The notes beneath the pieces are model-generated. The model saw only the letters and a list, made by a program, of their open reading frames with translations. It was not told where the DNA came from and did no database searches. Source: an uncultured Acidobacteriota bacterium (GTDB taxonomy: Bacteria > Acidobacteriota > Vicinamibacteria > Vicinamibacterales > Fen-181). From it: a stretch of 64,000 nucleotides of DNA. Numbering within the stretch: the stretch's first letter is position 1; each line of letters starts with the position of its first letter. The position numbers and the translations under genes were made by a program. Positions 1 to 64,000 of the stretch are shown here, one piece after another. The DNA is taken from assembly GCA_963783255.1 (NCBI GenBank), contig CAWAMP010000011.1, forward strand, positions 96,257-160,256. The letters run 5' to 3'.

Positions 1-387
1 CGGCGGGCGTTCGCCGCCGGGAATCGCCGCCTCGATGCCGACCATCCAGAACGGCGAACTGGCGAGCAGCACCGCCGTCAGCCCGCTTGGCACCCACTGT
101 TCGGCCCACACGACCAGGCCGTTGCCGCCGACGATGAAGAGGGCGCCGATCAGGGCGAGGCCGGGCCACGAGCGGCGGCCTGGCAGCCGGTGTCCCCGTG
201 CCAGCTCGACGAGCGCCAGCACGCAGCCGGCGGCCAGCCAGCGGAGGCCCGCCATCAGCCCCGGCGGCATCGTCTCCAGACAGATCCGGATGCCGAGGTA
301 GGTCGTGCCCCAGATGACGCAGATCGCGATCCAGGCGGCGTAGGCGAGCGCCGGCGGCTTACCGTCGGACTGTCGACGAATGGACAC
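1..387 (-). CDS. EamA/DMT-family transporter, N-terminal part (gene runs off the left edge)
   Basis: The minus frame is open from GTG 385-387 to position 1, and is absent from the ORF track because it has no stop in the window. My translation is MSIRRQSDGKPPALAYAAWIAICVIWGTTYLGIRICLETMPPGLMAGLRWLAAG..., a typical hydrophobic EamA repeat. Confidence 0.55.
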   Translation of the reverse strand, partial: MSIRRQSDGKPPALAYAAWIAICVIWGTTYLGIRICLETMPPGLMAGLRWLAAGCVLALVELARGHRLPGRRSWPGLALIGALFIVGGNGLVVWAEQWVPSGLTAVLLASSPFWMVGIEAAIPGGERPP

Positions 388-422
388 AGTGGGATTGTAG
401 CGCCGGTTGGCTCGAGAGCCGT

Positions 423-1638
423 CTATCGCGGGCCGGCTGCGGGAAAGGACAGGTTGTCCGCCACGCGAACGCAGTTGCGCCCTTCGTGCTTGGCGCGGTA
501 GAGCGCCTCGTCGGCGCCGGCGATGAGCGGCGTGGGGTCGAGTTCGCCCGGGACGGCAGCCGCGATGCCAATGCTGGCGGTGACTCGAATCGCCTGGCCG
601 TGCCAGAGGACTTCGACCTCGGAGATCGCCTTGCGCACCGTTTCCGCGGCGTGTCGCGCGCCGTCGAGCGCGGTCTCTGGCAGGAGGACCAGGAATTCGT
701 CGCCGCCGAACCGGCACTTCAGGTCGCTCGTCCTGAAGGTCGCCACCATCCGTGCCCCGACCGCGGCCAGCACGGCGTCGCCGCACAGGTGGCCGTGGTC
801 GTCGTTGATCGGCTTGAAGTGATCGATGTCGATCATGAGCAGCGAGACCGGGCGGCGCGAGCGGCGGGCGCGTTTCAGCTCCGTCGCCACGACCTCCAGG
901 CCGTGCGCACGCACGACACATCCGGTCAGCGAGTCGCGCAGGCTGTTCTCGCGGACCTCCCGCAGCAGGTTCGCGCTGCGCACCGACACGCCGACGAGCG
1001 CCGCGGCCGCACTCAGCACCTGGCGCCGCGCGGCGGCCATCGACGACTCGCTGGCCGGCACGCCGAGCGCGCCGAGCGTCGCGCCTGCGGCGACCAGCGG
1101 GAAGCAGAATCTGGCGTTCGTATTCGATTCCGTCGAGTGCCGCCTCAGCCCCCGCCTGTTCGAGCGCACCCGTTGCGAGGTCGGTGATGTCGATTTCGCC
1201 ACGCGTGGTCCGCACCGCCGCCGGGCCGAGCATGCGCGTCCAGGTGCCGCCCTCGCCCGTCACGACCCAGGCGTCGGGACTGCGCGCGATGTCAGGCAGG
1301 TGTCGTGCCGCCGTGTCGGCAATCGCCTCGCTGTCGAGCGACTGCGTCAGCGCCTTCCAGAACGCAACGAGGCGCTCGAGTTCACGCGCGCGGTCCTGCA
1401 GCTGGAGGACCTGCTCGGCCACCGCCGCCGCCCGCACCTCCACCTCGCGCCGCTTGCTCTGGACATAGAGCAGCAGGCTGGCCGCCATGACGGCCAGCCC
1501 GGACAGGAGGCCGGGGACGGTTGCGCCATCCGAGGCCGGAACGGGGGCCGGCAGGACGGTCATCTGCCCGGTGAGGCCCACCGCGACAGCGATGCCCAGC
1601 CCGAAGACGAGTAGGAGTTCGGTGCGCCCGATTCGCAT
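423..1638 (-). CDS. membrane-anchored diguanylate cyclase (GGDEF), apparent frameshift near 1107-1117
   Basis: ORF 423-1202 carries the GGDEF domain (RFGGDEFLVLL, IDIDHFKPINDDHGH). A second minus frame from ATG 1636-1638 reads MRIGRTELLLVFGLGIAVAVGLTG...GLLSGLAVMAASLLLYV..., giving two TM helices, a coiled coil and a sensor-like part ending ...DGIEYE. It must join the GGDEF frame (...FCFPLVAAGATLGALGV) around 1107-1117. Confidence 0.7.
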
Positions 1639-1744
1639 ATGGCCGGCGGCCCACAACCCTCAGTCTGTGTATCGGACTCAACAGTGAGGGGCAGTAGATT
1701 GTGTGCAGAAAGGCGGGGGGGACAGCTGGCAGCTGACAGCCGAC

Positions 1745-1791
1745 AGCTGACAGCTTTGGGCTGTGCCCTGTGAGCTGAAAGCTGTCAGCTG
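1745..1791 (-). terminator. stem-loop just downstream of the csgG-like gene, inside a CAGCTGACAGC word array
   Basis: Perfect 14-bp inverted repeat cagctgacagcttt / aaagctgtcagctg with a 19-nt loop, about 18 nt after the stop at 1810. There is no clear U-tract. Confidence 0.4.
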
Positions 1792-1809
1792 ATAGCTGTG
1801 AGCTGTGAG

Positions 1810-2499
1810 CTACTGAAGCCGTGTCTTGGCCGCGATGAGCTTCGTGATGACCTGCTTGACAGCGGCCTCCGTGGCCTCGCCCAGCACCGTGTCGCGGAAC
1901 TCCGACGACCCGAACGAAATGCTGGCACCGGCGTGGGGGACGGCGCCGCCCAGCATCAGCCCGCTGCGGCTCGACGTGCCCTCGCCCTTCGCGCTGGCCA
2001 TGATCTCGCCCGTCGTGGTGTCAACCATGCGTGCGGTGACGGCGACGGTCGCCTTGCCCTTCTTCGTCCCGACGTCGCCGACGCCGAAGCCGCCGTAGCC
2101 CCAGCCGCCGCCGCTGACGCTGGTGTTCTTGGTTTCCATCCCGAACTTGGTGATGGAACCGACGATGAGGTATTTCACCCCGAGCGCCTTGCCAATCTGG
2201 GCCGTCTTGGCCGCACTCGGGTCGGCGCGGTCGCTGTTCGAGAAGTTCTGCTCGGCCAGAATGGCGTCGAGCCGCTTGCGCTCGATGACGCGATAAGATC
2301 CGTCCTCGACCAGGCCGTCGACGACCAGGTCGGCGATCCCCTTGCCGATGTCCTGGTTCCCCCACCAGCTGTTGAGCGACGCGTAATCGAAGTCGAGCAG
2401 GGCGACGGCCGGACGGCCGCCCTGCGCCGCCGCCGGGGCCGCGAACGCCAGAACCGCCAGAGCCGCGAGCAGCCACGGCGCAACGCTCAGTCTACGCAT
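1810..2499 (-). CDS. CsgG/HfaB-family periplasmic or outer-membrane protein
   Basis: This is the last 229 codons of ORF 1810-4071, starting at ATG 2497-2499. It has a signal peptide (MRRLSVAPWLLAALAVLAFAAPAAAQ) followed by VALLDFDY...WWGNQDIGKGIADLVVDGLVEDGSYRVIERKRLDAILAEQNF...IGKALGVKYLIVGSITKFG, the CsgG-family pattern. Confidence 0.75.
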   Translation of the reverse strand: MRRLSVAPWLLAALAVLAFAAPAAAQGGRPAVALLDFDYASLNSWWGNQDIGKGIADLVVDGLVEDGSYRVIERKRLDAILAEQNFSNSDRADPSAAKTAQIGKALGVKYLIVGSITKFGMETKNTSVSGGGWGYGGFGVGDVGTKKGKATVAVTARMVDTTTGEIMASAKGEGTSSRSGLMLGGAVPHAGASISFGSSEFRDTVLGEATEAAVKQVITKLIAAKTRLQ

Positions 2500-2616
2500 G
2501 GGATGTCCTCCACGAGAGTGTAATCGTTTCTGCGCTCTACAGTAGCCCCAAGGCCGTCGGGCGTCAAGGAACGGAGCCCGCGCGGAGCCCGCGCGGTAAG
2601 ATGGACGAGAGGTCTC

Positions 2617-4932
<2,316 letters not shown>

Positions 4933-4939
4933 CCGTGCC

Positions 4940-5047
4940 ATGGACTCCGCACAGATCCTCGTCACCGTCGCCGGCGCGGCCCTCATCGCCGCGGTTCTGC
5001 TGTTCTTCTTCGGAAGGCGGGGACCGCGACACGGTAGTAGGCATTAG
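4940..5047 (+). CDS. possible 35-aa single-pass membrane peptide downstream of copA
   Basis: Hand translation gives MDSAQILVTVAGAALIAAVLLFFFGRRGPRHGSRH, one hydrophobic helix followed by a basic tail. It starts 8 nt after the copA stop. No obvious RBS, and it is below the ORF-track size cutoff. Confidence 0.3.
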   Translation: MDSAQILVTVAGAALIAAVLLFFFGRRGPRHGSRH

Positions 5048-5155
5048 ACAGTCGGCGGTACGCAGTCGATCGGGCAGGCAGGTGGTCCGGGGTCCGCTGT
5101 CGGCTGCCAGCTAACAGCTGCCAGCTGACGGCCCCCCCTGCTCTATAATCTCCCC

Positions 5156-6692
5156 GTGCAGAGTGCCCCCGATCCACGCGACCAGGTATTCGCCGGGCTG
5201 TTCGATCGGATCCAGGTGGGCGCCTTCGTCGGGATCCTCTCCGAGGCCGGCGGGCGCACGCTGGCCGCCAATCCGCAGCTCCGGCTGATCTTTGGCTATG
5301 CGGCCGAGCCTGGCGCGAACGACCTCGAGCCGTTCGCCGCCGAACGCTTCGTCGACCCGCAGGCGCACGTCAGCCTGCTCGGCCGCCTCCGCCACGACGG
5401 GTCGGTCACCGACTTCCTCGTCCGCGTGCGGCGCGTCGACCTCACCCCGATCTCGGATCGAGATCACCGGCCACGCCGAGTCCCTGCCTGACGGGAGCGT
5501 CCGGTTCGACGCCCTCGTCCGCGACGTCAGCGATCGCAAGAAGCTCGACGACCAGACGCGCGACCTCTACCATCAGCTCCTCCAAGCCGAGAAGCTGGCG
5601 TCGCTCGGCCAGACGATCTCGGGGATCGCGCACGAGCTGAACAACCCGCTCGCCACCGTCCTCACCTGGGCCGAGCGGCTGTCGCACCGGCAGGTGGACG
5701 ACCAGACGCGCCGCGGCCTCGACGTCATCCTCTCGGAAGCCGAGCGGTCGGCGCGCATCGTCCGGAACCTCCTGACCTTTGCGCGCAAGCGGCACACGAC
5801 GCGCGCGATGGTGGACATCAACCACATCGTGGGCGAAACGCTGGCGCTCCGGTCGTACGAACAGCGCGTGACCAACATCACCGTCATCTCGGCCCTGGCC
5901 GCCGGCCTGCCGCAGGTGTTCGCGGATCCGCACCAGCTCCAGCAGGTGCTGCTGAACCTCGTGATCAACGCCGAGCAGGCGATGCTCTCGGCCAACGGCC
6001 GCGGCACCCTCGTCGTCCGCACCTGGCACAACGGAGCGAACGACACCGTCGTCCTCGAGGTGAACGACGACGGGCCCGGGATCCCTGAGGAGGCGCGGGG
6101 CAGGATCTTCGACCCGTTCTTCACGACCAAGGAGGTCGGCAAGGGGACGGGCCTCGGTCTGACCGTGGCCTACGCGATCGTGGAGGAGCACGGCGGGCGG
6201 ATCTGGATCGGGTCGCCGGAGAGCGGGTCGGGCGGCGCGTCGTTCTTCGTGGAGCTGCCGACCGGCGACGCCAGCGCGGTGCGCGCGCCGCAGCCGCCGC
6301 CGGAAGTCATCGCGCAGGACCTTCCGCGCGGGGCCACCGTGCTGCTGGTGGAGGACGAGCCGGCGCTGGCCCAGGCCGTCGGGGACGGGCTCGCCGACGC
6401 GGGCTTTCTGGTAGACCGCGCCGGCGACGGGGAGGAGGCTCTCGCTCGCGTGGGGGCCGGGACCTACGATCTGATCATCTGCGACCTGAAGATGCCGCGC
6501 GTCGACGGCATGGCGTTCTACCGCGCCATCGCGGTCGCGAAGCCGGCGCTCGCGCGCCGCGTCATCTTCGTCACCGGCGACGTCGTCGGCACCGAGGCCG
6601 AGCGGTTCCTCGAGGAGACCGGCTGCCGCTGGCTCGCAAAGCCGTTCAGGCTGGCCGACCTGCTCCGGTCGGCTCGCGAAATCCTCGTGTAG
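5156..6692 (+). CDS. PAS-containing hybrid sensor histidine kinase (HisKA-HATPase-REC), apparent frameshift near 5450-5462
   Basis: ORF 5156-5491 is the PAS-like N-terminus. From about 5460, ORF 5292-6692 has the H-box [15 protein letters not shown], the ATPase motif [18 protein letters not shown] and a receiver domain ([11 protein letters not shown]...[14 protein letters not shown]). The frames join between ...RRVDLTPIS and [14 protein letters not shown].... Confidence 0.8.
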
Positions 6693-7567
6693 GGCAGCAC
6701 CGTCGCGCCCGCGTGGGTGGCGGCTGGCGCGAGCTCCGCTTTCGCCATCACCGGGCGCTCGAACGGCAGCACCGGGCGCGCGGACCTCGGCGCGCGCGGC
6801 GTGAGCGCCGTGATCACGGGCATCGAACGCTCGGGCTGGCCGAGCGGACGGGCCGCGCGGGCGGGCTCGAGGGCGGCGCGCAGGCGCTGCATGGCGCGGG
6901 CGTGCAGCTGCGAGACGCGCGATTCGTTCACGCCGAGCTTCTCGCCAATCTCCTTCATCGTCACTTCGCCGAAGTAGTAGAGGTTCACCAGCCGCTGCTC
7001 GCGCTCGGGCAGCGTCGCCATCGCGCTGCGAATCCGTTCCTTCACTTCGGTGCGCTCGTAGGCCGAGTCGGGCGCCTCGGGCTCGGACGGCACGAGCGCT
7101 GCCGGCAGCGACCGCTCGTCGAGGTGGTCGCCGGCTGAAAGCGGGGACGTGGATTCGATCGTGTTGATGCGGAGGATGGTGCGGCCGAGACGCTTCTCGT
7201 CCGAACCGACCTTCGCCGCCAGATCGGCGAGCGACGGCTCCTGACCGAGTTCGCGGCGCAGCGTCTCGCGCGCGGCTTCGAGCTCGCGCCGCTGACGGCG
7301 AACGCCGCGCGGCCACGCCTCGCGCCGAAGCGCGTCAATCATCGCCCCGCGCACGCGGCGCTCGGCGAACGTCTCGAACTTGATGCCGCGGGCGTCGTCG
7401 AAACGCTGCGCGGCGTCAATCAGGCCCAGCACACCGTCCTGAACCAGGTCGCCGATGTCGATCGAGTGCGGCATCGACGCCGCGAGACGACGTGCCAGCG
7501 CCTGGACGAACGGGAGGCCGGCTACGACGCGGTCGTTCGCGGGAGTGGGATTCGCTTGGGCCTGCAT
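6518..7567 (-). CDS. sigma-70 family sigma factor, FliA/WhiG (sigma-28) type
   Basis: Region 2 reads DLVQDGVLGLIDAAQRFDDARGIKFETFAERRVRGAMIDALRR. The region 4 HTH reads TMKEIGEKLGVNESRVSQLHARAMQRLR. The ORF runs more than 100 codons past region 4 and overlaps the convergent kinase gene by 175 nt, so the 3' end is uncertain. Confidence 0.8.
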   Translation of the reverse strand: MQAQANPTPANDRVVAGLPFVQALARRLAASMPHSIDIGDLVQDGVLGLIDAAQRFDDARGIKFETFAERRVRGAMIDALRREAWPRGVRRQRRELEAARETLRRELGQEPSLADLAAKVGSDEKRLGRTILRINTIESTSPLSAGDHLDERSLPAALVPSEPEAPDSAYERTEVKERIRSAMATLPEREQRLVNLYYFGEVTMKEIGEKLGVNESRVSQLHARAMQRLRAALEPARAARPLGQPERSMPVITALTPRAPRSARPVLPFERPVMAKAELAPAATHAGATVLPYTRISRADRSRSASLNGFASQRQPVSSRNRSASVPTTSPVTKMTRRASAGFATAMAR

Positions 7568-7664
7568 GTGCTCTCCTCGACGGTGTCTTCGGATGAACTA
7601 CTCTGCGTGACTGGCTGGCCACTGACGGCCGGCCGCTGACCACTGCCTTCGCTCCCCTCCATTC

Positions 7665-7679
7665 GCAACGCCGGTGCCA
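7665..7679 (-). promoter_or_regulatory. sigma-54 (-24/-12) promoter upstream of the sigma-28-type gene
   Basis: The minus strand reads CTGGCACcggcgTTGCgaat, which is TGGCAC-N5-TTGC with canonical spacing. It lies about 95 nt upstream of the start at 7567. Confidence 0.65.
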
Positions 7680-7879
7680 GAATGGGACACGTTCGCCCCC
7701 GAGGCAGACAGAAGTTTGCAGAATGGTGATAAACGTCTGTGGCTCAGCTGTTTATGACTGAGCTCGGCTGCGCCAGAGGCAGGCAGACAAGAGGTGTCTG
7801 AGTGGTAGTGCCGTCAGGAAAATGACGATGCGGGACGTAGTGGCCGCCATATTATTGACGGCGGCGTTCCGGTGGAAGG

Positions 7880-8107
7880 CTACTTGGTGACGGTTACGTC
7901 GTTGACCTGGGCGCGGATCTGGCGTGCGGTGCCTAGCGCCTGAAGCGTCGCGGCGACGACCTGTGACGCGCGCGACCGGTTCTGGTCCTGGTCGCACTTG
8001 GCCTCGAGCAGCTCGGCGTGCGAGAGAATGATCCCGAGTTCGTTGTTCAGCCGGTGGAACAACTCGCTCAAGTCCCTGTAGCTGTTCTGGTTAACGTCTT
8101 CGGACAC
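7880..8107 (-). CDS. stand-alone DHp (HisKA-like) helical protein, possible phosphotransfer protein
   Basis: 75 aa with a GTG start preceded by AAGGGAG. ELFHRLNNELGIILSHAELLE matches the H-box pattern H-D-x-N-N-x-L-x-x-I-x-G-x-x-E-L-L of HisKA domains. A second helix follows and there is no ATPase domain. Confidence 0.5.
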   Translation of the reverse strand: MSEDVNQNSYRDLSELFHRLNNELGIILSHAELLEAKCDQDQNRSRASQVVAATLQALGTARQIRAQVNDVTVTK

Positions 8108-8240
8108 GGCTCCCTTTCGGCGAAGCGCACACCGTCTTCAAAATGTGTATCGGCCCCGTATCGGCGGGACTGTAGGAGACGGCGCAACAAAGAGCTTGGC
8201 GCGTCGACGGTGCCGTGTCAAAATGTTGGCGGCCGACTAA

Positions 8241-9623
<1,383 letters not shown>

Positions 9624-9629
<6 letters not shown>

Positions 9630-9670
9630 GTCTTGAGTCTTGAGTTCTGAGTCCTGAGTTCTGAGTTCTA
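9624..9670. repeat. 7-nt tandem array TCTTGAG/TTCTGAG (about 7 units)
   Basis: tcttgag tcttgag tcttgag ttctgag tcctgag ttctgag ttcta. The response-regulator stop codon TGA (9627-9629) is inside the first unit. Confidence 0.9.
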
Positions 9671-9674
9671 CCCT

Positions 9675-10274
9675 ATGCCCCCACGATTCACCTACTGGAC
9701 CATCATCCTCGACGGGCAGCCGACCGCGTTTCGCGCGGCCGAGCGCGAGCAGTTGCTGCCGACGCTGAAGCAGCTGCAGACGAAGAACCCCGGCGCCGTG
9801 CTGAAGTGGTTCGCGCACGGGCGAGTGTGGGAGTCGCCCGAGGAGTTGTGGCAGCTGAAGGCGAAGGCGCGGGAGGCGGCGCGCGACGCGGCGGCGGAAC
9901 GCCGCGGCCGCGGGTGGCGTCCCGGCGGTGAGCACAAGGACCCGCGCGAGAAGTTCCAGCGCGAGACGTTTCAGGCACGCAAGCGCCGTGACAAGAAGGC
10001 GGCGAACCTTGGCGGCGCAGGCCGCGGGCCTGGTGGTGTGGGGCGGGGTCCTGGCGGTGTGGGGCCGGGCTTTCGAAGCCGCGCCGTAGCCTCGCCCAAG
10101 CCGTATCCGGCGAGGGCGGGCGAAGGCGGGAGCCCCGCCAAAGGCGAGGCACGTGGTCCTGTCGCTGTGGCGCGGGGCTTAAGCCCCGCGAGAGATGCGG
10201 CGCCCCCCGTCCCGCCTGGTCCTCCGGCGCCATCGCACAAGACCAGTCAGCCCAGGCTTCGGAAACCCCGGTAA
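9675..10274 (+). CDS. hypothetical protein; 3' half is translated repeat DNA
   Basis: The N-terminal ~95 aa look like a genuine protein (MPPRFTYWTIILDGQPTAFRAAEREQLLPTLKQLQTKNPGAVLKWFAHGRVWESPEELW...). The rest (GGAGRGPGGVGRGPGGVGPGF...VARGLSPARD) runs through REP-like elements, so the real stop is uncertain. Confidence 0.5.
   Translation: MPPRFTYWTIILDGQPTAFRAAEREQLLPTLKQLQTKNPGAVLKWFAHGRVWESPEELWQLKAKAREAARDAAAERRGRGWRPGGEHKDPREKFQRETFQARKRRDKKAANLGGAGRGPGGVGRGPGGVGPGFRSRAVASPKPYPARAGEGGSPAKGEARGPVAVARGLSPARDAAPPVPPGPPAPSHKTSQPRLRKPR
10061..10190. repeat. cluster of GC-rich REP-like palindromes
   Basis: Canonical hairpin gcggggcttaagccccgc at 10172-10189, preceded by ctgtggc. A ~40-nt element ccgtagcctcgcccaagccgtatccggcgagggcgggc recurs inverted at 55331-55375. 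Confidence 0.8.
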
Positions 10275-10279
10275 CGCCC

Positions 10280-10630
10280 ATGTTCTTCCACGTCGTGCTC
10301 TTCCGCCCGCGCCCCGATCTCGCCGCCGCCGACCGCGCCAGCCTCATCGAGGCGTTCGAAGCGGCGCTCGCGCGGATTCCTTCGATCAGGAAGTTCCACA
10401 TCGGCCGGCGGGTGACCCACGGCGCCGCCTACGAGGCGCTGATGCCCGTCTCGCTCGACTACGCCGCTCTGATCGAGTTCGACGATCTGGCCGGGCTCCA
10501 GGAGTACCTCGAGCATCCTGCGCACCAGGCGCTCGGCGCGCGCTTCATGGCCTCACTCGAGACGTCGGCCATCTTCGACTATCAGATGCACGACGGCAAA
10601 GAGCTGCGGAGCCTCGCGGAGACCGTGTAG
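10280..10630 (+). CDS. Dabb (stress-responsive alpha/beta barrel) domain protein
   Basis: MFFHVVLFRPRPDL...IPSIRKFHIGRRV...YDYAALIEFDDLAGLQEYLEHPAH, the typical Dabb pattern. 116 aa. Confidence 0.7.
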   Translation: MFFHVVLFRPRPDLAAADRASLIEAFEAALARIPSIRKFHIGRRVTHGAAYEALMPVSLDYAALIEFDDLAGLQEYLEHPAHQALGARFMASLETSAIFDYQMHDGKELRSLAETV

Positions 10631-10730
10631 CTCGGAAGCGAGAAGCCGGCAGTCAGAAGCCACGATCCCAAAGGGAGAGCTGGCAGCACCGCAGAGGGTT
10701 CCTGGCGAGTGCGAGGGTCCGCAAGCGTCG

Positions 10731-10982
10731 CTACTTCGCGTCCGGGTCGTCCTTCCGCGAGACGACGATGTCGATCGCCTGGAGATTCGGGGCCGGGTGG
10801 ACCTGGTCGGCGCCGTCCTTGGGTCGAACCGGCTCGGAGGTGACCGGGCCCCAGCCGCGCCAGTCGCAGCCGTGGCAGCGGTGCAGCCGGTCGTGGGTGA
10901 AGTTCTTCCGCAGGCGTTCCCAGGTCGTCCGGGTCCGCGAGCGGTGGACGCGCGGCGATCCGCACTTGGGGCAATTCAGCAC
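10731..10982 (-). CDS. small zinc-ribbon protein
   Basis: 83 aa with CPKC ... CHGC cysteine pairs (MLNCPKCGSPRVHRS...HRCHGCDWRGW). Confidence 0.55.
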   Translation of the reverse strand: MLNCPKCGSPRVHRSRTRTTWERLRKNFTHDRLHRCHGCDWRGWGPVTSEPVRPKDGADQVHPAPNLQAIDIVVSRKDDPDAK

Positions 10983-11062
10983 GTCGACTACCCTCGGGGG
11001 CGAGGTCGCCGGATGATAGCACCGAAATCACCCCCGGAGGAGGGGCGAGGCATGGCGCGCCC

Positions 11063-11449
11063 CTACTCGAGGTCCGACGGGCCGCCGCCCAGCCCGCCCT
11101 CGTCTCCACCGCCGCCGAGGCCGCCGGCCTCGCCGCCGCCGGCCAACTCCTCTTCCATCGCCTGGTCGATGTCCTCGCCGAAGTCCTCGCCCATCTCCTG
11201 GCCCATCTTCTTCATGAACCGGGCGACGCTCTTCGGGTCGTTCTCGTCGATGTCGCCCATGGCGGACGGGTCGGCAAGCGACTCCAGTCGCGCGTCCTCG
11301 GACTTGGGCGACGCGAACCGCGAATAGAGCTTCTCGAGGTTCGCGCTCCCGCACTTCTTGCAGCGCACCTCGCCGATGCGCTCGCGCAGCATCACCAGCG
11401 CGGTCGTTTTGCGGTGACAGTCGAGGCACTCGAATTCGTAGATCGGCAT
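11063..11449 (-). CDS. FmdB-family zinc-ribbon protein (CxxC_CxxC_SSSS) with acidic Gly-rich tail
   Basis: MPIYEFECLDCHRKTTALVMLRERIGEVRCKKCGSANLEKLYSRF is the canonical FmdB N-terminus. Confidence 0.8.
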   Translation of the reverse strand: MPIYEFECLDCHRKTTALVMLRERIGEVRCKKCGSANLEKLYSRFASPKSEDARLESLADPSAMGDIDENDPKSVARFMKKMGQEMGEDFGEDIDQAMEEELAGGGEAGGLGGGGDEGGLGGGPSDLE

Positions 11450-11538
11450 ACTCCCATCATTCTACCCAACGACGGCGTCCGGCTGACGGCTTCCAACTGG
11501 CGACCGCCGTCTCAGGGGCTGCCGCGCGGACGAGCAGG

Positions 11539-12282
11539 TCAGGCGGGGTCTATCCGCGAGGCGCCGATCAGTTGCCTGATGCGCGTGAAGAGGCCCGGCT
11601 TCTCTGCGGGGGCCTCGGCCAGCAGGTCGAGGCAGGCGCCAAGGCTCGTGACCGGGTCGATACCGAGGTTTCGCGTATTCGGCGGAAGGCTGGCGAGGTC
11701 GTCGTTCCACACGAGAATCGCGCGCGCTCGCGACTCGAGCTTCACGTCGAGGCAGTTCTCGGGCCGGTCGTCCACGACGACGTCGAGCGAGAGCGCCTCG
11801 GCGACCTTCCCCCGCGTGCCCTTGATGACGTAGACGCTGGGGAGGTCGAAGCCGAGCCCGGCGAGCCAGCGTTGCGTCTGGAGTTGCGTGGTGTCGCCGG
11901 CGCTCGAGGGCCGCTGCGTGATGAAGATGACCTCCCAGCGCCGCTCGCGCGCGAGCCGGGCAAGGCGGGCGACGATCCCCGGCTCGGTTTCCTTCAGCGA
12001 TTCCCAGAAGTTCTCGGTGTTGCGGACCGCTTCCCACAAGTCGTGCTGCTGGCGGCGGGTGAGCGCTCGGAAGCGGGCGGGCGCGGCCTGGACTTCTTCC
12101 TCGGTCGGGCCGTCGGCGCTCTCGGACGTCGCGGCCGCTTCGGCGCCCGCGGGGTCACCGGAGCCTTCCGGTCCGGCCGCCGCCGGAGGCGCCTCGCCGA
12201 ACAGGCGCGTCACGGTTTCGGCGAGCGCCGCATCCAGATCGGCCACGACGCCGTCGCAGTCGAAGGCGATTCTCAGGGACAT
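11539..12282 (-). CDS. HAD-superfamily hydrolase (NT5C-like nucleotidase fold)
   Basis: Motif I FDCDGVVADLD at the N-terminus. Later IFITQRP...VVVDDRPEN. A low-complexity insert follows motif I. Confidence 0.6.
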   Translation of the reverse strand: MSLRIAFDCDGVVADLDAALAETVTRLFGEAPPAAAGPEGSGDPAGAEAAATSESADGPTEEEVQAAPARFRALTRRQQHDLWEAVRNTENFWESLKETEPGIVARLARLARERRWEVIFITQRPSSAGDTTQLQTQRWLAGLGFDLPSVYVIKGTRGKVAEALSLDVVVDDRPENCLDVKLESRARAILVWNDDLASLPPNTRNLGIDPVTSLGACLDLLAEAPAEKPGLFTRIRQLIGASRIDPA

Positions 12283-12322
12283 CGGCAGGCCAGGCGCGAT
12301 TCTACCACCTTCACGACGGGCG

Positions 12323-14134
12323 TCAGTCGCCGCTCTTCCGCCGGATCTTGATTCGCATCGCGTTCTCGATGGGCGTGTCGGACACGAGCGTCAGGTACCC
12401 GCCCCCGCCCGCGCCAGACAGCTTCCAGCCGAGCGCCACGTCGCGGTAACGGTCGATGGCCCTGCGGATGTGGTCGTTCATCATGCGTGGGAACATCGCC
12501 ACCTGGGCGTGGAACGAGCGCCGAATCGCCTCGCCGAACCCGCGGAGGTCGCACTCGAGGAGGGCCTGCCAGCAGTCGGACGCCGCCTCGGCCAGCGCGC
12601 GCGCCCGGGCGGCGTCGATGCGCGTCTCGTCGAGGACCGAGAAGTCGGTCGTGCGTGGGCCGATGGTCACCAGGTGCAGATGGTCCTCGAGCCAGCGAAG
12701 CACGAACTCGTCCTGAACCGATTCGATCTTCTGCGGCCAGTAGTCGCTCGCGTAGTCGAGCCTGTTCAGGCCGGGCAGGACGATGCCCAGGGCGTCCTGA
12801 GAGCCCGCCACGGTGACCGTACCTGGCGGATTCTCGAAGCCGAAGAGCACGCGCGCCAGCATCTCGGGCTCGCCGTGCGGAATCATCGCGCCCCAGAGCT
12901 GCACGGCGCGGCGGCGCGTGCTCGACGCCATTCCGGACCGGTCGTTGAACTCGACGAGGGGCTCGATGGACACCGTGAGGACCGGTCCCGGGTGGAACTT
13001 CGACACGAACGGCTGATCCAGCCAGCCGCCGGCCAGGTCGATGCGGTACGGTATCGTGCTCTCGCCGCGCAGCGCGGTCGTCGTTCGGGCTGGAAGACCG
13101 CGGTGGGGAATCCGCTTCAGCACGCGGTAGTCGATGCCAAGCGACCGGCAGAGCGCTTCCTTTGCCGGTGTGTGACCGTCCTCGTTCGTCACGAGCACGT
13201 CGGGCCTGAGCTTCTGGAGGTCGTCCTCGAAGTCGAGGATGCCGCGGCCCGAGTTGACGGTGCACGCCTTCACACACGCGAGCGCCTCGATCATGTAGCG
13301 CCGCTCGGCCTCGGAGTTGACCGTGTAGCGCCCCTTGATCTCGAAGACCGTCTGGTCCGACCCGATGCCCACGTGCAGATCGCCGTAGCCGGCCGCCTCC
13401 TCGAGGAACGCGATGTGGCCGCTGTGGAGCATGTCGAAGCAGCCCGAGACGAAGACTTTCTTCCGCTGCGACGGCGCGCCGTTCAGGTAAAACACCTCGA
13501 CGAGCGGCGTCGGGCTCGACGCGCCGCCCAGCGCGCGATCGACCGCCCGGGTGAAGGTCTCGGTTGCGAACGCCGGCGCCACCTCCAGGTAGACGTAGAC
13601 GTGGTGGCGGGCGGCGAAGGCCCGAAGCGTGCGGATCCCTGACGGGCTGTCGCCCACTGCGGCGGCGAATCGTGCGCGCGGGTCGTTCGTCAGATCGGGA
13701 GGCCGCGCGAACGCGAACGCCATCCGACGCGAGGTGGCCACGCTGGTGCCGTCATTCGACTCGGCTGCTTCGACCGCGTGCCACTCTGAAAGCGCGGCCC
13801 ACCGGTCGCCCTCGGCCCGCTCGGGCAGCGGCACCTGCATCGGGTCGGTGAGCGTCCACCACTGCTTCGTCGTTTCGTCGCCCGCGATCGCGGCCATGTC
13901 GGCGGCATGGTCGGCGCCGGTGTATTCCAGGTGGCTGAAGAGCGTCAGCGCCGGGCCTGCCGGGCCTGCGCCCGCATCGTCGCGCGCCAGGCCCAGGAAG
14001 ATGGAGTAGTTGCGGATGTGCGACCGCGCGAGCCGCTCCAGCACTCCCGGGAAGACGTGCTCGTGCAGGACCCTGTATCGCTCGACCCACTCGGGCCGGA
14101 GACCGATGATGCTGCCGAAACAGCGTGGTCGCAT
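12323..14134 (-). CDS. three-domain fusion: rhamnose-mutarotase-like + cytidylyltransferase-like nucleotidyltransferase + GHMP sugar kinase
   Basis: N-terminus FGSIIGLRPEWVERYRVLHEHVFPGVLERLARSHIRNYSIFL...TKQWWTLTDPMQVPL (RhaM/DUF718 pattern). Middle KKVFVSGCFDMLHSGHIAFLEEAAGYGDLHVGIGSD (CTP_transf_like HxGH). C-terminus IDLAGGWLDQPFVSKF...RSGMASSTRRRA...AGSQDALG (GHMP-kinase-like). Confidence 0.7.
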   Translation of the reverse strand: MRPRCFGSIIGLRPEWVERYRVLHEHVFPGVLERLARSHIRNYSIFLGLARDDAGAGPAGPALTLFSHLEYTGADHAADMAAIAGDETTKQWWTLTDPMQVPLPERAEGDRWAALSEWHAVEAAESNDGTSVATSRRMAFAFARPPDLTNDPRARFAAAVGDSPSGIRTLRAFAARHHVYVYLEVAPAFATETFTRAVDRALGGASSPTPLVEVFYLNGAPSQRKKVFVSGCFDMLHSGHIAFLEEAAGYGDLHVGIGSDQTVFEIKGRYTVNSEAERRYMIEALACVKACTVNSGRGILDFEDDLQKLRPDVLVTNEDGHTPAKEALCRSLGIDYRVLKRIPHRGLPARTTTALRGESTIPYRIDLAGGWLDQPFVSKFHPGPVLTVSIEPLVEFNDRSGMASSTRRRAVQLWGAMIPHGEPEMLARVLFGFENPPGTVTVAGSQDALGIVLPGLNRLDYASDYWPQKIESVQDEFVLRWLEDHLHLVTIGPRTTDFSVLDETRIDAARARALAEAASDCWQALLECDLRGFGEAIRRSFHAQVAMFPRMMNDHIRRAIDRYRDVALGWKLSGAGGGGYLTLVSDTPIENAMRIKIRRKSGD

Positions 14135-14138
14135 TGCG

Positions 14139-15788
14139 TCAGCTCCGACTTCTCTTCCCCCTGACCTCTTCCTTGATTCGCTGGATGTGGCCGCGGCCGA
14201 GTGCCTTCACCTCGCAGCCCAGCTCGAAGTAGCGGCGGATGCGGTCGTCGGTGAGGATGCCGAAGCAATCCACGACGGCCAGCGGCGCGCCCGCCCACTT
14301 GACGACCTCGTCGGGCTCGAGCTCCAGGTACGGCTTGTGGCGGACGGCCAACACCAGCGCTTCCGCGCCGACGAGCGCCTTCGCCAGGTCCTTTTGCACC
14401 CGGATGTCGGTGAGCGCAGCCTGGTTTCTGAAGAAGCGCGACCACGAGTGGCCCGGCGCCGGGTAGTCGGCCTGGTTTTCCAGCTCGTACCAGTGGTCCA
14501 CGTACGGATCGTGGACGTGCATCTCGGCGCCCATCTCGGTGAGCTTCCGGACCACCAGTTCGGACCCGCTGTAGCGCGTGTCGCCCACGTCCTCGCGGTA
14601 GCTCGCGCCGCACAGCAGGACGTTCGCGCCGGCGATGTAGCGGCCCATGTTGCGCAGCGCGTCGCGCACGAGTTCGGCGACGTGCAGGCCGCGCGTATCG
14701 TTGATGTCGATGGCCGTCGGCGTGATCTTGAACAGCTGCTCCTGGTCCTCGAAGCCGAGGATGTGCTTGTAAGCCCAGTAGCCGAGACCGCCGTCCTTCG
14801 GCAGGCAGTAGCCGCCGATGCCGGGCCCTGGAAAGATCATGTTGCTGTGCGTCGGCCGCACCTTGATCGCCTGGATCACCTTGACCAGGTCCACGCCGTT
14901 GCGCTCGGAGAACAGGCTCCACTCGTTGAGGAACGCGAGAATCGTCGCGCGGTAGGAGTTCTCGACGATCTTCGTCGTCTCGGACTCGATCGGCCGGTCC
15001 ATCACCGTCAGCGGGAAGTCGCGCGTGTTGAGGATCTCGCCGAGGAACTTCACCGTGCGCGCCTTGGCTTCCGGCGTGCACCCCGAGCAGACGCGCCAGA
15101 AGTCACGGATGCTGCGGACGTACTCCCGGCCCGGCATGACGCGCTCGAAGCTGTGCGCCAGGAGCGGCTCCGACCCGATGCCTCGCGCCGCGAACGCGCG
15201 CTTCATGATCGGCCACGCCACGAACTCCGTCGTCCCGGGCGCGACGGTGGTTTCGATGAGCACCAGGCACGGCGCCTGGATCTTCTCGCCGATGGTCCTC
15301 ATCGTCGCTTCGAGCGCGCTCATCTCGGCGCTGCCGGTCTTCATCTTGCCGAGGTCGTGCTTCGAGTAGTCGCACTGGACGTCGACGACGACGCAGTCGG
15401 CGAGCGAGAGGCAGTCGCTGTTGTGCGTGGCGACGAGCGTCTTCTTCTCGACGACCGTGCGGTGAATCATGGGGTCGACCTCGGGGTCCTCGGCCTTCAC
15501 CGGCGACTCGCCGCGGGCGAGCAGGGGGATCTTCCAGTAGCTGCGGGCGCTCGGACGCTGGCAGCCGATGACGAACTTGCCCGGCTTCCCGTCCGGGCCG
15601 ACCGAGTCGGCGACGATGGCGGCCATGACGGCGCCGACGAAGCCGACGCCCATGACGACCACGACTTCCTTGCCTTCGGCTCGCGCCGTGTCGGCGAGCG
15701 CCTTCACGCGCGCGAACTCGCGCGCGTCGTCTTCGGGTCCGGGCAGTTGAAACTTCTCGCCGGCGGGGCTGACGGAGTAGTTGGCCAT
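14139..15788 (-). CDS. nucleotide-sugar dehydrogenase (UDP-glucose/GDP-mannose dehydrogenase family)
   Basis: Start chosen at ATG 15786-15788 (MANYSV...) with GAGGAG 8 nt upstream. Rossmann motif VVVVMGVGFVGAVMAA and catalytic GPGIGGYCLPKD. The longer ORF to 15926 only adds translated REP DNA. Confidence 0.8.
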   Translation of the reverse strand: MANYSVSPAGEKFQLPGPEDDAREFARVKALADTARAEGKEVVVVMGVGFVGAVMAAIVADSVGPDGKPGKFVIGCQRPSARSYWKIPLLARGESPVKAEDPEVDPMIHRTVVEKKTLVATHNSDCLSLADCVVVDVQCDYSKHDLGKMKTGSAEMSALEATMRTIGEKIQAPCLVLIETTVAPGTTEFVAWPIMKRAFAARGIGSEPLLAHSFERVMPGREYVRSIRDFWRVCSGCTPEAKARTVKFLGEILNTRDFPLTVMDRPIESETTKIVENSYRATILAFLNEWSLFSERNGVDLVKVIQAIKVRPTHSNMIFPGPGIGGYCLPKDGGLGYWAYKHILGFEDQEQLFKITPTAIDINDTRGLHVAELVRDALRNMGRYIAGANVLLCGASYREDVGDTRYSGSELVVRKLTEMGAEMHVHDPYVDHWYELENQADYPAPGHSWSRFFRNQAALTDIRVQKDLAKALVGAEALVLAVRHKPYLELEPDEVVKWAGAPLAVVDCFGILTDDRIRRYFELGCEVKALGRGHIQRIKEEVRGKRSRS

Positions 15789-15823
15789 TCGTGTCGCTCC
15801 TCGAGGGGGAATCGGTCCGACCG

Positions 15824-15882
15824 CTGTGGCGCGGGGCTTCCCTGGCCTGAGCGGAGTCGAAGGCAGCCCCGCCGGCCACAGG
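15824..15882. repeat. composite REP-like hairpin
   Basis: ctgtggcgcggggct ... agccccgccggccacag arms around a loop containing cctgagcggagtcgaagg. A related word, ctgagcgcggtcgaagg, occurs at about 58042-58065. Confidence 0.7.
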
Positions 15883-15944
15883 CGGTGAAGCGTTGATTGT
15901 AGTCGAGAGCGAGACGGGTCAGACAACGGGTGCCCGGACGCCGT

Positions 15945-16274
15945 TTATCTTGCGGCCGTTCTCCGTTGCCGTTTCGGTCTGCGAGGCTCCGCGGCTTTCG
16001 ACGTGTCTTCGGCGTCGAGCGGCGGTCGATCCAGGATGCCGAAGAGTCTGGCGGCGTACCGGCGGGATTCCTTCGTGGCATCGTCAATCGTCCGCAGCAG
16101 GTTCATCGTGGTGTTGTTGAAGTCGATGTCCTGGCGGTCGAGATGCTTGTCGATGCCGTCGAGCCGCTGGTCCATGCCGTCGAGTCGCTTGTCAATGCCA
16201 CCGAGCCGCCGGTCCACGCCGTCGAACCGCTGGTCGAGGTAGGCCTTCAGTTCCTGGCTCTCCTGAGGGGTCAT
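15945..16274 (-). CDS. small coiled-coil protein with five tandem 7-aa repeats
   Basis: DQRFDGV DRRLGGI DKRLDGM DQRLDGI DKHLDRQ, i.e. 21-nt tandem repeats in the DNA. 109 aa with a basic tail. Confidence 0.5.
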   Translation of the reverse strand: MTPQESQELKAYLDQRFDGVDRRLGGIDKRLDGMDQRLDGIDKHLDRQDIDFNNTTMNLLRTIDDATKESRRYAARLFGILDRPPLDAEDTSKAAEPRRPKRQRRTAAR

Positions 16275-16557
16275 CCCGCGTTACCTCCAGCAGTCTCTGC
16301 TGCACACGTCACGCCAGACGTCGATTTCGGTCTATTTTGGCCGAATTCTCGCAAGCCAGCCTTCCGCGGCCGGCGCTATCGTCGCAATTACCGCGCAGGC
16401 TTCGTTGCGCCCGATGTGGAGTTTCTGCGCGCTCCAAGCTTCGGCCACCTGGCGGGCGTGCCTGCTCCGCAGGACGACGACGATAGCGTCGTCGGAGGTG
16501 GGACGCAAGAGAGAATCTTCCGTATGGGGACGGTGCTTCCGGCCGGGTGGGCGCGGG

Positions 16558-17712
16558 TCAGCCGGACGGCGCGGATGAGGTTGTGAGCGAGGTCGAGATC
16601 CCCGCCCAGCCAGAGTCGTGCCACTCGGCAAGCGCCTGCTCGACGCGCTCGGCTGCTCTCCCGTCCCACATGGGAATGTCCTGGCCGCCCGGCCACCGCC
16701 CCGACACCGCGTCGTCGAACGCCCGCCGGATCAGGCCGGCGTCGTTGCCAACCAGGCGGCTCGTGCCGAGTTCGAGGGTGATGGGCCGCTCCGTCGTCGT
16801 GCGAAGGGTCACGCAAGGGACGCGCAACACGCTTGTTTCCTCCTGCATGCCGCCGGAGTCGGTGAGGACGACGCGGGCCGCGCTCATCAGTGACAGGTTC
16901 TCGCAGTAGGGAAGAGGGTCGACAATGCGCAGGCGGGCGTCGGTGTTCGACGTCCACCGAATGCCCGCCCGGTCGGCTGCCGCTCTGGTGCGAGGATGCA
17001 TTGGGAAGACGAGGGGCAACCGCTCGGCCAATTCCCTGAACAACGCCAGCAGTGTTCCGAGCGTCTGCGGGTCGTCGACGTTCGATGGCCGATGGAGGGT
17101 AATCAGGCCGAACTCCCGGTGCCTGAGCGACATCGCGGCAGCGGTGTCCAGTTCGCCGGCCTTCTGCAACTCGGCGAACAGAGTGTCCACCATCACGTTT
17201 CCGACCAGCCGCACCTTGCGCGGCGCAACACCTTCGCGTTCGAGATTCCGGACGCCGCTCGGCTCGGACACCAGCAGCAAGCCGGCGACAGCGTCAGTGA
17301 GAATCCGGTTGATTTCCTCCGGCATCGTCCGGTCGAAGCTGCGCAGGCCCGCCTCCACGTGGCACACCGGAATGCCCAGCTTCACGGCAGCAAGGGCGCA
17401 CGCGATCGTGGAATTCACATCCCCGAACACGACGACCGCATCCGGACGCGTCTCGAGCAGGTGCGCCTCGTATCGCTCGAGGATGCGGGCGGTCTGGCTG
17501 GCGTGCGACCCGGAACCGACCTCCAGATGCGCGCTGGGCTTGGGGATCCCAAGGTCCTGGAAGAAGACCTCGTTCATGGCCGGGTCGTAGTGCTGACCCG
17601 TATGGATGATTCGAGGCTCGAGGCGGCCGGCAGCACGGATGGCGCGTTCGACCGGCGCCAGTTTCATGAAGTTCGGGCGGGCGCCGGCGACGAGGTCGAT
17701 GAGTGGTGGCAT
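16558..17712 (-). CDS. wecB: UDP-N-acetylglucosamine 2-epimerase (non-hydrolysing)
   Basis: Start at ATG 17710-17712. MPPLIDLVAGARPNFMKLAPV...IIHTGQHYD...VVVFGDVNSTIACALAAVKLGIPVCHVEAGLRSFDRTMPEEINR...DSGGMQEE, a full-length WecB pattern. Confidence 0.9.
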   Translation of the reverse strand: MPPLIDLVAGARPNFMKLAPVERAIRAAGRLEPRIIHTGQHYDPAMNEVFFQDLGIPKPSAHLEVGSGSHASQTARILERYEAHLLETRPDAVVVFGDVNSTIACALAAVKLGIPVCHVEAGLRSFDRTMPEEINRILTDAVAGLLLVSEPSGVRNLEREGVAPRKVRLVGNVMVDTLFAELQKAGELDTAAAMSLRHREFGLITLHRPSNVDDPQTLGTLLALFRELAERLPLVFPMHPRTRAAADRAGIRWTSNTDARLRIVDPLPYCENLSLMSAARVVLTDSGGMQEETSVLRVPCVTLRTTTERPITLELGTSRLVGNDAGLIRRAFDDAVSGRWPGGQDIPMWDGRAAERVEQALAEWHDSGWAGISTSLTTSSAPSG

Positions 17713-17894
17713 ATGGGGTCCGCTGTCGGCGCAGGCCTCGCCGCGATCATACAGCCAGTTCGAGCCGCCCGCTGCATGTCTGCTCAGGGTCGCGCGCTTG
17801 CGTTGATCTGAATGAAGTTGGAGACAAAAGGCTCCGTCGGGGAAGTCTTTTAAGACAAGAAGCTCAGAATATCGCCTGTTTTTGGGCAAAGCCC

Positions 17895-17909
17895 TGGTAT
17901 CACGCTTGC
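17895..17909 (+). promoter_or_regulatory. sigma-54-like -24/-12 promoter upstream of the HAF-repeat gene
   Basis: CTGGTATcacgcTTGCTc. The GG and GC dinucleotides have canonical spacing. It lies 76 nt before ATG 17985. Confidence 0.4.
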
Positions 17910-17984
17910 TCTGGGGGAGTCCGAGGGCCTCCCGGCCGGGCCCGAGCGGATGGTCCGGATTTCGGGACTCTAATCGGAGGAGCT

Positions 17985-19157
17985 ATGAGGAAGCGGCTGT
18001 TGATTCTCGTCGGGGCTGGGCTGCTGGTGCTGAGCGGCACGCGGGCGTCGTGGGCGCAGAAGGACGGCGTCTGGGACCTCGGCACGTACCCCGGCGGGAC
18101 CTGGGCCGACGCAAGGGGCATCAACAACGCCGGCGTCGTCGTTGGCTACGGGGACATCGCGAGCGGCTTCGACCGCGGAGTCGGAACCTCTCTGCGCGGC
18201 GGAGCGGGAGACTGGTTCGATGTCGGCACGCTGGGCGGAGACGATGGGTTCCCGGGGACGATATGCATGGGAGTGGCCGACACGGGGATGATCGTGGGCC
18301 TCTCGTTCCTGCCTGGGAACACGGCCGTCCACGCATTCGCGTGGACCACCAGGTCGGGCATGGCAGACCTCGGCACATTGAAGCCCACGGACACCGACAG
18401 CTACGCGTACAGCGCGAACAAGGCAGGGACCCTGATCGTCGGGTGGAGCGGCAGCGGGTGGTGGCCCGAGAACAGCCGGCCTGTCGTGTGGACCTCGTCC
18501 ACGGCGGCGTCGGAGCGGGAGCACGATGGCGATGGCGGGGTTGGCGCAGTCCGGACATGGACGATCAGCGAACTCGACACCACCGGCTTCCGGGGCCTGA
18601 CCAACTGGTCCGCGACCGCGGTCAACAACCGAGGGCAGATTGTCGGCTTCGGCCTGAGGAACGGTGTCTACGTCCCCGTGATCTGGAACCCCGGCCCGGA
18701 CGGCAAGGGGTGGAAGATCGCTGCGCTGCCTCTCTCGAATGCGTATCTCCAGGCGTGGCCGAACGACATCAACGAAGAGGGCCAGATCGTCGGGGGCGTC
18801 GCGTCCGTGACGTGGGACACGTTCCGCGCGGCGTTGTGGCAGCCCACGCCGGGCCGGACGAAGACCTGGTCCCTCGGCCTGCTGCCGTCCCTGAGCGCGG
18901 CGCACGTGTTCTGCGAGGCCATGGGCATCAACGGCCGCGGCGACATTGTCGGCTACGCCTGGGATGCCAACTACGTGGGCCCTGCGGCTCGCTGGTCCAG
19001 CAAGGATGCGCGGTTCGTCCAGTCGCTCGAGGAACTTGGGTTTCCCGCTGCGGACTGGAGCTGGGCGGTGAAGGTGAACGACGCGGGCGTCGCCGCGGGC
19101 GGATACGGCGCTGCGGATGACGGGTGGATGCGAATGGCCGCGATCCGCCTCCGCTAG
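17985..19157 (+). CDS. secreted HAF-family extracellular repeat protein
   Basis: GGAGGAG RBS and signal peptide MRKRLLILVGAGLLVLSGTRASWAQ. Repeated ...INNAGVVVGY..., HAFAWT...GMADLGTL, ...NNRGQIVGF..., ...INGRGDIVGYA units. No PEP-CTERM tail seen. Confidence 0.7.
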   Translation: MRKRLLILVGAGLLVLSGTRASWAQKDGVWDLGTYPGGTWADARGINNAGVVVGYGDIASGFDRGVGTSLRGGAGDWFDVGTLGGDDGFPGTICMGVADTGMIVGLSFLPGNTAVHAFAWTTRSGMADLGTLKPTDTDSYAYSANKAGTLIVGWSGSGWWPENSRPVVWTSSTAASEREHDGDGGVGAVRTWTISELDTTGFRGLTNWSATAVNNRGQIVGFGLRNGVYVPVIWNPGPDGKGWKIAALPLSNAYLQAWPNDINEEGQIVGGVASVTWDTFRAALWQPTPGRTKTWSLGLLPSLSAAHVFCEAMGINGRGDIVGYAWDANYVGPAARWSSKDARFVQSLEELGFPAADWSWAVKVNDAGVAAGGYGAADDGWMRMAAIRLR

Positions 19158-19198
19158 GCTGACGACGAGCGCTGGGGCGACGATCCGTTCGTGACGCG

Positions 19199-19225
19199 AA
19201 AGGGCCACCACCGCGGTGGCCCTTC
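19199..19225 (+). terminator. hairpin after the HAF-repeat gene
   Basis: aagggccacc accgc ggtggccctt, a 10-bp stem, located 42 nt after the stop. No U-tract. Confidence 0.35.
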
Positions 19226-19260
19226 GCGCGTACGGGCCGCCCCAGGTGCTAGAATCCCGC

Positions 19261-21108
19261 ATGCCAATCCGCGACCTTGCACGCCAGGCGAGGGTGCGCG
19301 GGCGCCTTCTGGCGCGCGCGTTCCTGCTGGTCTGGGAGAGCGCGCCCGGCTGGACCGGCGCGAGCATGGCGCTGGTCGCCGCGCAGGGACTGCTGCCGCT
19401 GGCGTCGCTTTATCTGCTGAAGCTGCTGGTGGACGCGCTGACGGCAGCGTTCGGCGCATCGCCGGCCGCATCGGCAGGAGCCGTGTCCGGCGCCGCGACG
19501 CCGGTGCTGATCGTCCTGTCGTTCGCCGCGGGCGTGGCGGTCCTCGAAGTCCTGTCTCGCACGCTCGCCTCCTACGTCGCTGAGGCCCAGACCCAGACCG
19601 TCATCGACCATCTTGCCGACATCGTCCACGCCCGGTCCGCCGCGCTCGACCTGAGCTACTTCGAGGACCCGCACTACTACGACATGCTGCACCGCGCGCA
19701 GGAAGAGGCGGGCTGGCGGCCGACCTACCTGGTCGGCAGCATGCTGCAGGCGGCGCAGGCGGCGCTCTCGCTTGTCGGCCTCGCCGGCCTGCTGCTCTCG
19801 TTCAACTGGGCGGTCGCCCTGGTCCTGTTCCTGGCGTCGATCCCGAGCGCCCTGGTGCGGCTCCGCTTCGCAGGCCGCCTCTACGCCTGGCATCGGACCC
19901 GTACCGCGGACGAGCGCCTGTCGTGGTACCACCACTCGCTGCTCACAGACGGCCAGTACGCCAAGGAAGTGCGGATGCTCGACCTCGCGCCAATGCTGGC
20001 GCGCCGCTTCCGCGAGCTGCGCGCGCGGCTTCGCGGCGAGCGGCTCGGCATCGCGCGCGGGCGCGTGACGGCCGACTCGATCGCCCAGGGCGGCGCGACG
20101 CTCGCCACGTTCGCCACCTACGGCGTCCTCGCCGTCGGCACCGTGCGCGGGGCTATCACGGTCGGCGGCTTCGTCATGTACTACCAGGCGTTCCAACGGG
20201 GACAAGGCTGGCTGCGCGACGTCCTCAATAACGTCGCGGACCTTTACGAGGACAGCCTGTTCCTCGGCGACCTGTTCGACTTCCTCGATTTGCAGCCGAA
20301 GACGGCAGGCGGCGCATCGCTTGCGCCGCGCCAGGCGCCGGCCGCAGGCGCGCCGCGCGAAGGCATCGTCTTCGACCACGTCAGCTACACGTATCCCGGG
20401 AGCACGCGCAAGGCGCTGGACGACGTGAGCTTCGTCATCCCGCCGGGACAGCACGCGGCCCTTGTCGGCGAGAACGGCTCCGGCAAGACGACCATCGTCA
20501 AGCTCCTGTGCCGGCTCTACGACCCGACCGAGGGGCGGATCACGATCGACGGAGTGGATCTTCGGGAGTGCGACCCGTCAGCGCTGCGACGGCGCGTCAC
20601 CGTGATGTTCCAGGACTACGCACGATACCAGCTCACCGCGCGCGAGAACATCGGGTTCGGGGACGTGGAGGCGATGGCCGACGACGGGCGCGTGGCGGCG
20701 GCGGCGGGGCGGGCGGGTGCCGACTCGGCAATCGAGGCGCTTCCGAGGCGCTACGACACGACCCTCGGCAGGTGGTTCGAAGGGGGGGTGGAGCTGAGCA
20801 CCGGCGACTGGCAGCGCGTGGCCCTCGCGCGAGCGTTCCTGCGCGACGCGGAGATCGTCGTCCTGGACGAGCCGACGAGCGCGCTCGACGCGAAAGTGGA
20901 GCACGAGGTGTTCGCCCGGCTCCGCGAGCTGGCGAGCGATCGGACCGCCGTGTTCATCAGCCACCGCATGTCAACGGCGCGTCTGGCGGACTGCATCTAC
21001 GTGCTGGCCCACGGGAAGATCGTGGAGCAGGGGAGCCACGAGGAACTCGACGCGCGCGGCGGGACCTACGCCACGCTGTTCAGATTGCAGGCTGAGAGTT
21101 ATCGGTAG
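19261..21108 (+). CDS. ABC exporter (fused permease + ATPase), candidate lasso-peptide exporter (D)
   Basis: Start taken at ATG 19261 (MPIRDL...). Six-TM N-terminal half. Walker A GENGSGKTT, signature LSTGDWQRVALARA, Walker B VVLDEPTSALD. Confidence 0.85.
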   Translation: MPIRDLARQARVRGRLLARAFLLVWESAPGWTGASMALVAAQGLLPLASLYLLKLLVDALTAAFGASPAASAGAVSGAATPVLIVLSFAAGVAVLEVLSRTLASYVAEAQTQTVIDHLADIVHARSAALDLSYFEDPHYYDMLHRAQEEAGWRPTYLVGSMLQAAQAALSLVGLAGLLLSFNWAVALVLFLASIPSALVRLRFAGRLYAWHRTRTADERLSWYHHSLLTDGQYAKEVRMLDLAPMLARRFRELRARLRGERLGIARGRVTADSIAQGGATLATFATYGVLAVGTVRGAITVGGFVMYYQAFQRGQGWLRDVLNNVADLYEDSLFLGDLFDFLDLQPKTAGGASLAPRQAPAAGAPREGIVFDHVSYTYPGSTRKALDDVSFVIPPGQHAALVGENGSGKTTIVKLLCRLYDPTEGRITIDGVDLRECDPSALRRRVTVMFQDYARYQLTARENIGFGDVEAMADDGRVAAAAGRAGADSAIEALPRRYDTTLGRWFEGGVELSTGDWQRVALARAFLRDAEIVVLDEPTSALDAKVEHEVFARLRELASDRTAVFISHRMSTARLADCIYVLAHGKIVEQGSHEELDARGGTYATLFRLQAESYR

Positions 21109-21145
21109 GGCGAGGCCTTAGTCTTGCCTGGCACTTATTTCGACT

Positions 21146-21298
21146 TCTTTCCCCTCCGGGCTGCGGCGATCGGGTTGTCCGGCTTCCCGCTGCGATAGCC
21201 CTGGGTCAGGTCGGTGACGCTTCCGTAGACGACGAGCTTCGGGGCGCGATACACCTTCCGGGGCGTTGGCCGGCCGCTGGATTCCATCCTGCCCTCCC
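21146..21298 (-). CDS. lasso-peptide precursor A1 (50 aa)
   Basis: Hand translation gives MESSGRPTPRKVYRAPKLVVYGSVTDLTQ / GYRSGKPDNPIAAARRGKKSK. GGAGGGGAGGG precedes the ATG. The leader motif YxAPxLVxYGSVTxLTQG is shared with the second precursor. Thr is at -2, the core starts with Gly and Asp is at core position 8. Confidence 0.75.
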
Positions 21299-21408
21299 CT
21301 CCGGCTCGTCGCGTCCATGAAGAGGCCGGTCGATTTCACCGGCCCGTGCTCGGGCGTCCTGATCCCGGTATCGGCCAGACGGCAGATCTCCAATAGCGCA
21401 AACCACAT

Positions 21409-21423
21409 GCCAGCGAGTAGGGC
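21409..21423 (-). promoter_or_regulatory. sigma-54 (-24/-12) promoter upstream of precursor A1
   Basis: The minus strand reads CTGGCATgtggtTTGCgc, which is TGGCAT-N5-TTGC. It lies about 110 nt upstream of ATG 21298. Confidence 0.55.
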
Positions 21424-21457
21424 TGGCCTTTCGGCGTGTCAGTAGAGGTAGTTACGG

Positions 21458-21545
21458 CGTGTCGATGTGGCGCGGGCGTGTCGGTGTGGCGCGGGCGTGT
21501 CGGTGTGGCGCGTGTCGGTGTCGCGCGGGGCTTCAGCCCCGCGGG
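21458..21545. repeat. REP-like array: 3-4 tandem ~19-nt units ending in the canonical palindrome
   Basis: cgtgtcgatgtggcgcggg cgtgtcggtgtggcgcggg cgtgtcggtgtggcg cgtgtcggtgtcgcgcggggcttcagccccgc, with the hairpin at 21525-21542. Confidence 0.85.
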
Positions 21546-22513
21546 AGGCCCCGCCTGACGTCCGCCAGTATTGCTTCCGTCACCGCGCCGAGATCGGTGG
21601 CGTCATCGCGGACGGTCAGTTGGCGGACCGGGACGCGCGCGGCGAGGCGGGCGAAGACGTCGAGCGCGCGCGTCCGGAGCTCGGCGTCGAGGACGTAGTT
21701 CATGTAGGTGCGGGAGACGAGCGCCATCAGGGCCTCGTGCCCCTTCAGGTCATCGATCGCGGCGGGCCGGTCGAGATCGGGTCTGCGTTCGTGCAGCACA
21801 TAGATCGCGCCGAGGGGTACCGGCCCGGCCGGGAAGCGAGTCCCGTCGGCCGTCAGTTCGAGGTGGCGCTTGTCGGTGGTGTCGCCGCCGTGCGGCAGCG
21901 CGTCCTCCGTGCCGTAGAGCGCGCGCACCGCGTCGGGCGCCAGTCGCACGACGTTGTGCCCTGGAAGCACGTGGTACTCGCCATCCGACTTGAAATCCAG
22001 CGCCAGCACATCGTCCGTCAGCGCGGCGAATCCGCGCCGGACGAACGCCGCCGCAGTCGTGGACTTCCCCGCGCCGGAGTGCCCGAGGAACGCCACGGCA
22101 CGGCCGTCGATGACGACGGCGCTGGCGTGGAGGCAGGGCGTGCCGCGCAGGTGCAGCACGAAGCCGATGATGGGCCCGAACAGGCAGGTCAGGATCTCGC
22201 CAATCGGCAGGTTCGCGGGCCAGCGGGCCCAGACCCGCAAGCCCGCCCGGTCGACCAGGAACTCCGACGCGTCCCAGTAGCGCACGCGGTAGAACTCCTG
22301 GCCGCACTGCGACACGACCAGGGTCGGTTGGCCCGCCTCGTCCGTCTCCGCGTCCGTGTAGCACACGCGCTCCGGCGCCACGAGCAGCTCCGCAGGCCAC
22401 GCGGACCCGCCGAGCAGCGACACTTCGAGATCGACGCTCTCCGAACGCGGCTCACCGCACGGTTGGTCGCGATCGATGCGGACGCGCAGGCCGAGCACGT
22501 CAACGCAGGACAT
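21533..22513 (-). CDS. HPr-kinase-like (HprK C-terminal domain) protein 1
   Basis: Start at ATG 22511-22513 (MSCVDVLGLRVRI...). P-loop LHASAVVIDGRAVAFLGHSGAGKSTTAAAF. The ORF-track extension to 22756 is not protein-like. Confidence 0.75.
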   Translation of the reverse strand: MSCVDVLGLRVRIDRDQPCGEPRSESVDLEVSLLGGSAWPAELLVAPERVCYTDAETDEAGQPTLVVSQCGQEFYRVRYWDASEFLVDRAGLRVWARWPANLPIGEILTCLFGPIIGFVLHLRGTPCLHASAVVIDGRAVAFLGHSGAGKSTTAAAFVRRGFAALTDDVLALDFKSDGEYHVLPGHNVVRLAPDAVRALYGTEDALPHGGDTTDKRHLELTADGTRFPAGPVPLGAIYVLHERRPDLDRPAAIDDLKGHEALMALVSRTYMNYVLDAELRTRALDVFARLAARVPVRQLTVRDDATDLGAVTEAILADVRRGLPRG

Positions 22514-22819
22514 GATCTTGCCCACCCCCAGTCTCGAGAGCTGGCGGCAACGACCGCGCCTGGAGGGTGGCGCAGGCGACCCCTCCCCTTGTGAAGAACC
22601 GCTGCACCGCCTCACCGTCTCTTCGTCTTGCGGTTGGGGCACACGCCGGGCCTGTCGCCCCCATCCCCAACCGCGCCATTGTTGGCCGGCTGGCGGTTCT
22701 CGGGACTCTGCCGATGGCGAATGTCCACGGCTCGCTTGGCGCCACCCTCCAGACACGGCCGGGCATCGAGGGCGAGACTGGGGATCGGCAAGAAGAGATG
22801 ATTGGGGTTCGCGGCGGAT

Positions 22820-23299
22820 TCAATGCGCGGCCCACGATTCCGGGAGGTCGTCTCCCTCGAAGGGCGAGAAGCGTTCGCCGACGTCCGGGTCGTCGTTCAG
22901 GACGAGGCCGCCGAGTTCCACCCAGGCGTGCGCCTCCAGGTGGCCGGCCGCCGTGCGGACGCCGATGCGCAGCGCGCTCTCGATGCCGCGGCGCCGCAGG
23001 ATCCACCAGAGGGCGACGGACCGCGTGAGGCAGTTCGGCCGGCCGGGAATGCGGAAGGCGGCGGCGTTCACCAGCCGGCCAGCCTCGCGCGCGCGCTGTG
23101 CGTCGGGCACTCCCGTGCCTTCGCCGATGACGGGGTGGCGGGAGAAGAACCGGCAGACGCGCCGCAGTCCGAAGATGCGGATGGCAGCCGCTACCGAGGG
23201 CAGGAGCGCAACGAGATGGAGAACGAGGCGCCGGTCCGGCGCGGGCAGGTCCCGCCACTTGCGCCAGGCCGACTGCCGGCGCGCGTCGGCTTCGCTCAT
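22820..23299 (-). CDS. lasso-peptide leader protease B2 (transglutaminase-like)
   Basis: Catalytic Cys context RPNCLTRSVALWWILRRRGI and His context GHLEAHAWVELGG. 159 aa. Confidence 0.85.
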   Translation of the reverse strand: MSEADARRQSAWRKWRDLPAPDRRLVLHLVALLPSVAAAIRIFGLRRVCRFFSRHPVIGEGTGVPDAQRAREAGRLVNAAAFRIPGRPNCLTRSVALWWILRRRGIESALRIGVRTAAGHLEAHAWVELGGLVLNDDPDVGERFSPFEGDDLPESWAAH

Positions 23300-24195
23300 G
23301 GACGACCGCTGACGCCGACGTCTGCGAGGACCGCTTCCCGCACGCGGTCGATCTGCTCAAAGTCGTGCGGGTAGGACAGGCGCCGCATCAGCCCGGTGGC
23401 GGCGAGAGCGGTCAGCCGCGTGAAGTCGGCGGCGAGTTGTTCACGATCCGGCTCGCCAATCCGGTAGGTGCAGTCCATCAGGTCGCGAAATCCGTCGTTC
23501 CAGTCAGGCGCGACAATCTCGATCGACGAGCCGGGGTCCTGCGGCAGGAGGCGGTAGATTCTGGCAAGCGGAACGTCTTCGTTCGGCGGCGGCGCGCCGA
23601 ACGACATTTGCCGCTTCTCTTCATCCCGCGGGATCGATCTTCCCGACTCCGCAGGAATGCCGAGTCGCGCGAGGGCCCTCTCCCGCAGCCTCAGGTCCGG
23701 CAGGCCGGGGTGGCAGCGAACACGCCCCTCGTGGTTCACCAGCGGGAGGCAGTCGTCGGCGAGAAGCGTGTAGCCGCGTCGGCCGAAGCTGGCCGCGAGC
23801 GTGGATTTTCCGGCGCCGCTCGTGCCAATGAAGCCCACCGCCAGCGAGGACGCGACGAGCACCGCGCTCGCGTGCAGGACGACCTGCGACAGGCTCAGGC
23901 AGAGCGGAAACGTTTCGTTGAGGAAGGAGTAGCGTGTGTAGTCCGGCGTCGCCGCAGAGCCCGGGTAGCAGACGATCGCCCTGGTGGCCGGGATGATCTC
24001 GAACTCCGTCAGCTCCGAGTTCTGCACCCAGCAGACCGACTTGTCCAGCTCGTACTGCAGAACGGCCGGCCGCGTGTGGCAGACGTCGAACGTGAAGTCC
24101 GGGGATTCGGCTGCCACGGGAGCAAGACCTGGGAACTCCAGGTTCGTCGCCACCGTGCATCCGAGGATGCGGTAGCAGAAGCTTCCGTTCCGCAT
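23296..24195 (-). CDS. HPr-kinase-like protein 2
   Basis: LHASAVLVASSLAVGFIGTSGAGKSTLAASF. Same fold pattern as 21533-22513 but strongly diverged. It overlaps B2 by 4 nt. Confidence 0.75.
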   Translation of the reverse strand: MRNGSFCYRILGCTVATNLEFPGLAPVAAESPDFTFDVCHTRPAVLQYELDKSVCWVQNSELTEFEIIPATRAIVCYPGSAATPDYTRYSFLNETFPLCLSLSQVVLHASAVLVASSLAVGFIGTSGAGKSTLAASFGRRGYTLLADDCLPLVNHEGRVRCHPGLPDLRLRERALARLGIPAESGRSIPRDEEKRQMSFGAPPPNEDVPLARIYRLLPQDPGSSIEIVAPDWNDGFRDLMDCTYRIGEPDREQLAADFTRLTALAATGLMRRLSYPHDFEQIDRVREAVLADVGVSGRP

Positions 24196-24196
24196 C

Positions 24197-25339
24197 CTAT
24201 CGCGAGTACCTGGTTACCACTTCCGCCACGAATTCGGCTGCTGCTGCCCGGGTGGGAAACAGATCGGCATGGGCGCGGCCGAGTTCCTCTTCGATCTCCG
24301 CGACCGTCTTCCGGCCGTCGCACAGGTTCACGACCGTGCGCCGTGCCGCGCCCCACGGGTTGAGCGTCGGCACGTGGTCCGGCCTCGTCCTGACCATGTC
24401 CTCGCGGCACAGCAGCATGCCCTTGAACGTGGAGTGCGCGAACTGGTGGGCTGGAACCGTCGCGCCTGCGGGGAAGACCCTGACGTCCCAGGAGATCATG
24501 GTGTCGCGCGAGAAGAGCGTCATGTGCACGAAGACGCGGTCGCCGGGCCCCACGCCCACCGAATGCCGGATCGGCAGGAAGACGTTCGCGCGGTTGATCC
24601 GCCGATCCGAGAGCGGGGAGTTGGTCATCGTCACGCTCTCGGACATCTGCGCCGAGAACCACCCGCCGATCCCGTCGAGGCGGCCCGGCCTCGAGACAGT
24701 CGTCCAGGCCTCGAGTTGGATGTGCGCGCCCGTGTATTCGCGGATGTCCACCGAGCCAGCCGTCGCCGACTCGCCCAGCAGATCCTCGGCGCGCAGCTTC
24801 GCGCCGTAGCCGGTGTTCGAGGCGATGTCGAACGCCGGGCGGAAGTCGAACCCCGCGCGCGGCTGTAACCAGAAGTCGATCTGAGGCCGCATCTCGTCGG
24901 ACTCGATCGGCGCGAGGTGGAAGTCGATCCTCCCCGGGATCATCCGGCCGTCCGGCTTCATCAGGCGACGCCGGGCGTCGGCGAAGTACTCGAGGACGCC
25001 CGCGTCGAACCCGAACCGGCCGATCTGGTCGGCGACGACGACGTCCACCTTCTCGGGGAGATCCAGCCGGGTGGACAGTCCCTTGACGAAGACCACCCTG
25101 TCCTGAAGCCCGTTGGCCGCGCTGATCTCCCGCGCGAGGCCGACAAACGCCGTCTCCTCCACCGAGTAGACGCGCTTCGCGCCCGCGCGGCAGGCGAGCA
25201 TACCGAGAATGCCGGTGCCGCAGCCAAGGTCGAGGACGAGGTCGCCAGGCCTGACGACTTCGCCGATGGCGCGCTCGAACGACTCGAGGCGCGGGATGTC
25301 CGCCAGGTACTGGCGGTGCTCGTCAACAACCAGGGACAC
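24197..25339 (-). CDS. PRMT-like class I SAM methyltransferase fused to a PqqD/RRE-like C-terminal domain
   Basis: SAM motif I VLDLGCGTGILGMLACRAGAKRVYSVE and post-I/II VDVVVADQIG, with an overall PRMT-like beta-barrel half. C-terminus AARRTVVNLCDGRKTVAEIEEELGRAHADLF...AAAEFVAEVV resembles PqqD helices. GTG start. Confidence 0.65.
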   Translation of the reverse strand: MSLVVDEHRQYLADIPRLESFERAIGEVVRPGDLVLDLGCGTGILGMLACRAGAKRVYSVEETAFVGLAREISAANGLQDRVVFVKGLSTRLDLPEKVDVVVADQIGRFGFDAGVLEYFADARRRLMKPDGRMIPGRIDFHLAPIESDEMRPQIDFWLQPRAGFDFRPAFDIASNTGYGAKLRAEDLLGESATAGSVDIREYTGAHIQLEAWTTVSRPGRLDGIGGWFSAQMSESVTMTNSPLSDRRINRANVFLPIRHSVGVGPGDRVFVHMTLFSRDTMISWDVRVFPAGATVPAHQFAHSTFKGMLLCREDMVRTRPDHVPTLNPWGAARRTVVNLCDGRKTVAEIEEELGRAHADLFPTRAAAAEFVAEVVTRYSR

Positions 25340-25389
25340 TGAACGCTGTTTTCAGGGGAGGGACGAGTGGACTGTCGGAAGTTCTGAGT

Positions 25390-25539
25390 CTACAGGCAGT
25401 GCTTGCTCATGCCGGGCTGGCCGCCATCGGCCCCGCTGCCGGAGCCGCCCTGAGTCAGCTTGGTGACTGAGCCGTAGGCAACCAGCCGGGGCGCGGCGTA
25501 GGGCTTCTTCGGGGCGGATATCGTGGGGGTCGCGTTCAC
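25390..25539 (-). CDS. lasso-peptide precursor A2 (49 aa)
   Basis: Hand translation gives MNATPTISAPKKPYAAPRLVAYGSVTKLTQ / GGSGSGADGGQPGMSKHCL. GTG start with AGGAG 9 nt upstream and an in-frame TGA just before it. Same leader motif as A1, with core Gly1 and Asp8. Confidence 0.75.
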   Translation of the reverse strand: MNATPTISAPKKPYAAPRLVAYGSVTKLTQGGSGSGADGGQPGMSKHCL

Positions 25540-25651
25540 GCAGCTAATCTCCTGCTGTCATTATACCATCCGCGGCCGGACGTCCTTGTGGCGCCGGCGG
25601 TTGCCGCATGCTACCCACAATGGAGGATCTCGTCCAGTCTGGTCGAGGCCT

Positions 25652-27517
25652 TTATTGCGCAAGCAGCCATGTTTCGACCGCGTACGCTGACCACACAGCC
25701 CAAGCCCCTCCCGGGTTGCCGCCCGAACGGTAGCCCGAGAGGCCGTTCCTGCACATCTCGGCCAGGCGGCCTGCGTTCACCCATCCCCGGTCCGCGATGC
25801 GCATCCGTTCGAACAGCCTGGGCCCACCAAGAGCACGCAGCGGCTCCCAGATCAGGTGCGAGAACTCCGCCTTCGTCCGCCGTCCCAGGACCGAGTCGGG
25901 GAGCAGCCCCTTCATGGCGTGGCGCAGCAGGAACTTCCGCTCGCCGCCGCGCCTGTGGCACTCCTCCGGGACAGCGAACGCGAACTCGATGACGCGGCGG
26001 TCGAACAGCGGGTGGCGCTGGTCCACACTCTGCCGGGCAGAAGCCCGGCTGCACATCTCCCAGCTGAGCGGGAGCCAGCCGTTCTCGAGCGCGTAGAATC
26101 TGTTGCGCTGGGCGTTCGACGGGAACGTGCGACCCGCGTATATCGCGTCGCAGCGGTCGTCCAGGGTCGTGCGGGCGCGAAACTCCCTTGTCAGCCACGG
26201 CCACCGGTTCCGGCGTCGGTCTCTGGCTCCGAGAAGCCGCGAGAAGGGCCAGAAGGCCTGCGCCGCCCCTCGAAGGAGGAGCCGGAATGCCGCGTTTCGG
26301 CCGAGGTCGCCCACGTCGTGCATGAATTCCGACAAGGCGACGCCGAGACGGAACCTTCCGAGCATGTCCGGATAGGGGTTGTCCGCGCCGGAGAACCAGT
26401 CGTCTCCCCCCGAGCCCGTCAGGATCACCCGGAATCCGCGCTCGTGCTGCAGGCCCTCCCGCTGGGCCACGGCGAGGCTGACGGGATTGGCCGTCAGGTA
26501 CCGGGACTCGCGAACTTCGCGGGCGAACTCTTCGACCTCTAGTTGCGGGACCGACGCGTTGTTCCGGAGGTTCCACATCCGGACGACGTCATCGATGTAG
26601 GCGCTCTCGTCGCACTTCATCCCAGGGAAGACCGAGGAGAAGGTCTCGAACCCCCACGCCGCCGCGTGCCCTTCGCGGAAGAGGTGCTGCGCCATGCCGA
26701 CGACGGACGACGAGTCGAGGCCGCCGCTGAGCTCCGCGCCAATCGGGCCGTTGCTGCGCATGCGGCAGCGGACCGCATCGCGAAACAGCTCGAAGAAGCG
26801 CTCCGCGTATTCCTGAGGGTTCCCGAACCGGATCTGCCTGTCGAGGTCGATGTCCCAGTAGCGCTGGCAGCGAAGCCCGTCGGCGGTGACGATGAGGAAG
26901 TGGGCGGGCGGAAGGCGGCGGACGCCCTGGTATAGAGTTTCGTCGCGGCTCGTCACTTCGACCGCGAGGAACTCGGCGGCCAAGCCCTCATTCGGCGTCG
27001 TGTCGATCGACGGAGCCTCCAGGATTTGAGCGACCTCGGAACCGAAGACGAACTGCGAGGGGTCGTGGTGGTAGTAGAAGGGTCTGCAGCCCAGAACGTC
27101 ACGGGCGCAGTAGAGCTGTCTGTCCTTCGGGTCCCAGATGGCGAAGGCGAAGTCGCCCAGCAGGCGGGCGGCGCAGTCGTTCTTCCAGAGGAAGTACGCG
27201 CACAGGACCAGTTCGGCGTCGGTGTCGTCGCGGGGCTGGACGCCTTTCGCGCTGAGGTCGCGCCGCAGTTCCTCGCGGTTGTCGATGCGGCCGTCGAAGA
27301 CCAGGCGGAAGCGACCGGTCGAGTCCGACAGCGGCTGGTTCTCGGCGGCAGCTTCTGGCGTCGTATGGAACGCGCCGTAGCCCAGGGCCACATTCCCGCC
27401 CATCCATGCCGCGGTGCCATCCGGGCCCCACGGGCGCATGAGGAGCATGACCCGGTCGAAGACGTCCCGGTCGATCTCCCTGCCGTCGAAGTTCCAGATG
27501 CCTGCGATCCCGCTCAT
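25652..27517 (-). CDS. lasso-peptide cyclase C (asparagine-synthetase-like)
   Basis: N-terminal MSGIAGIWNFDG (Ntn amidotransferase-like). PP-loop GAELSGGLDSSSVVGMA. 621 aa. Confidence 0.85.
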   Translation of the reverse strand: MSGIAGIWNFDGREIDRDVFDRVMLLMRPWGPDGTAAWMGGNVALGYGAFHTTPEAAAENQPLSDSTGRFRLVFDGRIDNREELRRDLSAKGVQPRDDTDAELVLCAYFLWKNDCAARLLGDFAFAIWDPKDRQLYCARDVLGCRPFYYHHDPSQFVFGSEVAQILEAPSIDTTPNEGLAAEFLAVEVTSRDETLYQGVRRLPPAHFLIVTADGLRCQRYWDIDLDRQIRFGNPQEYAERFFELFRDAVRCRMRSNGPIGAELSGGLDSSSVVGMAQHLFREGHAAAWGFETFSSVFPGMKCDESAYIDDVVRMWNLRNNASVPQLEVEEFAREVRESRYLTANPVSLAVAQREGLQHERGFRVILTGSGGDDWFSGADNPYPDMLGRFRLGVALSEFMHDVGDLGRNAAFRLLLRGAAQAFWPFSRLLGARDRRRNRWPWLTREFRARTTLDDRCDAIYAGRTFPSNAQRNRFYALENGWLPLSWEMCSRASARQSVDQRHPLFDRRVIEFAFAVPEECHRRGGERKFLLRHAMKGLLPDSVLGRRTKAEFSHLIWEPLRALGGPRLFERMRIADRGWVNAGRLAEMCRNGLSGYRSGGNPGGAWAVWSAYAVETWLLAQ

Positions 27518-27612
27518 CTAGGAAATCAAGAGCTTTGCTTCGGGCAGATCCCTGCGGCGCCCTTCGGCCCGCTCAGGGCGTGGTGAGCTCGTCGAACCAC
27601 GCGGCATAGTCG

Positions 27613-27894
27613 TCACTGAGAGACCGTGAGCAGCCCGTGCTCCACCAGCTCGCCGATCAGCTTCTCCATGTCGGTGCGCAGTTGCGCCGGCTCGACGTCG
27701 TACTCGGCGGCCAGGCTGTCGTAGGCGGCCTGTATATTGCGGGCGTCCGTGAGGAGCGTCCACATCCTCGTCCCGACCTCGTCGAGGCCGAAGTACTTCT
27801 CGGTCTTGAGGTTGAGGACGACCGACTCGCCCTCGAGGCTACGGACCAAAACGCCGTCGGGCACGGACACGCGCGCTGTGAACGGTATGTTCAT
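27613..27894 (-). CDS. PqqD-family RiPP recognition element (lasso B1)
   Basis: 93 aa. ...VLVRSLEGESVVLNLKTEKYFGLDEVGTRMWTLLTDARNIQAAYDSLAAEYDVEPAQLRTDMEKLIGELVEHGLL, the typical PqqD pattern. Confidence 0.85.
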   Translation of the reverse strand: MNIPFTARVSVPDGVLVRSLEGESVVLNLKTEKYFGLDEVGTRMWTLLTDARNIQAAYDSLAAEYDVEPAQLRTDMEKLIGELVEHGLLTVSQ

Positions 27895-27900
27895 TGGTGT

Positions 27901-27960
27901 GTGTGGCGGTCGTCGCCGTGGCGCGGGGCCTCGCTGTGGCGCGGGGCTTCAGCCCCGCGT
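27901..27960. repeat. REP-like element
   Basis: gtgtggcggtcgtcgccgtggcgcggggcctcgctgtggc followed by the palindrome gcggggcttcagccccgc at 27941-27958. Confidence 0.85.
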
Positions 27961-29049
27961 GATGATCTTCCCCAACACCCTGAACGGCCGTATGACATGC
28001 AGCAGCGGCTTCAGGCGCGGCGGCAGTGGCAGGAAATCGTTGTCCGTCTGGTTCGCCTCAAGCGCCCGCCGCCACACATATCGGGCCTTGTCGCGGAGCG
28101 TGCCCGCCATCCGCAGCTGCATCATGGCGCCAGCCGGCCGGCCTGCGACGTCACCGTCCTCGGTGAAGAGGCTGCGTTCGATCTGCCGAGCGACGCTCAC
28201 TGCAATCGTGTCGCGCCTGGCCTCCGCGATCACATCGGGCGGCACCGGCGCCGAAAGCAGATCGCCGGCAAGAAGCAGCGCAACGTGGAACATCCGCCGG
28301 GTTCGACGGTCGGCGAGCAGCGCGTGCCAGCCAATCGGGGCCACCCGCACGAGGTTGGCGACGTCGCAGATCCACCCTAGCGACGTCCAGCAGTGCCGCG
28401 CCCCGTGCAGGGCGAGACAGGCAAACAGATCGTCAGCGCCAAACGTCGGCAGCGCGCCGCCGGCCATGTCTAGCCGGTGGACACGCGTCAGCGCCGCATC
28501 CGTGTCGACCGATGGCAGGTAGTGTGGTGAGACGGCCCAGTGGAGGTCCACGTCACAACCGGCCGGTGTCGCCAGACCGATTTCGCAATTGCCGCTCAGG
28601 TCTGCAGCACCTGGGGCACCCTTCTGGACACACCCGTTCGCAATCAGAACCGAGATCGCTCGGGTTCTGTCGCCCGGCCGAACCAGGATGTCCAGGTCGC
28701 AGAACTCTCGGAGTGCGAGGTCGCCGTAGGCCCACGCCGCGAGTGTCGGCCCCTTGTAGGCGATGGCGGGAACGTTCTCGGCCTCCAGCCAGCCCATGAC
28801 CGCTTTCAATTCGGCGGTCATCATCATGTTGCGGGCGGCATTCGCGAGGAATGCCTTGCGGAGATCTTCAGCGACCTCTGCCGGGATCGCGTCCGGGGGG
28901 TGCTGCCTCAGGCGCGAGTAGAGCAGCGGCAGCAGGCCGTGTCGGGCGGCCTGGCCCTTGACCGCTTCCCAGTCCGTCACCGCCTCGGCCGCCCGGCGCA
29001 ACGCCGCGGCATCCGCGCCGACGCGAGCCGCCTGGATCAGGATGTCCAC
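27949..29049 (-). CDS. uncharacterised nucleotidyltransferase family protein (NTP_transf_5-like)
   Basis: Start set at GTG 29047-29049, the first start codon after the upstream gene's stop. HGLLPLLY...AYKGPTLAAWAYGDLALREFCDLDILV...DVDLHW matches the family often seen next to lasso genes. Confidence 0.65.
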   Translation of the reverse strand: MDILIQAARVGADAAALRRAAEAVTDWEAVKGQAARHGLLPLLYSRLRQHPPDAIPAEVAEDLRKAFLANAARNMMMTAELKAVMGWLEAENVPAIAYKGPTLAAWAYGDLALREFCDLDILVRPGDRTRAISVLIANGCVQKGAPGAADLSGNCEIGLATPAGCDVDLHWAVSPHYLPSVDTDAALTRVHRLDMAGGALPTFGADDLFACLALHGARHCWTSLGWICDVANLVRVAPIGWHALLADRRTRRMFHVALLLAGDLLSAPVPPDVIAEARRDTIAVSVARQIERSLFTEDGDVAGRPAGAMMQLRMAGTLRDKARYVWRRALEANQTDNDFLPLPPRLKPLLHVIRPFRVLGKIITRG

Positions 29050-29065
29050 AAGCGGACGACCAGTC

Positions 29066-30968
29066 CTATGCCGACCGTGCTTCGGCCGGCCGCTGCACGA
29101 GGACCGGCTCCGCCGCCAGATCACCGTCCGGGCGAAGGGCCCCGAGAGGGTCCCTGACCTCTTCGAACCGGATTTCCATTCTGACCAGCCTCGCACCCGC
29201 CCGCGTACAAGCCTCCCGCGCCAGCGCAACCGCAGATTCGGGGATCTTGCGTGTCGAAATGACCACCGCGCCGACCCGGTTCGAGCGGACGCAGGCCTCG
29301 AGGTTGTTGACGTTCCCGACTATGGGCACGCCGTTCACGGTCTTCCCGACCCGCAGTGGGTCATCGTCGATGAACCCGACCGCGTGCAGATCCACGTGCC
29401 GGTTCGACAGCATCTCCCGCAGCGTGCTGGCGCCTCCCTGGCCGGCCCCATAGATGAGTGCGGGTACGCCGCCCTTCACCGCGCGCTCGCGGCTCGCATC
29501 CAGAATGCGATAGGACATCCGGGACCCGAGCGCGAGCCCCATTGCCACCAGCGCGTAGATCAGGAAGAGCGACATCGCGGCCGGCTGCTGCAGAACCACA
29601 TTCACGCCAACAAACGCAAGGAACGACGCGGCGACGATTGCGGCGCAAATGCGCACGCTGTCGTAGACGCTGGCGAGGCGCCAGGATCCGCGGTAGACGC
29701 GCAGCAGCCAGAGGATCAGGACCGTCGTCGGAATCAGCGTGGCCGTCATGGCGGTTTGCAGTGCGCGGTACGACCTCAGCGTCCAGTCGTCGTGTTTCAG
29801 CCCGATCGCCGCGAACACCGCGATGCCGACAAACAGGATGTCGATGAAGACGACGAAGATCGAACGCCTGAGGACGGGCGTGTCGTACAGCCGCAGGACC
29901 ACGCCGGAACGAATGACCGCAAACTCCTCATAGCCGAGTCGGCCGACGCCCACGAAGGCGGCCAGTAAAAGGCCGGCCAACAGGAGGCCGGCGCGTTCGG
30001 CCGTAAGGAACACCGAGACGAGGCCAGCGGCCGCGAGACAGAGGCCGGCGGCGTAGAGTACCAGAACGGCCCGTCGCTGGTCGAGTCCGAGGTCAAGCAG
30101 GCGATGATGCACGTGCTCCCGGTCTGCAGTGAAGATGCGGCCCCTCCCATGCCAACCGGCGGCGCCGATCGCCCGCCGCACGATCGACAGCAGTGTGTCG
30201 GCGACCGGCACGCCGAACACGATGATGGGAAGGAGTGTGGCGAAACCCGCGGACACGGTCGAGCCGCCGCGCAGCGCAAGGCAGGCCAGGGTGAAGCCAA
30301 TGGCCGTCGCGCCCGTGTCTCCCAGGAAGCTCGACGCTGGATGGAAGTTGTAGGGGAGGAAGCCGGCCAGCGCGCCGGCGAGAATCATCGCGGCGACGGC
30401 GATTCCCGGCTGGTGGACGAGCAAGAATACCGCGACGAGGCTGCCGGCAGAGATGAATGCCAGGCCGGCGGAAAGGCCGTCCAGTCCGTCCACCAGGTTG
30501 AAGGCGTTGGTGACGCCGATCAACCACATGACCGAGATCGGCGCGGCCCACATGCCGATATGCACCGTGTAGCCCAAGACGTGCACGTCGGGGTTCAGGC
30601 TCACGCCGAGCGCCACGGCGACGATTGCACCGGCGACGTGGCCCGCAAACTTGGGACCCGCTGGCAGGCGCCTGACGTCGTCGACGAACGAGACGACGAC
30701 GATGGGGATGAGCCCGAGGGCCAGCCCGAACCAGAGGGAGTCTGCCTTGAACACGGAGGTGGTGGCCGACACGAACGCGAAGACCAAGAATCGCAGCAAC
30801 CATGACGGCCAGGCCCCCGAGACGCGGGGTCGGTGTGGCGTGGATCTTCCGCGCCGTGGGGCGATCGACAGCCCCGAGCCGCAGCGCCAGCCGACGGGCG
30901 AGGGGCGTCAGCAGCCAACTAAGGACTGCTGCGCCGATACCTGGCAGGACGAGAAACAGCATCGGCAT
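29066..30968 (-). CDS. WecA/MraY-like polyprenyl-phosphate sugar-1-phosphate transferase fused to a CapD/WbpM-type N-terminal membrane + Rossmann module; apparent frameshift near 30783-30800
   Basis: ORF 30093-30968 gives the N-terminus MPMLFLVLPGIGAAVLSWLLTPLARRLALRLGAVDRPTARKIHATPTPRLGGLAVMVAA. ORF 29066-30799 then continues with VDDVRRL...NAFNLVDGLDGLSAG...FLGDTGATAIGF. After that come 4-5 TM helices and ALIYGAGQGGASTLREML...FIDDDP...GVPIVG. Confidence 0.75.
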
Positions 30969-30998
30969 AATTGGTCCGAAGGGCGGAACGAGTTCACT

Positions 30999-32230
30999 CT
31001 AGGCGTGTCGGCCGCAGGCCGCCGCCAGAAACGACAGGTACGTCCGGGCCCACGTCGTGCGATTGAACTCTCGAGCTACAAATTTGCGGCCGGCCGTTCC
31101 CAAGCGCAGTCTGAGCTCAGGGGCGGCAGCCAGGCGGACGATCGCATCGCAGAGCTGCGCCTGGTTCTCGGGCTCGATTGCGAGTCCGCCGCCGGACGCC
31201 TCCAGCACCTCGCGCGCCTCGCCCTCGACCCCGAGAATCACCGGCTTGCCGGCGGCCATGGCCTCGAACAGTTTCGACGGGAGCACTGTCCGGAAGACAG
31301 GCGAGCGTTTGAGTGTGACGAGACAGATGTCCGACGCGTCGAGGTATCCTTCGCAAGGGTGCGGGGCACAAGACCGGTGAACTCTACATTGTCCAAAGCG
31401 AGATCCCTCGCCCGCCTCCGAATTGTGTCGAGTTCCGCTCCATCGCCGACAACCAGGAACTTCGCACCCGGCGACGTCTGCGACAACGACTGCGCGGCGT
31501 CGAGAACGGTCCCCAGGCCATGCGCCATTCCCACCGTGCCGACGTAGCTTACAAGGACGTCGTCGGCCGCGACTCCGAGGCGGCGCCTGGTCGTTTCGCG
31601 ATCTCCCGATTGCCACATGCCGACGTCGATTCCGTTCGGAACGAAGGCAAGCTTCTCTCGGTTGATGCCCCGCCGTTCGAGATTGAGCATGAACGCCCGG
31701 GTCACGCATACCACCAATCGCGCGTGGCGGTACATCCGCAGTTCCAGTCGCTCGAGGACGCGCAACAACACGCCCCGCGGAACCGCACCGACGGCGGCGA
31801 CCGAGTCGGGCCACAGGTCGCGCAACTCGAAGACCCACGGGATTCCCTTGATCGCGCTGGTCAAGTAGCCGGCGAACGCACAGAAGAACTGGGGGGACGT
31901 GGCGACGATGATGTCGAAGCGGCCGAGGCGGAACGCGCGCCAGGTGGCGGATGGTACGAAGGACAGGTAGTTCAGCGTTCGTCGCACGACGCCGGCGTTT
32001 GCCGCCAGAAACGTCCACACCCGATGAATCGTCACGCCCTCGAGCGTCTCCCGCATGTACCAGCCGGCGTTGTAGCCGCTGAACGGGACGCCTCTGGGGT
32101 GGCTCGGCACACAAGTCACGACATGCACCTCGTGCCCCTGCAGTGCCCATTCTCGGCAGTGCTCGAAGGTCCGGTTGGCGGGAGCGTTCACCTCCGGGGG
32201 GAAGTAGTGCGAGAGGAACAGGATGCGCAA
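30999..32230 (-). CDS. GT-B glycosyltransferase (family 4, WbuB-like); apparent frameshift near 31340-31360
   Basis: ORF 31238-32230 begins MRILFLSHYFPPEVNAPANRTFEHCREWALQGHEVHVVT. The C-terminal part YLDASDICLVTLKRSPVFRTVLPSKLFEAMAAGKPVILGVEGEA is in the frame of ORF 30999-32363. Confidence 0.75.
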
Positions 32231-32239
32231 GGAGCGTTG

Positions 32240-33871
32240 CTACGTGAACGAGATGGAGAAGTCCGTCCGAATCGAGTCGCGGAAGCGGACGGTTGCCGTC
32301 AGACACTGGCGCTCGAGTTCGAGGCCGAATTCCGGATGATAGGGAGCGCCGGAGCGCACCCATTCAAGAGCTTCCGACCGCACCTGCGCGATCACGCGTC
32401 CGCCTTCGATCGCCCGCCACGCCCGCCCGGCGCCGGCGAGTTCGATCCCGGGTGCGAAATGAAGTCGCACGCGCGCCGTGTGTTCGCCCCGGGCAAGTAC
32501 GGAATCGACCACTCGTAGAGCCCCTCCAAGAACGCCGGCTGAACGGTCGTGAGCGCTGTCTGCTCCAAGCCCGTGGGCGCCCGAGTATCCAGCGGCTGTG
32601 CGCCATCCGTTCCCTGGCGTGTCCTCCACCTGCGGCGGTCGACATAGCGGACGTCGCCCGCACCTGAACGCCGCCCACACCTCGGACTGGTCTCGCCCGT
32701 CAACCTCCACCGTGTTGTGGGCCGCGGTGGAGCGGTCGTGGGTGCGGTGGGCCCCCTCCGCGTAAGAAAACACGCCTGTATCCGTGATCAATTGCCGGCC
32801 GTGGACACTCAACTCGAAAGACAGGTTGTCCGCGTGCCCGTGGCCTGGCTGATGGTCGGGACCGAGCGGGCCGCCGTCAAACAACAGGTACGATGAACCG
32901 TCATGCCAGGAACAGTAGCCAGAGCCTTCCCCCCTCGCAGCGAAGTCTATCCGAGCGTCTTCAGCTGTTCCGAATCGAGCCTGCAACTCGGCGAGTGTCG
33001 GGGCGACCCCGAGAGCGGCGTCGTTGACGAGCGCGTACTGACCATCCGGATGAACCAGCCGGCCAAGGCCCCGCAACAGCCGGCCTCCAGTTGCGTGCGA
33101 CAGGGCGGTCACCAACCCAGCTTCTCGGTGCTGGCACTGGCCTCCGACTTCTGCGAGACGGAGAAGTCCGTGTACGAGGAGTGCCTGGTACATCGGGCTG
33201 CGCTCGTCGTGTACGTCGTCACTCAGAACCTGCCCAACCACTTCCTCCCGCATCAGGCTGGAGCCCAGCCTCAGCCAAGCGTCGGCGCGCGGCCCGGCGA
33301 AGCTGAGGCCGGCCCAGCACAGCGTTATGGCGTTCTCCGCCACGTGGTTCCCGAGAAGATGCAGTTCGATCTGTCGCGAAAGCGCCTCCGCCTGTGAGGC
33401 GATACTGCGAACCAGCCGGTCGCGGTGGTGTGACGGAAGACCGGGGTTGGCATGGATCCACTCGATCCACTCGCGAATGCGAAGCGAAAGAGGGTACGGC
33501 TCCCAGCCGGGAGACCGAACGTCCGTGTTGCAGGCGATCCAGTCGTCGAGCAGTCGCCACGCGTCCGCCCCCGCGAGCCCCCAAAGGTACTCGAAGTAAT
33601 GGAGGTTGTAGGTCCAAAGTCGCGGTGCGCCGTCGGGAGCCCAGCGGTCGTTCGCGGATCTCTGGCGGCGTGAATTGAGGAATCGGAAACTGTTGCCGTC
33701 GAACCCGCACGCGTGTTCCCTTGCGGGTCTCACGGCTCGACGACCTGGGAACTGAACGTCGTCCGGAACTGCCGGGATCGATCGAAGCGGCAACAGGCTG
33801 CGCTTTGCCCTGTTTGTGGCCTGCACCGGCCGCAGGTGCCGAACCGTGTTATAGAGTCGGGGAACGTTCAC
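32240..33871 (-). CDS. heparinase II/III-like family protein
   Basis: ...WTYNLHYFEYL...LLGNHVAENAITLCWAGL...GPLGPDHQPGHGHADNLSFEL...AHNTVEVDGRDQSEVWAAFR, the typical family pattern. Confidence 0.75.
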   Translation of the reverse strand: MNVPRLYNTVRHLRPVQATNRAKRSLLPLRSIPAVPDDVQFPGRRAVRPAREHACGFDGNSFRFLNSRRQRSANDRWAPDGAPRLWTYNLHYFEYLWGLAGADAWRLLDDWIACNTDVRSPGWEPYPLSLRIREWIEWIHANPGLPSHHRDRLVRSIASQAEALSRQIELHLLGNHVAENAITLCWAGLSFAGPRADAWLRLGSSLMREEVVGQVLSDDVHDERSPMYQALLVHGLLRLAEVGGQCQHREAGLVTALSHATGGRLLRGLGRLVHPDGQYALVNDAALGVAPTLAELQARFGTAEDARIDFAARGEGSGYCSWHDGSSYLLFDGGPLGPDHQPGHGHADNLSFELSVHGRQLITDTGVFSYAEGAHRTHDRSTAAHNTVEVDGRDQSEVWAAFRCGRRPLCRPPQVEDTPGNGWRTAAGYSGAHGLGADSAHDRSAGVLGGALRVVDSVLARGEHTARVRLHFAPGIELAGAGRAWRAIEGGRVIAQVRSEALEWVRSGAPYHPEFGLELERQCLTATVRFRDSIRTDFSISFT

Positions 33872-33878
33872 TGTCGAT

Positions 33879-34118
33879 TCAAGCGCGGCCGGGACTCAGA
33901 CCACTCCTCGAGCGCATCGGCGACACGGCCCGCAGCGTCGCCGTCCCAGACAGGGATGCCGGGCGGTCGCGGCCAGTTCCCGGAAAGCGCGTCGTTGAAC
34001 GCCTTGCGATTGCGAGCGGGGTCATTCCCAACCAGTCGACACGCGAAGCGCGCGCGACCGGCGCAAGCTTAGTGACATTGGGCCTAGCGCCGGCGCCGAG
34101 GTCAACGAGAAGCGTCAC
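33879..34118 (-). pseudogene. wecB remnant (N-terminal ~20 codons joined to C-terminal ~55 codons, out of frame)
   Basis: MTLLVDLGAGARPNVTKLAPVARA parallels LIDLVAGARPNFMKLAPVERA of the intact wecB. A second frame reads RLVGNDPARNRKAFNDALSGNWPRPPGIPVWDGDAAGRVADALEEW, which parallels RLVGNDAGLIRRAFDDAVSGRWPGGQDIPMWDGRAAERVEQALAEW. Confidence 0.7.
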
Positions 34119-36286
34119 GCTGTTCGATCACCAAAGCTGAGGGTGGGATGTCGAACGGCACGCCTTCGCGGAGGCTGCGAACGGCGAGAATCGATGCCAG
34201 CGTGACGGCGTAGAGATGCTCCCACGGAATTGGCCATCTCCCGGACTTTACTGCCTCTGCAAAGGCGCCGACCTCCGCCTTATGGCCCTTGTCTTGTGCG
34301 CCGAGTCGAACCCGGCGGGTCTTGCCGTTGGAGCACGTGGTCACCTCGCGGAAGTCCTCGATAACCGCTACTGCGCCTCCGCCAATGACCTCGACGCGCT
34401 CCTTAGGAAAGGCCTTGTCACCGCCTGAAAGGTAGGCAACGTTCGAGATGGAGCCGTTGGCGTGGCGGAGCGTGATGAAGCACTGGTCGTCGGTGATGGA
34501 TGGCGCATTGACACCGCCGATCGACTCGGCGAAGACGCGGACAGGTCGGGAGCCTGTCAGGAAGGTCGCCAGGTCAATAGCGTGGCACGCTTCGCCGATA
34601 ATGCGCCCGCCGCCCATGTCATCGTCCTGCGTCCAGTGGCTGGCGGGAATGGCGCCTGCGTTGAACCTGACCGACACCGTCACCGGCGCCGTGATCGCGC
34701 TCAGGAACTTCCTGACGGCGACGGCGGCCGGCGAGAACCGCCGATTGAACCCGACGGTGAGGACCGGCAGGTTCGGGGAGAGCTCTCGCAGCACACCCTC
34801 AAGTTCGATCAGTTGATCCTCGGTCACGGCAAGCGGCTTCTCGACGAACACGTGTCGGGCTGCCTTCAGCGCGCGTGCGACCTGATGCGGGTGCTCGGCA
34901 TGACGCGTCAGAACAAAGACCGCTTCGACCTGTTCGTCACCGATGACCGCGGCTTCGTCCGAGGCGGCCCTGGAGAAACCGAACTTCGAAGCGGCCGACG
35001 CTGCCGACAGTCCCCCCGAGGAACACAGCAGGCGGGGCGAGTACTCCCCGGAGTTGGTGATCGCCGGCAGCAATACCATCCTTGCGAAGTTGCCGGCACC
35101 CAGCACTCCGATTCCGATTCGACCCTCCGGGTCTCGCTTCCTGGGTGGTGCCGGTTGAATGCTGACCGGTTCGTCGGTAAGGGTGCCGGGGTACTCCAGC
35201 AGCACGCCCAGATAGGAGGACTTGCCCTCTTCGATCAGTTCGTACGCTTCGAGAGCCCGATCCATCGGAAAGCGGTGGCTAACAAGTGGAGAGAGGTCGA
35301 GACGCCCGTTTCCCATCAGGTCGAGAATGGCCTGCATGTTGCGCTGCTCGGTCCAACGCACGTAGGCCGGCGGGTAGTCGTGGCCCCGCTCTTCGTAGTC
35401 CGTGTCATAGCGGCCCGGCCCGTACGAGCAGGACACGACGAACTCGCACTCCTTGAAGTAGAAGGGCCGCCGGTCCAACTCGAGGCCCACGACGCCCACC
35501 AGCACGATCCGCCCTTTCTTGCGGACGGCGCCGGCCGCCAGCTCCACGGGGCCGTTCGAGCTGGTGGAAGCGGTCAGAATCACCGCGTCGGCGCCCAATC
35601 CGCGCGTGACCTCCTCGACCGCGTGGGCCGAAAGCCCGGGGCTCGCCTCCGCCGCTCCCATGCGCCGAGCCAGGTCACACTTGATCGCGTCCGGGTCCGT
35701 GCCAATGACCCGGACGCCGGAACTCTTGAGAAGCGCGATGGTGATCTGACCAATGAGTCCCAGGCCTACGACCAGCGCCGTAGAACCGATTTCCAGTTTC
35801 GCGAGTCGGACGCCCTGAAGCGCGATGGCCCCCAGTACCGGCGAAGGCAGCGTGGTCCAGCGCCACCCCTTCGGGCACGCTGGCGCAAAGGCGTCTTGGA
35901 ACGCAGACGACCTCCGCGTGGGGGCCGTTCGAGGCGACCCGGTCCCCCGGCTTGAGTTCCTCGACGCCAGCCCCAACGGCCAGCACGGTCCCGGACGATG
36001 AATACCCCATCGTCATGGGTTCGTCCAGCCTTGCCCGAACCTGCGCAACCGTATTGAGCAAGCCCTCGTTCCTGACCTTTTCCAGCACCCGCCGCACGTG
36101 GTCCGGCCGCTCGCGCGCCTTGCCCAGCAGCGACTTCTGCGCCAGCTCCATCGCTGTCTTCTCGGTCCCCGCGGAGATCAGCGAGAAGGCATTGGCGATG
36201 AGCACCGTTCCCGGCCGCGCCAGCGGCTGCGGGACCGCCGTCAGGCTGCGCTGGCCGTTCTTCAGACTCTGAACTACTTGCCGCAT
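34102..36286 (-). CDS. bi-domain oxidoreductase (Zn-alcohol-dehydrogenase-like + Gfo/Idh/MocA); apparent frameshift near 35830-35850
   Basis: ORF 35675-36286 gives the N-terminus (MRQVVQSLKNGQ...GYSSSGTVLAVGAGVEELKPGDRVA). ORF 34102-35976 continues with VLGAIALQGVRLAKLEIGSTALVVGLGLIGQ and then IGIGVLGAGNFAR...VFVEKPLA. The frames switch after ...LDHAAFA. Confidence 0.75.
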
Positions 36287-36288
36287 CG

Positions 36289-37950
36289 TTACCCCGTTCT
36301 CGGTCCTCGCAGCTGGGCCAACTCTCCCGCCGAGATTCTTCGGCTGGTCTCTCCAGAAACAGCCATTTCAGAGGCCATGATGGTCATGAGTGTCGGAATC
36401 CAAAGATCCTGCAGGGTATAGTCCACCGGCTCCTGGCTGGTGTTTCCTTGCGCCCATCGTGCACAAGAGCGGAACATGGCTCGGTGCCCCCGGTCCCGCA
36501 GGCCCCACCAACGCTTCACCACCGCCCCCCCCCGCCGCCAGTATGCCGACCGATAGTCCTCGATGACGAAGGTGCTACCGCCGCGCCGCGCTTCAACACG
36601 CTCTTGAACGCCCAGAGTGCCGTCGCCCCGCCCGGTGCCTATGATCGTGGCCTGCGAACCGTCCTCGAATTCGATCACAATGCAGGTCTCTTCGTCACGG
36701 CGCCCGTCGACGACCGGCGCCGTGACGCAGAGTGTCACGGGGTCGCGCTTGCGGCACAACAGGAAGGCCAGGTCGATCCAATGGCACAGATTGCCGGTGA
36801 TTCGTGTTCCCTGGTTCGGCCAATAGTACCAATGTCCCCTGGGGATGCTGGCCTCACGCACGGTACACACCACTGTGGTTGGGCCGTCGTCCCGGTCCAA
36901 CGCAGCAAGGGCGGCTAGCGTGAGCGGCGCGTACCGCCGGTTGTAGCCCACACGCCAGCGCTGAGGAGATTGCGCGCACACGGCGTGGAGTTCGGCCAAT
37001 TGGTCTCTGGTAGTCGCCGGCGGCTTCTCGACGAACACCCTCTTCCCGGCCCGGAGCCCGATCACGCTCAAGGGCGCGTGCGTCTCATGGAAGGTTGTCA
37101 CTACCAATAGACCGGTCCCGGGGTCTTCCACCGCTCCCATCGGAGCGGTAGACGCTCGGGCGGCGCTGAGGGCCTTCTTGACGAGTGCCGCGCAAACGGG
37201 GTCGCGGTCGACAACCCATCCGCATGCCAGGCCTCCGTGCAGCAGGTGATAGGCGGTTTGGGTCCGTGCATAGTTGCCTGCGCCGATGACCGCGAAGGAG
37301 CCCTTTTCGCCGTTGGCAATCGTCTTCTCCTCCAGCGTCGGGAGATCGTCGCCTCCTACTGACGACAGGCATCCAGGCGGGCTGGCCACGCCTTCAGCTT
37401 CGGCTTGCGCGAGCGCCTCGCACAGGCGTTCCCCATCGAATCCACTCGGCAGGCACGGCTTGATGCCTGAAGCCGGGTCGTAGCCGACCAGCGGAGAGAG
37501 CCATGTCCTCATGCGCTCAATGTTTCCTGGCTCAGCCCCCGCGAGTAGGAAGAACGCGGCCAACGCCCGCGTGCCGTTCCGATATCCGGGGACAGGAAAC
37601 ACGAGTTCGCGGGCAAAGGGCGCACGTGGCGTCCATTGCGGGTGCCGGGTCCCAATCACGAGGACGGCCGTAGCGTCTGCCAGCCGCTTCCCAGCCCCGA
37701 TCACAATCCCGCGCGAGCCACGCACTATCTCTTCGATCCTCCGTGAGCGTATCTTCCGGATGGTCTCGCCTAACCCATCTACCTTCGCGTAGCGCAGAAC
37801 CCGGCGCAAGTCACGTGGTTGCCGAACGAAGCCGCTCTCGTCCGACGGCCCTAGAGTCAGGCAAGCGTCGAGGCAGACAAGCTCTTCCCCTTGGCCCGGT
37901 AGCCACTCCGGGGTGTTTATCCAGCCGGCTCTACCAGTCAGTGTCTTCAT
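36289..37950 (-). CDS. Gfo/Idh/MocA-family oxidoreductase with long N-terminal extension
   Basis: FAVIGAGNYARTQ...RVFVEKPPATTRDQLAEL...VGYNRRYAP. Contains a G9 run (36525-36533) in the coding sequence. Confidence 0.65.
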   Translation of the reverse strand: MKTLTGRAGWINTPEWLPGQGEELVCLDACLTLGPSDESGFVRQPRDLRRVLRYAKVDGLGETIRKIRSRRIEEIVRGSRGIVIGAGKRLADATAVLVIGTRHPQWTPRAPFARELVFPVPGYRNGTRALAAFFLLAGAEPGNIERMRTWLSPLVGYDPASGIKPCLPSGFDGERLCEALAQAEAEGVASPPGCLSSVGGDDLPTLEEKTIANGEKGSFAVIGAGNYARTQTAYHLLHGGLACGWVVDRDPVCAALVKKALSAARASTAPMGAVEDPGTGLLVVTTFHETHAPLSVIGLRAGKRVFVEKPPATTRDQLAELHAVCAQSPQRWRVGYNRRYAPLTLAALAALDRDDGPTTVVCTVREASIPRGHWYYWPNQGTRITGNLCHWIDLAFLLCRKRDPVTLCVTAPVVDGRRDEETCIVIEFEDGSQATIIGTGRGDGTLGVQERVEARRGGSTFVIEDYRSAYWRRGGAVVKRWWGLRDRGHRAMFRSCARWAQGNTSQEPVDYTLQDLWIPTLMTIMASEMAVSGETSRRISAGELAQLRGPRTG

Positions 37951-38011
37951 GCTCGGCCAGCTTGCTGGTCAAGCTCACAACCCGAAGGGCGACTCTCCGG
38001 CGGGACCCGTT

Positions 38012-39274
38012 TCAGCAGATGTCCGCCGCCTCCCGGAACATCTTGAGACTCATTGCCGGACTGGTCGCATTCTCAGCGTAGGACGTGGCGTACGCGCGTG
38101 CGGCGGTGCGCATCTGTTCCCGAGCCGCCGGCGTCATGCCATTCAACTCCGCCAGGACCTTCCGGTAACCGTCCTCATCATCCAGCGGCACCACCCACCC
38201 ACAGCCCTTTTCACGTAAGTCTTTCCAAGGAGTCCGGTCGCTGATGATGGGTGGGCAGCCCGCTGCCAGCGCCTCAAGGATGACGTGGCCGAAGTTCTCG
38301 CCGCGGGTGGGGAAGAGCATCCCGTGGTAGGAAGCGAGGAGTTCCCGAACCTCGTTCGGCTTCACCGGGCCAAGGTAGTTGACGGTGACGTGGTCCGGCA
38401 TACTCGCGATCAGCCTCCGTAAGCGTTTCCAGTACGCCGCGTCATCCACGGGCCCCGCGATGTCGAACTGAACCGGGAAAGCAACGCCGGCGAGAACTGA
38501 CAGCGCGACATCGAGATTCTTCTTCGGAGAGATGCGTGAGAGGAAGGAAACCAGCAAGGGGCCGCCGTCGGGCGGCGCCTTCACCACCACTCGAGAAGCG
38601 ACGTTTTGGTTGGAGAACTCAGGCACCGTCCACGTAACTGCTTGCGCCCCGGCCCAGCGTAGGATTTCCGCTCGTTCATCCTCATTGGTCGCGTGCCATT
38701 TCACACCCTTCCACAGGCGGATCGCCTGCGCGGCCAAGAGGAAAGCCGCCTTCCTCCATCTCTTGACGCTCAGCGCTCCCGACGACAACTGGTTGCGCGG
38801 CGCCACCAATAGCGGTCGGCCCCCCAGGCAGTTCAGCCTGTGCAATAGGACCGCCCAAAGCCCCCACTTCCGAGAGAACATGTCGTTCAGGTAGACCAGA
38901 TCGCAGGGCTGGCCCCGCAACAAACGCGTGACCTGCACCCATCCCGCGAAACCTGGTGGAAGGTAGAATAGGTGTACGGCCTGTCGAACGATGTGGCCGT
39001 CGACTGGAAGGTCTGGGTATCGACTTTGTTCTCCTACGTCCCTGTCGGCTGTAGCGATGGTAAGGGCTGCGGCATCCCGCAATCTCTCGACCAAGGACTC
39101 CACGCTGGCTACGGGCCCACCACCCTTGTACCCCGGGCGGTATGTGGGCACTAGCACCAAGATGCGCGGCTTCGCGTCGTGCGCTCCCGTCCCCGACGAA
39201 GAGCATCTGCCGAATGCCGTCCGGAGTTCAGACACTCTGCCGCGAGGTCTGGCGGGGTGCGAATCACTCGGCAT
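38012..39274 (-). CDS. GT-B glycosyltransferase (family 4/1)
   Basis: KPRILVLVPTYRPGYKGGGPVASVESLVERL... with C-terminal ...FPTRGENFGHVILEALAAGCPPIISD. Confidence 0.75.
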   Translation of the reverse strand: MPSDSHPARPRGRVSELRTAFGRCSSSGTGAHDAKPRILVLVPTYRPGYKGGGPVASVESLVERLRDAAALTIATADRDVGEQSRYPDLPVDGHIVRQAVHLFYLPPGFAGWVQVTRLLRGQPCDLVYLNDMFSRKWGLWAVLLHRLNCLGGRPLLVAPRNQLSSGALSVKRWRKAAFLLAAQAIRLWKGVKWHATNEDERAEILRWAGAQAVTWTVPEFSNQNVASRVVVKAPPDGGPLLVSFLSRISPKKNLDVALSVLAGVAFPVQFDIAGPVDDAAYWKRLRRLIASMPDHVTVNYLGPVKPNEVRELLASYHGMLFPTRGENFGHVILEALAAGCPPIISDRTPWKDLREKGCGWVVPLDDEDGYRKVLAELNGMTPAAREQMRTAARAYATSYAENATSPAMSLKMFREAADIC

Positions 39275-39287
39275 CTGCTAGCCTCCG

Positions 39288-40880
39288 CTAACTGGCTGGC
39301 TGACGTCGCGCTCCGCGCGACTGCGGTAGTGCATGGCGAACCCTCGCGCCTGCCTGCAGGGGCAGAACAACCCTAACCACCCAGGAAATGGCGATGGCGT
39401 TGGCCAGCAGAATGAATGGCGATAGCACCGCCATGTTGAAGCGCCACTCTTCGAGGAACGTCGCGAATTGAAGGAAGCTGTACCATGCCGCCCAGTAGAC
39501 CGGCGTGGTGGAGCCGGCCTCGAGGAGCCAGTCGCTGACTCTTCTATAGAGCAGACCCAGCAGCAACAGTCCAAGCGCTGTGCCCGGCCAGCCGTACATC
39601 CAGTAGAGTTCTGGGCCGATGTGAATCGCGGTCGAGCTAGTCCACCCCCCGTACGCGCCGGAGCCGCCTGTCAGCACACTCGTAAACCACCCGGAAGGAT
39701 CCCATGAAGGCTTGTCAGGCCAGAACAGCCTCGGGATGAATCCATACATCAGGTTCCTGAGGAAGAACGCCCCGAGGCCCCCCTCCTCATCCGCCAGATA
39801 GATCACTGCCCCCGCCTCGTTGACACTACCGAAGCGCAGCTCGAAGCGGTCCCATGAATCCTGTATAGTCTGAGCCGTCCCCGCCTGCTCCACATTCCGC
39901 CGCACGTCGCTTGCCACTTCGCTAACCGAGGCGCCCTTCGCACGGGTCCCCCAATTGGCGTTCCTGTATCCCTGGACGTAGGGATACACGAACACCAGTA
40001 GCAGCACCACGCCCACAGAGGCGAGCGCTAGGCCTCGGCCCGGCTTCCTCAGCAAATACGCGGCGCCAACGGGAAGAAGCACAAAGAAGAAGTCACTCTT
40101 CATGCCGGAGGTGAGGGCATTGCCCATAAGTGGCAGGAGGGCCGCATACGCTGCCCAACGCAGCCTCCCGGATGTGCCGTAGTCTCTGCTGAATGCGAGA
40201 AGGGCAAAGACTGCCCCGTAGGCCAGGCCGCTGGTGGTCGACACCACGTTGCCAAGTCTGGCCATCGTCGTGGGGAAGAACCAGTCGGCGAGGTAACCAG
40301 AGAGGCCGATCGCATAGGCAACCCATAACTGGTGGTCCAACCGTGCCATCGACGCTGGAGTTTGCGGCAATGGACGCCGGGACTTGCCCGAAAGGGCCCA
40401 GCCGACGCAGAACGCGGCGGTGCCCAGGAGCGTCACCCATTCGGCCTTCGCCGAGGCCGCGATGTAGTCGCGAGATGGGACCGTCCAAAAAGGGGAGGCG
40501 AGGTCGGCGGCCTGGCCCGTCACGTAGACAAGTCCCACGAGGCGCCTTAGGGCGTAGAGGCCCAGAAGCCCCGTCAGCGGATTGACGACCAGCGCTTTGT
40601 GCTGGGTCCTACCGAACCGCAGTAGGAGCCAGAGCGTACCGCCAAGATCTGCGGAAACCGCGCCCGCCAACCTTTCCCACGTCTCCGCAGGGTAGGTAAC
40701 ATAAGCGGCCACACCGCCCACGCCGGTGACCATCGCGGCGGTCATCAGGAACCTGGCGAACAGAGGGGGCAGGGGCAGCTCCAACCCCAGCCCCAACTCT
40801 AGCGCCGAAGAGCCCCAGGCCTCCCCGACGCGCTTAGGCACCGTGGCGCACCGCAGGGAAGGCCTCCTCCGTTCCGCCAT
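39288..40880 (-). CDS. polytopic membrane protein, Wzy-like polysaccharide polymerase candidate
   Basis: Start at ATG 40878-40880, 14 nt after the upstream stop. About 10-12 hydrophobic helices with one large loop (RNANWGTRAKGASVSEVASDVRRNVEQAGTAQ...). The function call is by context only. Confidence 0.5.
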   Translation of the reverse strand: MAERRRPSLRCATVPKRVGEAWGSSALELGLGLELPLPPLFARFLMTAAMVTGVGGVAAYVTYPAETWERLAGAVSADLGGTLWLLLRFGRTQHKALVVNPLTGLLGLYALRRLVGLVYVTGQAADLASPFWTVPSRDYIAASAKAEWVTLLGTAAFCVGWALSGKSRRPLPQTPASMARLDHQLWVAYAIGLSGYLADWFFPTTMARLGNVVSTTSGLAYGAVFALLAFSRDYGTSGRLRWAAYAALLPLMGNALTSGMKSDFFFVLLPVGAAYLLRKPGRGLALASVGVVLLLVFVYPYVQGYRNANWGTRAKGASVSEVASDVRRNVEQAGTAQTIQDSWDRFELRFGSVNEAGAVIYLADEEGGLGAFFLRNLMYGFIPRLFWPDKPSWDPSGWFTSVLTGGSGAYGGWTSSTAIHIGPELYWMYGWPGTALGLLLLGLLYRRVSDWLLEAGSTTPVYWAAWYSFLQFATFLEEWRFNMAVLSPFILLANAIAISWVVRVVLPLQAGARVRHALPQSRGARRQPAS

Positions 40881-40894
40881 CTCAGTGTCGAAAT

Positions 40895-41882
40895 TCACAG
40901 TTCCCGAACCATGCCCAGGATCGTCGCCAACCGATGCCGGTAGGTGTGCTCCGCCAACGCACGTCTCGCTCCAGCTTCTCGAATCGCGCGCATTCTCGCG
41001 GGCTCTTTCCGCGCCCGGTCGATGTGCGCGACCAGCTCTTCGAACGTGCCGAACGTGAGTAGTTCTCTCCCCGGCTCGAAGCACTGAACGACGGCTGGGC
41101 GGTCCTCCACTAGCTGCAATCCGCCCGCCCCGGCGATTTCAAAGGCACGGCAGTTCAACGAATTGCCTTCGGCGAGTTGGAACGTGTTGAGACACGCGAG
41201 GGCTTCTCCGAAGACGCGGCTCTTTTCCTCGCGCACGATGTACCTGCCGGTGTGGGCCTTCCGGTAGACCGGGTCGGACCATCTAGGCGGTTTCGCGCCG
41301 TAGAGGCCGACATCCACCCCACGCTTCATGAGCTGTAAGCAGACGGCTTGTCTGTAGGCGTATGAGTTGCCCGCAACTGCAATGCTGTTGTTGCACTGGC
41401 CTGCGACAGGCCTGTGCCACAGGGGATTCATGGCCTCATGGAGGACGTGCGCCCCAAGGCCAACGAGCCGCAGTTTGGCGGCGGCCGCGGCATCCTTTAC
41501 GAAGACAAGGTCCCACCCTGGATCGACCATTCCCCAGCGCCGGCTGTTGGCGGGGGGATCCCCCCACCAGAGGACCCGGCCGCCAGGGCAGATGCTCCCG
41601 AGTTCCTGCAGGATCTGCGGATGCAGACCCCGCGTTAGCGACAGGTACTAGCTGTGGCTTGATCTGCCTCGCGCGCTTGAGAACAGCCTGATCCTCTCGC
41701 GCGGGCCTGTCCCCCGTGAGCCTCTCCTCCAGCGCCCTGATGACTTGCCTAGCAAGGGAGTGGTGGGCCTCGTGGTCCACTTCCGACACGTACGCGACTT
41801 CATGGCCCATGGATACCAGGGTGACGCCCACGTTGTCGGCAAACGAATCTTCGTAGGCGGGGGTTGCGATCAGAACCCTCAT
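40895..41882 (-). CDS. CgeB-like glycosyltransferase-fold protein (DUF3880 + Glyco_trans_1_2 look); apparent frameshift near 41640-41650
   Basis: N-terminus MRVLIATPAYEDSFADNVGVTLVSMGHEV... (ORF 41436-41891, with ATG 41882 overlapping the upstream stop as ATGA). It continues in another frame as LSLTRGLHPQILQELGSICPGGRVLWWGDPPANSRRWGMVDPGWDLVFVKD... (ORF 40895-41530). Confidence 0.6.
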
Positions 41883-43111
41883 GAACCGCACCGGTGAGCA
41901 GACAGAGCGTCGCCGTGCGGGTCTCGAAGGCTCTCCAGCAGACGAACAACCGACTTCTCATTCTCGTCGAAACAAGCCCTCTTCAAGGCACCTCCAATCC
42001 TGGCCTGCCAGTCTCTCCTTGCTTCCGGATCGAGAGCCATCCGGAGAACGAGGGCAAGGTCCTCAGGATCGTCATGCCGGAAGATGAGTCCCGAGGGCCC
42101 TGGCTGAACCAGGTCCGGACCGGCGCCCACGACATCGCTGACGATGCAGGGTGTGCCGCACGCCATGGCTTCGTTTACGACAAGGCCCCATGGTTCGTGC
42201 CTCGATGGCAGAACAAGGATGTTGGCGGCGCGGTAGTAGGCTGGAAGCGCAGACTGGTTCACGAATCCCTCCCAGTGGACTCGGGCCAATCCCAGCTCGG
42301 ACTGGAGATTCCTCAGCATGGGCTCCAACCCCCCCGACCCGACGAAGACCAAGTGCGCTTTCGGGTAGTCGAGCAAGGCGAACGCCTTGAGCAACAGTTC
42401 CGGTGCTTTGGCGGGAATGAGCTTAGCGCAGAAGAGGAAGACAGTCTCGCCCTCCGGGGCCGCCCATCTCCTTCGTAGCGTCAGGGCTTGCTCTGCTTGT
42501 CGTTCGCTTTCTATCCGGAAGAACTCGTTGTCCACGGAGTATAGGCTCTGAGACACTCGCTCCGAAGGCGCGCCGTAGCGGAGCCAGTATTCCGTGTTCC
42601 ACGTTCCGATGGCGGCAAAGCCCGAGACGCGAGAGAAGACAATGGGAAGCATCAGGCGCTTGATGGCCCATTTCACGGGTTCCTTGCGGCCACGTTCGTG
42701 GGTTTCCCCTCGCATCAGAATCGGGACATCGAGCTTCCTCGCCGCCAGCATTCCCGCCCAAGCTGCGGCGGTCGCGTAACCGTTTACCAAGACGGCCTGA
42801 AAGCGGCCCGCTGCGAGCCTGCTGGCCAAACCGGTAGGGAATCGATCGCCGGCCGGTCCGTGAAACAACGGGCACCGGATTGACGGCAGAAACTCGTGTT
42901 CGTAGCCTTCGGTCAACGGGACGTCCCAGGCAAAGGTCCTGCCGAAACCTGGATCGAGCGTGGGCTCCAGGCCATGGGAACAGGCGTAGAACACCTTCAC
43001 CTCGATGTCCTGGCCGGCAGCGAAACGCCGCCACAAGGGGACCTGATATTGAATGGGATGAGTTGCGACGGCCGCCAACCGAAAGGGCTTTCTGCTTCGC
43101 ATACGATTCAT
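41879..43111 (-). CDS. GT-B glycosyltransferase (family 4/1)
   Basis: ...ILVLPSRHEPWGLVVNEAMACGTPCIVSDVVGAGPDLV..., the typical EX7E region. 410 aa. Confidence 0.75.
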   Translation of the reverse strand: MNRMRSRKPFRLAAVATHPIQYQVPLWRRFAAGQDIEVKVFYACSHGLEPTLDPGFGRTFAWDVPLTEGYEHEFLPSIRCPLFHGPAGDRFPTGLASRLAAGRFQAVLVNGYATAAAWAGMLAARKLDVPILMRGETHERGRKEPVKWAIKRLMLPIVFSRVSGFAAIGTWNTEYWLRYGAPSERVSQSLYSVDNEFFRIESERQAEQALTLRRRWAAPEGETVFLFCAKLIPAKAPELLLKAFALLDYPKAHLVFVGSGGLEPMLRNLQSELGLARVHWEGFVNQSALPAYYRAANILVLPSRHEPWGLVVNEAMACGTPCIVSDVVGAGPDLVQPGPSGLIFRHDDPEDLALVLRMALDPEARRDWQARIGGALKRACFDENEKSVVRLLESLRDPHGDALSAHRCGS

Positions 43112-43633
43112 GCGCTTCTGAGCCTAACCATCAGGTCTGTTGTGTAAGTGCCGCCCTTAGCGTTGGCCACTTCGAGCACGAAACAGTCGCGAATGGCGGG
43201 CGGTATACACCGCCCTAGGAGCCGCCGTGTTCCGCTGAGACAGCCAGGAGGCCCAGGGGTCGCACTCGCGGAACTCCATCTCTCCAGAGAAGCCGGAGAG
43301 CGGCACCTGTTGGCGGAAGTTGTTGTGCGTGAAAGCCCACTCGCGCGGGTGACACGCCAGGGGCGCGTGACGCCCCCAGCCCCTAGAGGAGCCCGTGGGC
43401 GGCATCCTCGTAGTCGGCCGCGTTGGCTGGACCACTCTGTAGCAGGTCGTCGTTATGAACTTCCGCGTGATCTGCGAGGTTGCGCTGCCCATGGCCTCAA
43501 ACCTGACTTCGGCAGCTGTGGCTCGTGAAGTCCTGCGCGGTAGGTCGCTCGCACGCGCTGCTTCGGGATGTTGCCACGGTCTCGGCCCTATGGATCGCTA
43601 GCCATGGGCATCGCCGGTGCACATGTTGATTGC

Positions 43634-45040
43634 TCAAACACGATGCGGGCCCATACGAACGAGTTCGGTGATGAACTGGCGAGGGCCCATTCCCATTGCC
43701 CTAGAGTGGAGCACTGTCAGGCATATACTTACGCTCGCATAGGCAAGCAGCGATGCGGACGCCGCACCCATGGCTCTTAGTGGTACCAGCAGCAGCGAGA
43801 GCGCTGCGATCGTCACGACCAGGCCCAAGAGTTCGGCCCACAACACCGCCCTTGTACGCCCCAGACCTTTCAAGCCTTGTTCGCTGAGATTGTTGTAGCT
43901 CGCGAATACGCCCGCCAGAAGCAGGACCCACGCAACAGGCACGGCGCCAGAGAAGCCCTTTCCAAATAGAACAGGCACAAGGGGCACGGCGAGCAGTCCC
44001 ATCACCAGTGCCCCTGTCAGCGCCCCGGCCAATCCCACTCGCAGAGACTTGACTATCAGGCGGTGCTGCTCGTTCGAATGCCCCAACGCTGCAACGGCAG
44101 GGAAGAGCACGGCGCCGATCGCCGAACTCACCAGATCCATCGCCCCAGCCCACGCCACGGCGACCACGTAGACACCAAGGATGCCCGCTGGCAACCACGC
44201 CGCCATGAGTAGTTGGTCCACCCGCAAAGTCAGGTACTGCGGGAGCGTGCCCAACAAGACTGGCAAGCCAAACCGCAGGAGGCCTGGCCAGTGTTTTACC
44301 GACAGATGACCAGAGACACCGGTCATTCCCAGCCCATAAAGCCCCATCAGCAGTGCCAGCCCAAACGATGCAACCAGCTGGACGCCGGCGACCATCGCCG
44401 GTATGCGAATGTCGCGCGCATAGCAGAAACCCAGCACCGCCAGCCACAACAAGGGCGCAGAAAGCCTGAGCAGGTTCCATCGCAAGGTGTCCTGTCGAGT
44501 TCTTAGCAGGAAGACAGGGAGGCCGGAGAGCGCGTTGGCGAAGATGAAGAGTAGGTACCACCGACCCATCTGAAGGACCGGCGCCGATTGGGCCTTGAGT
44601 AGGAGCGGCATGGCGATCCATCCGCAGGCAAACAAGGCTGTCCCAGCGACGACGGAGAGGACAGTTGCCGACAGCGCGATACTGCCATCGCGCTCCTTGT
44701 CCCTTGCCCCCAAGTAGATCACTGCGTCGAACACGCCTAGCGTCGCGAAGGATGAGATGAACATGGCCCAGGACTGGATCGCTGCGAGTTCGCCGCGCCC
44801 CTGGACACCCAGCAGCCGTGCCGAAAGGACACCGCTCAACGTCCCAAGCGCTGCTAGGACAACATTGGTGACAAGCGTTGATGCCGCCTGGCCCGAAAAC
44901 GCTCCCGGTGACGCGAGAGGCTGTATCCTGTGCAGAAAGCGTGAGTATCTACTGCCCGCGCGCCTGCTTGTCAACGTTCTCCCCCTAGCCGACAAAGCAC
45001 CAACCGCCGACTGCACTTCGTTGGCGGTTCCACCCACCAT
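43634..45040 (-). CDS. Wzx-type flippase (MOP/polysaccharide biosynthesis protein family)
   Basis: About 12-14 TM helices with the typical Polysacc_synt layout. Context is between glycosyltransferases and methyltransferases. Confidence 0.7.
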   Translation of the reverse strand: MVGGTANEVQSAVGALSARGRTLTSRRAGSRYSRFLHRIQPLASPGAFSGQAASTLVTNVVLAALGTLSGVLSARLLGVQGRGELAAIQSWAMFISSFATLGVFDAVIYLGARDKERDGSIALSATVLSVVAGTALFACGWIAMPLLLKAQSAPVLQMGRWYLLFIFANALSGLPVFLLRTRQDTLRWNLLRLSAPLLWLAVLGFCYARDIRIPAMVAGVQLVASFGLALLMGLYGLGMTGVSGHLSVKHWPGLLRFGLPVLLGTLPQYLTLRVDQLLMAAWLPAGILGVYVVAVAWAGAMDLVSSAIGAVLFPAVAALGHSNEQHRLIVKSLRVGLAGALTGALVMGLLAVPLVPVLFGKGFSGAVPVAWVLLLAGVFASYNNLSEQGLKGLGRTRAVLWAELLGLVVTIAALSLLLVPLRAMGAASASLLAYASVSICLTVLHSRAMGMGPRQFITELVRMGPHRV

Positions 45041-45102
45041 TCAGCGCCGCCCGAGGCTCGTTCTACACCGCTCAGTATTGGGCCCTCGGGATGTGCCGCC
45101 TT

Positions 45103-45999
45103 TCAATCATCTCGTCCATGGCGCGGCGATTGCGCCAACACAGCAATCGAAGAGACGCTGCTACCCGGCCCGCTCGCTTCAGCCACCAGCCCGAACCGAA
45201 GCCGGTTGGCATCCAGCGCATCCATTCCCTGCGTGCGGACGCATAGGCACGTAAGCCCCCTCTGATTCCCGCCCAGAATCCAGCCTAGCCACCCTAGGTG
45301 CTGGTTCAGCCGGTGTTCAGTTTGGAGAGTGCCCGCCATACACTTCCCCCCTAAGCGGACCGAGGGCATGCAGAGAGCCAAGGCGTAATTGAGCCAGTTG
45401 ACTGCTCTCGGGAAGGCTTCCAGACAACCCGGCCTAGGATGTGATTTCACGACTGCAAACCCTGCACTCGATAGCAGGCGTCTGATTGTGATTGGAGAAT
45501 AGGCGCGTAGGTGGGTGGGCTCGTCCTCGTGCCGGTATGGCACGGAAAGCCACAGCTGTCCTGTATCACTAAGCGCAGTGGCAATGTGACCTAATGCTCG
45601 GAAGTCGTTCTCCAAGTGTTCGAGAACGTCACGCATGATGATTAGATCGTACGGACCTCTTGCCTTCTCCCACGTGCCTGCATCAGCCACATCTCCGAGG
45701 TAGGTGGGCTCTCCCCAGGGATGACGCACAATATCGAGAGTCTCTGCGTTGTAGCCGTGGCCCAGCAGCCAGAAATAGTCCCGGCCTCCCCACGGGCCAA
45801 TAATCAGGATTCGTGCGGACGTAGGCGACAGGCGAAGTGCCGCCACAGTATCGAGCAGGCTTCGTCCTATGCTGAAGGAGGAGGCGAACGCAGTAATCAC
45901 GGGCCAGTAGGGCTCAGGCACCTTGTCGGGTTGAGGGACCAGTAGTCGAAGCGCCTCCTCGCGTATGGCGTTGAGCCTCTTTGCCATCACTCCGGTCAA
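45103..45999 (-). CDS. class I SAM-dependent methyltransferase
   Basis: ILIIGPWGGRDYFWLLGHGY...YDLIIMRDVLEHLEND...LSDTGQLWLSVP. Confidence 0.7.
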   Translation of the reverse strand: MTGVMAKRLNAIREEALRLLVPQPDKVPEPYWPVITAFASSFSIGRSLLDTVAALRLSPTSARILIIGPWGGRDYFWLLGHGYNAETLDIVRHPWGEPTYLGDVADAGTWEKARGPYDLIIMRDVLEHLENDFRALGHIATALSDTGQLWLSVPYRHEDEPTHLRAYSPITIRRLLSSAGFAVVKSHPRPGCLEAFPRAVNWLNYALALCMPSVRLGGKCMAGTLQTEHRLNQHLGWLGWILGGNQRGLTCLCVRTQGMDALDANRLRFGLVAEASGPGSSVSSIAVLAQSPRHGRDD

Positions 46000-46056
46000 A
46001 GTAGTTCCCTTCTTTCTGGCAAACCAGGTGCTCGGCGGAACAGATGTCGCGCGCGT

Positions 46057-46881
46057 CTACTGGAACACCGCGGACAGCGGGTCTCTGCATTGACATCGCC
46101 AGGCCGAGTATCGCGGTTTGACAGCTTCCAGGCAGATACTGTAGTAGGGCCACCGAATCAGAGCAGTCACGGGCTTGTCCAGCAGTAAGGGTAAGAACCG
46201 AAATGGGAGGATGATTATCCAACCAAGCAAGGGATGGACTCTCGAAAGGACCCTCAGCATCGCAGTTACCTTCTGGCTCACATTCCCACTGCAATACGAG
46301 AAGCGTTCGGGCACCAAGCCTGCCTGGTTGCACAGCTCCTCAAGCATTCCCCTTGAATAGCCTCGCCGAACATGTCCGCCATCCTCCACGATTGAGAAGG
46401 GCCCGCTGTCTTCGGACGTAATAGGTCTGTAGAGATAGTAAGGCGTCGTCAGAACCAGACGACCACCGGGCTTCAGACATGCCGAGATGTCTCGGAGTAG
46501 CTTCCCATCATCGATGATGTGCTCGATGTTCTCAAGACAGATGGCGATGTCGTACGCCTCGCGTAAGTCATCTCTCGCATCCAGGTTACGAACATCACAC
46601 GCCTCAAACGAGGCCGACGATGCGCCGCAGATTCCTGCCCTCTGACTAGCCACCATCTGGTTGCGTTGGTCCCAACTGAGGCCCAAGACGGTATATCCGC
46701 GACGAGAAGCCCCAATGGAGAAGGCGCCAGTTCCACATCCGATGTCCAGCAACCGCTCGCCGTTCCTTGTTACGGGAAGACGCGCTTTGAGCCAGCGCCA
46801 TCGATCGAGCACCAGTGTGTCGCCGTGAATCAAGGACGCAGGAAAGCCGAATAGTCTCGTAAGAAGGGATTTGTCCACCAA
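46057..46881 (-). CDS. class I SAM-dependent methyltransferase
   Basis: RLLDIGCGTGAFSIGASRRGYTVLGLS...YDIAICLENIEHIIDD...LKPGGRLVLTTP. Confidence 0.8.
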   Translation of the reverse strand: MVDKSLLTRLFGFPASLIHGDTLVLDRWRWLKARLPVTRNGERLLDIGCGTGAFSIGASRRGYTVLGLSWDQRNQMVASQRAGICGASSASFEACDVRNLDARDDLREAYDIAICLENIEHIIDDGKLLRDISACLKPGGRLVLTTPYYLYRPITSEDSGPFSIVEDGGHVRRGYSRGMLEELCNQAGLVPERFSYCSGNVSQKVTAMLRVLSRVHPLLGWIIILPFRFLPLLLDKPVTALIRWPYYSICLEAVKPRYSAWRCQCRDPLSAVFQ

Positions 46882-47169
46882 GACTCTCCTTCAACTGAGG
46901 CAGCCAATCCTGTCGCCTTTCACGCAGTCCAGCGTCCGCCGGTCATCGTCTGCCTCGGTCGTCGCAACCCATGGATCCTCGAAACGACTGACGGCATTAC
47001 ACACTTCAACGATATCTTCTCTGAATCGTGGCTCTTGGTCGGAAACCGCGGGCAAGGTCGGCCCGCTGGTACGGACATGCACCCTGGTCGCGCGGCGTTC
47101 GCCGGGTCGATCTCCCATATCTCAGCGCGGAGACTCCCGAGGCGCGGTGACCTAGCCACACGATTCAGG

Positions 47170-47904
47170 TCACCCCCGCCGGACTCCGGAGGCCAGAAAA
47201 ACCCGAGTCCATACACCGTCGCCCGTCGCGCCGGTCTCGATTAGGGTGCACGCTGACAACCCCAGTCGGATGACCTGCCACAGGGCAGAACGCAAGGTTG
47301 AGGCGATTGAGTACCCGAACGGCGGAGGATCGCACTCCCTGCGCTCGATATCGGTCAGCCCAACCAACCGCAAGAGGCGTTCGAGCGCATTCGGACTGAA
47401 TGCGACTTCGTGTGTGAAATCGCCATAGCGAAGTTGCGCAGCCCACGGACTGTCTGCGTTGGGGGTTTGCAGGATGAGACGCCCACCAATTCTCAGCGCA
47501 CGATATGCCGCATCGAGAAAGCGTAGCGCTTCATCTTTGTATAGGTGCTCGATGATGTCGAACCCCGTGATCAGATCAAATTCGCCCGGGTTCTCTTCCA
47601 GGAACGCTGTCGCCTCCGCTTGAACAACATGAGGAGTAACTTGGAGGGAAAGATCAATCTGATACGGACTGATGTCGACCCCTCGAATGTTCTTGTAGCC
47701 CTTGCTGTCGAAGAAGAAGAGCAGTTTCCCGCCCCCACAGGCCAGGTCTGCGATTTGTGCATCCTTGTCTTGAGGCAGCCAGCCCCGTAAGTACCAATCG
47801 CGCGCAGCGCCCCAGCGCCGGGCAGATTCTTCGTCAAATGTCCCCACCACGCTCTGAATCGTCTTGCCGTAACTGGCGTAGATACGCTGGCGATACCCAG
47901 TCAC
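47170..47904 (-). CDS. class I SAM-dependent methyltransferase
   Basis: IADLACGGGKLLFFFDSKGYKNIRGVD...FDLITGFDIIEHLYKDEA...LRIGGRLILQTPN. Confidence 0.8.
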   Translation of the reverse strand: MTGYRQRIYASYGKTIQSVVGTFDEESARRWGAARDWYLRGWLPQDKDAQIADLACGGGKLLFFFDSKGYKNIRGVDISPYQIDLSLQVTPHVVQAEATAFLEENPGEFDLITGFDIIEHLYKDEALRFLDAAYRALRIGGRLILQTPNADSPWAAQLRYGDFTHEVAFSPNALERLLRLVGLTDIERRECDPPPFGYSIASTLRSALWQVIRLGLSACTLIETGATGDGVWTRVFLASGVRRG

Positions 47905-48265
47905 TGATTAGCTCTCTTCTCTCTCTCGTCCGCGGCTCAGGCAAGCACTGCCTCGTACGACGCACTAGTGCGGCAAGAAGGCAGTAGACGTTCCACAGAT
48001 CTTATCGGCGGTTTCTTGAGCTTCCTCGGGAAACCGAGCCTGTCGCACGGCTTCGATCCATCCAAGCGACCGTCGCGCGCGTGATGGTGCCAGCCCTCCG
48101 ACAACAGTGACTGTGACGTCCTTCAGCCGGACCTGAGGGATTCGACCGCGTCATCCAGGCGGCCGCACGCGTACCAGCGTGATCATGTTCCGAGACAGCC
48201 CCGCCGCGACAAGCGACGGAAAGCCAGGGAGCCCGGACACCAATCGAACGACACACTACGCCTCA

Positions 48266-49399
48266 TCAGGCACGGAGCATGCTGTGATACCTCTCCCCAT
48301 AGGTGCGCCAGGAGAACTGTTCCCGGCCGGATCTGAGCAGGTCTCGCAGGACGCCAGGACGGAGACAGGCTCGCTGCCAGTCGATGGTTTCAGCGAGAGC
48401 CTTACTCAACCCCTCGACATCTTCTGCCTTTACCACTGTGATGGCCTTTGGTTCCCCCAACCATGCCTTCAGGTCGCGTCCGCCCGTGCGGTCCGTGCAG
48501 ACCACGGGCAACCCACAGGCCAGCGCCTGAGCCTGCACGAGACTCAAGCCCTCCTCTCTTGAGGCGAGCACCAAGATGTGGGCCTTCGCGTAGAACTCCT
48601 GTAACCTCCATTGCGGTACGGGATCGTGATGGTCAAACGATGAGTCCTCCGGCATGGCTGCATCCCCGATGGCGCCGACATGCCGGAGCGTGGCATTTCT
48701 GCCGCAGCGTTTCACCGCTGTGAGAAGGTAGTCGCACCCCTTTCGCATGGACCAAGCGCCGACGTGCAGAACCACGGGTCGGTCCATCGGGGGCGGCGGC
48801 GTGGGTCGAAACATGCTCAGGTCCACGCCGTAGGGGTTCCTGAAGAGACGCTCTCGCGGAAAGCCTCGTTCCAGGAAACTCTCTACGACGTGCTGGGCGG
48901 GAACCACCACACTGTCGGCAAGGGCGTAAGAGGCCAGCTCTCGCGCCACGGCGTAGGCCGGAACCCTACCGGTCGCCGGCGCCAAGGCCGCTAAGTCCTC
49001 GAGAATCTGCTTCTGTGACATGACGTGCCGGCTGCCACGCTCGATGAAGATCCTGGCTCCGTATTTCTCCCGAGCTACCCTCGCCGATTCGACGCAGAGG
49101 CCCGACATGCCGATGAACACGTCGCAGTGCTCAAGTCTCCTCTCGATCAGGCCATCCAATCGTTCGAACACGCGCCTGTCCCAAGACTCCCGTTGGCGCG
49201 GTGGCGCGAGGCGCTGCAGGACCAGCCAGGGAGCAATGGCCGGTAGCAGCCCGCGGTGGCACTTCGCCGGCAGGCCGAAGCGCAGAGCGCGCCGCCTCGG
49301 AACAAACGAGTAGAACGCCACCTCGTGCCCAAGAGCCGTAAGCTCTCGCGCCAAGTCCAACACGTGGAAACGGCCGCTCGTGGCGATGGCGATCCGCAC
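48266..49399 (-). CDS. GT-B glycosyltransferase (family 4/1)
   Basis: MRIAIATSGRFHVLDLARELTALGHEV... with C-terminal ...ILVLASREEGLSLVQAQALACGLPVVCTDRTGG. Confidence 0.75.
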   Translation of the reverse strand: MRIAIATSGRFHVLDLARELTALGHEVAFYSFVPRRRALRFGLPAKCHRGLLPAIAPWLVLQRLAPPRQRESWDRRVFERLDGLIERRLEHCDVFIGMSGLCVESARVAREKYGARIFIERGSRHVMSQKQILEDLAALAPATGRVPAYAVARELASYALADSVVVPAQHVVESFLERGFPRERLFRNPYGVDLSMFRPTPPPPMDRPVVLHVGAWSMRKGCDYLLTAVKRCGRNATLRHVGAIGDAAMPEDSSFDHHDPVPQWRLQEFYAKAHILVLASREEGLSLVQAQALACGLPVVCTDRTGGRDLKAWLGEPKAITVVKAEDVEGLSKALAETIDWQRACLRPGVLRDLLRSGREQFSWRTYGERYHSMLRA

Positions 49400-49584
49400 T
49401 TCACCCTCGCAGCGACGTTTGATCCGAGGCGAGGACTAGGGCCGGGTCCTCTCGTGAGGACTGGCCAACACTCAGCTCCGACTGGAGTCTTCGAGAGGTC
49501 CAGGGTTGCGAGACGCGGTCCTGTGCACGCATCATCCGATTGCACATTGAGAGAAGCGTTCGCGAGCGAGCGCGATCAGCGATG

Positions 49585-50586
49585 TCAAGACACCCCCCGC
49601 GAGGCGGCCAGTTCGTCGTACAGACCGGCGTACATGGCCGCAATACGGCTCGGCTCGAAGCGTCTGGCGTTCTCGTAACCGGCCTCGATGAGTTCCGCGC
49701 GATACCTGTCGTCGTCCAGCACCCGCCGGATTCCGGATCGGATCGACGCGGCGTCGAAGGGGTCGACGAGACACGCCGCACCGTTGGCCACTTCGGGCAT
49801 CGAGCATCGGTCGCTGGTTACAACCGCTCGTCCAACCGCATTGGCCTCTACAATCGGCAGCCCGAATCCTTCATAGGTGGATGCGAGCACGACTAGGTCC
49901 GCCTCTTCATACGCTTCCACCATCTGCTGAAGGTTCGCGGCCGATGCGGAGTTGAAGCTCAACCTACTCGCGGCTAGGGCACGGTGTTGGTCGTCGCTCA
50001 GTTGCCCGATGATGCGGAGGTCGCACTCCATGCCGGCAAGCGCCTCGGCTAGGCGGACGATGTTCTTGTTGGCGGCGGTCCCCACCTGGAGGATCAACGG
50101 CCTCTTCCGCCGCCCCGTCGCTGGCGCCGGCCGGAAGGCCGGGGAGACGCAGCACGGCACGACACGAATGCGCGCCGGGTCGCGCCCCAGCAGTTCGACG
50201 AGTTCCCGTCGGGTGAACTCGGAGATCGCGGTAACCATCGCGGCGCGACGAAGGGGCACGTGGTACCACAGCAACCGGAAGAGAGCCCGCCGCAGGCCGC
50301 GCAGCCGATGCAGGCTGACACAGTCCAGCACCGTCAAGAGGGTGCGCCTGCGCTGAATGAAATAGGTGAGATAGTGGACGTCACCCGTGACGTGGTTCAC
50401 GTCGCCCTGTCGTGCGATCGCCTCGAGGGCGTTGTAGATCCTCGCCGCGATCCCCTGGCTTGGAAAGCGACTGCTCGACACCGTGCACCGAACGTGTGGC
50501 GGCATCGCGGCGCGAACGTCCGCGAACAGCCTCTCCACGCTGTGGTGCCCGACGCCGGGACGCCGCTGAAAGTGAACAACCCGCAA
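49585..50586 (-). CDS. GT-B glycosyltransferase (family 1)
   Basis: ...LVVLASTYEGFGLPIVEANAVGRAVVTSDRCSMPEV.... 333 aa. Confidence 0.75.
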   Translation of the reverse strand: MRVVHFQRRPGVGHHSVERLFADVRAAMPPHVRCTVSSSRFPSQGIAARIYNALEAIARQGDVNHVTGDVHYLTYFIQRRRTLLTVLDCVSLHRLRGLRRALFRLLWYHVPLRRAAMVTAISEFTRRELVELLGRDPARIRVVPCCVSPAFRPAPATGRRKRPLILQVGTAANKNIVRLAEALAGMECDLRIIGQLSDDQHRALAASRLSFNSASAANLQQMVEAYEEADLVVLASTYEGFGLPIVEANAVGRAVVTSDRCSMPEVANGAACLVDPFDAASIRSGIRRVLDDDRYRAELIEAGYENARRFEPSRIAAMYAGLYDELAASRGVS

Positions 50587-50849
50587 TCCGATGTCTCTGT
50601 TGTCTTCGACGAGTGACGAGCGCGAGCAGCCGCTACCTTCCCGTCGGCTTGCCGTCGCTCGTCACAGTCAAGCCACTCAGTTGCTCTCCGGCGCTAGCAG
50701 CTCAGCCACCATGCGGCCACGCCCCGCACTGCACCAGCGAGCTGGCGACCAGGGCCCTCACCTGGGCCGGAACCAGCGGCCTGGTGATAGGCGAAGATGT
50801 GGGTTATGCCGCCCATGATGGGGAGTCGCGACCGTGACCGGTCTTCGTT

Positions 50850-53168
50850 CTAGGAGCCTGCCTCGGATTTGTAGTACGAACTGTACGCCTTCCGGTAGTA
50901 GTGCGAGTAGTAGAAGGGGTTTCGCTGAACATCCACGCGATTGAGAATGCCGCCGATGAACTTCGCTTTCGCTCCCTCGAGTTGGTCGAGCGCCGCGGAG
51001 GCGATGTACTTGCTCGTCTGCTCGCAGCCGACCACGTAGACAACGCCGTCCGCGAGGTGGCCGATGATTGAGGCGTCCGTCACCGCCATCACGGGCGGCG
51101 AGTCGATGATGACGAATTCGAAGTTCTCGACGAGCGTCGAGAGGAAGTCCTTGAAGCGTGCCGAGCCGAGAAGCTCCGAGGGATTCGGCGGTGTCACGCC
51201 TGCCGGCAGGACGTAGAGATTCTGGATCGGCCCCTTTCGCACGGCGTCACTGGCTTTCGCGTTGCCGACGAGCACGTTCGAGAGTCCAGGGACTTGCTCC
51301 TGGCCAAGGACCGAGTGGACGCGCGGCTTCCGCATGTCTGCGTCCACCAGGAGCACTCGCTGGCCGGCCTGTGCAAGAGCGACGGACAGGTTCGTGGCGA
51401 CCAGGGTCTTGCCTTCGCCAGGCGCAGTGCTCGTGACGACGATCGACCGGCCTCCTTCCTCGGTTGACGAGAAGAGGATGTTGGTCCGGATCGTGCGGAA
51501 CGCCTCCGCGAAGCCGCTCGGGACGGTGTTGTGCAGGAGCGCGTCCTCGGCCTCGAATCCCTTCTGCGTGAGGGCAGGGACGAGGCCGAGAAACGGCAGC
51601 CCGAGATAGTGCTTGATCTCGTCGGGCGACTTCACCCGGTTGTCGAGGTACTCGAAGAAGAACGCGAGCCCGACCGCGAAGATCCCGCCGCCGAAGACCG
51701 CGAACAGTAGATTCCTGGGCTTGTTCGGGCTGCCGGGGCTATCCGGCACTATGGCTGCGTCCACGATTCGGATGTTGCTGGACTTGAGCTCCGCGCCGAC
51801 CTGTGTCTCTTTGGCCCGCTGCAGGAGACTGTCGTACATCTGTCGGTTCGTCGTCGCGTCCCGCTGGAGCGATCCGTAGTCGATCCCCTTCCGGCCGAGC
51901 GCCAGCGCCTCGGTCTTCTGCTGGTCGAGCGCCTCGACCAGGCTTCGCTCCTGCGCGAGAGCGGCCTCGTACTCGTTCCGGACCGATTGCACGACCTTCC
52001 CGATCTCGAGCTGGATCTTCGCGTCGGTCTGCTCGATCTGCCGTCCGAGCCGGATCATTTCGGGGTGCTTGTCGCCGTACTTCTCGCTGAGGGACGCCCG
52101 CTGTCGCTGAAGATCGGCCGCCTGCCCCTTCAGTTGCTGGATGAACGCGCTGGCGAGAATCGCCGGGAACGTGTCGAGCGCGGCACGGTCGTTCTCGATG
52201 GCCTTGACCTGGTTGTAGACCGCCTCCTTCTGCAGCCGCTCGGTCTTCGCCCGAGTGACGGCGCCGTTCAGATCGGCCAGCTTCTGCACGGTGATGTTCT
52301 GCTTGTCCTCGAGCGACACCGAGTCGGTCCGTTCGCGGTACCGCTGGAGCGCCTGCTCGCTGGTTTCGACCACCTTGCGCTGCTGGTCGAGCTGCTGCCC
52401 GAGGAAGTCGGACGCCTGCCTGGAGGATTGGAGGCGCAGTTCCAGATCCTGTTGGCTGTAGGCGTTCGCCAGGGCGTTGGCCACGACGGCCGCCAGGTGC
52501 GGGTCGGGCGATTCGAACACCACGTCCACGAGGCGGGAGTTGCGGATGGGGGAGATGGTCAGGCCGTCGAGGAGGGTATCGATGGCGGCGGATTGGGAGG
52601 GGGTTTCGGGCAGCGGAGGGGTGTTCGCGGGGCTGGAGCCCTTGGCGGGGCTGAAGCCCCGCCCCACGCCGGCCAGGAGCGGATGACTCCAGAGGTTCGC
52701 CGAGTCGAGCGTGCGCCTGGCGAGGCTGCGGCTCTGCAGGATCTTGTACTGGGTCTGGTAGTACTCCGACGTGTCCCAGCCGATCTCGCGCTGGGTCACT
52801 TCCTGGAACGGCACGACCTTCTGGTTCTCGTAGTCGATCTGGACTTGCGCGCGCGCCTGGTAGATCGGCGTCCGCGTGTAGGTGTACACGACCACCGCGA
52901 CGAAGATGACAAGGAAGGCGGTGGTCGCCATGTAGCGCCGCTTGTAGACGATCCTCACATAGTCGAGGATGTGCGGCTGGTCGCCGTGCAGCGCGGCGCC
53001 CTGGTAGCCGCTGTAGCCGGACGACGCGGGGTCGTTGGAGTCCGGCGTAGGCGGCCATGACGCGCGGTTCGATCGGCCCGTGTCGGCCTGCGCGTCAATC
53101 ATCAGCCGGTTCGAGCTGCCTGACGCCGGGCGCACGCGTTCGAAGGCGGAGAGATTGGGCGACTCCAT
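50850..53168 (-). CDS. Wzc/GumC-type polysaccharide co-polymerase with BY-kinase domain
   Basis: Wzz-like N-terminus with coiled-coil periplasmic domain. Walker A TSTAPGEGKTLVATNLSVALAQAG and VLLVDADMRKPRVH. Tyr-rich tail NPFYYSHYYRKAYSSYYKSE. Confidence 0.9.
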   Translation of the reverse strand: MESPNLSAFERVRPASGSSNRLMIDAQADTGRSNRASWPPTPDSNDPASSGYSGYQGAALHGDQPHILDYVRIVYKRRYMATTAFLVIFVAVVVYTYTRTPIYQARAQVQIDYENQKVVPFQEVTQREIGWDTSEYYQTQYKILQSRSLARRTLDSANLWSHPLLAGVGRGFSPAKGSSPANTPPLPETPSQSAAIDTLLDGLTISPIRNSRLVDVVFESPDPHLAAVVANALANAYSQQDLELRLQSSRQASDFLGQQLDQQRKVVETSEQALQRYRERTDSVSLEDKQNITVQKLADLNGAVTRAKTERLQKEAVYNQVKAIENDRAALDTFPAILASAFIQQLKGQAADLQRQRASLSEKYGDKHPEMIRLGRQIEQTDAKIQLEIGKVVQSVRNEYEAALAQERSLVEALDQQKTEALALGRKGIDYGSLQRDATTNRQMYDSLLQRAKETQVGAELKSSNIRIVDAAIVPDSPGSPNKPRNLLFAVFGGGIFAVGLAFFFEYLDNRVKSPDEIKHYLGLPFLGLVPALTQKGFEAEDALLHNTVPSGFAEAFRTIRTNILFSSTEEGGRSIVVTSTAPGEGKTLVATNLSVALAQAGQRVLLVDADMRKPRVHSVLGQEQVPGLSNVLVGNAKASDAVRKGPIQNLYVLPAGVTPPNPSELLGSARFKDFLSTLVENFEFVIIDSPPVMAVTDASIIGHLADGVVYVVGCEQTSKYIASAALDQLEGAKAKFIGGILNRVDVQRNPFYYSHYYRKAYSSYYKSEAGS
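52627..52664. repeat. REP-like palindromes inside the wzc-like coding region
   Basis: gcggggctggagccc plus ggcggggctgaagccccgcc (hairpin 52645-52662), translated in frame as ...LLAGVGRGFSPAKGSSPANTPP.... Confidence 0.75.
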
Positions 53169-54085
53169 CAGAAGTACCTCTCTGGCACGATGAGCGTGTC
53201 GCCTGGCTGCACCAGATCGGAGAGCTTCACCTTGATTTCCTTCTTCACGCCGTTCACGAGGCGAACCACCTTGATGCGGCTGGTCGAGCCGCGATCGGTC
53301 GCGCCGCCCGCAAGCGACAGCGCCTGCATCACGGTGGTCTCCTTCGCCTGCAGTGCGTAGGCGCCGGGGTTCTTCACCTGGCCGGTGACGTAGACGGTCT
53401 CGGCGCGCGGGACGAAGATGGTGTCGCCGTCGCGCAGCGAGACGTTGTTCCCCGTGCCGCTCTGCAGTTCCTTCAGGTCCACCCGCAGCGTCACCGCGCC
53501 GGCGCTGTCCCCCGGCATCACCGGGCCGCTCGCCGCCTTGCCCTCTGCGGCCCGCACGATGACCGCCTCCGCGCTCGCATTCGGCGTCGTCGAGCCCGCG
53601 CGCGAGAGCGCTTCGATCAGCGACATGTCGCCGGTGAGCGTGTACGTGCCCGGCGTGCGCACCTCGCCGACAATAAAGACGCGGCGGCTGCGGTAGGTGT
53701 CCACGGAGACGGAGAGCTGCGGGTTCTTGAAGTAGCCGTCGGCCAGGCGCCGCTTCAGCTCGGTATCGATGCCCTGCAGCGTCAGGCCGCCGGCTCGTAC
53801 CCGGCCAATGAGCGGGAACGTGATGGATCCGTCGGCCTCCACGGTGTACTTGCCGGATAGCTCGGTCTGGTCCCAGACGGTGATGGCCAGCACATCCTGC
53901 GGGCCGACGATGTAGTCGGTGGGCTGGCCGGGGGGGGGGGCCTTTGGCGGTTGGGAGAAGGACGGGGAGGCGAACAACAGGGCGAGCAGGATCGCGGCGA
54001 TCGCGGGGCTAAAGCCCCGCGCCACACCGATCAGGCCCCGCCCCACACCGACACGGCCCCGCGCTGCAGAGAATCTAGAAGCCAT
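53168..54085 (-). CDS. Wza-type polysaccharide export outer-membrane protein (Poly_export + SLBB)
   Basis: DYIVGPQDVLAITVWDQTELSGKYTVEADGSITFPLIGRVRAGGLTLQGIDTELKRRLADGYFKNPQLSVSV. SLBB-like repeats follow. The first ~24 codons are REP DNA, and an internal GTG (MARGFSPAIAAILLALLFASPSFSQ) is an alternative start. The stop overlaps the wzc-like ATG. Confidence 0.85.
   Translation of the reverse strand: MASRFSAARGRVGVGRGLIGVARGFSPAIAAILLALLFASPSFSQPPKAPPPGQPTDYIVGPQDVLAITVWDQTELSGKYTVEADGSITFPLIGRVRAGGLTLQGIDTELKRRLADGYFKNPQLSVSVDTYRSRRVFIVGEVRTPGTYTLTGDMSLIEALSRAGSTTPNASAEAVIVRAAEGKAASGPVMPGDSAGAVTLRVDLKELQSGTGNNVSLRDGDTIFVPRAETVYVTGQVKNPGAYALQAKETTVMQALSLAGGATDRGSTSRIKVVRLVNGVKKEIKVKLSDLVQPGDTLIVPERYF
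53930..53940. repeat. 11-nt G homopolymer (C11 on the coding strand) inside the wza-like gene
   Basis: The sequence reads ...ggctggcc ggggggggggg cctttgg.... It encodes PKAPPPGQP just after the signal peptide, and the frame is intact as given. Confidence 0.9.
54003..54062. repeat. REP-like element (inverted orientation)
   Basis: Palindrome gcggggctaaagccccgc (54003-54020) followed by gccacaccgatcaggccccgccccacaccgacacggccccgcgc. This is the reverse complement of the gtgtcggtgtggcgcgggg units seen at 21458-21545. Confidence 0.85.
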
Positions 54086-55313
54086 ACGTCACTGAAGAGC
54101 CGATGCGCAGGCCCTCGTACTGGTTGATCTCGATATCGGAACGGCGGGTGTAATAGTCCACGTTGACGCCGAGGCGGAGGCCCGGGCCGAGGCGGTAGCC
54201 GGCGCCCCCGCCGTAGAAGACGACGTTGTCCACCCGCCCCGCCTTCGCTGCCGGCTCCGCCGGCAGCTCCGGCGCGGCAAGCCCGATGACGAGCGCCGTC
54301 TTGTACGCCAATTGTTGGTTGCCGGCGCGGGCCTGCAGGTCCCAGGTGTTGCTCAAGCGCTGGGTGATGGTCCCGGTCAGGCCCGTCTGGATGTAGTAGG
54401 GCTCACGCTGCTCGTACGAGAACTGCACGTCGCGGTCGACCTGGACGCCGAACCGCGTGACCCCCATCAGCGTGTAGCCGAGGTTCACCGACGCCACGAC
54501 GCCCGAGTAGTCGGGAACGGTCGGGCTGTCGAACTCGAGCCGACGGTAGCCGACGCGCGCCGTCCCGTTGATGAGCGCCAGCGGCTTGAACTCGACGCCA
54601 GGCAGGAGCCTGAGGCCCGAGGAGTTCCTGACGAAGTCGTACTCGAACTTCTCGCGCACGTACTCGGTGTCGAGGAAGATGGCGGTCAGCGGCGTGAGCG
54701 CGTACCGTCCCGACACGGTGTAGACGTCCGTCCAGCGGTTGAACGTGAACCTCAGGTACACCTCGTTGAACGTCTCGGTCTCCGGGTAGTCGGTCTTCGT
54801 CCGCTTGAACGCCGCGCCAAGGGTCGTCTTGCGCGTGATCGGGAGGTCGATCCCGGCGAACGTCTTGTTCTCGATGCGCCGCACGCGCTGGTCGATCTCG
54901 TAGCCCGGCCGCTCGCGGACGTTCAGGTACCCGTAGCCGAAGTACGGCCTGAGGTGCGTGCCGCGCGTCTCGAGACGCACGCTGTCGTCGGTGTTCCACG
55001 CGCGCTCGTTCGGGTAGTTGGCGAAGTAGACGTAGCCGACCGACCCGCGCCCGACCAGCTGCAGAGGCCCCATCCGCACCCACATGTCGGCCGCCGGCGT
55101 GATGGTGGCCGTGAAGTCCCCCTTTGGGTCCTCCCACTCGTTGAAGACGTTGCTGTCCCAGCCGAGATTCGTGACCCCGACGGTCGGCGTCATCGCGAGC
55201 GCGCCGAACCGGAATCGCGCCGTCGCGAACGGGTCGGCCGGCGCATCCTGCGAGAACGCAGGCGCAGCAAGGGCGAGCAGCAGGAGTGCCGGGGCGAGGA
55301 GACGGGATGTCAC
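54075..55313 (-). CDS. outer-membrane beta-barrel protein of the polysaccharide export module
   Basis: Signal peptide MTSRLLAPALLLLALAAPAFSQ. Alternating beta-strand pattern throughout. C-terminal ...GSSVTYGF aromatic terminus. Confidence 0.65.
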   Translation of the reverse strand: MTSRLLAPALLLLALAAPAFSQDAPADPFATARFRFGALAMTPTVGVTNLGWDSNVFNEWEDPKGDFTATITPAADMWVRMGPLQLVGRGSVGYVYFANYPNERAWNTDDSVRLETRGTHLRPYFGYGYLNVRERPGYEIDQRVRRIENKTFAGIDLPITRKTTLGAAFKRTKTDYPETETFNEVYLRFTFNRWTDVYTVSGRYALTPLTAIFLDTEYVREKFEYDFVRNSSGLRLLPGVEFKPLALINGTARVGYRRLEFDSPTVPDYSGVVASVNLGYTLMGVTRFGVQVDRDVQFSYEQREPYYIQTGLTGTITQRLSNTWDLQARAGNQQLAYKTALVIGLAAPELPAEPAAKAGRVDNVVFYGGGAGYRLGPGLRLGVNVDYYTRRSDIEINQYEGLRIGSSVTYGF

Positions 55314-55330
55314 TGGATGATGCAGGAGGA

Positions 55331-55421
55331 TCGCGGCCCGCCTTCGCCGGATACGGCTTCGGCGGGCTACGGCGAGACCCGCGCCACGGTGATGCGACTA
55401 ATCGCGGGTCTAAAGACCCGC
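55331..55421. repeat. REP-like elements (variant palindrome plus ~40-nt element shared with 10085-10125)
   Basis: gcccgccttcgccggatacggcttcggcgggctacgg is the reverse complement of the element at about 10085-10125. Variant hairpin gcgggtctaaagacccgc at 55404-55421. Confidence 0.75.
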
Positions 55422-55918
55422 GCTACTTTTTCGGACTGGTGTCGGCCTTCGAGAATCAGGACGCCGGCGACGGTCTCGGCGCCGAGAGACGCGATCAGGG
55501 CGATGCCGGCGCCCGACGACCAGAAGCTGCCGCCCGCCGCGCCTGCCGCGGCCACGGCCTTCGCCGACGCCGGAAGCGTGACGACGATGCCGCCCATGGT
55601 CATCTTCTGCGCGAGGGCGATCGGGGCGCCCGCGGCCAGAACGCGATTGGCGCTGTCCACGATCTCGACGATGTAGTTGCCGGCCGGAACATTCGAGAAG
55701 ATGAACGCGCCGGTGGGCTCGGTGCGCATCACGCCCAGAACCTGGCCGTTGTCCACGTTCCGCAGCCGGACGACGACGTTGGCAGCCGGCTGGCCGCCCG
55801 CTTCCCTCGCGAAGCCGGAGATCGTGCCGGCGATCTGGGGCGCGGCCGCGAACGGCGCGGCAGGCAGGCCCAGGGCAATGAGGGCGACGATGAGCGCCGA
55901 GGCGAAGGAACGTCTCAT
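55367..55918 (-). CDS. secreted carboxypeptidase-regulatory-like (CarboxypepD_reg) domain protein
   Basis: Start at ATG 55916-55918 with signal peptide MRRSFASALIVALIALGLPAAPFAAA. ISGFAREAGGQPAANVVVRLRNVDNGQVLGVMRTEPTGAFIFSNVPAGNYIVEI. The last ~20 codons are REP DNA. Confidence 0.6.
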   Translation of the reverse strand: MRRSFASALIVALIALGLPAAPFAAAPQIAGTISGFAREAGGQPAANVVVRLRNVDNGQVLGVMRTEPTGAFIFSNVPAGNYIVEIVDSANRVLAAGAPIALAQKMTMGGIVVTLPASAKAVAAAGAAGGSFWSSGAGIALIASLGAETVAGVLILEGRHQSEKVARVFRPAISRITVARVSP

Positions 55919-56093
55919 GGCTGCCTGAACCTCACTCTGGATACTATCGATGCGCCAGCCCATCCCGTCAAGATCCGGGCCAAAACTGTGTGTCTCTCAA
56001 GAAACGGTTTGTGTCGAGAGTGATACGAGCCGTATCGTCTTGATTCTTGAACGTATCATTCTGGACACACCCGGCGCGGAGCCCGCGCACTGC

Positions 56094-57095
56094 TCAGCCG
56101 TTCGCCGCCCTCGGCGGCGGCACCTTCAGCGCGCGCATCTTCCGGTAGAGGTTCGGCCGCTGGATGCCGAGCGCGCTGGCCGCTTCGCTGATCCGGCCGC
56201 GGTGCCGCTCGAGCGCCGCGACGATGTAGTCCCGCTCGAAGCGCTCCCGCGCCTCCCGCAGCGTCCCATTCGCCAGCACCGTCCGGGCCGTTCCGTCGAT
56301 CTGCACGGCCGACAGGATGTCTTCCACCCGGAGCTGGCCGCTCGAAACCCGCGGCGCCAGGTTCTCGAGCAGCGACCGCAACTCCCGCGCGTTTCCCTGC
56401 CACGGCAGCGCCGCCAGCAGCGCCTGCGCCGGCAGGGGAATACTGATGGGGCCCAGGCCCTGCGCGGCCGACGCCTCGTTCAGCAGCGCCTGCGCGAGCG
56501 CCGGGATATCCTCGCGCCGCTGGCGCAGCGGCGGAACCTCGACGCGCAGAGCCGCGCACCGCTTCCCGAGGTCCGGACGGATGCGGCCGTCGCCAATCGC
56601 CGCGTCCCACCCGCAATCCGACACGACGGTCAGCCGCGGCTTCACCGGCACCGTGCGGCCGGCCTCCGCAACGGCGACTTCCCCGTCCCGCAGTACTCGC
56701 ACCAGGCGTGCCTGCAGCCGCGCCGGCATCTCGGCGACGTTCGCCAGGCACAGGGTGCCAGTCGCGGCATTGCAGAGCTGGCCGGATTTGCTGACTCGGT
56801 CGAGCCCCAATCGCTCGCGCCCGTTGCCGGACGAGGACGCCGGGGCCACGCCGAACACCGCCATCTCGAGGTCGCCCTCGCCAAGGCAGTCCACTTCGAC
56901 GAACGGCGCATCCCCTCCGAACGCCAGGCGATGCAGCTCGCGCGCGACCGTGCGGCGCCCGCTCCCTGGCTCGCCGCACACGAGCACGCCGTCGTGGCGG
57001 GCTGCCGCCGACCGGACGGCGTCCAGGGCGGCTCTCATCGCCGGCGAGTTGGCGACAATCATGGGGCTGGGAGTGTTCACGGCTTCGGGGCTCAA
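56094..57095 (-). CDS. degenerate sigma-54-activator-like AAA+ regulator with Fis-type HTH, no receiver domain
   Basis: SPAMRAALDAV..., with Walker A GEPGSGRRTVAREL (Lys replaced by Arg). No GAFTGA; FGVAPASSSGNG occupies that position. C-terminal HTH AASALGIQRPNLYRKMRAL. The ORF-track start is TTG 57095, and ATG 57062 (MIVANSPAM) is an alternative. Confidence 0.7.
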   Translation of the reverse strand: MSPEAVNTPSPMIVANSPAMRAALDAVRSAAARHDGVLVCGEPGSGRRTVARELHRLAFGGDAPFVEVDCLGEGDLEMAVFGVAPASSSGNGRERLGLDRVSKSGQLCNAATGTLCLANVAEMPARLQARLVRVLRDGEVAVAEAGRTVPVKPRLTVVSDCGWDAAIGDGRIRPDLGKRCAALRVEVPPLRQRREDIPALAQALLNEASAAQGLGPISIPLPAQALLAALPWQGNARELRSLLENLAPRVSSGQLRVEDILSAVQIDGTARTVLANGTLREARERFERDYIVAALERHRGRISEAASALGIQRPNLYRKMRALKVPPPRAANG

Positions 57096-57100
57096 GACAG

Positions 57101-57149
57101 TCTTGAGTTCTGAGTTCTGAGTTCTGAGTCTTGAGTCTTGAGTCTTGGG
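57101..57149. repeat. 7-nt tandem array TCTTGAG/TTCTGAG (7 units), second copy
   Basis: tcttgag ttctgag ttctgag ttctgag tcttgag tcttgag tcttggg. It is preceded by ctcaaga, the reverse complement of one unit. Confidence 0.9.
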
Positions 57150-57159
57150 CGCTGCGGGG

Positions 57160-57795
57160 CTACCTGGCAGGCGCCGGAACGAAGTTGCCGGCGCCCTGGG
57201 GGTCCACCTCGACCAGGACCTGGCCGCCGGGCAGGTAGACGAGGCGGCGCGTCGGGACGCCCCGGTGCTTCTCGTCGAAGGCGACCATCGTCAGGCCGCC
57301 ATCCCGATACGTTTCCCACTTGTCGATGCGCCCCGCGCCCTGCATATCTTCCTCGGCCCGGACGAGGACGCCGGCGTCGTAGAACTCGCTGCGGGTCACC
57401 CGGCCGTCGCGCTTCGTCGAAAGGTCCATTCGGGCGATAGTGCCGTCCGGCGCCGGGTAGGCCCAGGCATCCGCCGTCCCGTCGTTGGCGCGCGACATCC
57501 CAATCTTCTCGACCCGCTGGTCGGCGCCGTAGTACTCCCAGCGGTCCACGCGGCCGTCACCGTCGCGGTCGACCTCGATTCGGACGATGCGCGCGCCGTC
57601 CATGTAGCTCCAGGTGTCGGTCTTCCCGTCCCCCTTCGAATCCAGGGTCACCATCGTCAGCTTCCCGGTCTGCTTGTCGTAGACCGGCTTCGGCCGGCCC
57701 TTGGAGCGGACCGGCTCAACCACGCCGCGCGCGCAGCCCGTGCCGAACGCGCCGGACGCAAGGATGGCGGCCAGTGCCAGAGCGGCGAACCTCAT
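57160..57795 (-). CDS. lipoprotein with repeated DxDGDGxxDxW-type motifs
   Basis: Lipobox LASGAFGTGC. Repeats LDSKGDGKTDTWSY and VDRDGDGRVDRWEYY, plus the degenerate RANDGTADAWAY and MQGAGRIDKWETY. Confidence 0.6.
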   Translation of the reverse strand: MRFAALALAAILASGAFGTGCARGVVEPVRSKGRPKPVYDKQTGKLTMVTLDSKGDGKTDTWSYMDGARIVRIEVDRDGDGRVDRWEYYGADQRVEKIGMSRANDGTADAWAYPAPDGTIARMDLSTKRDGRVTRSEFYDAGVLVRAEEDMQGAGRIDKWETYRDGGLTMVAFDEKHRGVPTRRLVYLPGGQVLVEVDPQGAGNFVPAPAR

Positions 57796-57865
57796 GAGTT
57801 GTATGGACAGCTTCGCCCCGTGACTTACAGGGGCGGTCCTCTGGGAAGAACCGCGGCGAGAGCGC

Positions 57866-59489
57866 TCAGGTGAGCGCCGCAGGGAGGGCGCTCGGCGGGA
57901 CGGAAACTAGACGATTGGGCAGTATTCTCCATGTTTGGAGGGGTGTGTCAAGGGAAATACTCGGAGAGAAGGATTTGATACACGTCAGTCGGAGCTGCCT
58001 GTCTCGCCGAAGTCGCCCCTCGACGCTGCTCGGGGCGATCCTGAGCGCGGTCGAAGGATCGCGGAGCGACGAAGGCGGGTCGGTCGGGTGGTCGCCTGCG
58101 GGCCGGATGGCGATGGCGGCCGCGACGGCGAATAGCGCCGCAATGCCGGGGATCTGCAGGCTGAACTCCACGATGTCCTGAAGCGCGATGGCGACGAGGC
58201 CGGTGGTGGCGCCGACCCGAGTCCAGTAGCCCACCGTGTCGTCGGCGTTCTCCCGGAACCGGCGCCGGATCTCCCGACCGAGGATGAAGATGGCCGCGGC
58301 GGCGAGGAGCGCGAGCGCGAGCCCGCCCTCCGACAGAAGCTGCACGTAATCGTTGTGCGCCTCCACGTGGTGCGACTCGAATTGCGACGACTGGTAGAGC
58401 GTCGTCGCGGTGCCGAACGTGTTGAGGCCCGTGCCGAGCCAAGGAAATGCCAGGAAGATCCGCCAGGCGTCGTTCCAGATCTCCAGGCGGCCCCAGAAGT
58501 CCGTCGGGGCCTTCGCGAACCGTTCGAGCACGGCGTCCAGTCCGGCCCACCCGATGCTGCCGACACCGACGGCGGCGATGTACGCGAACGCAACGCGACG
58601 CTTCGAATCCGGCGGCCTGGCGGCGGATGACAAACCAGCCCGAGACGGCGAGCGCGATCAGAAAGCACGTCGTGCCGGAGCGCGACAGCGTGAGCACGAG
58701 CGAGAGCCCCATCACCAGGACGGCGAGCCCGACCAGCACAACCCGGCTCGCGTCGGGCGACGAGAACCACAGCAGGCGCTCGCGGACGCTCGGCCCGGCG
58801 CCGCGCATCCCGCGGGCGACGAGCGCGACGAAGTAGCCGATGGCGATCGGCAGCGCCAGAACCATCCACCCGGCGAAGTGGTTCCGGTTCACGAACGGGC
58901 CGAACGGGTAGGTGTTCCTGTTGATCGCCTGCCAGAAGCCGTAGATCCTGCGGACCGGTTCGGGGTCGCGCATGTAGAGGCCGGACTGGACGATGCCCGC
59001 GATCGCCACGACGAAGCCGACGAAGACGAGGCCGGACGCAAGGGTCCGGAGTGAGCGCTGCCCGAGGCCGCGCGCCGTCCCGACGAGCAGCGCCGCCAGC
59101 GCTCCGAACGCCGCGAGGCCGAGCCTCGTGCCTCGCGGGTCAATCGACAGGGGATGGCGATAGGCCGCGGCGCCGGTGGCCGTCGCGAGACTGTAGGCAA
59201 CGTCGTACTGGCGAAGGAAGTCGTCGGTGGCCGGGCTCAACGCCGCGATGGTCGCCGGCGCGAGCGGAATGAGCTGAACGAGGACGACGGCCGCGACGAG
59301 CGCCGCGATGACGACGAGGGGCCACGCGGGCGGGCGGCGGATGCGCGCGCCGGGCGCGAAGATCCCGAGGATGCCGATCGCCGCACCGGCCCAGAAGAGC
59401 GGCGTGTAGGCCCAGTCGTAGACGGCTCCGAACGCCAGTGCGCCCCAGGCGATCAGGAGCAGTAGCAGGACGGAGAAGTAGGGAGGCAC
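57866..59489 (-). CDS. O-antigen ligase / Wzy_C-family membrane protein; apparent frameshift near 58600-58635
   Basis: ORF 57948-59489 gives about 8 TM helices up to ...LTLSRSGTTCFLIALAVSGWFVI. ORF 57866-58633 continues with ...VAFAYIAAVGVGSIGW...EAHNDYVQLLSEGGLALALLAAAAIFILG. The last ~60 codons run through repeat DNA. Confidence 0.7.
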
Positions 59490-59500
59490 ACGGGTATTCT

Positions 59501-59578
59501 AGTCGGGACTTACGGTTGTCAGTCGGAACTTACGCGGTCAGTCGGGGCTGACGTTGTCAGTCCGGCCGTACGCTGGCG
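59501..59578. repeat. ~19-nt tandem array, CAGTCGGAACTTACGC-type units (4 units)
   Basis: agtcgggacttacggttgtc agtcggaacttacgcggtc agtcggggctgacgttgtc agtccggccgtacgctggcgg. It overlaps the last 13 codons and stop codon of the dus gene. Confidence 0.85.
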
Positions 59579-60554
59579 GTTGGGGTTCGAGGAAGAACTG
59601 CGAGACGGTTTCGCGCAGGGCTTGGATTGAAGGCGCGTGGTTGACGGCCTCGCGAAGGTGCGCGCCGCCCGACAGGCCGCGGGTGTACCACGCGCAGAGC
59701 GCGCGGAGCTTGTTGACGACCCAGCGAGGGTGCCCGGCTTCAGAACGATCGCCCGGCCCCTCGTCGAGCAGCATGTCGATGTATTCGAGCAGGAAGCGGC
59801 CGCGGTCGGCGAGCGAGACCTCGACGGGCGCGCGGCCGGCGCGCAGCGCATCGGCTTGCGCGAAGATCCACGGGTTGCGGAGCGCGCCGCGCCCGACCAG
59901 TACGCCAGCCACGCCGCTCTCGTTCATCCGCCGGACCATGTCGCCAGGCTCGATGCAGTCGCCGTTGCCGTATACCGGGATGGAGACCGCCCGCGCCACG
60001 CGCGCAATCAGGTCCCAGTCGGCACGTCCGGAATAGGACTGCGCCGCGGTCCGCCCGTGCACGGCAATGGCGGCCGCGCCGGCGGATTCGAGCCGGCACG
60101 CCAGGTCGGGCGCGTTCACCTCGCGGTCGCTCCAGCCGGATCGGATCTTGACAGTGACCGGGATCGACACGCTGCGGGCCATCGCCTCGACGATCGCCTC
60201 CGCCCTGGCCGGGTCTCGCATCAGGCTGCACCCGGCGCTGCCCTTCGCCACCTTCGGCACCGGACAGCCCATGTTCACGTCCACGACGTCCGCGCCGATC
60301 CCCTCGACCTGCCGCGCCGCGCGGGCCATGTGCTCCGGGTTGCCGCCGAAGATCTGCACGGCCACCGGCCGCTCATCCTCGGTAAACTCGGCGTACTCGA
60401 GCGTGCGGTCGAGGCCCCGCACCAACCCCTCGCTGCTCACCATCTCGGTCACGACCATGCCGCACCCGCCCTGTCGCTTCACCAGGCGGCGGAAGGCCGA
60501 GTCGGTCAGGCCGGCCATCGGGGAGAGGATGAAGGGGGAGGACAGTCGGAGCAT
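59538..60554 (-). CDS. tRNA-dihydrouridine synthase (Dus family)
   Basis: LSPMAGLTDSAFRRLVKRQGGCGMVVTEMVSSEGL...VAVQIFGGNPEHMARAA...DVNMGCPVPKVAKGSAGCSLM... Confidence 0.9.
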   Translation of the reverse strand: MLRLSSPFILSPMAGLTDSAFRRLVKRQGGCGMVVTEMVSSEGLVRGLDRTLEYAEFTEDERPVAVQIFGGNPEHMARAARQVEGIGADVVDVNMGCPVPKVAKGSAGCSLMRDPARAEAIVEAMARSVSIPVTVKIRSGWSDREVNAPDLACRLESAGAAAIAVHGRTAAQSYSGRADWDLIARVARAVSIPVYGNGDCIEPGDMVRRMNESGVAGVLVGRGALRNPWIFAQADALRAGRAPVEVSLADRGRFLLEYIDMLLDEGPGDRSEAGHPRWVVNKLRALCAWYTRGLSGGAHLREAVNHAPSIQALRETVSQFFLEPQPPAYGRTDNVSPD

Positions 60555-60560
60555 TCAGAC

Positions 60561-60655
60561 CAGTCGGGGCTGACGGTGTCAGTCGAATCTACGCTGTCAG
60601 TCGGAACTTACGCCGCCAGTCAGAACTTACGCCGCCAGCCAGAGTTACACGTTCC
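60561..60655. repeat. ~19-nt tandem array, same family (5 units, plus orientation)
   Basis: cagtcggggctgacggtgt cagtcgaatctacgctgt cagtcggaacttacgccgc cagtcagaacttacgccgc cagccagagttacacgttc. Confidence 0.85.
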
Positions 60656-61031
60656 GGTACTTTCGGTCGCTGCGGCGAAGGTAGCGAATCAGGGCGCCGA
60701 GCATGGTGGTGATCTCGAGCGCCTCCTGCCTCAACTCCGCGCTGCGCGCCCGTGACAGGTGGCCCGTGAGTTCGGCTGCTGTCAGATGGCTGCGCGTCTC
60801 CTCCGCCGACCCTGCGGCAATCGACAGGTAGCGCGCAAACGCGCGGTCAGTCGCCTGCCTGAAACCCTCGGAGATATTCGACATGATCGACTCGGCGCTC
60901 GCATTCAGCTGGTCGCCGAGCCAGTAATCGGATCGGAGGCTGCTCGTGACGGCAAAAACTGCAACGGCAAACGCCTTCGCCCGTTGAAAGACCTGCAAAT
61001 CCTCGACGCACGTGGCATGCATGCACGCCAC
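60645..61031 (-). CDS. four-helix-bundle protein (23S rRNA intervening-sequence protein family)
   Basis: DLQVFQRAKAFAVAVFAVTSSL...GDQLNASAESIMSNISEGFRQATDRAFARYLSIAAGSAEETRSHL, the typical family pattern. Confidence 0.8.
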   Translation of the reverse strand: MACMHATCVEDLQVFQRAKAFAVAVFAVTSSLRSDYWLGDQLNASAESIMSNISEGFRQATDRAFARYLSIAAGSAEETRSHLTAAELTGHLSRARSAELRQEALEITTMLGALIRYLRRSDRKYRNV

Positions 61032-61663
61032 TCTTGCACATCCCGGGCCAGCTCCCGGACCAGGGTGGTCCCGACTGACAGCCAGCGTCGACTGGCGTGA
61101 TTCGTCGACTGACGCGATCCTCCGACTGACAGCGAAGCCGCCGACTGACGTACCGTCAGGTACGGCTTCACATCAGCCGCGTCGACCGTCACCGCCACCG
61201 CCGAACTGATGAGATCGACCGACAGCACCAGCCGCGCGTTCGGGCCCTTCTTCACCAGAAGGCCGATGACGCCCTTCAGCGGGCCGTGCACCACCTCGAC
61301 GCGCGACCCTTCCTTCAGGAACGGGCACGGGTCGTACTGCAGGCCGCTCGTCACCAGGCGGCGGATGCCCTCCACGTCCGCGTCGGGCACCGTCGCCAGC
61401 TTGCCGTCGAACGACACGATCGACGCGACGCCGTTGCACGTGACCACCCGCATCGAGTCTCGCGGGTCGAAGCGGGCGAAACAGTATCCCGGAAACAGCG
61501 GCCAGTCGATCTTCTTCCGGCGATCCTTCCAGCGGCTCCAGCGGGTGACGGTCGGCAGGAAGACGTCGATGCCCTTCACGGCGATCTGGTCGTGAACGGC
61601 CTTCTCGGCGCGCGAACGCGTCCAGACGGCAAACCACGACAGCGACGAGGGCTCTTGTTCCAT
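60905..61663 (-). CDS. NusG/RfaH-like (UpxY-type) transcription antitermination factor; 3' end uncertain
   Basis: ATG 61661-61663. WFAVWTRSRAEKAVHDQIAVKGIDVFLPTVTRWSRWKDRRKKIDWPLFPGYCFARF (NGN domain), then KEGSRVEVVHGPLKGVIGLLVKK (KOW). Conserved sequence ends near ...AADVKPY (about 61160). The ORF then reads through the stop-free repeat array to 60905, overlapping the next gene. Confidence 0.7.
   Translation of the reverse strand: MEQEPSSLSWFAVWTRSRAEKAVHDQIAVKGIDVFLPTVTRWSRWKDRRKKIDWPLFPGYCFARFDPRDSMRVVTCNGVASIVSFDGKLATVPDADVEGIRRLVTSGLQYDPCPFLKEGSRVEVVHGPLKGVIGLLVKKGPNARLVLSVDLISSAVAVTVDAADVKPYLTVRQSAASLSVGGSRQSTNHASRRWLSVGTTLVRELARDVQEWRACMPRASRICRSFNGRRRLPLQFLPSRAASDPITGSATS
61071..61165. 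repeat. ~19-nt array, same family in inverted orientation (about 5 units)
   Basis: ccgactgacagccagcgt cgactggcgtgattcgt cgactgacgcgatcct ccgactgacagcgaagccg ccgactgacgtaccgtcagg. cgactgac is the reverse complement of gtcagtcg. Confidence 0.85.
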
Positions 61664-61701
61664 CTGGGAGAACGGGCCGGGCCGTGGTGCGGCTCCGACC
61701 C

Positions 61702-62794
61702 CTACTTCACGTTTTCGGCCGCTTCGAGCGCGACGCGCTGATCGTACAGCTTCTTCAGCTCGGCGTTCTTCCACTCGATGACCGCCTGCGAGCGGAGCTT
61801 CACCAGGTACTTGCTGAACTCGGCCGCCTGCTTCGTGTTGGCCACGCGGTTCCCAATCTCCTCGCGCGCCTGCTCCCACGGCAGGAGGGTCGCCGGGGTG
61901 AGCGAGTCCACCTTGTAGATCTGGTAGCCGTTCTGCGTGCGGATGACCTCCGTCATGTCCCCGGCCTTGAGCGGCGCCAGGATCTGCCGCAGCGCGGGCA
62001 CGACGTCGGGCAGGCTGATGGGCCCGATGAGCCCCCCGTTGGCCTTCGACGGCGCCTCCGACACGTCGGCCACGGCCTTTTCGAAGCTCTCGCCGGCCTT
62101 GAGCCTGGCGTACAACGCGTCGGCCTTGGCCTTGGCGGCTTCGTCCGCTCCGACGCTGAATCCCAGCTTGTTCGCCTGCACCGGAATCAGGATCTCGCGC
62201 AGCATCATCGTCGCCGGCGTGGTGAGTTCGGCCCTGTGCGCGTCGTAGTACGCCTTGGCCTCGTTCTCGCTGATCGAGAATCCGGCGCATCACCTCCTGC
62301 TCCTGCACCTGCTGGATGATGCCGTTCTTCTCGTAGCTGAGTCGCAGGTCGGCAATCGTCAGATTCTCGCTCTTGAGCGCGGCCGTGAACTGCTCCTCGG
62401 TTTCGATGTTGTTCTCTTTCTTGATTCTCTCGAGGAACTTCCTGAACTCGTCGTCTGAGGTCCGGAACCCGAGCTCGCGCCCGCGCTGCAGCAGCAGGAG
62501 TTCGTCCACGGCGAACACGATGATCTGCGGCGTGACCTGGGTGAGCAGCTTCGACAGCTCCGCGTCGGTGATCGTCGCCGGGTTGATCTTCTGGGACCGG
62601 AGGGCGGCGCTCTGACGTGTTTCGAGGTCGGTCTTGGTGATGATGTCGCTGTTCACCTTCACCAGCACCTGCTCGATGATGTCCTTTGCCGGAGCCTGCC
62701 CGACGGCCTCCCGGCCCGCGTGCACCGTGGCGACGCCGAGCGCCGCCAGGGCCAGGACAACGACGAAACGGCCGGCCGAAGAACGGTATGTCAT
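61702..62794 (-). CDS. SurA/PpiD-like periplasmic chaperone with parvulin PPIase domain; apparent frameshift near 62270-62290
   Basis: Start at ATG 62792-62794 with a signal peptide. SurA_N-like VLVKVNSDIITKTDLE...DELLLLQRGRELGF (frame of ORF 60905-62854). Then SISENEAKAYYDAHRAELTTPATMMLREILIP...GGLIGPISL...YQIYKV in the frame of ORF 61702-62208. Confidence 0.75.
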
Positions 62795-62932
62795 TGAACC
62801 TCTCGAACCCCTTATTTTACTGCGACTTAGTCCTTCGATGCACGAATACCGCAACGTGTTTGCGCCCTCAGCCTTCGATTGTGCTCGGGATGACCCTTGG
62901 CCCGCCGATGAGGCTGGCCTGCGTCGAATCGA

Positions 62933-64000
62933 TCAAACGAGGGCGCTGAGCACGCCGTGCACACGGGTCAGGACGCCGGATGGCCCCCGCGGGTCTTCCT
63001 TTTCCGGCCGCAGGATTGCCTCCTTGCTGAAACCGGCCGTGACCTCGCCCGCCGTGGCTCGCGCCGTCCACCAGGAGCCGCCTACGCCCTTGCGGGCTTC
63101 GGCGCCCGAGGCCTGCCCGTTGCGGCCTTCGGCGGGCCAGGGCCGTCCCGTTCGGGCTTCCGCGCCAGAGGCCTGGCCGGTTCGCGCGGCGGCGCTCAGA
63201 GCCTGACCCTTGCGAACATCGGCACGCGACGGATATCCCTGGCGGGCTTCGGCGCCCTGGCCACGGGGCCGCGCCTTCGCCGCCGTCCAGGCCAGGTCCA
63301 GCTTGAGGCTCGATGGCGGCGCGAGCGTCACGTCCGGGCGGTCGCCGATCAGCCGTAGGACGCGGTGCGGGTCGGGCCCGCCCTGCCCCTTGAATGTAAA
63401 GACGACGAGGGACCCCTGGCGGTCGATCGATTCGACGCCGATGCGGTCGGCGGCCACGCGGATGCGCCCGTAGTCCACCAGGTTGAGCACCTCGGCCGGC
63501 ATCGGGCCGTAGCGGTCCTCGATCTCCGCGACCACGGCGTCGAGTTCGGCGTCGCTTCGCGCGCCGGCCACGCGCCTGTAGAGCGCGAGACGCTGCGCCT
63601 GCTCGGGCACGTACTGCTCGTCGATGCGCAGATCGACATTCAGGTTCACGGTGGCGCGCGTCTCGTCCTCGATCTCCTCGCCCTTCAGCTCGCGGACGGC
63701 CTGCTCGAGCAGCTTCATGTACATCTCGAAGCCGATCGCCTCGATGTGCCCGCTCTGCTCGCCGCCGAGCAGGTTCCCTGCGCCGCGAATCTCCAGGTCG
63801 AGCGCCGCCACGCGGAACCCGCTGCCGAGGTCCGAGAACTCCCGGATGGCGGCCAGGCGCTTCCTGGCCACCGGCGACAGGTTGTCGCCCGGCGGAATCA
63901 GGAGGTAGGCGTAGGCCGGACGGTCCGATCGCCCGACGCGCCCGCGAAGCTGATACAGCTGGGACAGGCCGTATCGATCCGCGCGATTGATGACGATCGT
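62933..64000 (-). CDS. mfd: transcription-repair coupling factor, C-terminal part (gene continues beyond the right edge)
   Basis: The right-edge translation TIVINRADRYGLSQLYQLRGRVGRSDRPAYAYLL is helicase motif VI. Then ...RLAAIREFSDLGSGFRVAALDLEIRGAGNLLGGEQSGHI... and the TRCF C-terminal domain. Confidence 0.9.
   Translation of the reverse strand, partial: TIVINRADRYGLSQLYQLRGRVGRSDRPAYAYLLIPPGDNLSPVARKRLAAIREFSDLGSGFRVAALDLEIRGAGNLLGGEQSGHIEAIGFEMYMKLLEQAVRELKGEEIEDETRATVNLNVDLRIDEQYVPEQAQRLALYRRVAGARSDAELDAVVAEIEDRYGPMPAEVLNLVDYGRIRVAADRIGVESIDRQGSLVVFTFKGQGGPDPHRVLRLIGDRPDVTLAPPSSLKLDLAWTAAKARPRGQGAEARQGYPSRADVRKGQALSAAARTGQASGAEARTGRPWPAEGRNGQASGAEARKGVGGSWWTARATAGEVTAGFSKEAILRPEKEDPRGPSGVLTRVHGVLSALV
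63089..63270. repeat. six degenerate ~30-nt tandem units inside the mfd 3' region
   Basis: Units begin ttgcgggcttcggcgcc / ttgcggccttcggcggg / ttcgggcttccgcgcca / ttcgcgcggcggcgctc / ttgcgaacatcggcacg / tggcgggcttcggcgcc. They are translated as repeats of the type GQASGAEAR(K/T)G. Confidence 0.75.

Follow-up and report, generated by a model that had tools for sequence, protein, structure and literature searches.

Published precedents for the tailoring of lasso peptides comprise phosphorylation of a C-terminal Ser, phosphorylation of Ser3 and hexosylation that depends on a nucleotidyltransferase. In the paeninodin type, the kinases PadeK, ThcoK and SyanK act on the linear precursor. This type resembles the locus described here in its split B1/B2, its cyclase C and its ABC exporter, and in an HPr-kinase-like kinase whose catalytic set is His-Lys-Asp-Asp; the relatives of our kinase K1 and precursor A1 likewise have precursors ending in Ser. 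In the locus itself, however, the Ser of A1 is penultimate (KKSK), precursor A2 has no C-terminal Ser, and there are two kinases, one of which is obligately paired with a PRMT-fold methyltransferase (MT), an arrangement unknown in the paeninodin group. The pseudomycoidin cluster of Bacillus pseudomycoides also combines a kinase (PsmK) with an NTP transferase (PsmN), the latter being needed for the addition of one or two hexoses to phospho-Ser (PMC6993621). The DLD motif of our nucleotidyltransferase (NT) is comparable to the catalytic pair D134/D136 described for PsmN, whereas the two clusters differ in phylum, in precursor and in gene order, and the psm cluster lacks an MT. The Bsf cluster of Bradymonas sediminis shares the kinase (BsfK), the nucleotidyltransferase (BsfN) and the split B. 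There, Ser3 of the ring region is the residue that BsfK phosphorylates, with stimulation by the RRE (PMC10368454). The catalytic motif and spacing of this kinase match those of both our kinases, and A2 carries a Ser3, but Bsf has Ile(-2) where our precursors have Thr(-2), a single precursor and no MT. The kinase and NTP_transf_5 precedents invoked in a preliminary description of this DNA are borne out by these reports (PMC8498205, PMC6993621, PMC10368454). Finally, SAM-dependent tailoring of lasso precursors is known from the lassomycin-type StspM, an enzyme that methylates the linear precursor at its C-terminal carboxylate, and from the PIMT-type enzymes of cellulonodin-2 and lihuanodin. These belong to other fold families than our PRMT-like MT, and the Pfam matches of the latter at E <= 0.01 include neither the StspM-type nor the PIMT-type family. 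The StspM reaction, C-terminal carboxylate methylation, is one candidate for the MT.

Positions 19.2-29.05 kb of the window (the whole 64,000-nucleotide stretch analysed) hold a complete split-B lasso-peptide (RiPP) cluster. Its core genes encode B1 (an RRE), B2 (a protease), C (a cyclase), the ABC exporter and two precursors; accessory genes encode the MT, the NTP_transf_5 nucleotidyltransferase and two kinases of the HPr-kinase-like type. The features are as follows:

19261..21108, plus strand: ABC exporter (D), an MsbA-like half-transporter, convergent with A1
21135..21287, minus strand: precursor A1, 50 aa, NF033521 match
21398..21412, minus strand: sigma-54-like -24/-12 element TGGCATGTGGTTTGC, ~111 nt 5' of the A1 ATG
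21533..22513, minus strand: kinase K1, 326 aa, HPr-kinase-related, partner of A1
22516..22793, no strand: hairpin-forming insertion, ~280 nt, MITE-like, between B2 and K1
22820..23299, minus strand: leader peptidase B2, 159 aa, transglutaminase-like
23296..24195, minus strand: kinase K2, 299 aa, HPr-kinase-related, conserved partner of the MT
24197..25339, minus strand: PRMT-fold SAM methyltransferase (MT), 380 aa, with an extra C-terminal three-helix domain
25390..25539, minus strand: precursor A2, 49 aa, GTG start, NF033521 match
25652..27517, minus strand: lasso cyclase C, 621 aa, Asn-synthetase-like
27613..27894, minus strand: RRE/B1, 93 aa, PqqD family
27949..29049, minus strand: NTP_transf_5 nucleotidyltransferase (N), GTG start

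An ORF check and profile searches recovered all ten ORFs of the preliminary description on the strands and in the families it had named; A1, given there as 21146-21298, had to be moved by 11 nt. B1 matches PqqD (E 1.1e-16) and lasso_PqqD_Bac (E 1.5e-14) among the Pfam/NCBIfam profiles. B2 matches Transglut_core3 (E 3.5e-26) and NF033537 lasso_biosyn_B2 (E 2.3e-28; 99.2 bits, above the cutoff of 33), and its translation contains the motifs PNCLTRS (Cys) and AHAWVE (His). C matches Asn_synthase (E 8e-42) and, as its top NCBIfam hit, the lasso cyclase NF033535 (E 3.3e-129), with 432 bits, below the cutoff of 525; the PP-loop SGGLDSS can be read in its translation. Thus, the profile test suggested in the preliminary description placed both B2 and C in lasso families. 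NT matches PF14907 (NTP_transf_5) at E 1.2e-53. The exporter matches ABC_tran (E 1.1e-30), with MsbA-type NCBIfam matches covering residues 66-626 and a GTG at 19216 as an alternative start.

Both precursors exceed the NF033521 lasso_leader_L3 cutoff of 19 bits, A1 with 24.8 and A2 with 26 bits. They carry the same leader motif, Y(-17)xxP(-14)xL(-12) plus T(-2), the spacing of which, as read from the two translations, agrees with the BsfA motif. The A1 ATG is preceded by the ribosome-binding site GGAGGGGAGGG and the A2 start by AGGAG. For both cores, GYRSGKPDNPIAAARRGKKSK in A1 and GGSGSGADGGQPGMSKHCL in A2, a G1-D8 ring is predicted, so that with leader motif and ring in common they are not wholly the unrelated cores they had been taken for. 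A1 contains three Arg residues (R3, R15, R16) and a conserved C-terminal KKSK, which is invariant in 5/5 orthologues, including those of loci L001, L043, L045 and L046. A2 has no Arg and ends in Cys-Leu. Every core examined has a Ser or Thr in its ring, and none of the ring positions is always Ser/Thr. For the lasso forms, the calculated monoisotopic neutral masses are 1683.709 Da (A2 core) and 2238.246 Da (A1 core), to which a phosphate would add 79.966 and a methyl group 14.016.

Homologous clusters with short leader-bearing ORFs are abundant, as the preliminary description had required for its claim to stand. Lasso genes adjoin an MT homologue in 41/41 genome loci from Acidobacteriota, Methylomirabilota, Nitrospira, Burkholderiales, Thermoleophilia and others, usually in the order B1-B2-C-A-MT-K. 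In most loci an A2 homologue lies directly 5' of the MT, and where the flank is long enough, the first gene detected beyond the MT is in most loci a kinase; an NT homologue is detected in 17 of the 41. Most MT-linked precursors have a Met-rich tail followed by a Cys-Leu end: 22/25 listed cores end in CL (exceptions: L003, L016 and L048), as do nine of the ten close A2 homologues. The MT-kinase module is a large and widespread, uncharacterised multi-phylum family, present in many uncultured soil bacteria. The accessory set had been called both uncharacterised and unusual. The former holds, and a literature search found no paper that describes a lasso cluster with a PRMT-like MT; the latter does not, given the size of this family.

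K1 and K2 share only ~30% identity. Their matches to Hpr_kinase_C (K1: E 2.4e-5, 24 bits; K2: E 7e-4, 20 bits) lie below the gathering score, and with HprK_rel_A (E 1.8e-6 and 7.5e-6, respectively) both remain under the Pfam and NCBIfam cutoffs. Nonetheless, both retain the full catalytic motif H...GxxGxGKS...DD, which agrees with the earlier naming of two HPr-kinase-like ORFs. In K1 it is spaced as in BsfK (H148-G163-G166-G168-K169-S170-D186-D187); in the K2 family H108, G124, G127, G129, K130, S131, D147 and D148 are invariant in 23 members, and among PDB entries the family profile matches HPrK/P best (E 3.9e-5). The K2 stop overlaps the start of B2. Orthologues of K1 (61-65% identity) directly follow a second cyclase (C'), and in two of their loci, L049 and L050, no MT is found and the precursors end in a C-terminal Ser (...PNKS, ...KIKS). 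In L048 both modules are adjacent, with two cyclases. More distant K1 homologues (40-45% identity) occur in B1-B2-C-A-K-MT-ABC-NT clusters with peptides ending in ...KTS or ...HKT. As K1 orthologues stand behind a cyclase of their own, with precursors ending in Ser, we consider the locus to be a composite of two lasso pathways served by one B1/B2/C set, a merger instead of one elaborate two-kinase pathway.

The reading that we favour, by a modest measure, is that the cluster comprises two tailoring modules sharing one B1, one B2 and one C. B1 would bind the leader motif of both precursors, B2 would cleave after T(-2)-Q(-1), and C would adenylate Asp8 and link it to Gly1, closing a ring of eight residues through which the tail is threaded; export of the products would fall to the convergent ABC transporter. 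Observed directly are the identities of the genes, their catalytic motifs, the conservation of their order and the features of the precursors; from these we infer every chemical step beyond leader cleavage and ring closure. Module 1 (A2-MT-K2) would be the local copy of the widespread module. As a best guess, K2 would phosphorylate a Ser/Thr of its core, after which the MT would methylate a non-arginine acceptor; candidates are the thiol of the near-invariant Cys, the carboxylate at the C-terminus and the phosphate. Module 2 (K1-A1) would be the remnant of a paeninodin-like pathway that lost its own cyclase; here the most likely target of K1 is the conserved Ser near the C-terminus, within KKSK. 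By analogy with PsmN and hexose, a phosphate probably receives a further group from the NTP_transf_5 enzyme. Counted against the two-module reading are the sub-cutoff kinase scores, the lack of a C-terminal Ser in A2 and of an invariant ring Ser/Thr, the acidic loop of the MT, the three listed cores without CL, the lack of a second cyclase in this lineage, the Asn8 of the L045 and L046 A1 orthologues and the hairpin between B2 and K1.

Some of these points feed an alternative that we regard as unlikely, though worth weighing, in which A2 is the sole true product and K1/A1 the decaying leftover of a second lasso cluster without its cyclase, yielding a linear peptide at most, or nothing. Elsewhere K1 orthologues always have their own C' before them, and it is missing here. 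In L045 and L046 the A1 orthologues carry Asn8 and lack any acidic residue with which to close a ring, which implies that A1 may not always be cyclised. Moreover, K1-A1 is split from the upstream operon by the hairpin insertion. This consists of nested inverted repeats (I1 and I3), its terminal arm occurs at only these two sites within the window, and its RNA fold reaches -169.5 kcal/mol (z -6.4); judged from match coordinates, the B2-K1 gap is ~67 nt in L001 and ~78 nt in L044. Against decay, A1 retains its Asp8 and an intact leader motif, along with the invariant KKSK, and is preceded by a strong ribosome-binding site, while K1 retains every catalytic residue. Also, the ~140 nt upstream of A1 are conserved across relatives despite only ~79% protein identity. 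This region includes the sigma-54-like element, whose GGCA-N6-TTGCG core is kept in L001, L043, L045 and L046; the pattern has two matches in the window against 0.2 expected, and a sigma-54 function is putative.

The two-module reading assigns the MT to A2, and a genuine protein-arginine N-methyltransferase acting on the Arg residues of the Arg/Lys-rich A1 tail, the role implied by the preliminary description, is improbable. The PRMT relationship itself is clear: the MT has Pfam matches to PrmA/PRMT_C, PDB profile matches to PRMT2/6/1/CARM1 (E about 1e-40; 2.6e-40), an AF2 model (pLDDT 91) with a Rossmann domain and a beta-barrel, Foldseek matches to PRMT6/PRMT2/CARM1 (E about 1e-28; TM 0.66-0.71) and >1600 homologues. 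It shares the two-domain fold, motif I, the N-terminal H..L.D..R helix and, with D104, the first double-E acidic residue with eukaryotic type I PRMTs (PRMT1/2/3/6/8, CARM1), and A1 would offer R3, R15 and R16. Yet an invariant I248-N-R250 replaces the THW loop, and in the acidic loop D104 is invariant and followed by D/E112, the second acidic residue being shifted or variable. Furthermore, the MT is bacterial, RiPP-linked and associated across phyla with A2-type cores, many of which contain neither Arg nor Lys (e.g., SGTASLGDGGPMMMACL, GSNGNGADAGNGMTMMCL), so that Arg methylation cannot be its conserved role; the K1/A1-type clusters L049 and L050 do without it. Cys cannot be the universal acceptor either, since CL is absent from three listed cores. 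The acidic loop would better suit a cationic acceptor than a thiol, carboxylate or phosphate. The "PqqD-like tail" ascribed to this enzyme is not demonstrably PqqD: residues ~298-380 form a family-specific three-helix domain, for which kinship to PqqD/RRE is weakly hinted.

The cluster is embedded in a polysaccharide locus, as noted before, with Wza/Wzc/Wzx-type flanking genes. Full-length Wzc-like genes also lie <=10 kb away in 8/29 long loci. That the genes belong to the polysaccharide pathway, with C as an EPS-associated amidotransferase and NT as a sugar-nucleotide enzyme, is scarcely credible and largely refuted by the profile results: despite the match of C to the XrtA/PEP-CTERM amidotransferase TIGR03108 (E 2.2e-65), the co-directional start 16 nt after EPS genes and the recurrence of such genes beside the family, C fits the lasso cyclase far better and its N-terminus MSGI carries a Ser where the glutaminase Cys would stand, the cluster includes B1, B2 and two precursors with canonical leaders, and in many loci no EPS genes are detected around the same gene set as far as the fetched flanks reach. 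The 16-nt spacing reported earlier is exact (WecA-like stop at 29066, NT start at 29049), and the NT homologues of L001 and L043 align from residue 1, which supports its GTG start. The co-directionality described earlier applies to the operon and not to the ABC gene, which is convergent with it. In L001, L043, L045 and L046 this gene occupies the same convergent position, with 86-97% identity over the aligned 3' parts.

On sequence grounds, the region 19261-29049 of the window is a genuine lasso-peptide gene cluster. Translation of the window, which has a G+C content of about 68%, returned all open reading frames (ORFs) named in the preliminary description on the strands given there, and the GC content of these ORFs varies across codon positions as it does in real genes. 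Profile searches confirmed the families proposed for the RRE protein (B1), the leader peptidase (B2), the cyclase (C) and the nucleotidyltransferase (NT), with the following matches:

22820-23299, B2: Transglut_core3 (E 3.5e-26); NF033537 lasso_biosyn_B2 (99.2 bits vs. a cutoff of 33)
25652-27517, C: Asn_synthase (E 8e-42); best NCBIfam match lasso isopeptide cyclase NF033535 (E 3.3e-129)
27613-27894, B1: PqqD (E 1.1e-16; 61.3 bits vs. a cutoff of 23.4)
27949-29049, NT: NTP_transf_5 (E 1.2e-53)
ABC exporter: MsbA-like by profile search

The score above the NF033537 cutoff places 22820-23299 in the lasso B2 family, and its translation contains the Cys (PNCLTRS) and His (AHAWVE) of the catalytic motifs. 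Likewise, 25652-27517 belongs to the lasso C family, NF033535 being its best NCBIfam match. Its translation carries the PP-loop SGGLDSS and starts with MSGI..., with Ser in place of the glutaminase Cys. An EPS amidotransferase was ruled out for this gene, as TIGR03108 matches with an E of only 2.2e-65 against 3.3e-129 for the lasso cyclase and the glutaminase Cys is absent. NT starts with a GTG (29049), 16 nt past where the preceding WecA-like gene stops, as first noted.

Both precursors score above the cutoff of the NCBIfam lasso leader model NF033521, though the coordinates first proposed for A1 were 11 nt off and should read 21135-21287. Counted back from the predicted cleavage site, Tyr-17, Pro-14, Leu-12 and Thr-2 occur in both leaders; this motif has been reported to be what B1 recognises (PMC10368454). 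The cores are GYRSGKPDNPIAAARRGKKSK (A1) and GGSGSGADGGQPGMSKHCL (A2), each with a predicted Gly1-Asp8 ring; in dehydrated form, their predicted monoisotopic neutral masses are 2238.246 Da (A1) and 1683.709 Da (A2). They had been called unrelated, which holds for their sequences but not for the leader type and ring size that they share; one B1/B2/C set therefore plausibly serves both. At their C-terminal ends, A1 reads ...KKSK (Ser penultimate) and A2 ...HCL. In the paeninodin/pseudomycoidin type, the C-terminal Ser of the precursor is the phosphorylation site, whereas neither A1 nor A2 ends in Ser. Two A1 orthologues (L045:804-950 and L046:536-682; 82-86% identical) have Asn8 and are entirely devoid of Asp and Glu, which precludes a macrolactam; their leader, KKSK, ribosome-binding site and upstream region are nevertheless retained. 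Given this Asn8, A1 is less secure as a lasso substrate than A2. In the close A2 homologues P0122, P0123 and P0129, His, Asn or Thr rather than Gly is found right after the Thr-Gln cleavage motif, which suggests either an unusual ring-forming first residue or a shifted cleavage site.

The methyltransferase MT (24197-25339) had been described as PRMT-like with a PqqD-like tail. The first part of this description is supported for the fold. The AF2 model of MT is confident (pLDDT 91), and the MT family profile matches PRMT2/6/8/3/1 and CARM1 in the PDB over residues 8-275 (E ~1e-40), with the same proteins being retrieved by Foldseek (E ~1e-28). MT comprises a Rossmann SAM domain and a beta-barrel, with conservation of motif I (VLDLGCGTG) and of the H..L.D..R helix at the N-terminus. 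In type I PRMTs, two Glu residues of the double-E loop hold the guanidinium, and the THW loop is likewise a PRMT feature. In MT, the position of the first double-E Glu is taken by the invariant D104, and D/E112 is one position off the second; this second acidic residue is missing in the K-MT clade enzymes of L051 and L052. Unlike type I PRMTs with their THW loop, MT has I248-N-R250, of which I248 and R250 are invariant in the family.

The second part of the description gained no significant support, the similarity of the tail to PqqD falling short of significance in every test. MT residues ~298-380 form three confident helices; a separate AF2 model of the tail likewise has three confident helices, with low-confidence strands, PqqD being composed of three strands and three helices. 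The Pfam PqqD model matches the MT tail with an E of 0.076-0.094 and matches two of 34 family tails, alignment with the B1 profile by hhalign gives a probability of 0.1, and a profile search of the tail against the PDB found no significant PqqD or RRE match. Foldseek ranked PqqD 3g2b first for the tail model, at an E of 0.97, and superposed the tail on B1 6jx3_B with 1.5 A across 48 columns, at an E of 5. A library-wide profile search (203 representatives at E <= 1e-10) showed that the tail is almost confined to the C-terminal end of MT-family proteins of ~375-390 amino acids.

More than 1600 homologues of MT were found. In the one-genome-per-species contigs, MT occurs at 41 loci, in Acidobacteriota, Methylomirabilota/Rokubacteria, Nitrospira, Burkholderiales, 'Deltaproteobacteria', Thermoleophilia and Acidimicrobiales, and lasso genes adjoin it in 41 out of 41. 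Homologous clusters with leader-bearing short ORFs thus exist in relatives. The genes are usually arranged as B1-B2-C-A-MT-K, and in many cases a second RRE gene and/or NT and ABC come next; the precursors upstream of MT are A2-like. A second PqqD/RRE gene directly follows the kinase in L004, L009, L011, L019, L038, L043 and L048; the window contains neither such a gene nor a remnant. A degraded copy was considered for the 306-nt gap between B2 and K1, where no similarity was found, the gap being a hairpin insertion. The closest genome relative, L001 (Acidobacteriota MAG MFD00032.bin.2.43), has the same gene order and an MT that is 89% identical. It seems to have a tandem pair of A2-like genes, and frame breaks in its NT, C and one A2 copy are probably assembly indels.

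The cores linked to MT narrow down its possible acceptors. A Cys-Leu terminus is present in 22 of the 25 listed MT-linked cores and in nine out of ten close A2 homologues, mostly preceded by a Met-rich stretch (e.g., PMMMACL, GMTMMCL, MMNMQCL) and in some cases by a His-rich one. Cu(I)-binding motifs typically have such a Met/His/Cys-rich composition. Several cores lack Arg, Lys, His, Asn and Gln altogether (SGTASLGDGGPMMMACL), so that methylation of Arg, or of any side-chain nitrogen, is not the conserved function of MT. By this test, which is genomic and indirect, MT almost certainly does not methylate arginine. Neither is Cys a universal acceptor, as the MT-linked cores of L003, L016 and L048 lack it. 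Ser or Thr occurs in the ring of all MT-linked cores examined. The near-invariant Cys-Leu terminus represents a concrete site to examine.

K1 (21533-22513) and K2 (23296-24195), the two HPr-kinase-like proteins, share about 30% identity and match Hpr_kinase_C weakly (24 and 20 bits, respectively). Both stay below the trusted cutoff of 200 for HprK-related kinase A (TIGR04352), with 27.3 bits for K1 and 25.2 for K2, and matches to this model are weak for all 23 kinase relatives. The best solved-structure match of the kinase family profile is HPr kinase/phosphorylase (HPrK/P; E 3.9e-5). The His, GxxGxGKS and Asp-Asp are present in K1 and K2 and spaced as in BsfK, the kinase of the Bradymonas sediminis bsf lasso cluster, for which mutagenesis showed the importance of H148, G163, G166, G168, K169, S170, D186 and D187 (PMC10368454). 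The catalytic residues are invariant in the 23 relatives, and K1 and K2 share the kinase signature of the paeninodin/pseudomycoidin type (His, P-loop Lys/Ser, Asp-Asp). Known lasso kinases act on a C-terminal Ser (PadeK, ThcoK, SyanK, PsmK) or on Ser3 (BsfK). A 407-aa form of K1 (start 22756) was rejected, as its extension is of low complexity and the alignment with relatives begins at the ATG of 22513.

K1 and an A1-type precursor (KKSK) occur together only in the close relatives L001, L043, L045 and L046; L042 and L044 are short fragments with K1 alone, and a K1 search in metagenome contigs yielded five close relatives only. K1 orthologues with 61-65% identity immediately follow a second Asn-synthetase-like cyclase, which is the shorter one. 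The A1-like precursors beside such an orthologue, GYGIGKPDNGVSGSHSMTHPNKS in L049 and GGEIGGPDNGVTGSHYKIKS in L050, both end in Ser, the residue that is phosphorylated in the paeninodin type, and no MT is present in these two clusters. In L048, both modules are adjacent, with two cyclases. This pattern suggests that the cluster of the window is a merger of two lasso modules, in which an MT-K2 module serving the Cys-Leu peptide would have been joined by a K1 module of the terminal-Ser type minus its cyclase. Such a composite cluster would be a natural test of one B1/B2/C set handling two precursors with separate kinases. More distant K1 homologues (40-45% identity) occur in B1-B2-C-A-K-MT-ABC-NT clusters, one of them from the cyanobacterium Chamaesiphon. 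Their peptides end in ...RRKTS or ...RHKT, and their MT is ~30% identical to that of the window over its full length, including the tail.

Upstream of the lasso cluster and on the same strand lies a Wzx/Wzy-type polysaccharide locus, which also includes glycosyltransferases, two methyltransferases and a heparinase-II/III-like protein. Its main landmarks are:

29066-30799, WecA-like/CoA_binding_3 priming transferase
43634-45040, flippase
50850-53168, Wzc
53168-54085, Wza

On the other flank, polysaccharide genes span 11539-17889, among them a UDP-sugar dehydrogenase and a UDP-GlcNAc 2-epimerase (16558-17889). The ORF between this epimerase and the ABC exporter (17703-19157, plus strand; 484 amino acids) matches DUF3466 weakly and has a hydrophobic stretch resembling a signal peptide at its N-terminus. 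The G+C content drops to 58-64% in the middle of the polysaccharide locus (36000-50000), compared to 67-70% elsewhere, and low G+C is likewise found in horizontally exchanged serotype-variable regions. Among the 29 MT loci of at least 12 kb, eight (L006, L011, L013, L017, L020, L025, L032 and L034) have a full-length Wzc homologue within 10 kb of MT, and Wza, WecA-like or Wzy genes are found near other MT loci, including L052. The binomial tail, run as 8/33 (n = 33), amounts to 1e-5 to 5e-12 under a chance of 0.5-3.5% per locus that is assumed from estimated Wzc copy number and genome size; the linked loci are not all independent and hence represent perhaps five or six lineages. In the window and in the Methylomirabilota loci, the EPS genes, NT and the lasso genes follow each other in this order on a single strand. 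The repeated Wzc/Wza linkage hints at a role in the matrix or envelope rather than simple antibiosis. A possible reason for the linkage comes from PsmN, the NTP transferase of the pseudomycoidin cluster, on which hexosylation of phospho-Ser depends (PMC6993621): the donor for NT may come from the neighbouring sugar locus.

The main interest of the window is its uncharacterised but conserved MT/kinase module with peptides ending in Cys-Leu, the design with two kinases and two precursors, and the recurrent link to polysaccharide export. A speculative and rather improbable reading is that the kinase and the PRMT-fold MT install an unprecedented lasso modification and that the peptides are functionally tied to the Wza/Wzc-type exopolysaccharide machinery instead of merely having it as a passive neighbourhood. 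The modification may be a methylated phosphate ester or an S-methylated or C-terminally modified Cys-Leu terminus; in the latter case, the Met/His/Cys-rich tail may become a metal ligand of the thioether type, for Cu(I). The tie to EPS could be that NT attaches a sugar which the locus provides, or that sigma-54 regulates the peptides together with matrix production.

Besides the NT-like PsmN, known lasso tailoring includes the C-terminal O-methyltransferase StspM (LasF being its lassomycin counterpart) and PIMT-type aspartimide formation. The MT family is undescribed in the accessible lasso-peptide literature, from which subscription journals are largely missing, so this absence is no proof. 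The soil-metagenome clusters with 'phospho- or methyltransferases' in the metanodin paper encode a different, FkbM-family methyltransferase and gave no product. The PRMT fold is known mainly from eukaryotic arginine methylation; non-arginine methylation by MT would be a new reaction for this fold, and the window offers a way into a large family in which a PRMT-fold enzyme is dedicated to RiPPs. To our knowledge, lasso peptides are valued scaffolds with few characterised tailoring enzymes, and those from uncultured soil phyla are essentially unexplored by experiment.

Two regulatory or structural DNA features stand out:

21398-21412, minus strand, sigma-54-type -24/-12 match (TGGCAT-N5-TTGC), ~111 nt upstream of A1
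22516-22793, between B2 and K1, hairpin-forming insertion of ~280 nt with nested inverted repeats (z -6.4)

The window contains two sigma-54-type matches against 0.2 expected, the second one at 7665-7679 (minus strand), and the element upstream of A1 is conserved in four relatives. The EPS locus contains a gene resembling a sigma-54 activator (enhancer-binding protein) with no receiver domain (56094-57095, minus strand). A sigma-70 promoter scan gave no sites, terminator-like sites occur at chance level only, and an Rfam scan of 19-31 kb returned nothing at E <= 0.1. In this genome of 68% GC, an extended -10-like TGgTATAAT (25560-25568, minus strand) precedes the A2 GTG by 21 nt; no -35 element was seen for it, and its function is doubtful since it is very near the ribosome-binding site. 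Just past the K1 stop, a 19-nt unit (GCGTGTCGGTGTGGCGCGG) occurs in about four tandem copies (21457-21529) and is missing from the intergenic regions of relatives. The gap between B2 and K1 is short in L001 and L044, and the element at 22516-22793 could be MITE-like or a terminator/attenuator.

Follow-up and report, generated by a model that had tools for sequence, protein, structure and literature searches.

A putative lasso-peptide precursor gene with a sigma-54-type upstream element in a two-kinase gene cluster of an uncultured Acidobacteriota bacterium

The window analysed here is a stretch of 64,000 nucleotides from an uncultured Acidobacteriota bacterium, with an overall G+C content of 66.7%. 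It holds a lasso-type gene cluster in which a short gene, referred to as A1, lies between a kinase gene and a convergent ABC transporter. The other genes of the cluster, in the coordinates of the window, are the following:

27949–29229, minus strand: NTP_transf_5 nucleotidyltransferase-like gene (NTP5); the start is uncertain, and homology begins near residue 57
27613–27894, minus strand: B1, PqqD-type RiPP recognition element (RRE), homologous to TbiB1 (PDB 5v1u, E 1.5e-11)
25652–27517, minus strand: C, lasso cyclase, Asn-synthase-like
25390–25539, minus strand: A2, precursor with a GTG start and the core GGSGSGADGGQPGMSKHCL; preceded closely by TGGTATAAT and AGGAG
24197–25339, minus strand: MT, PRMT-family methyltransferase (CARM1/PRMT6-like)
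23296–24195, minus strand: K1, second HPr-kinase-like kinase, part of a C–A2(...Cys-Leu)–MT–K1 cassette
22820–23299, minus strand: B2, leader peptidase, transglutaminase-like (NF033537)
21533–22513, minus strand: K2, HPr-kinase-like peptide kinase, with its probable start
19216–21108, plus strand: ABC exporter with fused TMD-NBD, MsbA/HepA-like, converging on A1 with a 26-nt gap

The genes C, B2 and B1 all lie on the strand of A1 and upstream of it, and their products pass or approach lasso-specific NCBIfam models. Both kinases match Hpr_kinase_C and HprK_rel_A, and the residues His129, Lys150, Asp167 and Asp168 are invariant across the K1/K2 alignment (10 sequences). The open reading frame of K2 extends over 21533–22756 (407 aa), but the translation start is probably Met82, at window position 22513, with the longer frame over-extended; homology to orthologues begins at Met82, so that B2 and K2 are separated by some 300 nt of DNA that appears to be non-coding. 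The ABC transporter is 94–97% identical to its orthologues, whereas the values are 78–81% for the cyclase and 82–90% for A1, which implies a far stronger constraint on the exporter than on the biosynthetic genes. Rfam returned no match at E ≤ 1 within 19–30 kb. The lasso cluster is surrounded by a polysaccharide-biosynthesis locus (11.5–18 kb and 29–50 kb) with genes for a UDP-GlcNAc 2-epimerase, a UDP-glucose dehydrogenase, glycosyltransferases, a heparinase II/III-like protein and a GT4/CoA-binding sugar transferase, and the G+C content of the window drops to 58–64% between 38 and 50 kb.

The A1 gene and the signals around it are arranged as follows:

21456–21512, no strand assigned: three tandem copies of a 19-bp repeat (GGCGTGTCGGTGTGGCGCG), between the K2 stop and the sigma-54-type element
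21398–21412, minus strand: sigma-54-type −24/−12 element TGGCATGTGGTTTGC, about 110 nt upstream of the A1 ATG
21288–21302, minus strand: Shine-Dalgarno-like sequence GGAGGGGAGGGCAGG, abutting the A1 ATG on its 5' side
21135–21287, minus strand: A1 precursor gene, 50 codons and TAA (open reading frame, leader model and dN/dS)
21201–21287, minus strand: A1 leader, codons 1–29
21138–21200, minus strand: A1 core, codons 30–50
21177–21179, minus strand: GAC codon of Asp8

The A1 peptide, MESSGRPTPRKVYRAPKLVVYGSVTDLTQGYRSGKPDNPIAAARRGKKSK, is the exact translation of 21135–21287 on the minus strand, with the TAA stop counted. The first-pass annotation had this 50-codon peptide right, but it placed the frame at 21146–21298, which is shifted by 11 nt, and it left the strand unstated. 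The purine-rich ribosome-binding site that it described is indeed there, since GGAGGGGAGGGCAGG stands immediately 5' of the ATG. In related loci (numbered L001 onwards) this Shine-Dalgarno-like sequence is kept in L001, L003, L004, L012, L013 and L015, while in L002 and L014 a 70-nt deletion spans the region. Neither a convincing terminator 3' of A1 (z = −0.53) nor a sigma-70-like promoter upstream of it was found.

The evidence that A1 encodes a protein comes from comparison with its relatives. Nine homologues, 49–51 residues long and 78–92% identical, were obtained from a search of 5.8 billion proteins; in the source databases they carry either no name or the label 'hypothetical protein'. 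The dN/dS ratio (Nei-Gojobori) in the A1 frame is 0.12 between the window and L001 (16 synonymous and 8 non-synonymous differences), 0.13 with L002, 0.12 with L014 and 0.20 with L003, and about 0.12–0.3 overall. Among seven close sequences the variable sites are distributed over the codon positions as 10/12/26, an excess at the third position, and within codons 11–30 as 3/4/11. The G+C content at third codon positions (GC3) is 0.82 in the A1 frame, and 0.80–0.93 in the remaining genes of the lasso cluster. An open frame that arose by chance in GC-rich intergenic DNA could nevertheless be suspected, given that A1 is short, that such DNA yields many spurious frames and that Pfam holds no match for A1 (or for A2); or the true gene could be the 96-aa frame that overlaps A1 (21118–21408, minus strand). 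The longer frame had already been described as not protein-like, and this judgement holds: its GC3 is 0.67, indels interrupt it in L001, and the 70-nt deletion does so in L002 and L014, for which reasons it was rejected as a gene. A1, on the other hand, shows purifying selection in its own frame and passes a curated family model (see below), so that both forms of this explanation have become barely credible and are taken as already refuted by the conservation pattern. Taken together, the dN/dS ratios, the codon-position bias, the synteny and the disruption of the 96-aa frame imply, at the level of sequence comparison, that A1 is a real gene whose coding sequence is under purifying selection, and that the longer frame is not.

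Sigma-54 promoters are defined by GG at −24 and GC at −12, with the spacing TGGCAC-N5-TTGC. The sequence TGGCATGTGGTTTGC agrees with this pattern in its −24/−12 elements, its spacing and its orientation upstream of A1. It is the one match to GGCAYRN4TTGC in the 64-kb window, where 0.57 would be expected by chance, and is therefore not significant alone; the support for it comes from its conservation across loci and not from the single match in the window. In eight aligned loci GG...TTTGC is invariant and the flanking intergenic DNA diverges, a box in the correct orientation is present upstream of 10 of 10 A1-type genes (the window, L001–L005 and L012–L015), and the motif has one further match elsewhere in about 300 kb of loci. 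These observations argue that a sigma-54-type promoter probably drives A1. A2 is instead preceded by different signals (listed above), which, together with the box that A1 has of its own, suggests that A1 is probably transcribed on its own. The only terminator-like match in the region overlaps the sigma-54 box.

Between the promoter and the start codon, the A1 5' untranslated region (21300–21397, minus strand) contains strongly conserved blocks, such as CCGATACC soon after the promoter, which is kept in L004 and L005. RNAalifold found no compensatory pairs in this region, and for this reason no RNA element is claimed. The copies of GGCGTGTCGGTGTGGCGCG are perfect or near-perfect, specific to the window and absent from all relatives; that they act as an enhancer or operator is speculation. 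The window also contains the gene of a sigma-54 activator of the NtrC type (8241–9629, plus strand), its tie to A1 being one of co-location alone, and rpoN is absent from the 64 kb. A hybrid histidine kinase (5292–6692, plus strand) and a sigma-70-family sigma factor (6518–7567, minus strand) are also present and lie, with the activator, 11–16 kb from A1. In the searched literature, no lasso precursor is reported to be under sigma-54 control and the two subjects co-occur only incidentally, although absence there is no proof. A precursor gene with its own conserved sigma-54-type promoter would be unusual, and it would tie production of the peptide to an enhancer-binding regulator.

In lasso-peptide biosynthesis, an RRE binds the leader, a peptidase cleaves it and a cyclase closes the macrolactam; the core begins with a small residue (Gly, Ala, Ser or Cys) and carries Asp or Glu at position 7–9. 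When A1 is divided after Thr-Gln, its leader has 29 residues, with Tyr-17, Pro-14, Leu-12 and Thr-2 corresponding to Y13, P16, L18 and T28. The remaining 21 residues, GYRSGKPDNPIAAARRGKKSK, form a core with Gly1 and with Asp8 as its sole acidic residue, followed by a basic tail of 13 residues, NPIAAARRGKKSK, which ends in KKSK and has Ser20 as its penultimate residue. The predicted monoisotopic mass of the dehydrated core is 2238.2457 Da, to which phosphorylation would add 79.966 Da, and that of the linear core is 2256.2563 Da; for A2 products the predicted value is 1683.709 Da. The A1 values provide a defined target for mass spectrometry. The NCBIfam model NF033521 (lasso_leader_L3) scores A1 at 24.8 bits and A2 at 26.0 bits, against a cut-off of 19, whereas the full-length model NF033528 (lasso_cyano) scores A1 at 27.9 bits, below its cut-off of 33, as is also the case for A2. 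By these models A1 is a member of the lasso-leader family that falls outside the curated NF033528 subfamily. The only match to A1 in the PDB is the TbiA-alpha leader (5v1v), in register, with an E value of 0.78 that is weak because the match is only 20 residues long. Residues 11–30 of A1 are thereby aligned with the crystallised leader, KEYRSPELKEYGRVEDRTAG, of the TbiA-alpha/TbiB1 pair (5v1u, 5v1v), a system that differs from that of A1 in organism and core.

A profile made from A1, its homologues and A2 was searched against 1.84 billion representative proteins and matched at least 500 of them at E ≤ 1e-3, nearly all of 40–70 residues. In the 155 best short matches, Thr occupies position −2 in register with YxxPxL in 154, the core begins with Gly in 120, and Asp or Glu is found at core position 8 in about 111 and at position 9 in about 30; 13 have neither residue at positions 7–10. 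These acid-free cases, about 8% of the best family representatives, include several that are rich in Pro and Lys, and a full lasso leader without an acidic residue at 7–10 is seen in P0030, P0032, P0043, P0058, P0082, P0105, P0106, P0111 and P0115 (P numbers denote homologous peptides). A curated NCBIfam model already covers this leader family, which counts at least 500 representatives. The A1 peptide itself contains nothing categorically new.

Conservation in closer relatives bears on the same question. The leader motif YxAPxLxVYGxVxDLTxG is retained beside homologous clusters, a comparison that the first-pass annotation had set as the test of its lasso reading, and the reading is therefore supported. 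Asp or Glu is found at core position 8 in L001–L005 and L014–L016; this includes the distant A1-type cores of L004 (GYGIGAPDNG..., with D8), L005 (GTGIGPLDNG..., with D8) and L015 and L016 (GFGNAMAEKPF...KKSK, with E8). The C-terminal Ser-Lys or Ser-Arg is invariant in 12 of 12 KKSK-type sequences, the divergent L015 and L016 included. The recommended comparison with A2 shows leaders that are near-identical across the recognition region (YRAPKLVVYGSVTDLTQG in A1 and YAAPRLVAYGSVTKLTQG in A2), which implies that one enzyme set can serve both precursors. The Thr at −2 and the Gly1/Asp8 pair noted at the outset are thus borne out, the former by its register in the wider family and the latter by the acid at position 8 of distant lineages; with the B1/B2/C cluster, the NF033521 score and the leader and core residues, the original proposal finds support as a whole. 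A1 is accordingly best read, with a probability of roughly 0.85, as a putative functional class II lasso-peptide precursor gene that encodes a 29-residue leader and a 21-residue core. For annotation this would mean that the cluster encodes two very different lasso cores, of which the strongly basic one, A1, was missed by gene callers.

The two precursors appear to be associated with different parts of the cluster. MT matches CARM1/PRMT6 at E 1.7e-24, with Asp in place of both Glu residues of the 'double-E' loop, and at least 1615 homologues are found at E ≤ 1e-10 among 8000 candidates scored. A cassette of B1, B2, C, a precursor, MT and a K1-like gene (of approximately 320 aa) is present in three of the three distant genomic contexts examined (L044–L046, from Methylomirabilis, Burkholderiales and a third MAG), and each of them has a precursor with a Cys-Leu or Cys-Ile terminus like that of A2. 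This co-occurrence in distant genomes argues that MT and K1 go with A2-type peptides, and it leaves K2 as the probable partner kinase of A1. The combination of methyltransferase, kinase and Cys-Leu precursor is very common in environmental bacteria. A C-terminal Cys-Leu characterises a large precursor subfamily (A2, P0019, P0029, P0037, P0054, P0061, P0076, P0077, P0089, P0103, P0107 and P0109), and Arg and Lys are both absent from some A2-type cores. A possible RRE at the C-terminus of MT (TIGR03859, E 0.019) was rejected after profile-profile comparison with B1 proteins gave a probability of 0.45%. Neither a report of a PRMT-family enzyme in lasso biosynthesis nor a characterised member of this cassette was encountered in the searched literature, which held only incidental co-occurrences and where absence is no proof.

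By analogy with characterised systems, maturation of A1 can be outlined. B1 would bind the YxxPxL leader in the way that TbiB1 binds that of TbiA; B2 would cut after Gln-1; and C would adenylate Asp8 and couple it to the amine of Gly1. The resulting macrolactam of eight residues would be threaded by the 13-residue tail, with Arg15 and Arg16 as likely plugs, and the product would be exported by the convergent ABC transporter. K2, with its intact His-Lys-Asp-Asp set, may phosphorylate the penultimate Ser20, and it is conceivable, although speculative, that the nucleotidyltransferase-like enzyme extends this phosphate. Ser20 is proposed as the K2 site on the grounds that the Ser-Lys/Arg end is invariant in all KKSK-type sequences; the assignment of this particular residue is tentative, with odds somewhat below even.

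Kinases of this kind have been described for several lasso peptides, namely paeninodin (PadeA/PadeK), ThcoA/ThcoK, SyanA/SyanK and pseudomycoidin (PsmK/PsmN); their His-Lys-Asp-Asp tetrad is reported to be essential, and the phospho-acceptor of the known lasso kinases is the C-terminal Ser (PMC9266682). A different acceptor, Ser3 in the ring, is used by BsfK on BsfA of Bradymonas sediminis, where the kinase, assisted by B1, modifies the precursor with its leader still attached, in a Gram-negative cluster with a kinase and a nucleotidyltransferase (PMC10368454). With the paeninodin type the A1 cluster shares, in terms of gene content and motifs, the split B1/B2, C, the ABC exporter, a His-Lys-Asp-Asp kinase and the nucleotidyltransferase-like gene, and A1 itself shares the YxxPxL leader and Thr-2. 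However, paeninodin-type precursors end in Ser and A1 ends in Ser-Lys, so that the acceptor proposed here is not C-terminal; in the A1 cluster, moreover, there is a second kinase, a second precursor unlike the first, and a PRMT-family methyltransferase. The Bsf system resembles it as a Gram-negative lasso cluster with a kinase and a nucleotidyltransferase, and the BsfA acceptor is likewise not the C-terminal residue. BsfA differs in having Ile at −2 where A1 has Thr, and its Ser3 has a counterpart in A2 but not in A1, whose serines are Ser4 (not invariant) and Ser20 (invariant). The A1 system is taken to work as the kinase-type lasso clusters of paeninodin, pseudomycoidin and Bsf do, and a dedicated second kinase with a precursor that carries a penultimate Ser could extend the site rules of lasso kinases.

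The history of the locus allows other readings of A1 to be weighed. The A1 locus is syntenic in at least eight related loci, including L001–L003 and L012–L015, in which the order K2–A1–ABC is retained, with A1 placed after the HPr-kinase-like gene and convergent to the ABC transporter. L015 has an additional PqqD-like RRE gene (B1', 7950–8213) directly before K2–A1, and its B2 sits between B1 and C; B1' is 34–40% identical to the RREs of distant kinase-type clusters, compared with 26% to the B1 of the window. L016 (8350–10425) retains NTP5–B1–A1–ABC and has no C, A2, MT, K1, B2 or K2; it is a decayed form of the cluster in which the A1-type frame is kept. From its sequence context, K2–A1 looks like an add-on module joined to the widespread B1–C–A2–MT–K1 cassette, and the affinity of the L015 B1' to distant RREs suggests that the module came from a second cluster that was merged with the first. 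It might then be argued that A1, though a lasso precursor, is processed not by the B1, B2 and C beside it but by some other machinery, as a remnant of the merged cluster whose own RRE was lost; the position and affinity of B1' in L015 would fit this, as would the window itself, in which a B1' remnant was searched for and not found. However, the near-identical leaders mean that a single B1/B2/C set should accept both precursors, and purifying selection on A1 persists in genomes without B1', all of which makes foreign maturation very unlikely.

A more substantial challenge to a lasso precursor comes from natural variants. In the homologues P0005 (L012 and L029–L032), P0008 (L013) and P0009, the codon GAC of Asp8 is replaced by AAC (Asn), which leaves cores without any acidic residue. 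P0005 is identical in four independent assemblies, and the K2 and ABC flanks are uninterrupted. To our knowledge, peptides without an acidic core residue cannot form a macrolactam by known chemistry, and the recurrence of these alleles with intact flanks indicates that at least one lineage can do without the ring-forming residue. The Asn8 clade also departs from the tail sequence that is invariant elsewhere (I to N, R to H), and its internal dN/dS is 0.40, a value based on 10 substitutions, too few to tell relaxed from maintained selection. In two Acidobacteriota MAGs, L004 and L005, an A1-type gene with a sigma-54 box has as neighbours an ABC homologue and a gene that resembles UDP-glucose dehydrogenase (1889–2228 and 5881–7937 in L004; 9825–12185 in L005). 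Lasso enzymes were not found within 10 kb upstream of the L005 gene or about 8 kb beyond its transporter, nor within 2 kb upstream (where the contig ends) or 10 kb downstream of the L004 gene; a scan with C that was aimed at lasso enzymes elsewhere in these MAGs returned only one close relative.

These cases raise the idea that the function of A1 needs no macrolactam, or drifts towards losing it, and that the product is a secreted linear basic peptide or signal, possibly phosphorylated, whose main ties are with the ABC transporter and with sigma-54 control rather than with the cyclase. Besides the Asn8 alleles and the loci without adjacent lasso enzymes, the acid-free members of the wider family would fit such a role, and so would the KKSK end that is kept in L015 and L016 though the rest of the core differs. 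On the other side, all other A1-type lineages, distant ones included, retain an acid at position 8, and the switch from D to E is what selection for a carboxylate would produce; the leader retains every residue needed for recognition by B1 and B2; the MAGs of L004 and L005 are possibly incomplete, and lasso enzymes may act there in trans; and the tail substitutions of the Asn8 clade are compatible with decay. A ring-free function is consequently judged unlikely for A1. A broader version, equally improbable, is that A1-type peptides, with their GxGxGKPD ring motif and basic Ser-Lys tail, constitute a sigma-54-controlled, ABC-coupled family that works without a macrolactam; such a family may have been recruited into lasso clusters and yet be able to persist without the ring. 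Were this true, lasso-type leaders would steer peptides to kinases or exporters whether or not a lasso is folded. The Asn8 alleles and the loci without lasso enzymes do not overturn the lasso reading of the Asp8 allele in the window, although they leave room for a ring-independent role. The lasso reading of the first-pass annotation therefore stands, with the addition of two things that it did not foresee, Asn8 in three homologues and A1-type genes beside ABC transporters without lasso enzymes. The natural Asn8 alleles provide a ready-made test of whether the ring is necessary.

What is unusual about the locus is regulatory (the sigma-54 box), architectural (the K2–A1 add-on and the two kinases) and population-level (the Asn8 alleles). 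In the Microflora Danica MAGs that contain L001, L003 and L004, frameshifts occur in several cluster genes and precursor frames: in A2 (L001 and L003), in NTP5, K1 and B2 (L001) and in the start region of the A1-type gene (L004). They are suspected to be homopolymer errors of assembly rather than true pseudogenes.

Follow-up and report, generated by a model that had tools for sequence, protein, structure and literature searches.

Why should a single lasso peptide cluster encode two HPr-kinase-like proteins, and what would each of them modify? The question is raised by a cluster within a 64,000-nucleotide stretch of DNA (the window) from an Acidobacteriota host of soil or sediment, in which the B2 gene is flanked on both sides by the kinase open reading frames K1 and K2, all on the minus strand, and which also encodes two precursors, A1 and A2 (Table 1). 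Only a few clusters are known to yield phosphorylated lasso peptides, and the modified site in them is either a C-terminal Ser or ring Ser3.

Table 1. Features of the cluster, with positions in the window and the basis of each assignment
Feature	Position	Strand	Basis
ABC exporter (D), convergent with A1	19216..21108	plus	ABC_tran; MsbA-like, 287 bits
Precursor A1, leader end ...DLTQ, core GYRSGKPDNPIAAARRGKKSK	21135..21287	minus	Lasso leader model NF033521, 24.8 bits (cut-off 19)
A1 predicted K1 site, penultimate Ser	21141-21143	minus	[KR][ST] motif in related cores
K1, predicted HprK/PEPCK-fold lasso-precursor kinase, SyanK-like, 326 aa	21533..22513	minus	ORF list, homologues
K1 Asp167-Asp168, Mg/catalytic pair (motif per PMC10368454)	22010..22015	minus	Alignment
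K1 P-loop GHSGAGKS, residues 144-151	22061..22084	minus	Read from sequence
Spacer, 306 nt, B2 stop to K1 start	22514..22819	minus	Coordinates
B2 leader peptidase, transglutaminase-like	22820..23299	minus	NF033537 99 bits (cut-off 33), PF13471 92 bits
K2, predicted divergent HprK/PEPCK-fold kinase, methyltransferase-linked clade, 299 aa	23296..24195	minus	ORF list
K2 Asp147-Asp148	23752..23757	minus	Invariant in homologue alignment
K2 P-loop GTSGAGKS, residues 124-131	23803..23826	minus	Translation, alignments
PRMT/PrmA-like SAM methyltransferase, 380 aa	24197..25339	minus	PF06325 40 bits, PRMT_C 21 bits
Precursor A2, leader end ...KLTQ, core GGSGSGADGGQPGMSKHCL	25390..25539	minus	Lasso leader model NF033521, 26.0 bits (cut-off 19)
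A2 tail Ser14, not conserved	25408-25410	minus	Relatives
A2 candidate phosphorylation site, ring Ser5	25435-25437	minus	Core statistics
A2 candidate phosphorylation site, ring Ser3	25441-25443	minus	Core statistics
Lasso cyclase C, sole one in cluster	25652..27517	minus	NF033535 432 bits (below the 525-bit cut-off), Pfam Asn_synthase 144.6 bits (above the gathering score of 21)
B1, PqqD-type leader-binding protein (RRE)	27613..27894	minus	PF05402 61 bits, NF033536 54 bits (below the 80-bit cut-off)
PF14907 nucleotidyltransferase, PsmN-type family	27949..29229	minus	PF14907 183 bits

An earlier note on this DNA had described the two proteins as diverged HPr-kinase-like paralogues around B2, and this description holds. 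K1, listed as an open reading frame at 21533-22756 with its start set to the ATG at 22513 from homologues, contains the quoted string LHASAVVIDGRAVAFLGHSGAGKSTT, and K2 contains LHASAVLVASSLAVGFIGTSGAGKSTL. BLASTP aligns them over 193 residues at 34% identity (E 5e-15), a similarity well beyond chance that makes them true though strongly diverged homologues, and their N-terminal ~100 residues do not align to each other. Both keep the arrangement H-x14/15-G-x2-G-x-G-K-S-x15-D-D, with H129, G144, G147, G149, K150, S151, D167 and D168 in K1 and H108, G124, G127, G129, K130, S131, D147 and D148 in K2. This motif, taken from published work on lasso kinases (PMC10368454; PMC9266682), reads H148/G163/G166/G168/K169/S170/D186/D187 in BsfK (PMC10368454), and its His, Lys and both Asp residues are needed in ThcoK and BsfK (PMC9266682; PMC10368454). 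Across 81 aligned homologues of K1, His129, G144, G149, K150, S151 and Asp168 are invariant and position 167 is Asp or Glu; across 78 homologues of K2, the invariant residues are His108, Gly129, Lys130, Ser131, Thr132, Asp147 and Asp148.

Given that a search of the K2 sequence against solved structures gave only marginal P-loop matches (E >= 0.15), a fold search was used. The AlphaFold2 models (pLDDT 93.6 for K1 and 92.8 for K2, the latter with a pTM of 0.90) matched PEPCK and HprK/P in Foldseek with a probability of 1.0, the TM-score to PEPCK being ~0.5 when normalised to the query. The proposals of the earlier note presupposed active P-loops; both P-loops and the catalytic residues are intact in sequence, and the residues together with the modelled fold suggest that both kinases are catalytically competent. 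The N-terminal ~60 residues of K2 are unlike those of other family members, and its substrate could therefore differ. Full-length K2-like proteins fall into a single 50%-identity cluster among 1.84 billion representatives, and with K2 as the sole query 2,662 representative clusters were retrieved at E<=1e-10.

The earlier note had also named the TIGRFAMs families of HprK-related kinases A and B, which do exist (TIGR04352 and TIGR04355), and had suggested that the locus may tie the orphan HPr-rel-A system to lasso peptides, which it would do as an instance of that system. HprK_rel_A is indeed the top NCBIfam match for both proteins (E 1.8e-06 and 7.5e-06), more typical members of the kinase family reach 42-52 bits over ~180 residues, so that distant common ancestry is likely, and the parts are of similar kinds, with a pair of HprK-like proteins together with a PqqD protein and a nucleotidyltransferase. 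Bit scores against the two models, however, are 27.3 and 22.0 for K1 and 25.2 and 20.0 for K2, where the cut-offs are 200, and the matches cover ~50 of 280 and 351 model positions, around the P-loop. The partner proteins do not match either: at E<=0.01, B1 finds only the lasso, GeoRSP, Scm and PQQ PqqD models of the NCBIfam library, in which the HPr-rel-A system's own PqqD model is presumably present, and the nucleotidyltransferase matches no NCBIfam model. With scores so far below the cut-offs and the partners unmatched, membership in the HPr-rel-A system was rejected and is, in our judgement, highly improbable.

Other assignments were likewise rejected. HprK/P proper (TIGR00679) gave 20.2 bits for K1 and 17.5 for K2 against a cut-off of 240, and Hpr_kinase_C (PF07475) gave 23.9 and 19.6 bits, below its gathering score of 33.3. 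For ScmC, TIGR04249 reached 15.6 bits against 125 with K1 and did not match K2; precomputed PF27840 (ScmC) matches exist for K1 and many relatives, mostly weak or faint. Literature searches on HprK-related kinases and on ScmC/SynChlorMet returned nothing useful. The fold, the motif, the lasso-cluster context and the sequence similarity of lasso-precursor kinases are all found in K1 and K2. Identity to the characterised kinases is 33-61% over 46-87 aa of the catalytic core, the references being partial sequences machine-read from PDF: K1 shares 49% over 86 aa with partial SyanK and 61% over 46 aa with partial BsfK, and K2 shares 49% over 76 aa with partial BsfK. Placement in the subgroup that modifies a C-terminal Ser (Pade/Thco/Syan/Psm) was rejected, as A1 ends in ...KSK and A2 in ...HCL.

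This absence of a C-terminal Ser, and the single Ser-Lys in each core, had been read correctly before, but Ser-Lys does not hold up as a shared feature. The relatives of A1 have the tails KKSK, KKSR, KKKKSK and RKKSK, in which the conserved pair is Lys-Ser (four intact A1-type cores only), and Ser-Lys is absent from the relatives of A2 (tails MNMKCL, AMPHM, MMMVCL and MGTCL). A ring Ser is present in both cores, and no single position carries a hydroxyl residue throughout the A2-type cores. It is outdated to assume that a C-terminal Ser is the sole target of lasso kinases, since BsfK of Bradymonas sediminis phosphorylates ring Ser3, with stimulation by the B1 protein (PMC10368454). Up to the cleavage site, the leaders of A1 and A2 share 71% identity, which makes it plausible that a single B1/B2/C set handles both precursors; each leader has Thr at -2.

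Evidence on the division of labor comes from a bootstrapped neighbour-joining tree of 94 lasso-linked kinases and from the precursors beside them; 103 surveyed loci have the same lasso context (A, B1, B2 and C) around the kinase. The K1 side and the K2 side are split at 96% bootstrap, the K1 clade and the K2 clade each receive 100%, and a methyltransferase-linked clade of 12 receives 69%. On the K1 side, 34 of the 39 distinct cores have [KR][ST] among their last six residues, 0-4 from the C-terminus (mean 4.9 and maximum 12 in 2000 shuffles), and a Ser or Thr is found among the last six residues in 44/44. A [KR]-preceded Ser or Thr stands at the very C-terminus in just one of these 44, as a Thr (...INKT); in the wider subfamily of K1 the predicted site is mostly Thr, 1-2 residues from the end. 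Judged by its sequence, A1 with its ...KKSK end fits this signature. None of the ten cores adjoining K2-clade kinases has the tail motif. They have Gly/Ser/Thr-rich rings and Met-rich tails, as in A2, with a ring Ser/Thr and a tail Met in 10/10 and a tail devoid of Ser/Thr in 3/10. Because the loci were gathered by searches using the kinases, and because PF14907 is present in 17/21 loci, the tail motif could also reflect another shared enzyme.

Given the tree split and the core types, the cluster looks like two merged lasso systems with one kinase per precursor. We consider it reasonably probable that two catalytically competent kinases of anciently separated subfamilies have come together here, K1 for A1 and K2 for A2. 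The competing idea that K1 and K2 share one or more precursors as substrates, acting sequentially or redundantly (for example priming followed by polyphosphorylation, or two sites on one peptide), with the pairing to two precursors coincidental, has some appeal: the lasso kinases characterised so far accept a range of substrates and are able to polyphosphorylate (PMC8498205; PMC9266682), leaders this similar would not let leader/B1 recognition separate A1 from A2, and each core offers a ring Ser. Yet in dozens of loci each subfamily occurs by itself beside its own type of core, and loci with two kinases were limited to this lineage and L003, a locus in which they lie in two modules apart with one cyclase each; we thus hold shared substrates to be unlikely. 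No A1-type precursor was found next to the K1-like gene of either L003 or L004; L003 ends shortly after the gene and L004 appears decayed. The proposal of one kinase per precursor, already made in the earlier note, has thereby gained comparative support from the separate subfamilies, and it is probably correct as far as sequences can tell, with the substrates themselves still assigned by prediction.

The gene order around K2 invites a further thought. One nucleotide separates the methyltransferase stop from the K2 start (junction TAG-g-ATG), the B2 start overlaps the K2 stop (ATGA), and K2 would thus be translationally coupled to the methyltransferase upstream and to B2 downstream. A methyltransferase adjoins the kinase in 10/10 K2-clade loci, of all clades that of K2 lies farthest from the five characterised kinases, the N-terminal part of K2 is truncated and diverged, and three of the ten cognate cores have no Ser/Thr in the tail. 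It can be speculated that K2 is an obligate partner of the methyltransferase and not a usual Ser/Thr peptide kinase, and that it might activate some other group by phosphoryl transfer, supply a phosphate for methylation or serve as a substrate-holding subunit in a modification new to lasso peptides; literature searches found no paper on such a methyltransferase-kinase pairing, nor on PRMT-like methyltransferases in lasso clusters. We give this only a slight chance, as all phosphoryl-transfer residues are invariant among K2 homologues, a ring Ser/Thr occurs in each cognate core and ring Ser is an established target of BsfK, and the methyltransferase also accompanies K1-side kinases (10/21 loci), so that the pairing is not specific to K2.

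Under the favored reading of two merged systems, both would draw on a single B1, B2, cyclase, nucleotidyltransferase and exporter. K1 would phosphorylate linear A1 in an ATP-dependent manner on the penultimate Ser of ...KKSK, within the Lys/Arg-Ser/Thr motif that marks its whole subfamily, and K2 would act on A2, most likely on ring Ser3 or Ser5 and not on the tail Ser-Lys. Leader removal and cyclisation would follow phosphorylation, and further decoration of the phosphate by the PF14907 protein may come next, by analogy with PsmN. Going further, though with little likelihood, K2 and the methyltransferase might install a modification undescribed for lasso peptides on Met-rich A2-type cores (a methylated phosphoester, or phosphorylation-dependent N- or S-methylation), with K1 making a Lys-adjacent phospho-Ser on A1 that is elaborated by the same methyltransferase and the PF14907 enzyme. 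If true, one merged cluster with a single cyclase would yield two chemically distinct, multiply tailored lasso peptides.

Further details of the cluster may be added here. About 240 nt of the B2-K1 spacer are missing in the relatives L001, L002 and L005 in a DNA alignment, an Rfam scan of the window gave no match, the spacer included, and a promoter and terminator scan gave no signal above chance. Examined as a possible fused leader-binding domain, the C-terminal ~100 residues of the methyltransferase have no BLASTP similarity to B1 and no Pfam match. The nucleotidyltransferase start may sit further downstream, since homologues have 366-382 aa. A search of sequencing runs found no near-identical run, the matches being distant metagenome contigs with at most 9% of the sampled words in common.

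Taken together, lasso kinases form a very large family, found for the most part in soil and sediment bacteria. A simple substrate signature, Lys/Arg-Ser/Thr shortly ahead of the C-terminus, characterises one major branch, and a second, uncharacterised branch is tied to a PRMT/PrmA-like methyltransferase. We contend that the window, where both branches meet alongside a pair of short precursors and a common set of processing enzymes, offers a compact system for studying kinase specificity, and that the same cluster is suited to identifying the contributions of the methyltransferase and the nucleotidyltransferase. The connection to the orphan HPr-rel-A system, attractive but mistaken, is also removed.

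Among known systems, HprK/P and PEP carboxykinase have the fold and the P-loop in common with K1 and K2 but differ in the N-terminal domain and the genomic context, and the HPr-rel-A system shows distant P-loop homology and a similar set of parts with scores ten-fold under the cut-offs. SyanK (Sphingobium yanoikuyae), ThcoK, PadeK and PsmK, which (poly)phosphorylate the C-terminal Ser of lasso precursors, share with the present kinases the HprK-like P-loop core, the His/Lys/Asp-Asp motif and the split-B type of cluster, often with a PF14907 nucleotidyltransferase alongside, as is also the case here. Unlike in these systems, K1 is predicted to target the Ser one residue from the end, which follows a Lys, and the K2 clade lies farthest from them and from BsfK. 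BsfK itself provides the precedent of a ring Ser targeted in a precursor that has no C-terminal Ser, and its cluster has the kinase motif and the nucleotidyltransferase in common with this one; however, the Bsf cluster contains one kinase, one precursor, a leader Ile at -2 and no methyltransferase, whereas two kinases, two precursors, leader Thr at -2 and a PRMT/PrmA-like methyltransferase are found here.

On the minus strand of the window lies a complete lasso-peptide cluster of the split-B type, and the interval flagged in the earlier note is occupied by K1, B2 and K2, as described there. Our preferred reading is that two lasso systems have merged here and share a single set of processing enzymes. 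The methyltransferase stop lies 1 base ahead of the K2 start, and the stop of K2 and the start of B2 overlap in an ATGA, so that these three genes are translationally coupled.

Features of the lasso-peptide cluster in the window
Feature	Position	Strand	Transcription order and remarks
PF14907 nucleotidyltransferase	27949-29229	-	1st
B1, PqqD-type leader-binding protein	27613-27894	-	2nd
Cyclase C	25652-27517	-	3rd
Precursor A2	25390-25539	-	4th
PRMT/PrmA-like methyltransferase	24197-25339	-	5th
K2, kinase homologue	23296-24195	-	6th
B2, leader peptidase	22820-23299	-	7th
K1, kinase homologue	21533-22513	-	8th; ORF list runs to 22756, start set by homologues at ATG 22513
Precursor A1	21135-21287	-	last
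ABC exporter	19216-21108	+	convergent with the minus-strand cluster

The 306-nt spacer from the B2 stop to the K1 start (22514-22819) gave no Rfam match; the related loci L001, L002 and L005 lack some 240 nt of it, and their gap measures 50-90 nt. The stretch from the K1 stop to A1 contains three copies of a 19-nt unit (GGCGTGTCGGTGTGGCGCG, plus strand; 21456-21512; 97% match). Polysaccharide-synthesis genes (Glycos_transf_4, CoA_binding_3, glycosyltransferases) adjoin the cluster in the window (29066-30799, minus strand) and in L001 (2014-4893), probably just as neighbourhood.

Lasso-precursor kinases share a motif of His, G-x2-G-x-G-K-S and Asp-Asp, of which His, Lys and both Asp are required in ThcoK, and which was probed again in BsfK (PMC9266682; PMC10368454, Figs S10 and S11). 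K1 (H129, G144, G147, G149, K150, S151, D167, D168) and K2 (H108, G124, G127, G129, K130, S131, D147, D148) both carry it, at positions invariant or nearly so in 81 K1 and 78 K2 homologues, and the LHASAV...G.SGAGKST context quoted in the earlier note is present in both. The two proteins are 34% identical over 193 residues (E 5e-15), with N-terminal thirds that fail to align. AlphaFold2 models (K1, pLDDT 93.6, pTM 0.91; K2, pLDDT 92.8, pTM 0.90) retrieved PEP carboxykinases and HprK/P, known fold relatives, in Foldseek. Against partial, short reference sequences machine-read from the supplement of PMC10368454, which make the identities approximate, K1 matched SyanK (49%, 86 aa) and BsfK (61%, 46 aa), and K2 matched BsfK (49%, 76 aa). 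Both are predicted, with high confidence, to be active lasso kinases.

The earlier note had suggested a link to the HPr-rel-A system. The families that it named, HprK_rel_A (TIGR04352) and HprK_rel_B (TIGR04355), do exist in NCBIfam and are the top NCBIfam matches of both proteins, but membership is refuted, as the scores (K1, 27.3/22.0 bits; K2, 25.2/20.0 bits) fall far short of the cut-offs of 200 and the matches span only about 50 residues around the P-loop. More typical K2 relatives score 42-52 bits over about 180 residues, which makes a distant common origin plausible. B1 matches lasso PqqD models, and no NCBIfam model matched the PF14907 nucleotidyltransferase of the window. K1 and K2 also lie far under the family cut-offs for HprK/P proper and for ScmC; weak precomputed matches to Pfam PF27840 (ScmC) occur in K1 relatives, and K2 has none.

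We surveyed 103 loci: a scan of one genome per species with a K2 alignment supplied 19, a metagenome scan with a K1 alignment 80, and look-ups of individual proteins four; the window's own proteins served as queries for their annotation. The closest genome is the MAG of an uncultured Acidobacteriota bacterium (L005; K2 85% identical). In a neighbour-joining tree built from 94 near-full-length kinases (300 bootstrap replicates), K2 and K1 fall on opposite sides of a deep split (96%), in clades of four and seven sequences, respectively (both 100%). Given this split and a mean identity of 25-27% between the sides, K1 and K2 represent two old subfamilies and no recent duplication. A clade of 12 (69%) unites K2 with every kinase that has a methyltransferase directly upstream; it is the farthest from all five characterised kinases (SyanK, ThcoK, BsfK, PsmK and PadeK), and the K1 clade is closest to SyanK and BsfK. 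An exhaustive K2 search of 1.84 billion representatives returned 12,495 relatives at E<=1e-3, 2,662 at E<=1e-10 and only seven at E<=1e-30, one of them the sole full-length cluster above 50% identity; the K2 clade is thus rare and fast-evolving within a very large family.

Precursor type tracks kinase type. K1-side loci have the gene order B1-B2-C-A-K, often followed by methyltransferase, exporter and PF14907, and their cores are basic. A terminal motif of [KR][ST] plus 0-4 residues is found in 34 of 39 distinct K1-side cores (shuffled-tail null: mean 4.9, maximum 12 in 2000 trials), the five exceptions keep Thr at that place, and Ser or Thr stands within the last six residues of all 44 K1-side cores. 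Since the loci were gathered via their kinases, this motif could instead reflect some other enzyme that they have in common, such as PF14907, which occurs in 17 of the 21 K1-side loci whose flanking DNA is long enough. K2-clade loci are ordered C-A-methyltransferase-K, and their cores comprise an 8-9-residue ring rich in Gly/Ser/Thr, usually Gly-Gly next, and a Met-rich tail, often with a Cys-Leu end (e.g., GMSKHCL, TMNMKCL, AGMMMVCL, QQMGTCL, AMPHM, SMATMMA). The end motif is found in none of ten K2-clade cores; all ten have ring Ser/Thr and tail Met, and three have a tail devoid of Ser/Thr.

A1 and A2 both score above the lasso leader model threshold, and an 8-residue ring (Gly1-Asp8) is possible in each core. 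The two leaders share 71% identity, and their similarity breaks off right at the predicted cleavage site, ...LTQ|G. As had been noted, a C-terminal Ser is absent from both cores and each contains a single Ser-Lys, but the dipeptide is not a conserved feature: in L001, the nearest intact relative of A2, the tail reads MNMKCL and lacks it. The end motif is present in A1 (...RRGKKSK) and in its close relatives (KKKSR, KKKKSK, RKKSK), and the conserved pair is thus Lys-Ser. If cut after ...LTQ, the cores of A2-type genes (window 25390-25539, L001, L005, L006, L007, L011) would begin with Gly, Ser, Arg, Asn, Thr or Ala, Asp stays at position 8 and many end in Cys-Leu; the variable first residue and Cys-Leu end are unusual for lasso peptides. 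An A1 homologue in L025 (804-953) reads GYGSGKPNNPNAAAHRKKSK, with Asn in place of the ring-forming Asp; either this copy is dead or the Asn is a sequencing error.

The methyltransferase accompanies the lasso kinase in all ten K2-clade loci and 10 of 21 K1-side loci. Lys precedes the end-motif Ser/Thr in 11 of 12 cores with a methyltransferase and 3 of 11 without (Fisher p 0.003, uncorrected for relatedness), and methylation of this Lys by the enzyme is a lead. In a rival reading of its role, K2 might be an obligate methyltransferase partner making an undescribed modification, for which its strict pairing and divergence leave room, as does the literature searched, in which we found no work on the PRMT/PrmA-like methyltransferase of lasso kinase loci. 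The enzyme also has a C-terminal extension of about 90 residues with no Pfam match.

Among the 103 loci, two kinases per locus were confined to this lineage (window, L001, L002, L005) and to L003, in which the two modules are still apart with their own cyclases. This MAG contig (GCA_024640805.1, 1-11158) has a first module N-C-A-methyltransferase-PqqD-kinase-PqqD-B2 and, past several Uma2-family genes, a second cyclase with a K1-like kinase and a hemerythrin gene behind it; it may represent a pre-merger arrangement. In L002 (3600-9530) and L005 (4830-8850), nucleotidyltransferase and cyclase are split, a frameshift affects a second, tandem A2-type gene and, in L002, K2 is broken, through either decay or long-read assembly error; the window cluster is intact with a single A2.

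In the merged cluster, the near-identical leaders would allow one B1/B2/C set to serve both precursors. K1 is inferred to phosphorylate A1 at its penultimate Ser, and K2 to phosphorylate A2, most likely at ring Ser3 or Ser5: the only hydroxyls common to the K2 clade are those of the ring, and BsfK provides a precedent (PMC10368454). If they behave like the characterised enzymes, both kinases would act on the precursor while it is still linear, probably aided by B1, and the PF14907 protein may then extend the phosphate, as PsmN does (PMC6993621; PMC8498205). K1 and K2 might instead share one peptide as their target, whether sequentially or redundantly, as lasso kinases are known for substrate tolerance and polyphosphorylation.

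Lasso kinases as such are known, as are non-C-terminal sites and PF14907 partners. As far as the literature searched shows, the new elements are the merged cluster with two kinases and two precursors, the family-wide Lys/Arg-Ser/Thr end motif and the methyltransferase-locked kinase clade.

Follow-up and report, generated by a model that had tools for sequence, protein, structure and literature searches.

A predicted lasso-peptide precursor gene adjoining a PRMT-fold methyltransferase gene in an Acidobacteriota genome

Introduction

The described lasso-peptide clusters closest to the locus reported here are those of the paeninodin type from Paenibacillus, Bacillus, and Sphingobium, including that of pseudomycoidin with its nucleotidyltransferase. 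They share with this locus the split B1 and B2 proteins, an asparagine-synthetase-like cyclase C, one or more HprK-like kinases, an NTP transferase, an ABC exporter, a YxxPxL motif in the leader, and Thr at the penultimate leader position (-2). Paeninodin-type clusters can sit inside polysaccharide loci (PMC8498205, PMC13381572). Their kinases target a C-terminal Ser. Another HprK-like kinase, BsfK from Bradymonadales, phosphorylates the core residue Ser3 of BsfA with B1 (PMC10368454). Linear polyphosphorylated peptides (LPPs) are encoded beside lasso clusters in capsule loci, and YxxP leaders, HprK-like kinases, NTP transferases, and MsbA-like exporters are common to both (PMC13381572).

Methylation of lasso peptides is known from lassomycin and StspM (C-terminal methyl ester), from lihuanodin and cellulonodin-2 (PIMT-type Asp methylation leading to aspartimide), and from longipeptin (PMC8498205, PMC9266682, PMC11285071), in which S-methyl-Met occurs (PMC11285071). 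Reviews up to mid-2026 include only C-terminal O-methyl, Asp-methyl/aspartimide, and the S-methyl-Met of longipeptin (PMC8498205, PMC9266682, PMC11285071, PMC13352647). The substrate of StspM is the precursor in its linear form (PMC8498205, PMC9266682, PMC11285071).

Here, a short gene designated as A2 is described from the genome of an uncultured Acidobacteriota bacterium. The window analyzed is a stretch of 64,000 nucleotides from the contig CAWAMP010000011.1. The hosts of A2-type genes, Acidobacteriota and other soil phyla, differ from those of the paeninodin-type systems, and the A2 cluster includes a PRMT-fold methyltransferase, none of which is described for paeninodin-type systems. A2 ends with ...K-H-C-L and thus lacks the C-terminal Ser of a paeninodin-type substrate, which excludes it from that group, although it may function as those peptides do through a different Ser. 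It is also distinct from BsfA, which has Ile at -2, no methyltransferase, and no Cys-Leu end, whereas A2 has Thr at -2.

Results

The A2 Gene

A first-pass annotation of the window had proposed an unannotated RiPP precursor encoded by a 49-codon ORF between a methyltransferase and a cyclase gene. The ORF is located at 25390..25539 on the minus strand (read from 25539 to 25390), which the annotation had left unstated, and it does lie between the cyclase C (27517-25652) and the methyltransferase (25339-24197). Its translation is V/M-NATPTISAPKKPYAAPRLVAYGSVTKLTQGGSGSGADGGQPGMSKHCL, followed by the stop codon. Residues 1-30 constitute the leader (YxxPxL...T-Q), and residues 31-49 constitute the core, GGSGSGADGGQPGMSKHCL. 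The start codon is GTG at 25539-25537. The Shine-Dalgarno sequence AGGAG (25549..25553, minus strand) precedes it with a 9-nt spacer, and an in-frame TGA is found upstream at 25560-25558; these three elements are as the annotation had described them. Besides this TGA, a second in-frame stop, TAA, is present at 25563-25561. Because both stops stand upstream, the GTG is the sole canonical start of A2.

The GC content by codon position in the A2 frame is 0.60/0.60/0.90. The GC3 of 0.90 compares with 0.81-0.90 in the neighboring enzyme genes, and in the plus-strand ORFs that overlap A2 the GC pattern is non-coding and lacks a signature of the A2 type. An identical peptide is already present as a called gene in a public protein collection, and the nearest relatives in JGI are named only "hypothetical protein". 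Judged from its sequence, A2 is a real gene encoding a predicted lasso-peptide precursor.

A possible extended -10 element, TGgTATAAT, is found at 25560..25568 on the minus strand, overlapping the in-frame TAA and TGA stops. In the orthologues from two close Acidobacteriota relatives, the loci designated as L002 and L003, TATAAT is observed at an equal distance, the surrounding spacer being otherwise diverged, and GGGAG occupies the position of the Shine-Dalgarno sequence. Thus GTG, GGGAG, and TGnTATAAT or TATAAT are all conserved at the same spacing in A2 orthologues of close Acidobacteriota relatives. A complete promoter near A2 was not detected in a strict sigma-70 scan, and for this reason TGnTATAAT can be proposed only tentatively as a possible promoter element. 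A terminator scan near A2, including the gap between A2 and the methyltransferase gene, detected none, and the spacer 3' of A2 folds no better than shuffled sequences; therefore, the two genes are probably co-transcribed. No Rfam family was matched on either strand between 24900 and 26000.

The Gene Cluster Around A2

The minus-strand genes are arranged in the order of NTP_transf_5, B1, C, A2, methyltransferase, kinase 1, B2, kinase 2, and A1. The first is a nucleotidyltransferase gene (27949..29229; PF14907, 1.2e-53), given here as the maximal ORF with an uncertain start; the protein is probably ~366 aa long. B1 (27613..27894, 93 aa) is a PqqD-type RiPP recognition element (RRE; PqqD, 1.1e-16) and the only discrete RRE in the cluster. 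The cyclase C (25652..27517, 621 aa) is asparagine-synthetase-like (Asn_synthase, 8e-42; GATase_7). A2 is 112 nt downstream of C. The gene for the PRMT-fold SAM methyltransferase (24197..25339, 380 aa), which has an extra C-terminal helical domain of ~80 aa, starts 50 nt past A2. It is followed by HprK-like kinase 1 (23296..24195, 299 aa), the stop of which is overlapped by the start of the leader peptidase B2 (22820..23299, 159 aa). B2 matches Transglut_core3 (PF13471) at 3.5e-26 and the lasso B2 model NF033537 at 99.2 bits with the cutoff at 33. HprK-like kinase 2 is located at 21533..22513 (~326 aa, start approximate). The matches of the two kinases to HprK models, including the P-loop matches of kinase 1 to Hpr_kinase_C and HprK_rel_A, are weak but consistent. 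On the plus strand, convergent with the cluster, an MsbA-like ABC exporter of 630 aa is encoded at 19216..21108 (ABC_tran; MsbA-type models under their equivalog cutoffs). None of the cluster genes could be identified as a SpI-type signal peptidase.

A mechanically called ORF at 22500-23360 was rejected as a gene; it is a non-coding frame with a GC3 of 0.63, and the real B2 gene is at 22820-23299.

B1 and cyclase C fall under the strict lasso-specific cutoffs of NCBIfam, which counts against the lasso reading of A2: B1 reaches 1.5e-14 with the lasso PqqD models, and C scores 432 bits with the lasso isopeptide cyclase model NF033535, the cutoff of which is 525.

The lasso cluster is embedded in an exopolysaccharide locus. 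This locus encodes glycosyltransferases, a UDP-GlcNAc 2-epimerase, a UDP-sugar dehydrogenase, a heparinase-like protein, Wzc-like and Wza-like proteins, a BBP2_2 porin, and sigma-54 activators.

The Leader of A2 and Its Relationship to A1

A1 is a second precursor gene with a related leader, located at 21135..21287 on the minus strand, 4.2 kb from A2, and its core is GYRSGKPDNPIAAARRGKKSK. The leader block common to the two is PRKVYRAPKLVVYGSVTDLTQG in A2 and PKKPYAAPRLVAYGSVTKLTQG in A1. When all six frames of the window were scanned with the leader pattern, A2 and A1 were the only two matches. The Smith-Waterman score between A2 and A1 is 84, while shuffled pairs score 22.6±4.6 with a maximum of 55 in 20,000 shuffles, none of which (0/20,000) reached 84 (z ~13; Gumbel p ~2e-8). 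Against 3,307 segments from the six frames of the window, A2 likewise matches A1 best, with the runner-up at 50. The kinship of the leaders across 4.2 kb had been claimed in the first-pass annotation, which named an alignment against shuffled controls as a possible refutation; the similarity is significant, and the claim stands.

The NCBIfam model NF033521 (lasso_leader_L3), which spans the leader alone with 20 residues, has a cutoff of 19 bits, and both A2 (26.0) and A1 (24.8) score above it, as do distant members of the A2 family. The score with NF033528 (lasso_cyano) is 26.3, below its cutoff of 33. No curated NCBIfam model was found for the core of the form G-S-G-x-D-G-G...C-L.

The RRE-binding motif Y-x-x-P-x-L is represented by Y14-A-A-P17-R-L19 in the A2 leader. 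All of 73 family sequences have Y14 and P17, and at least 90% of them have L19. The penultimate leader residue is Thr (T29-Q30 | G31), and this T29 is likewise shared by at least 90% of the family. The core has Gly1 and Asp8, in line with the small residue (Gly, Ala, Ser, or Cys) at position 1 and the Asp or Glu at positions 7-9 that are expected of lasso substrates. A2 is thus a predicted lasso precursor of class II (no disulfide) by every criterion that can be applied to a sequence. The proposal of a RiPP precursor is accordingly supported and specified as the lasso type, through the similarity to A1, the match to NF033521, the presence of B1, B2, and C, and the conserved homologues. As for the idea of two paralogues with divergent cores, the leaders are indeed related, but A2 is a widely conserved type and not a side-copy of A1.

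The A2 Family and the Cys-Leu Core

A profile built from A2 and seven close homologues was searched against 1.84 billion representative proteins. At E<=1e-3, 1,087 representatives were matched. The leader motif is present in 149 of the best 150 of these, and Asp or Glu occupies core position 8 in 131/149, position 9 in 12, and position 7 in 3. The single Cys of the core that the first-pass annotation had mentioned is present and can be described more precisely as belonging to a C-terminal Cys-Leu, an ending shared by 84 of the best 150 representatives, each with exactly one Cys.

These 84 Cys-Leu (CL) cores have the consensus x-G-x-G-S-G-x-D-G-G...M-x-M-M-x-C-L, and A2 agrees with it at every conserved position. 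Met is found at positions -8 to -3 in 74/84, and Ser or Thr in the ring in all 84. The best-conserved hydroxyl is that of Ser or Thr at core position 5 (59/84); the ring of A2 has both Ser3 and Ser5. Gly occupies core position 2 in 40 of the 84. Arg is missing from 50/84, and both Arg and Lys are missing from 33/84. Core position 1 is Asn or Thr in ~40% of the family (18 and 15 of the 84 CL cores, respectively), which is unusual for lasso substrates.

Ten close homologues of A2 show 52-69% identity over the alignment, and most of them are from JGI metagenomes. The closest genomes are Acidobacteriota MAGs, which have the full architecture including A1; the methyltransferase of L003 is 89% identical to that in the window. 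Both L002 and L003 have a second, tandem A2-like gene. The 3' ends of several A2 orthologues are apparently frameshifted in long-read MAGs, and the shifted frame still ends with ...MTMMCL or ...MTMKCL before the stop. In a hand reading of A2 codons 11-32, L002 shows 5 synonymous and 1 non-synonymous differences, and L003 shows 7 and 3.

A search baited with the methyltransferase yielded 41 genome loci at 47-61% identity. They represent about six phyla: Acidobacteriota, Methylomirabilota/Rokubacteria, Nitrospira, Actinomycetota, Burkholderiales, and Deltaproteobacteria/Myxococcales. In most of the 41, a precursor with the leader KKPYxxPxLxEYGSxxKLTQ is encoded immediately upstream of the methyltransferase. 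The usual gene order is B1-B2-C-A-MT-kinase. A kinase comes after the methyltransferase in most, or nearly all, of the related loci, the cyclase C is beside the precursor in most, and B2 was detected in many. NTP_transf_5, kinase 2, and A1 are found only in the close relatives of the window. Because the A2 type is upstream of the methyltransferase in most loci and A1 only in close relatives, A2 is assigned as the conserved substrate type of the B1-B2-C-A-MT-kinase module, and A1 as a lineage-specific addition. A2 can thereby be placed in a large and widespread subfamily, in which the predicted peptides usually end with Cys-Leu and the genes adjoin that of an arginine-methyltransferase-like enzyme. 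No published account of such a methyltransferase-linked lasso subfamily was found in the open-access literature to mid-2026, and the subfamily is apparently unstudied. A search of the open-access literature for PRMT/PrmA-type methyltransferases in lasso clusters likewise returned nothing relevant; earlier bioinformatic mentions are possible.

The Methyltransferase

The sequence matches of the methyltransferase are PRMT2, PRMT6, PRMT1, and CARM1, with E-values of ~1e-24 for the single sequence and ~1e-40 for the profile. Its AlphaFold model (pLDDT 90.7) has the Rossmann and beta-barrel fold of the eukaryotic type I PRMTs (PRMT1/2/6 and CARM1), with TM scores of 0.67-0.72 to PRMT crystal structures, and every top match in PDB, by sequence and by fold, is a PRMT. 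The protein can be confidently predicted to have a PRMT fold.

The SAM motifs are present. The double-E and THW loops with which protein arginine methyltransferases hold the arginine guanidinium are not retained in their canonical form. The double-E loop is still acidic, its first Glu being replaced by an invariant Asp104, accompanied by Asp/Glu112; the THW loop is replaced by I-N-R, in which Ile248 and Arg250 are invariant. These substitutions and the extra C-terminal helical domain distinguish the methyltransferase from PRMT1/2/6 and CARM1, and, unlike the targets of arginine methyltransferases, many of its cognate cores have no Arg. Since 33/84 CL cores have neither Arg nor Lys, methylation of arginine or lysine was rejected as the general function.

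A weak PqqD match raised the idea that the C-terminal domain is a fused RRE, and several further comparisons gave no significant evidence for it. Two of 20 members of the methyltransferase family show a weak match to Pfam PqqD (E ~0.1) in this domain. Alignment of the domain with the B1 family of the cluster by hhalign gave a probability of 0.1%, and a sequence-profile search of PDB with the domain gave no match. When the domain was modeled by itself (pLDDT 82.6), Foldseek gave no match below E 0.6, and PqqD and the lasso B1 (6jx3_B) are listed with TM scores of 0.48-0.50 only at E 1-2.4.

Independent metagenome loci were collected with a degenerate DNA pattern, the leader nonamer YG[ST]VAKLTQ being the sole criterion. 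The pattern also caught an unrelated membrane-protein family sharing YGSVAKLTQ, which was removed by length. Among the loci so selected, 60 unique short cores are accompanied by the methyltransferase, and in 58/60 of them the final 8 residues include Cys and/or Met. Three other loci have the kinase right after the precursor and no methyltransferase, and their cores have neither Cys nor Met. The association of the methyltransferase with Cys or Met in the tail gives a Fisher p of 2.5e-4, with three methyltransferase-less loci and with no correction for phylogeny. This correlation points weakly to a sulfur nucleophile, either a Cys thiol or a Met thioether, as the methyl acceptor; the idea of S-methylation is based on a correlation with only these three negative loci. 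The invariant Arg of the former THW loop would suit a carboxylate or a phosphate equally.

A strict tie between the Cys-Leu end and the methyltransferase was also considered and rejected. The methyltransferase follows Met-rich cores as well, such as those ending with ...MMMA, ...RMGM, ...MMRL, and ...HMKP.

Discussion

As in the clusters of methylated lasso peptides, the gene of a SAM-dependent methyltransferase is next to the precursor gene in the A2 cluster. The enzymes of the methylated lassos are a small-molecule-type O-methyltransferase, PIMT, and LopH, whereas that of the A2 cluster has the PRMT fold, and no O-methyltransferase of the StspM/LasF type, as in lassomycin-like clusters, is found there. 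The A2 cluster is neither lassomycin-like nor PIMT-like because its methyltransferase belongs to a different family.

By analogy with the described systems, the following pathway can be proposed. B1 would bind the A2 leader through Y14-x-x-P17-x-L19, and B2 would cleave after Gln30, with Thr29 at -2. The cyclase C would then activate the side chain of Asp8 and join it to the amine of Gly1. The predicted product is a lasso of 19 residues, in which an 8-residue Gly1–Asp8 macrolactam is threaded by an 11-residue tail, GGQPGMSKHCL; the monoisotopic mass computed for the lasso of the 19-residue core is 1683.709 Da. The product is probably both phosphorylated and methylated. Kinase 1 may phosphorylate a Ser in the ring, Ser5 or Ser3, and the methyltransferase may methylate the sulfur-rich tail at the thiol of Cys18 or at Met14, the C-terminal carboxylate being a less likely target. 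The MsbA-like ABC protein would export the product. A division of labor is plausible, in which the methyltransferase and kinase 1 serve A2 while kinase 2 and the nucleotidyltransferase serve A1; A1 ends with ...KKSK, similar to the logic of paeninodin and pseudomycoidin. The Gly/Ser-rich core of A2 has few bulky residues (Met14, Lys16, and His17) to lock the thread in an 8-residue ring.

The reading of A2 as a functional lasso-precursor gene, the product of which is processed, ring-closed, tailored, and exported as proposed, is given a probability of roughly 0.86. It is improbable that A2 is a real precursor with a linear or unthreaded product, phosphorylated or methylated like the LPPs. The two HprK-like kinases, NTP_transf_5, the MsbA-like exporter, and the polysaccharide context correspond to the LPP gene set (PMC13381572), and the A2 core is poor in bulky plug residues; however, 131/149 representatives are acidic at core position 8, most related loci encode the cyclase C next to the precursor and many encode B2, the cluster has one discrete RRE only, and no SpI-type signal peptidase was identified among its genes. 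A linear product suits A1 better than A2. In the A1 family, which consists of A1 of the window and 9 homologues, 3/10 have Asn in place of Asp8 and no acidic residue in the core, and therefore A1 may not always be cyclized; this echoes the LPPs encoded beside lasso clusters (PMC13381572).

The spacing of the leader relative to the core bears on a further reading, in which cleavage would occur after Gly31 and an 18-residue lasso with a 7-residue Gly2-Asp8 ring would be formed. The spacing from Thr(-2) and the placement of Asp/Glu 8 residues past the end of the leader are constant across the family, including members with Gly1 and a residue other than Gly at position 2 (e.g., GTLT..D and GSAT..D). 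This shifted register is very improbable, even though A2 has Gly at both positions, Gly is found at core position 2 in 40/84 CL cores, and position 1 is often non-canonical (Asn in 18 and Thr in 15 of 84). Finally, A2 could have arisen by chance as an ORF in the GC-rich DNA between genes, or it could be a pseudogene, a decayed copy of A1. Short ORFs are plentiful at the GC content of the window (66.7%), with 136 of at least 40 aa in 17 kb, so that the presence of an ORF by itself says little, and neither a strict sigma-70 promoter nor a terminator was found near A2. Against this stand the GC3 of 0.90, the ribosome-binding site, the NF033521 score above the cutoff, hundreds of homologues with a conserved C-terminus and position, and differences from the orthologues in the leader motif that are mostly synonymous. 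A chance or pseudogene origin is hardly credible and is in effect refuted already by the conservation.

With A2 read as a functional lasso precursor, A2 alone is one more predicted precursor among the thousands already known. The value of the finding is in the family, a conserved precursor–methyltransferase–kinase module distributed in Acidobacteriota, Methylomirabilota, Nitrospirota, Actinomycetota, Beta- and Deltaproteobacteria. In most of its members, the C-terminus is Cys-Leu, and arginine cannot be what the PRMT-fold enzyme methylates. Only three kinds of lasso methylation appear in the open-access reviews and papers to mid-2026, and therefore the PRMT-like enzyme is a testable lead to new RiPP chemistry, as well as to a bacterial role for PRMT-like proteins. 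The layout with two precursors provides a natural test, in which a single set of RRE, protease, and cyclase may serve both substrates while separate tailoring enzymes discriminate between them.

It can be speculated, at odds that are rather against it, that the peptides with a Cys-Leu or Met-rich tail constitute a distinct and very widespread lasso class of soil and freshwater bacteria, in which a PRMT-fold enzyme repurposed from the methylation of arginine adds a kind of modification that is new for lasso peptides. Either the penultimate Cys would be S-methylated or a tail Met would be converted to a sulfonium, possibly in addition to phosphorylation of a ring Ser. If this is true, the siting of the cluster in exopolysaccharide loci may hint at a role in the cell envelope or matrix over classical antibiosis.

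Precursor Genes in the Close Relatives

In two close Acidobacteriota MAG relatives, L002 and L003, a second A2-like precursor gene (VTIKPHEPEPKKPY...) lies in tandem upstream of the A2 orthologue (L002 9802-9950; L003 9568-9720). This second gene is absent from the window. Core residue 1 is variable among these tandem A2-like paralogues, where His, Asn, Thr, Arg, and Gly are observed. The A2 orthologues themselves show an apparent frameshift near the 3′ end in these long-read MAGs, at about 10100-10150 in L002 and about 9900-9950 in L003, and translation in the shifted frame yields ...MTMKCL* or ...MTMMCL*. These frameshifts are probably assembly indels and not signs of pseudogenes. The public protein P0007 (71 aa) is an artefact of the same kind.

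Some loci recovered with the leader DNA pattern YG[ST]VAKLTQ were rejected as lasso precursors. The matches in L049, L054, L059, L064, L082, and others, all from freshwater metagenomes, belong to an unrelated protein family in which the nonamer YGSVAKLTQ is followed by ...PPKPKLFSK... and a C-terminal membrane segment is predicted. The nonamer happens to occur in this family by chance.

Tailoring Enzymes

In the PRMT-fold methyltransferase next to A2 (24197-25339, minus strand), the double-E loop has its first Glu replaced by Asp. The THW loop of the enzyme is replaced by I-N-R, with Ile248 and Arg250 invariant, and an extra C-terminal helical domain is conserved. In the metagenome loci L081, L089, and L127, the precursor is followed directly by the HprK-like kinase gene without a methyltransferase. 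Their cores, GTRSRGKETRRRIA, SGGSTIKESGVPRQGKSKK, and KVGNTGARDSPRRPRHQTQV, are basic and contain neither Met nor Cys, as in A1 of the window. A single discrete PqqD gene is present in the window. Several distant loci (L006, L011, L013, L021, and L040) have a second PqqD-type gene, and its placement after the kinase gene suggests an RRE dedicated to the tailoring enzymes.

Genomic Setting

The lasso cluster is enclosed by an exopolysaccharide locus (about 12300-19400 and 29000-57100) encoding a UDP-sugar dehydrogenase, a UDP-GlcNAc 2-epimerase, GT4/GT1 glycosyltransferases, a heparinase II/III-like protein, a Wzc-like protein (50850-53168), a Wza-like protein (53168-54085), and a BBP2_2 porin (54075-55313). 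Sigma-54 activators (8241-9629 and 56094-57095) also belong to this locus. The same setting was found in L002, L044, and L045, and it resembles the placement of paeninodin-like clusters in capsule loci of Bacilli (PMC13381572). Two alternative candidate ORFs overlap on opposite strands near 18-19 kb: a 465-aa ORF (17970-19367, minus strand) with no Pfam or NCBIfam match, and a 484-aa ORF (17703-19157, plus strand) with GC3 of 0.81 and a weak DUF3466 match.

Ring Closure in the A1 Family

The A1 family was aligned as window A1 (21135-21287, minus strand) and nine homologues (alignment A4). At core position 8, Asn is observed instead of Asp in three of the ten sequences (P0286, P0289, and P0290), and no acidic residue is present anywhere in these three cores. 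A lasso isopeptide could not be formed in any of the three. Because of these three cores, A1 may be a linear peptide modified by the kinase/nucleotidyltransferase in at least some strains.
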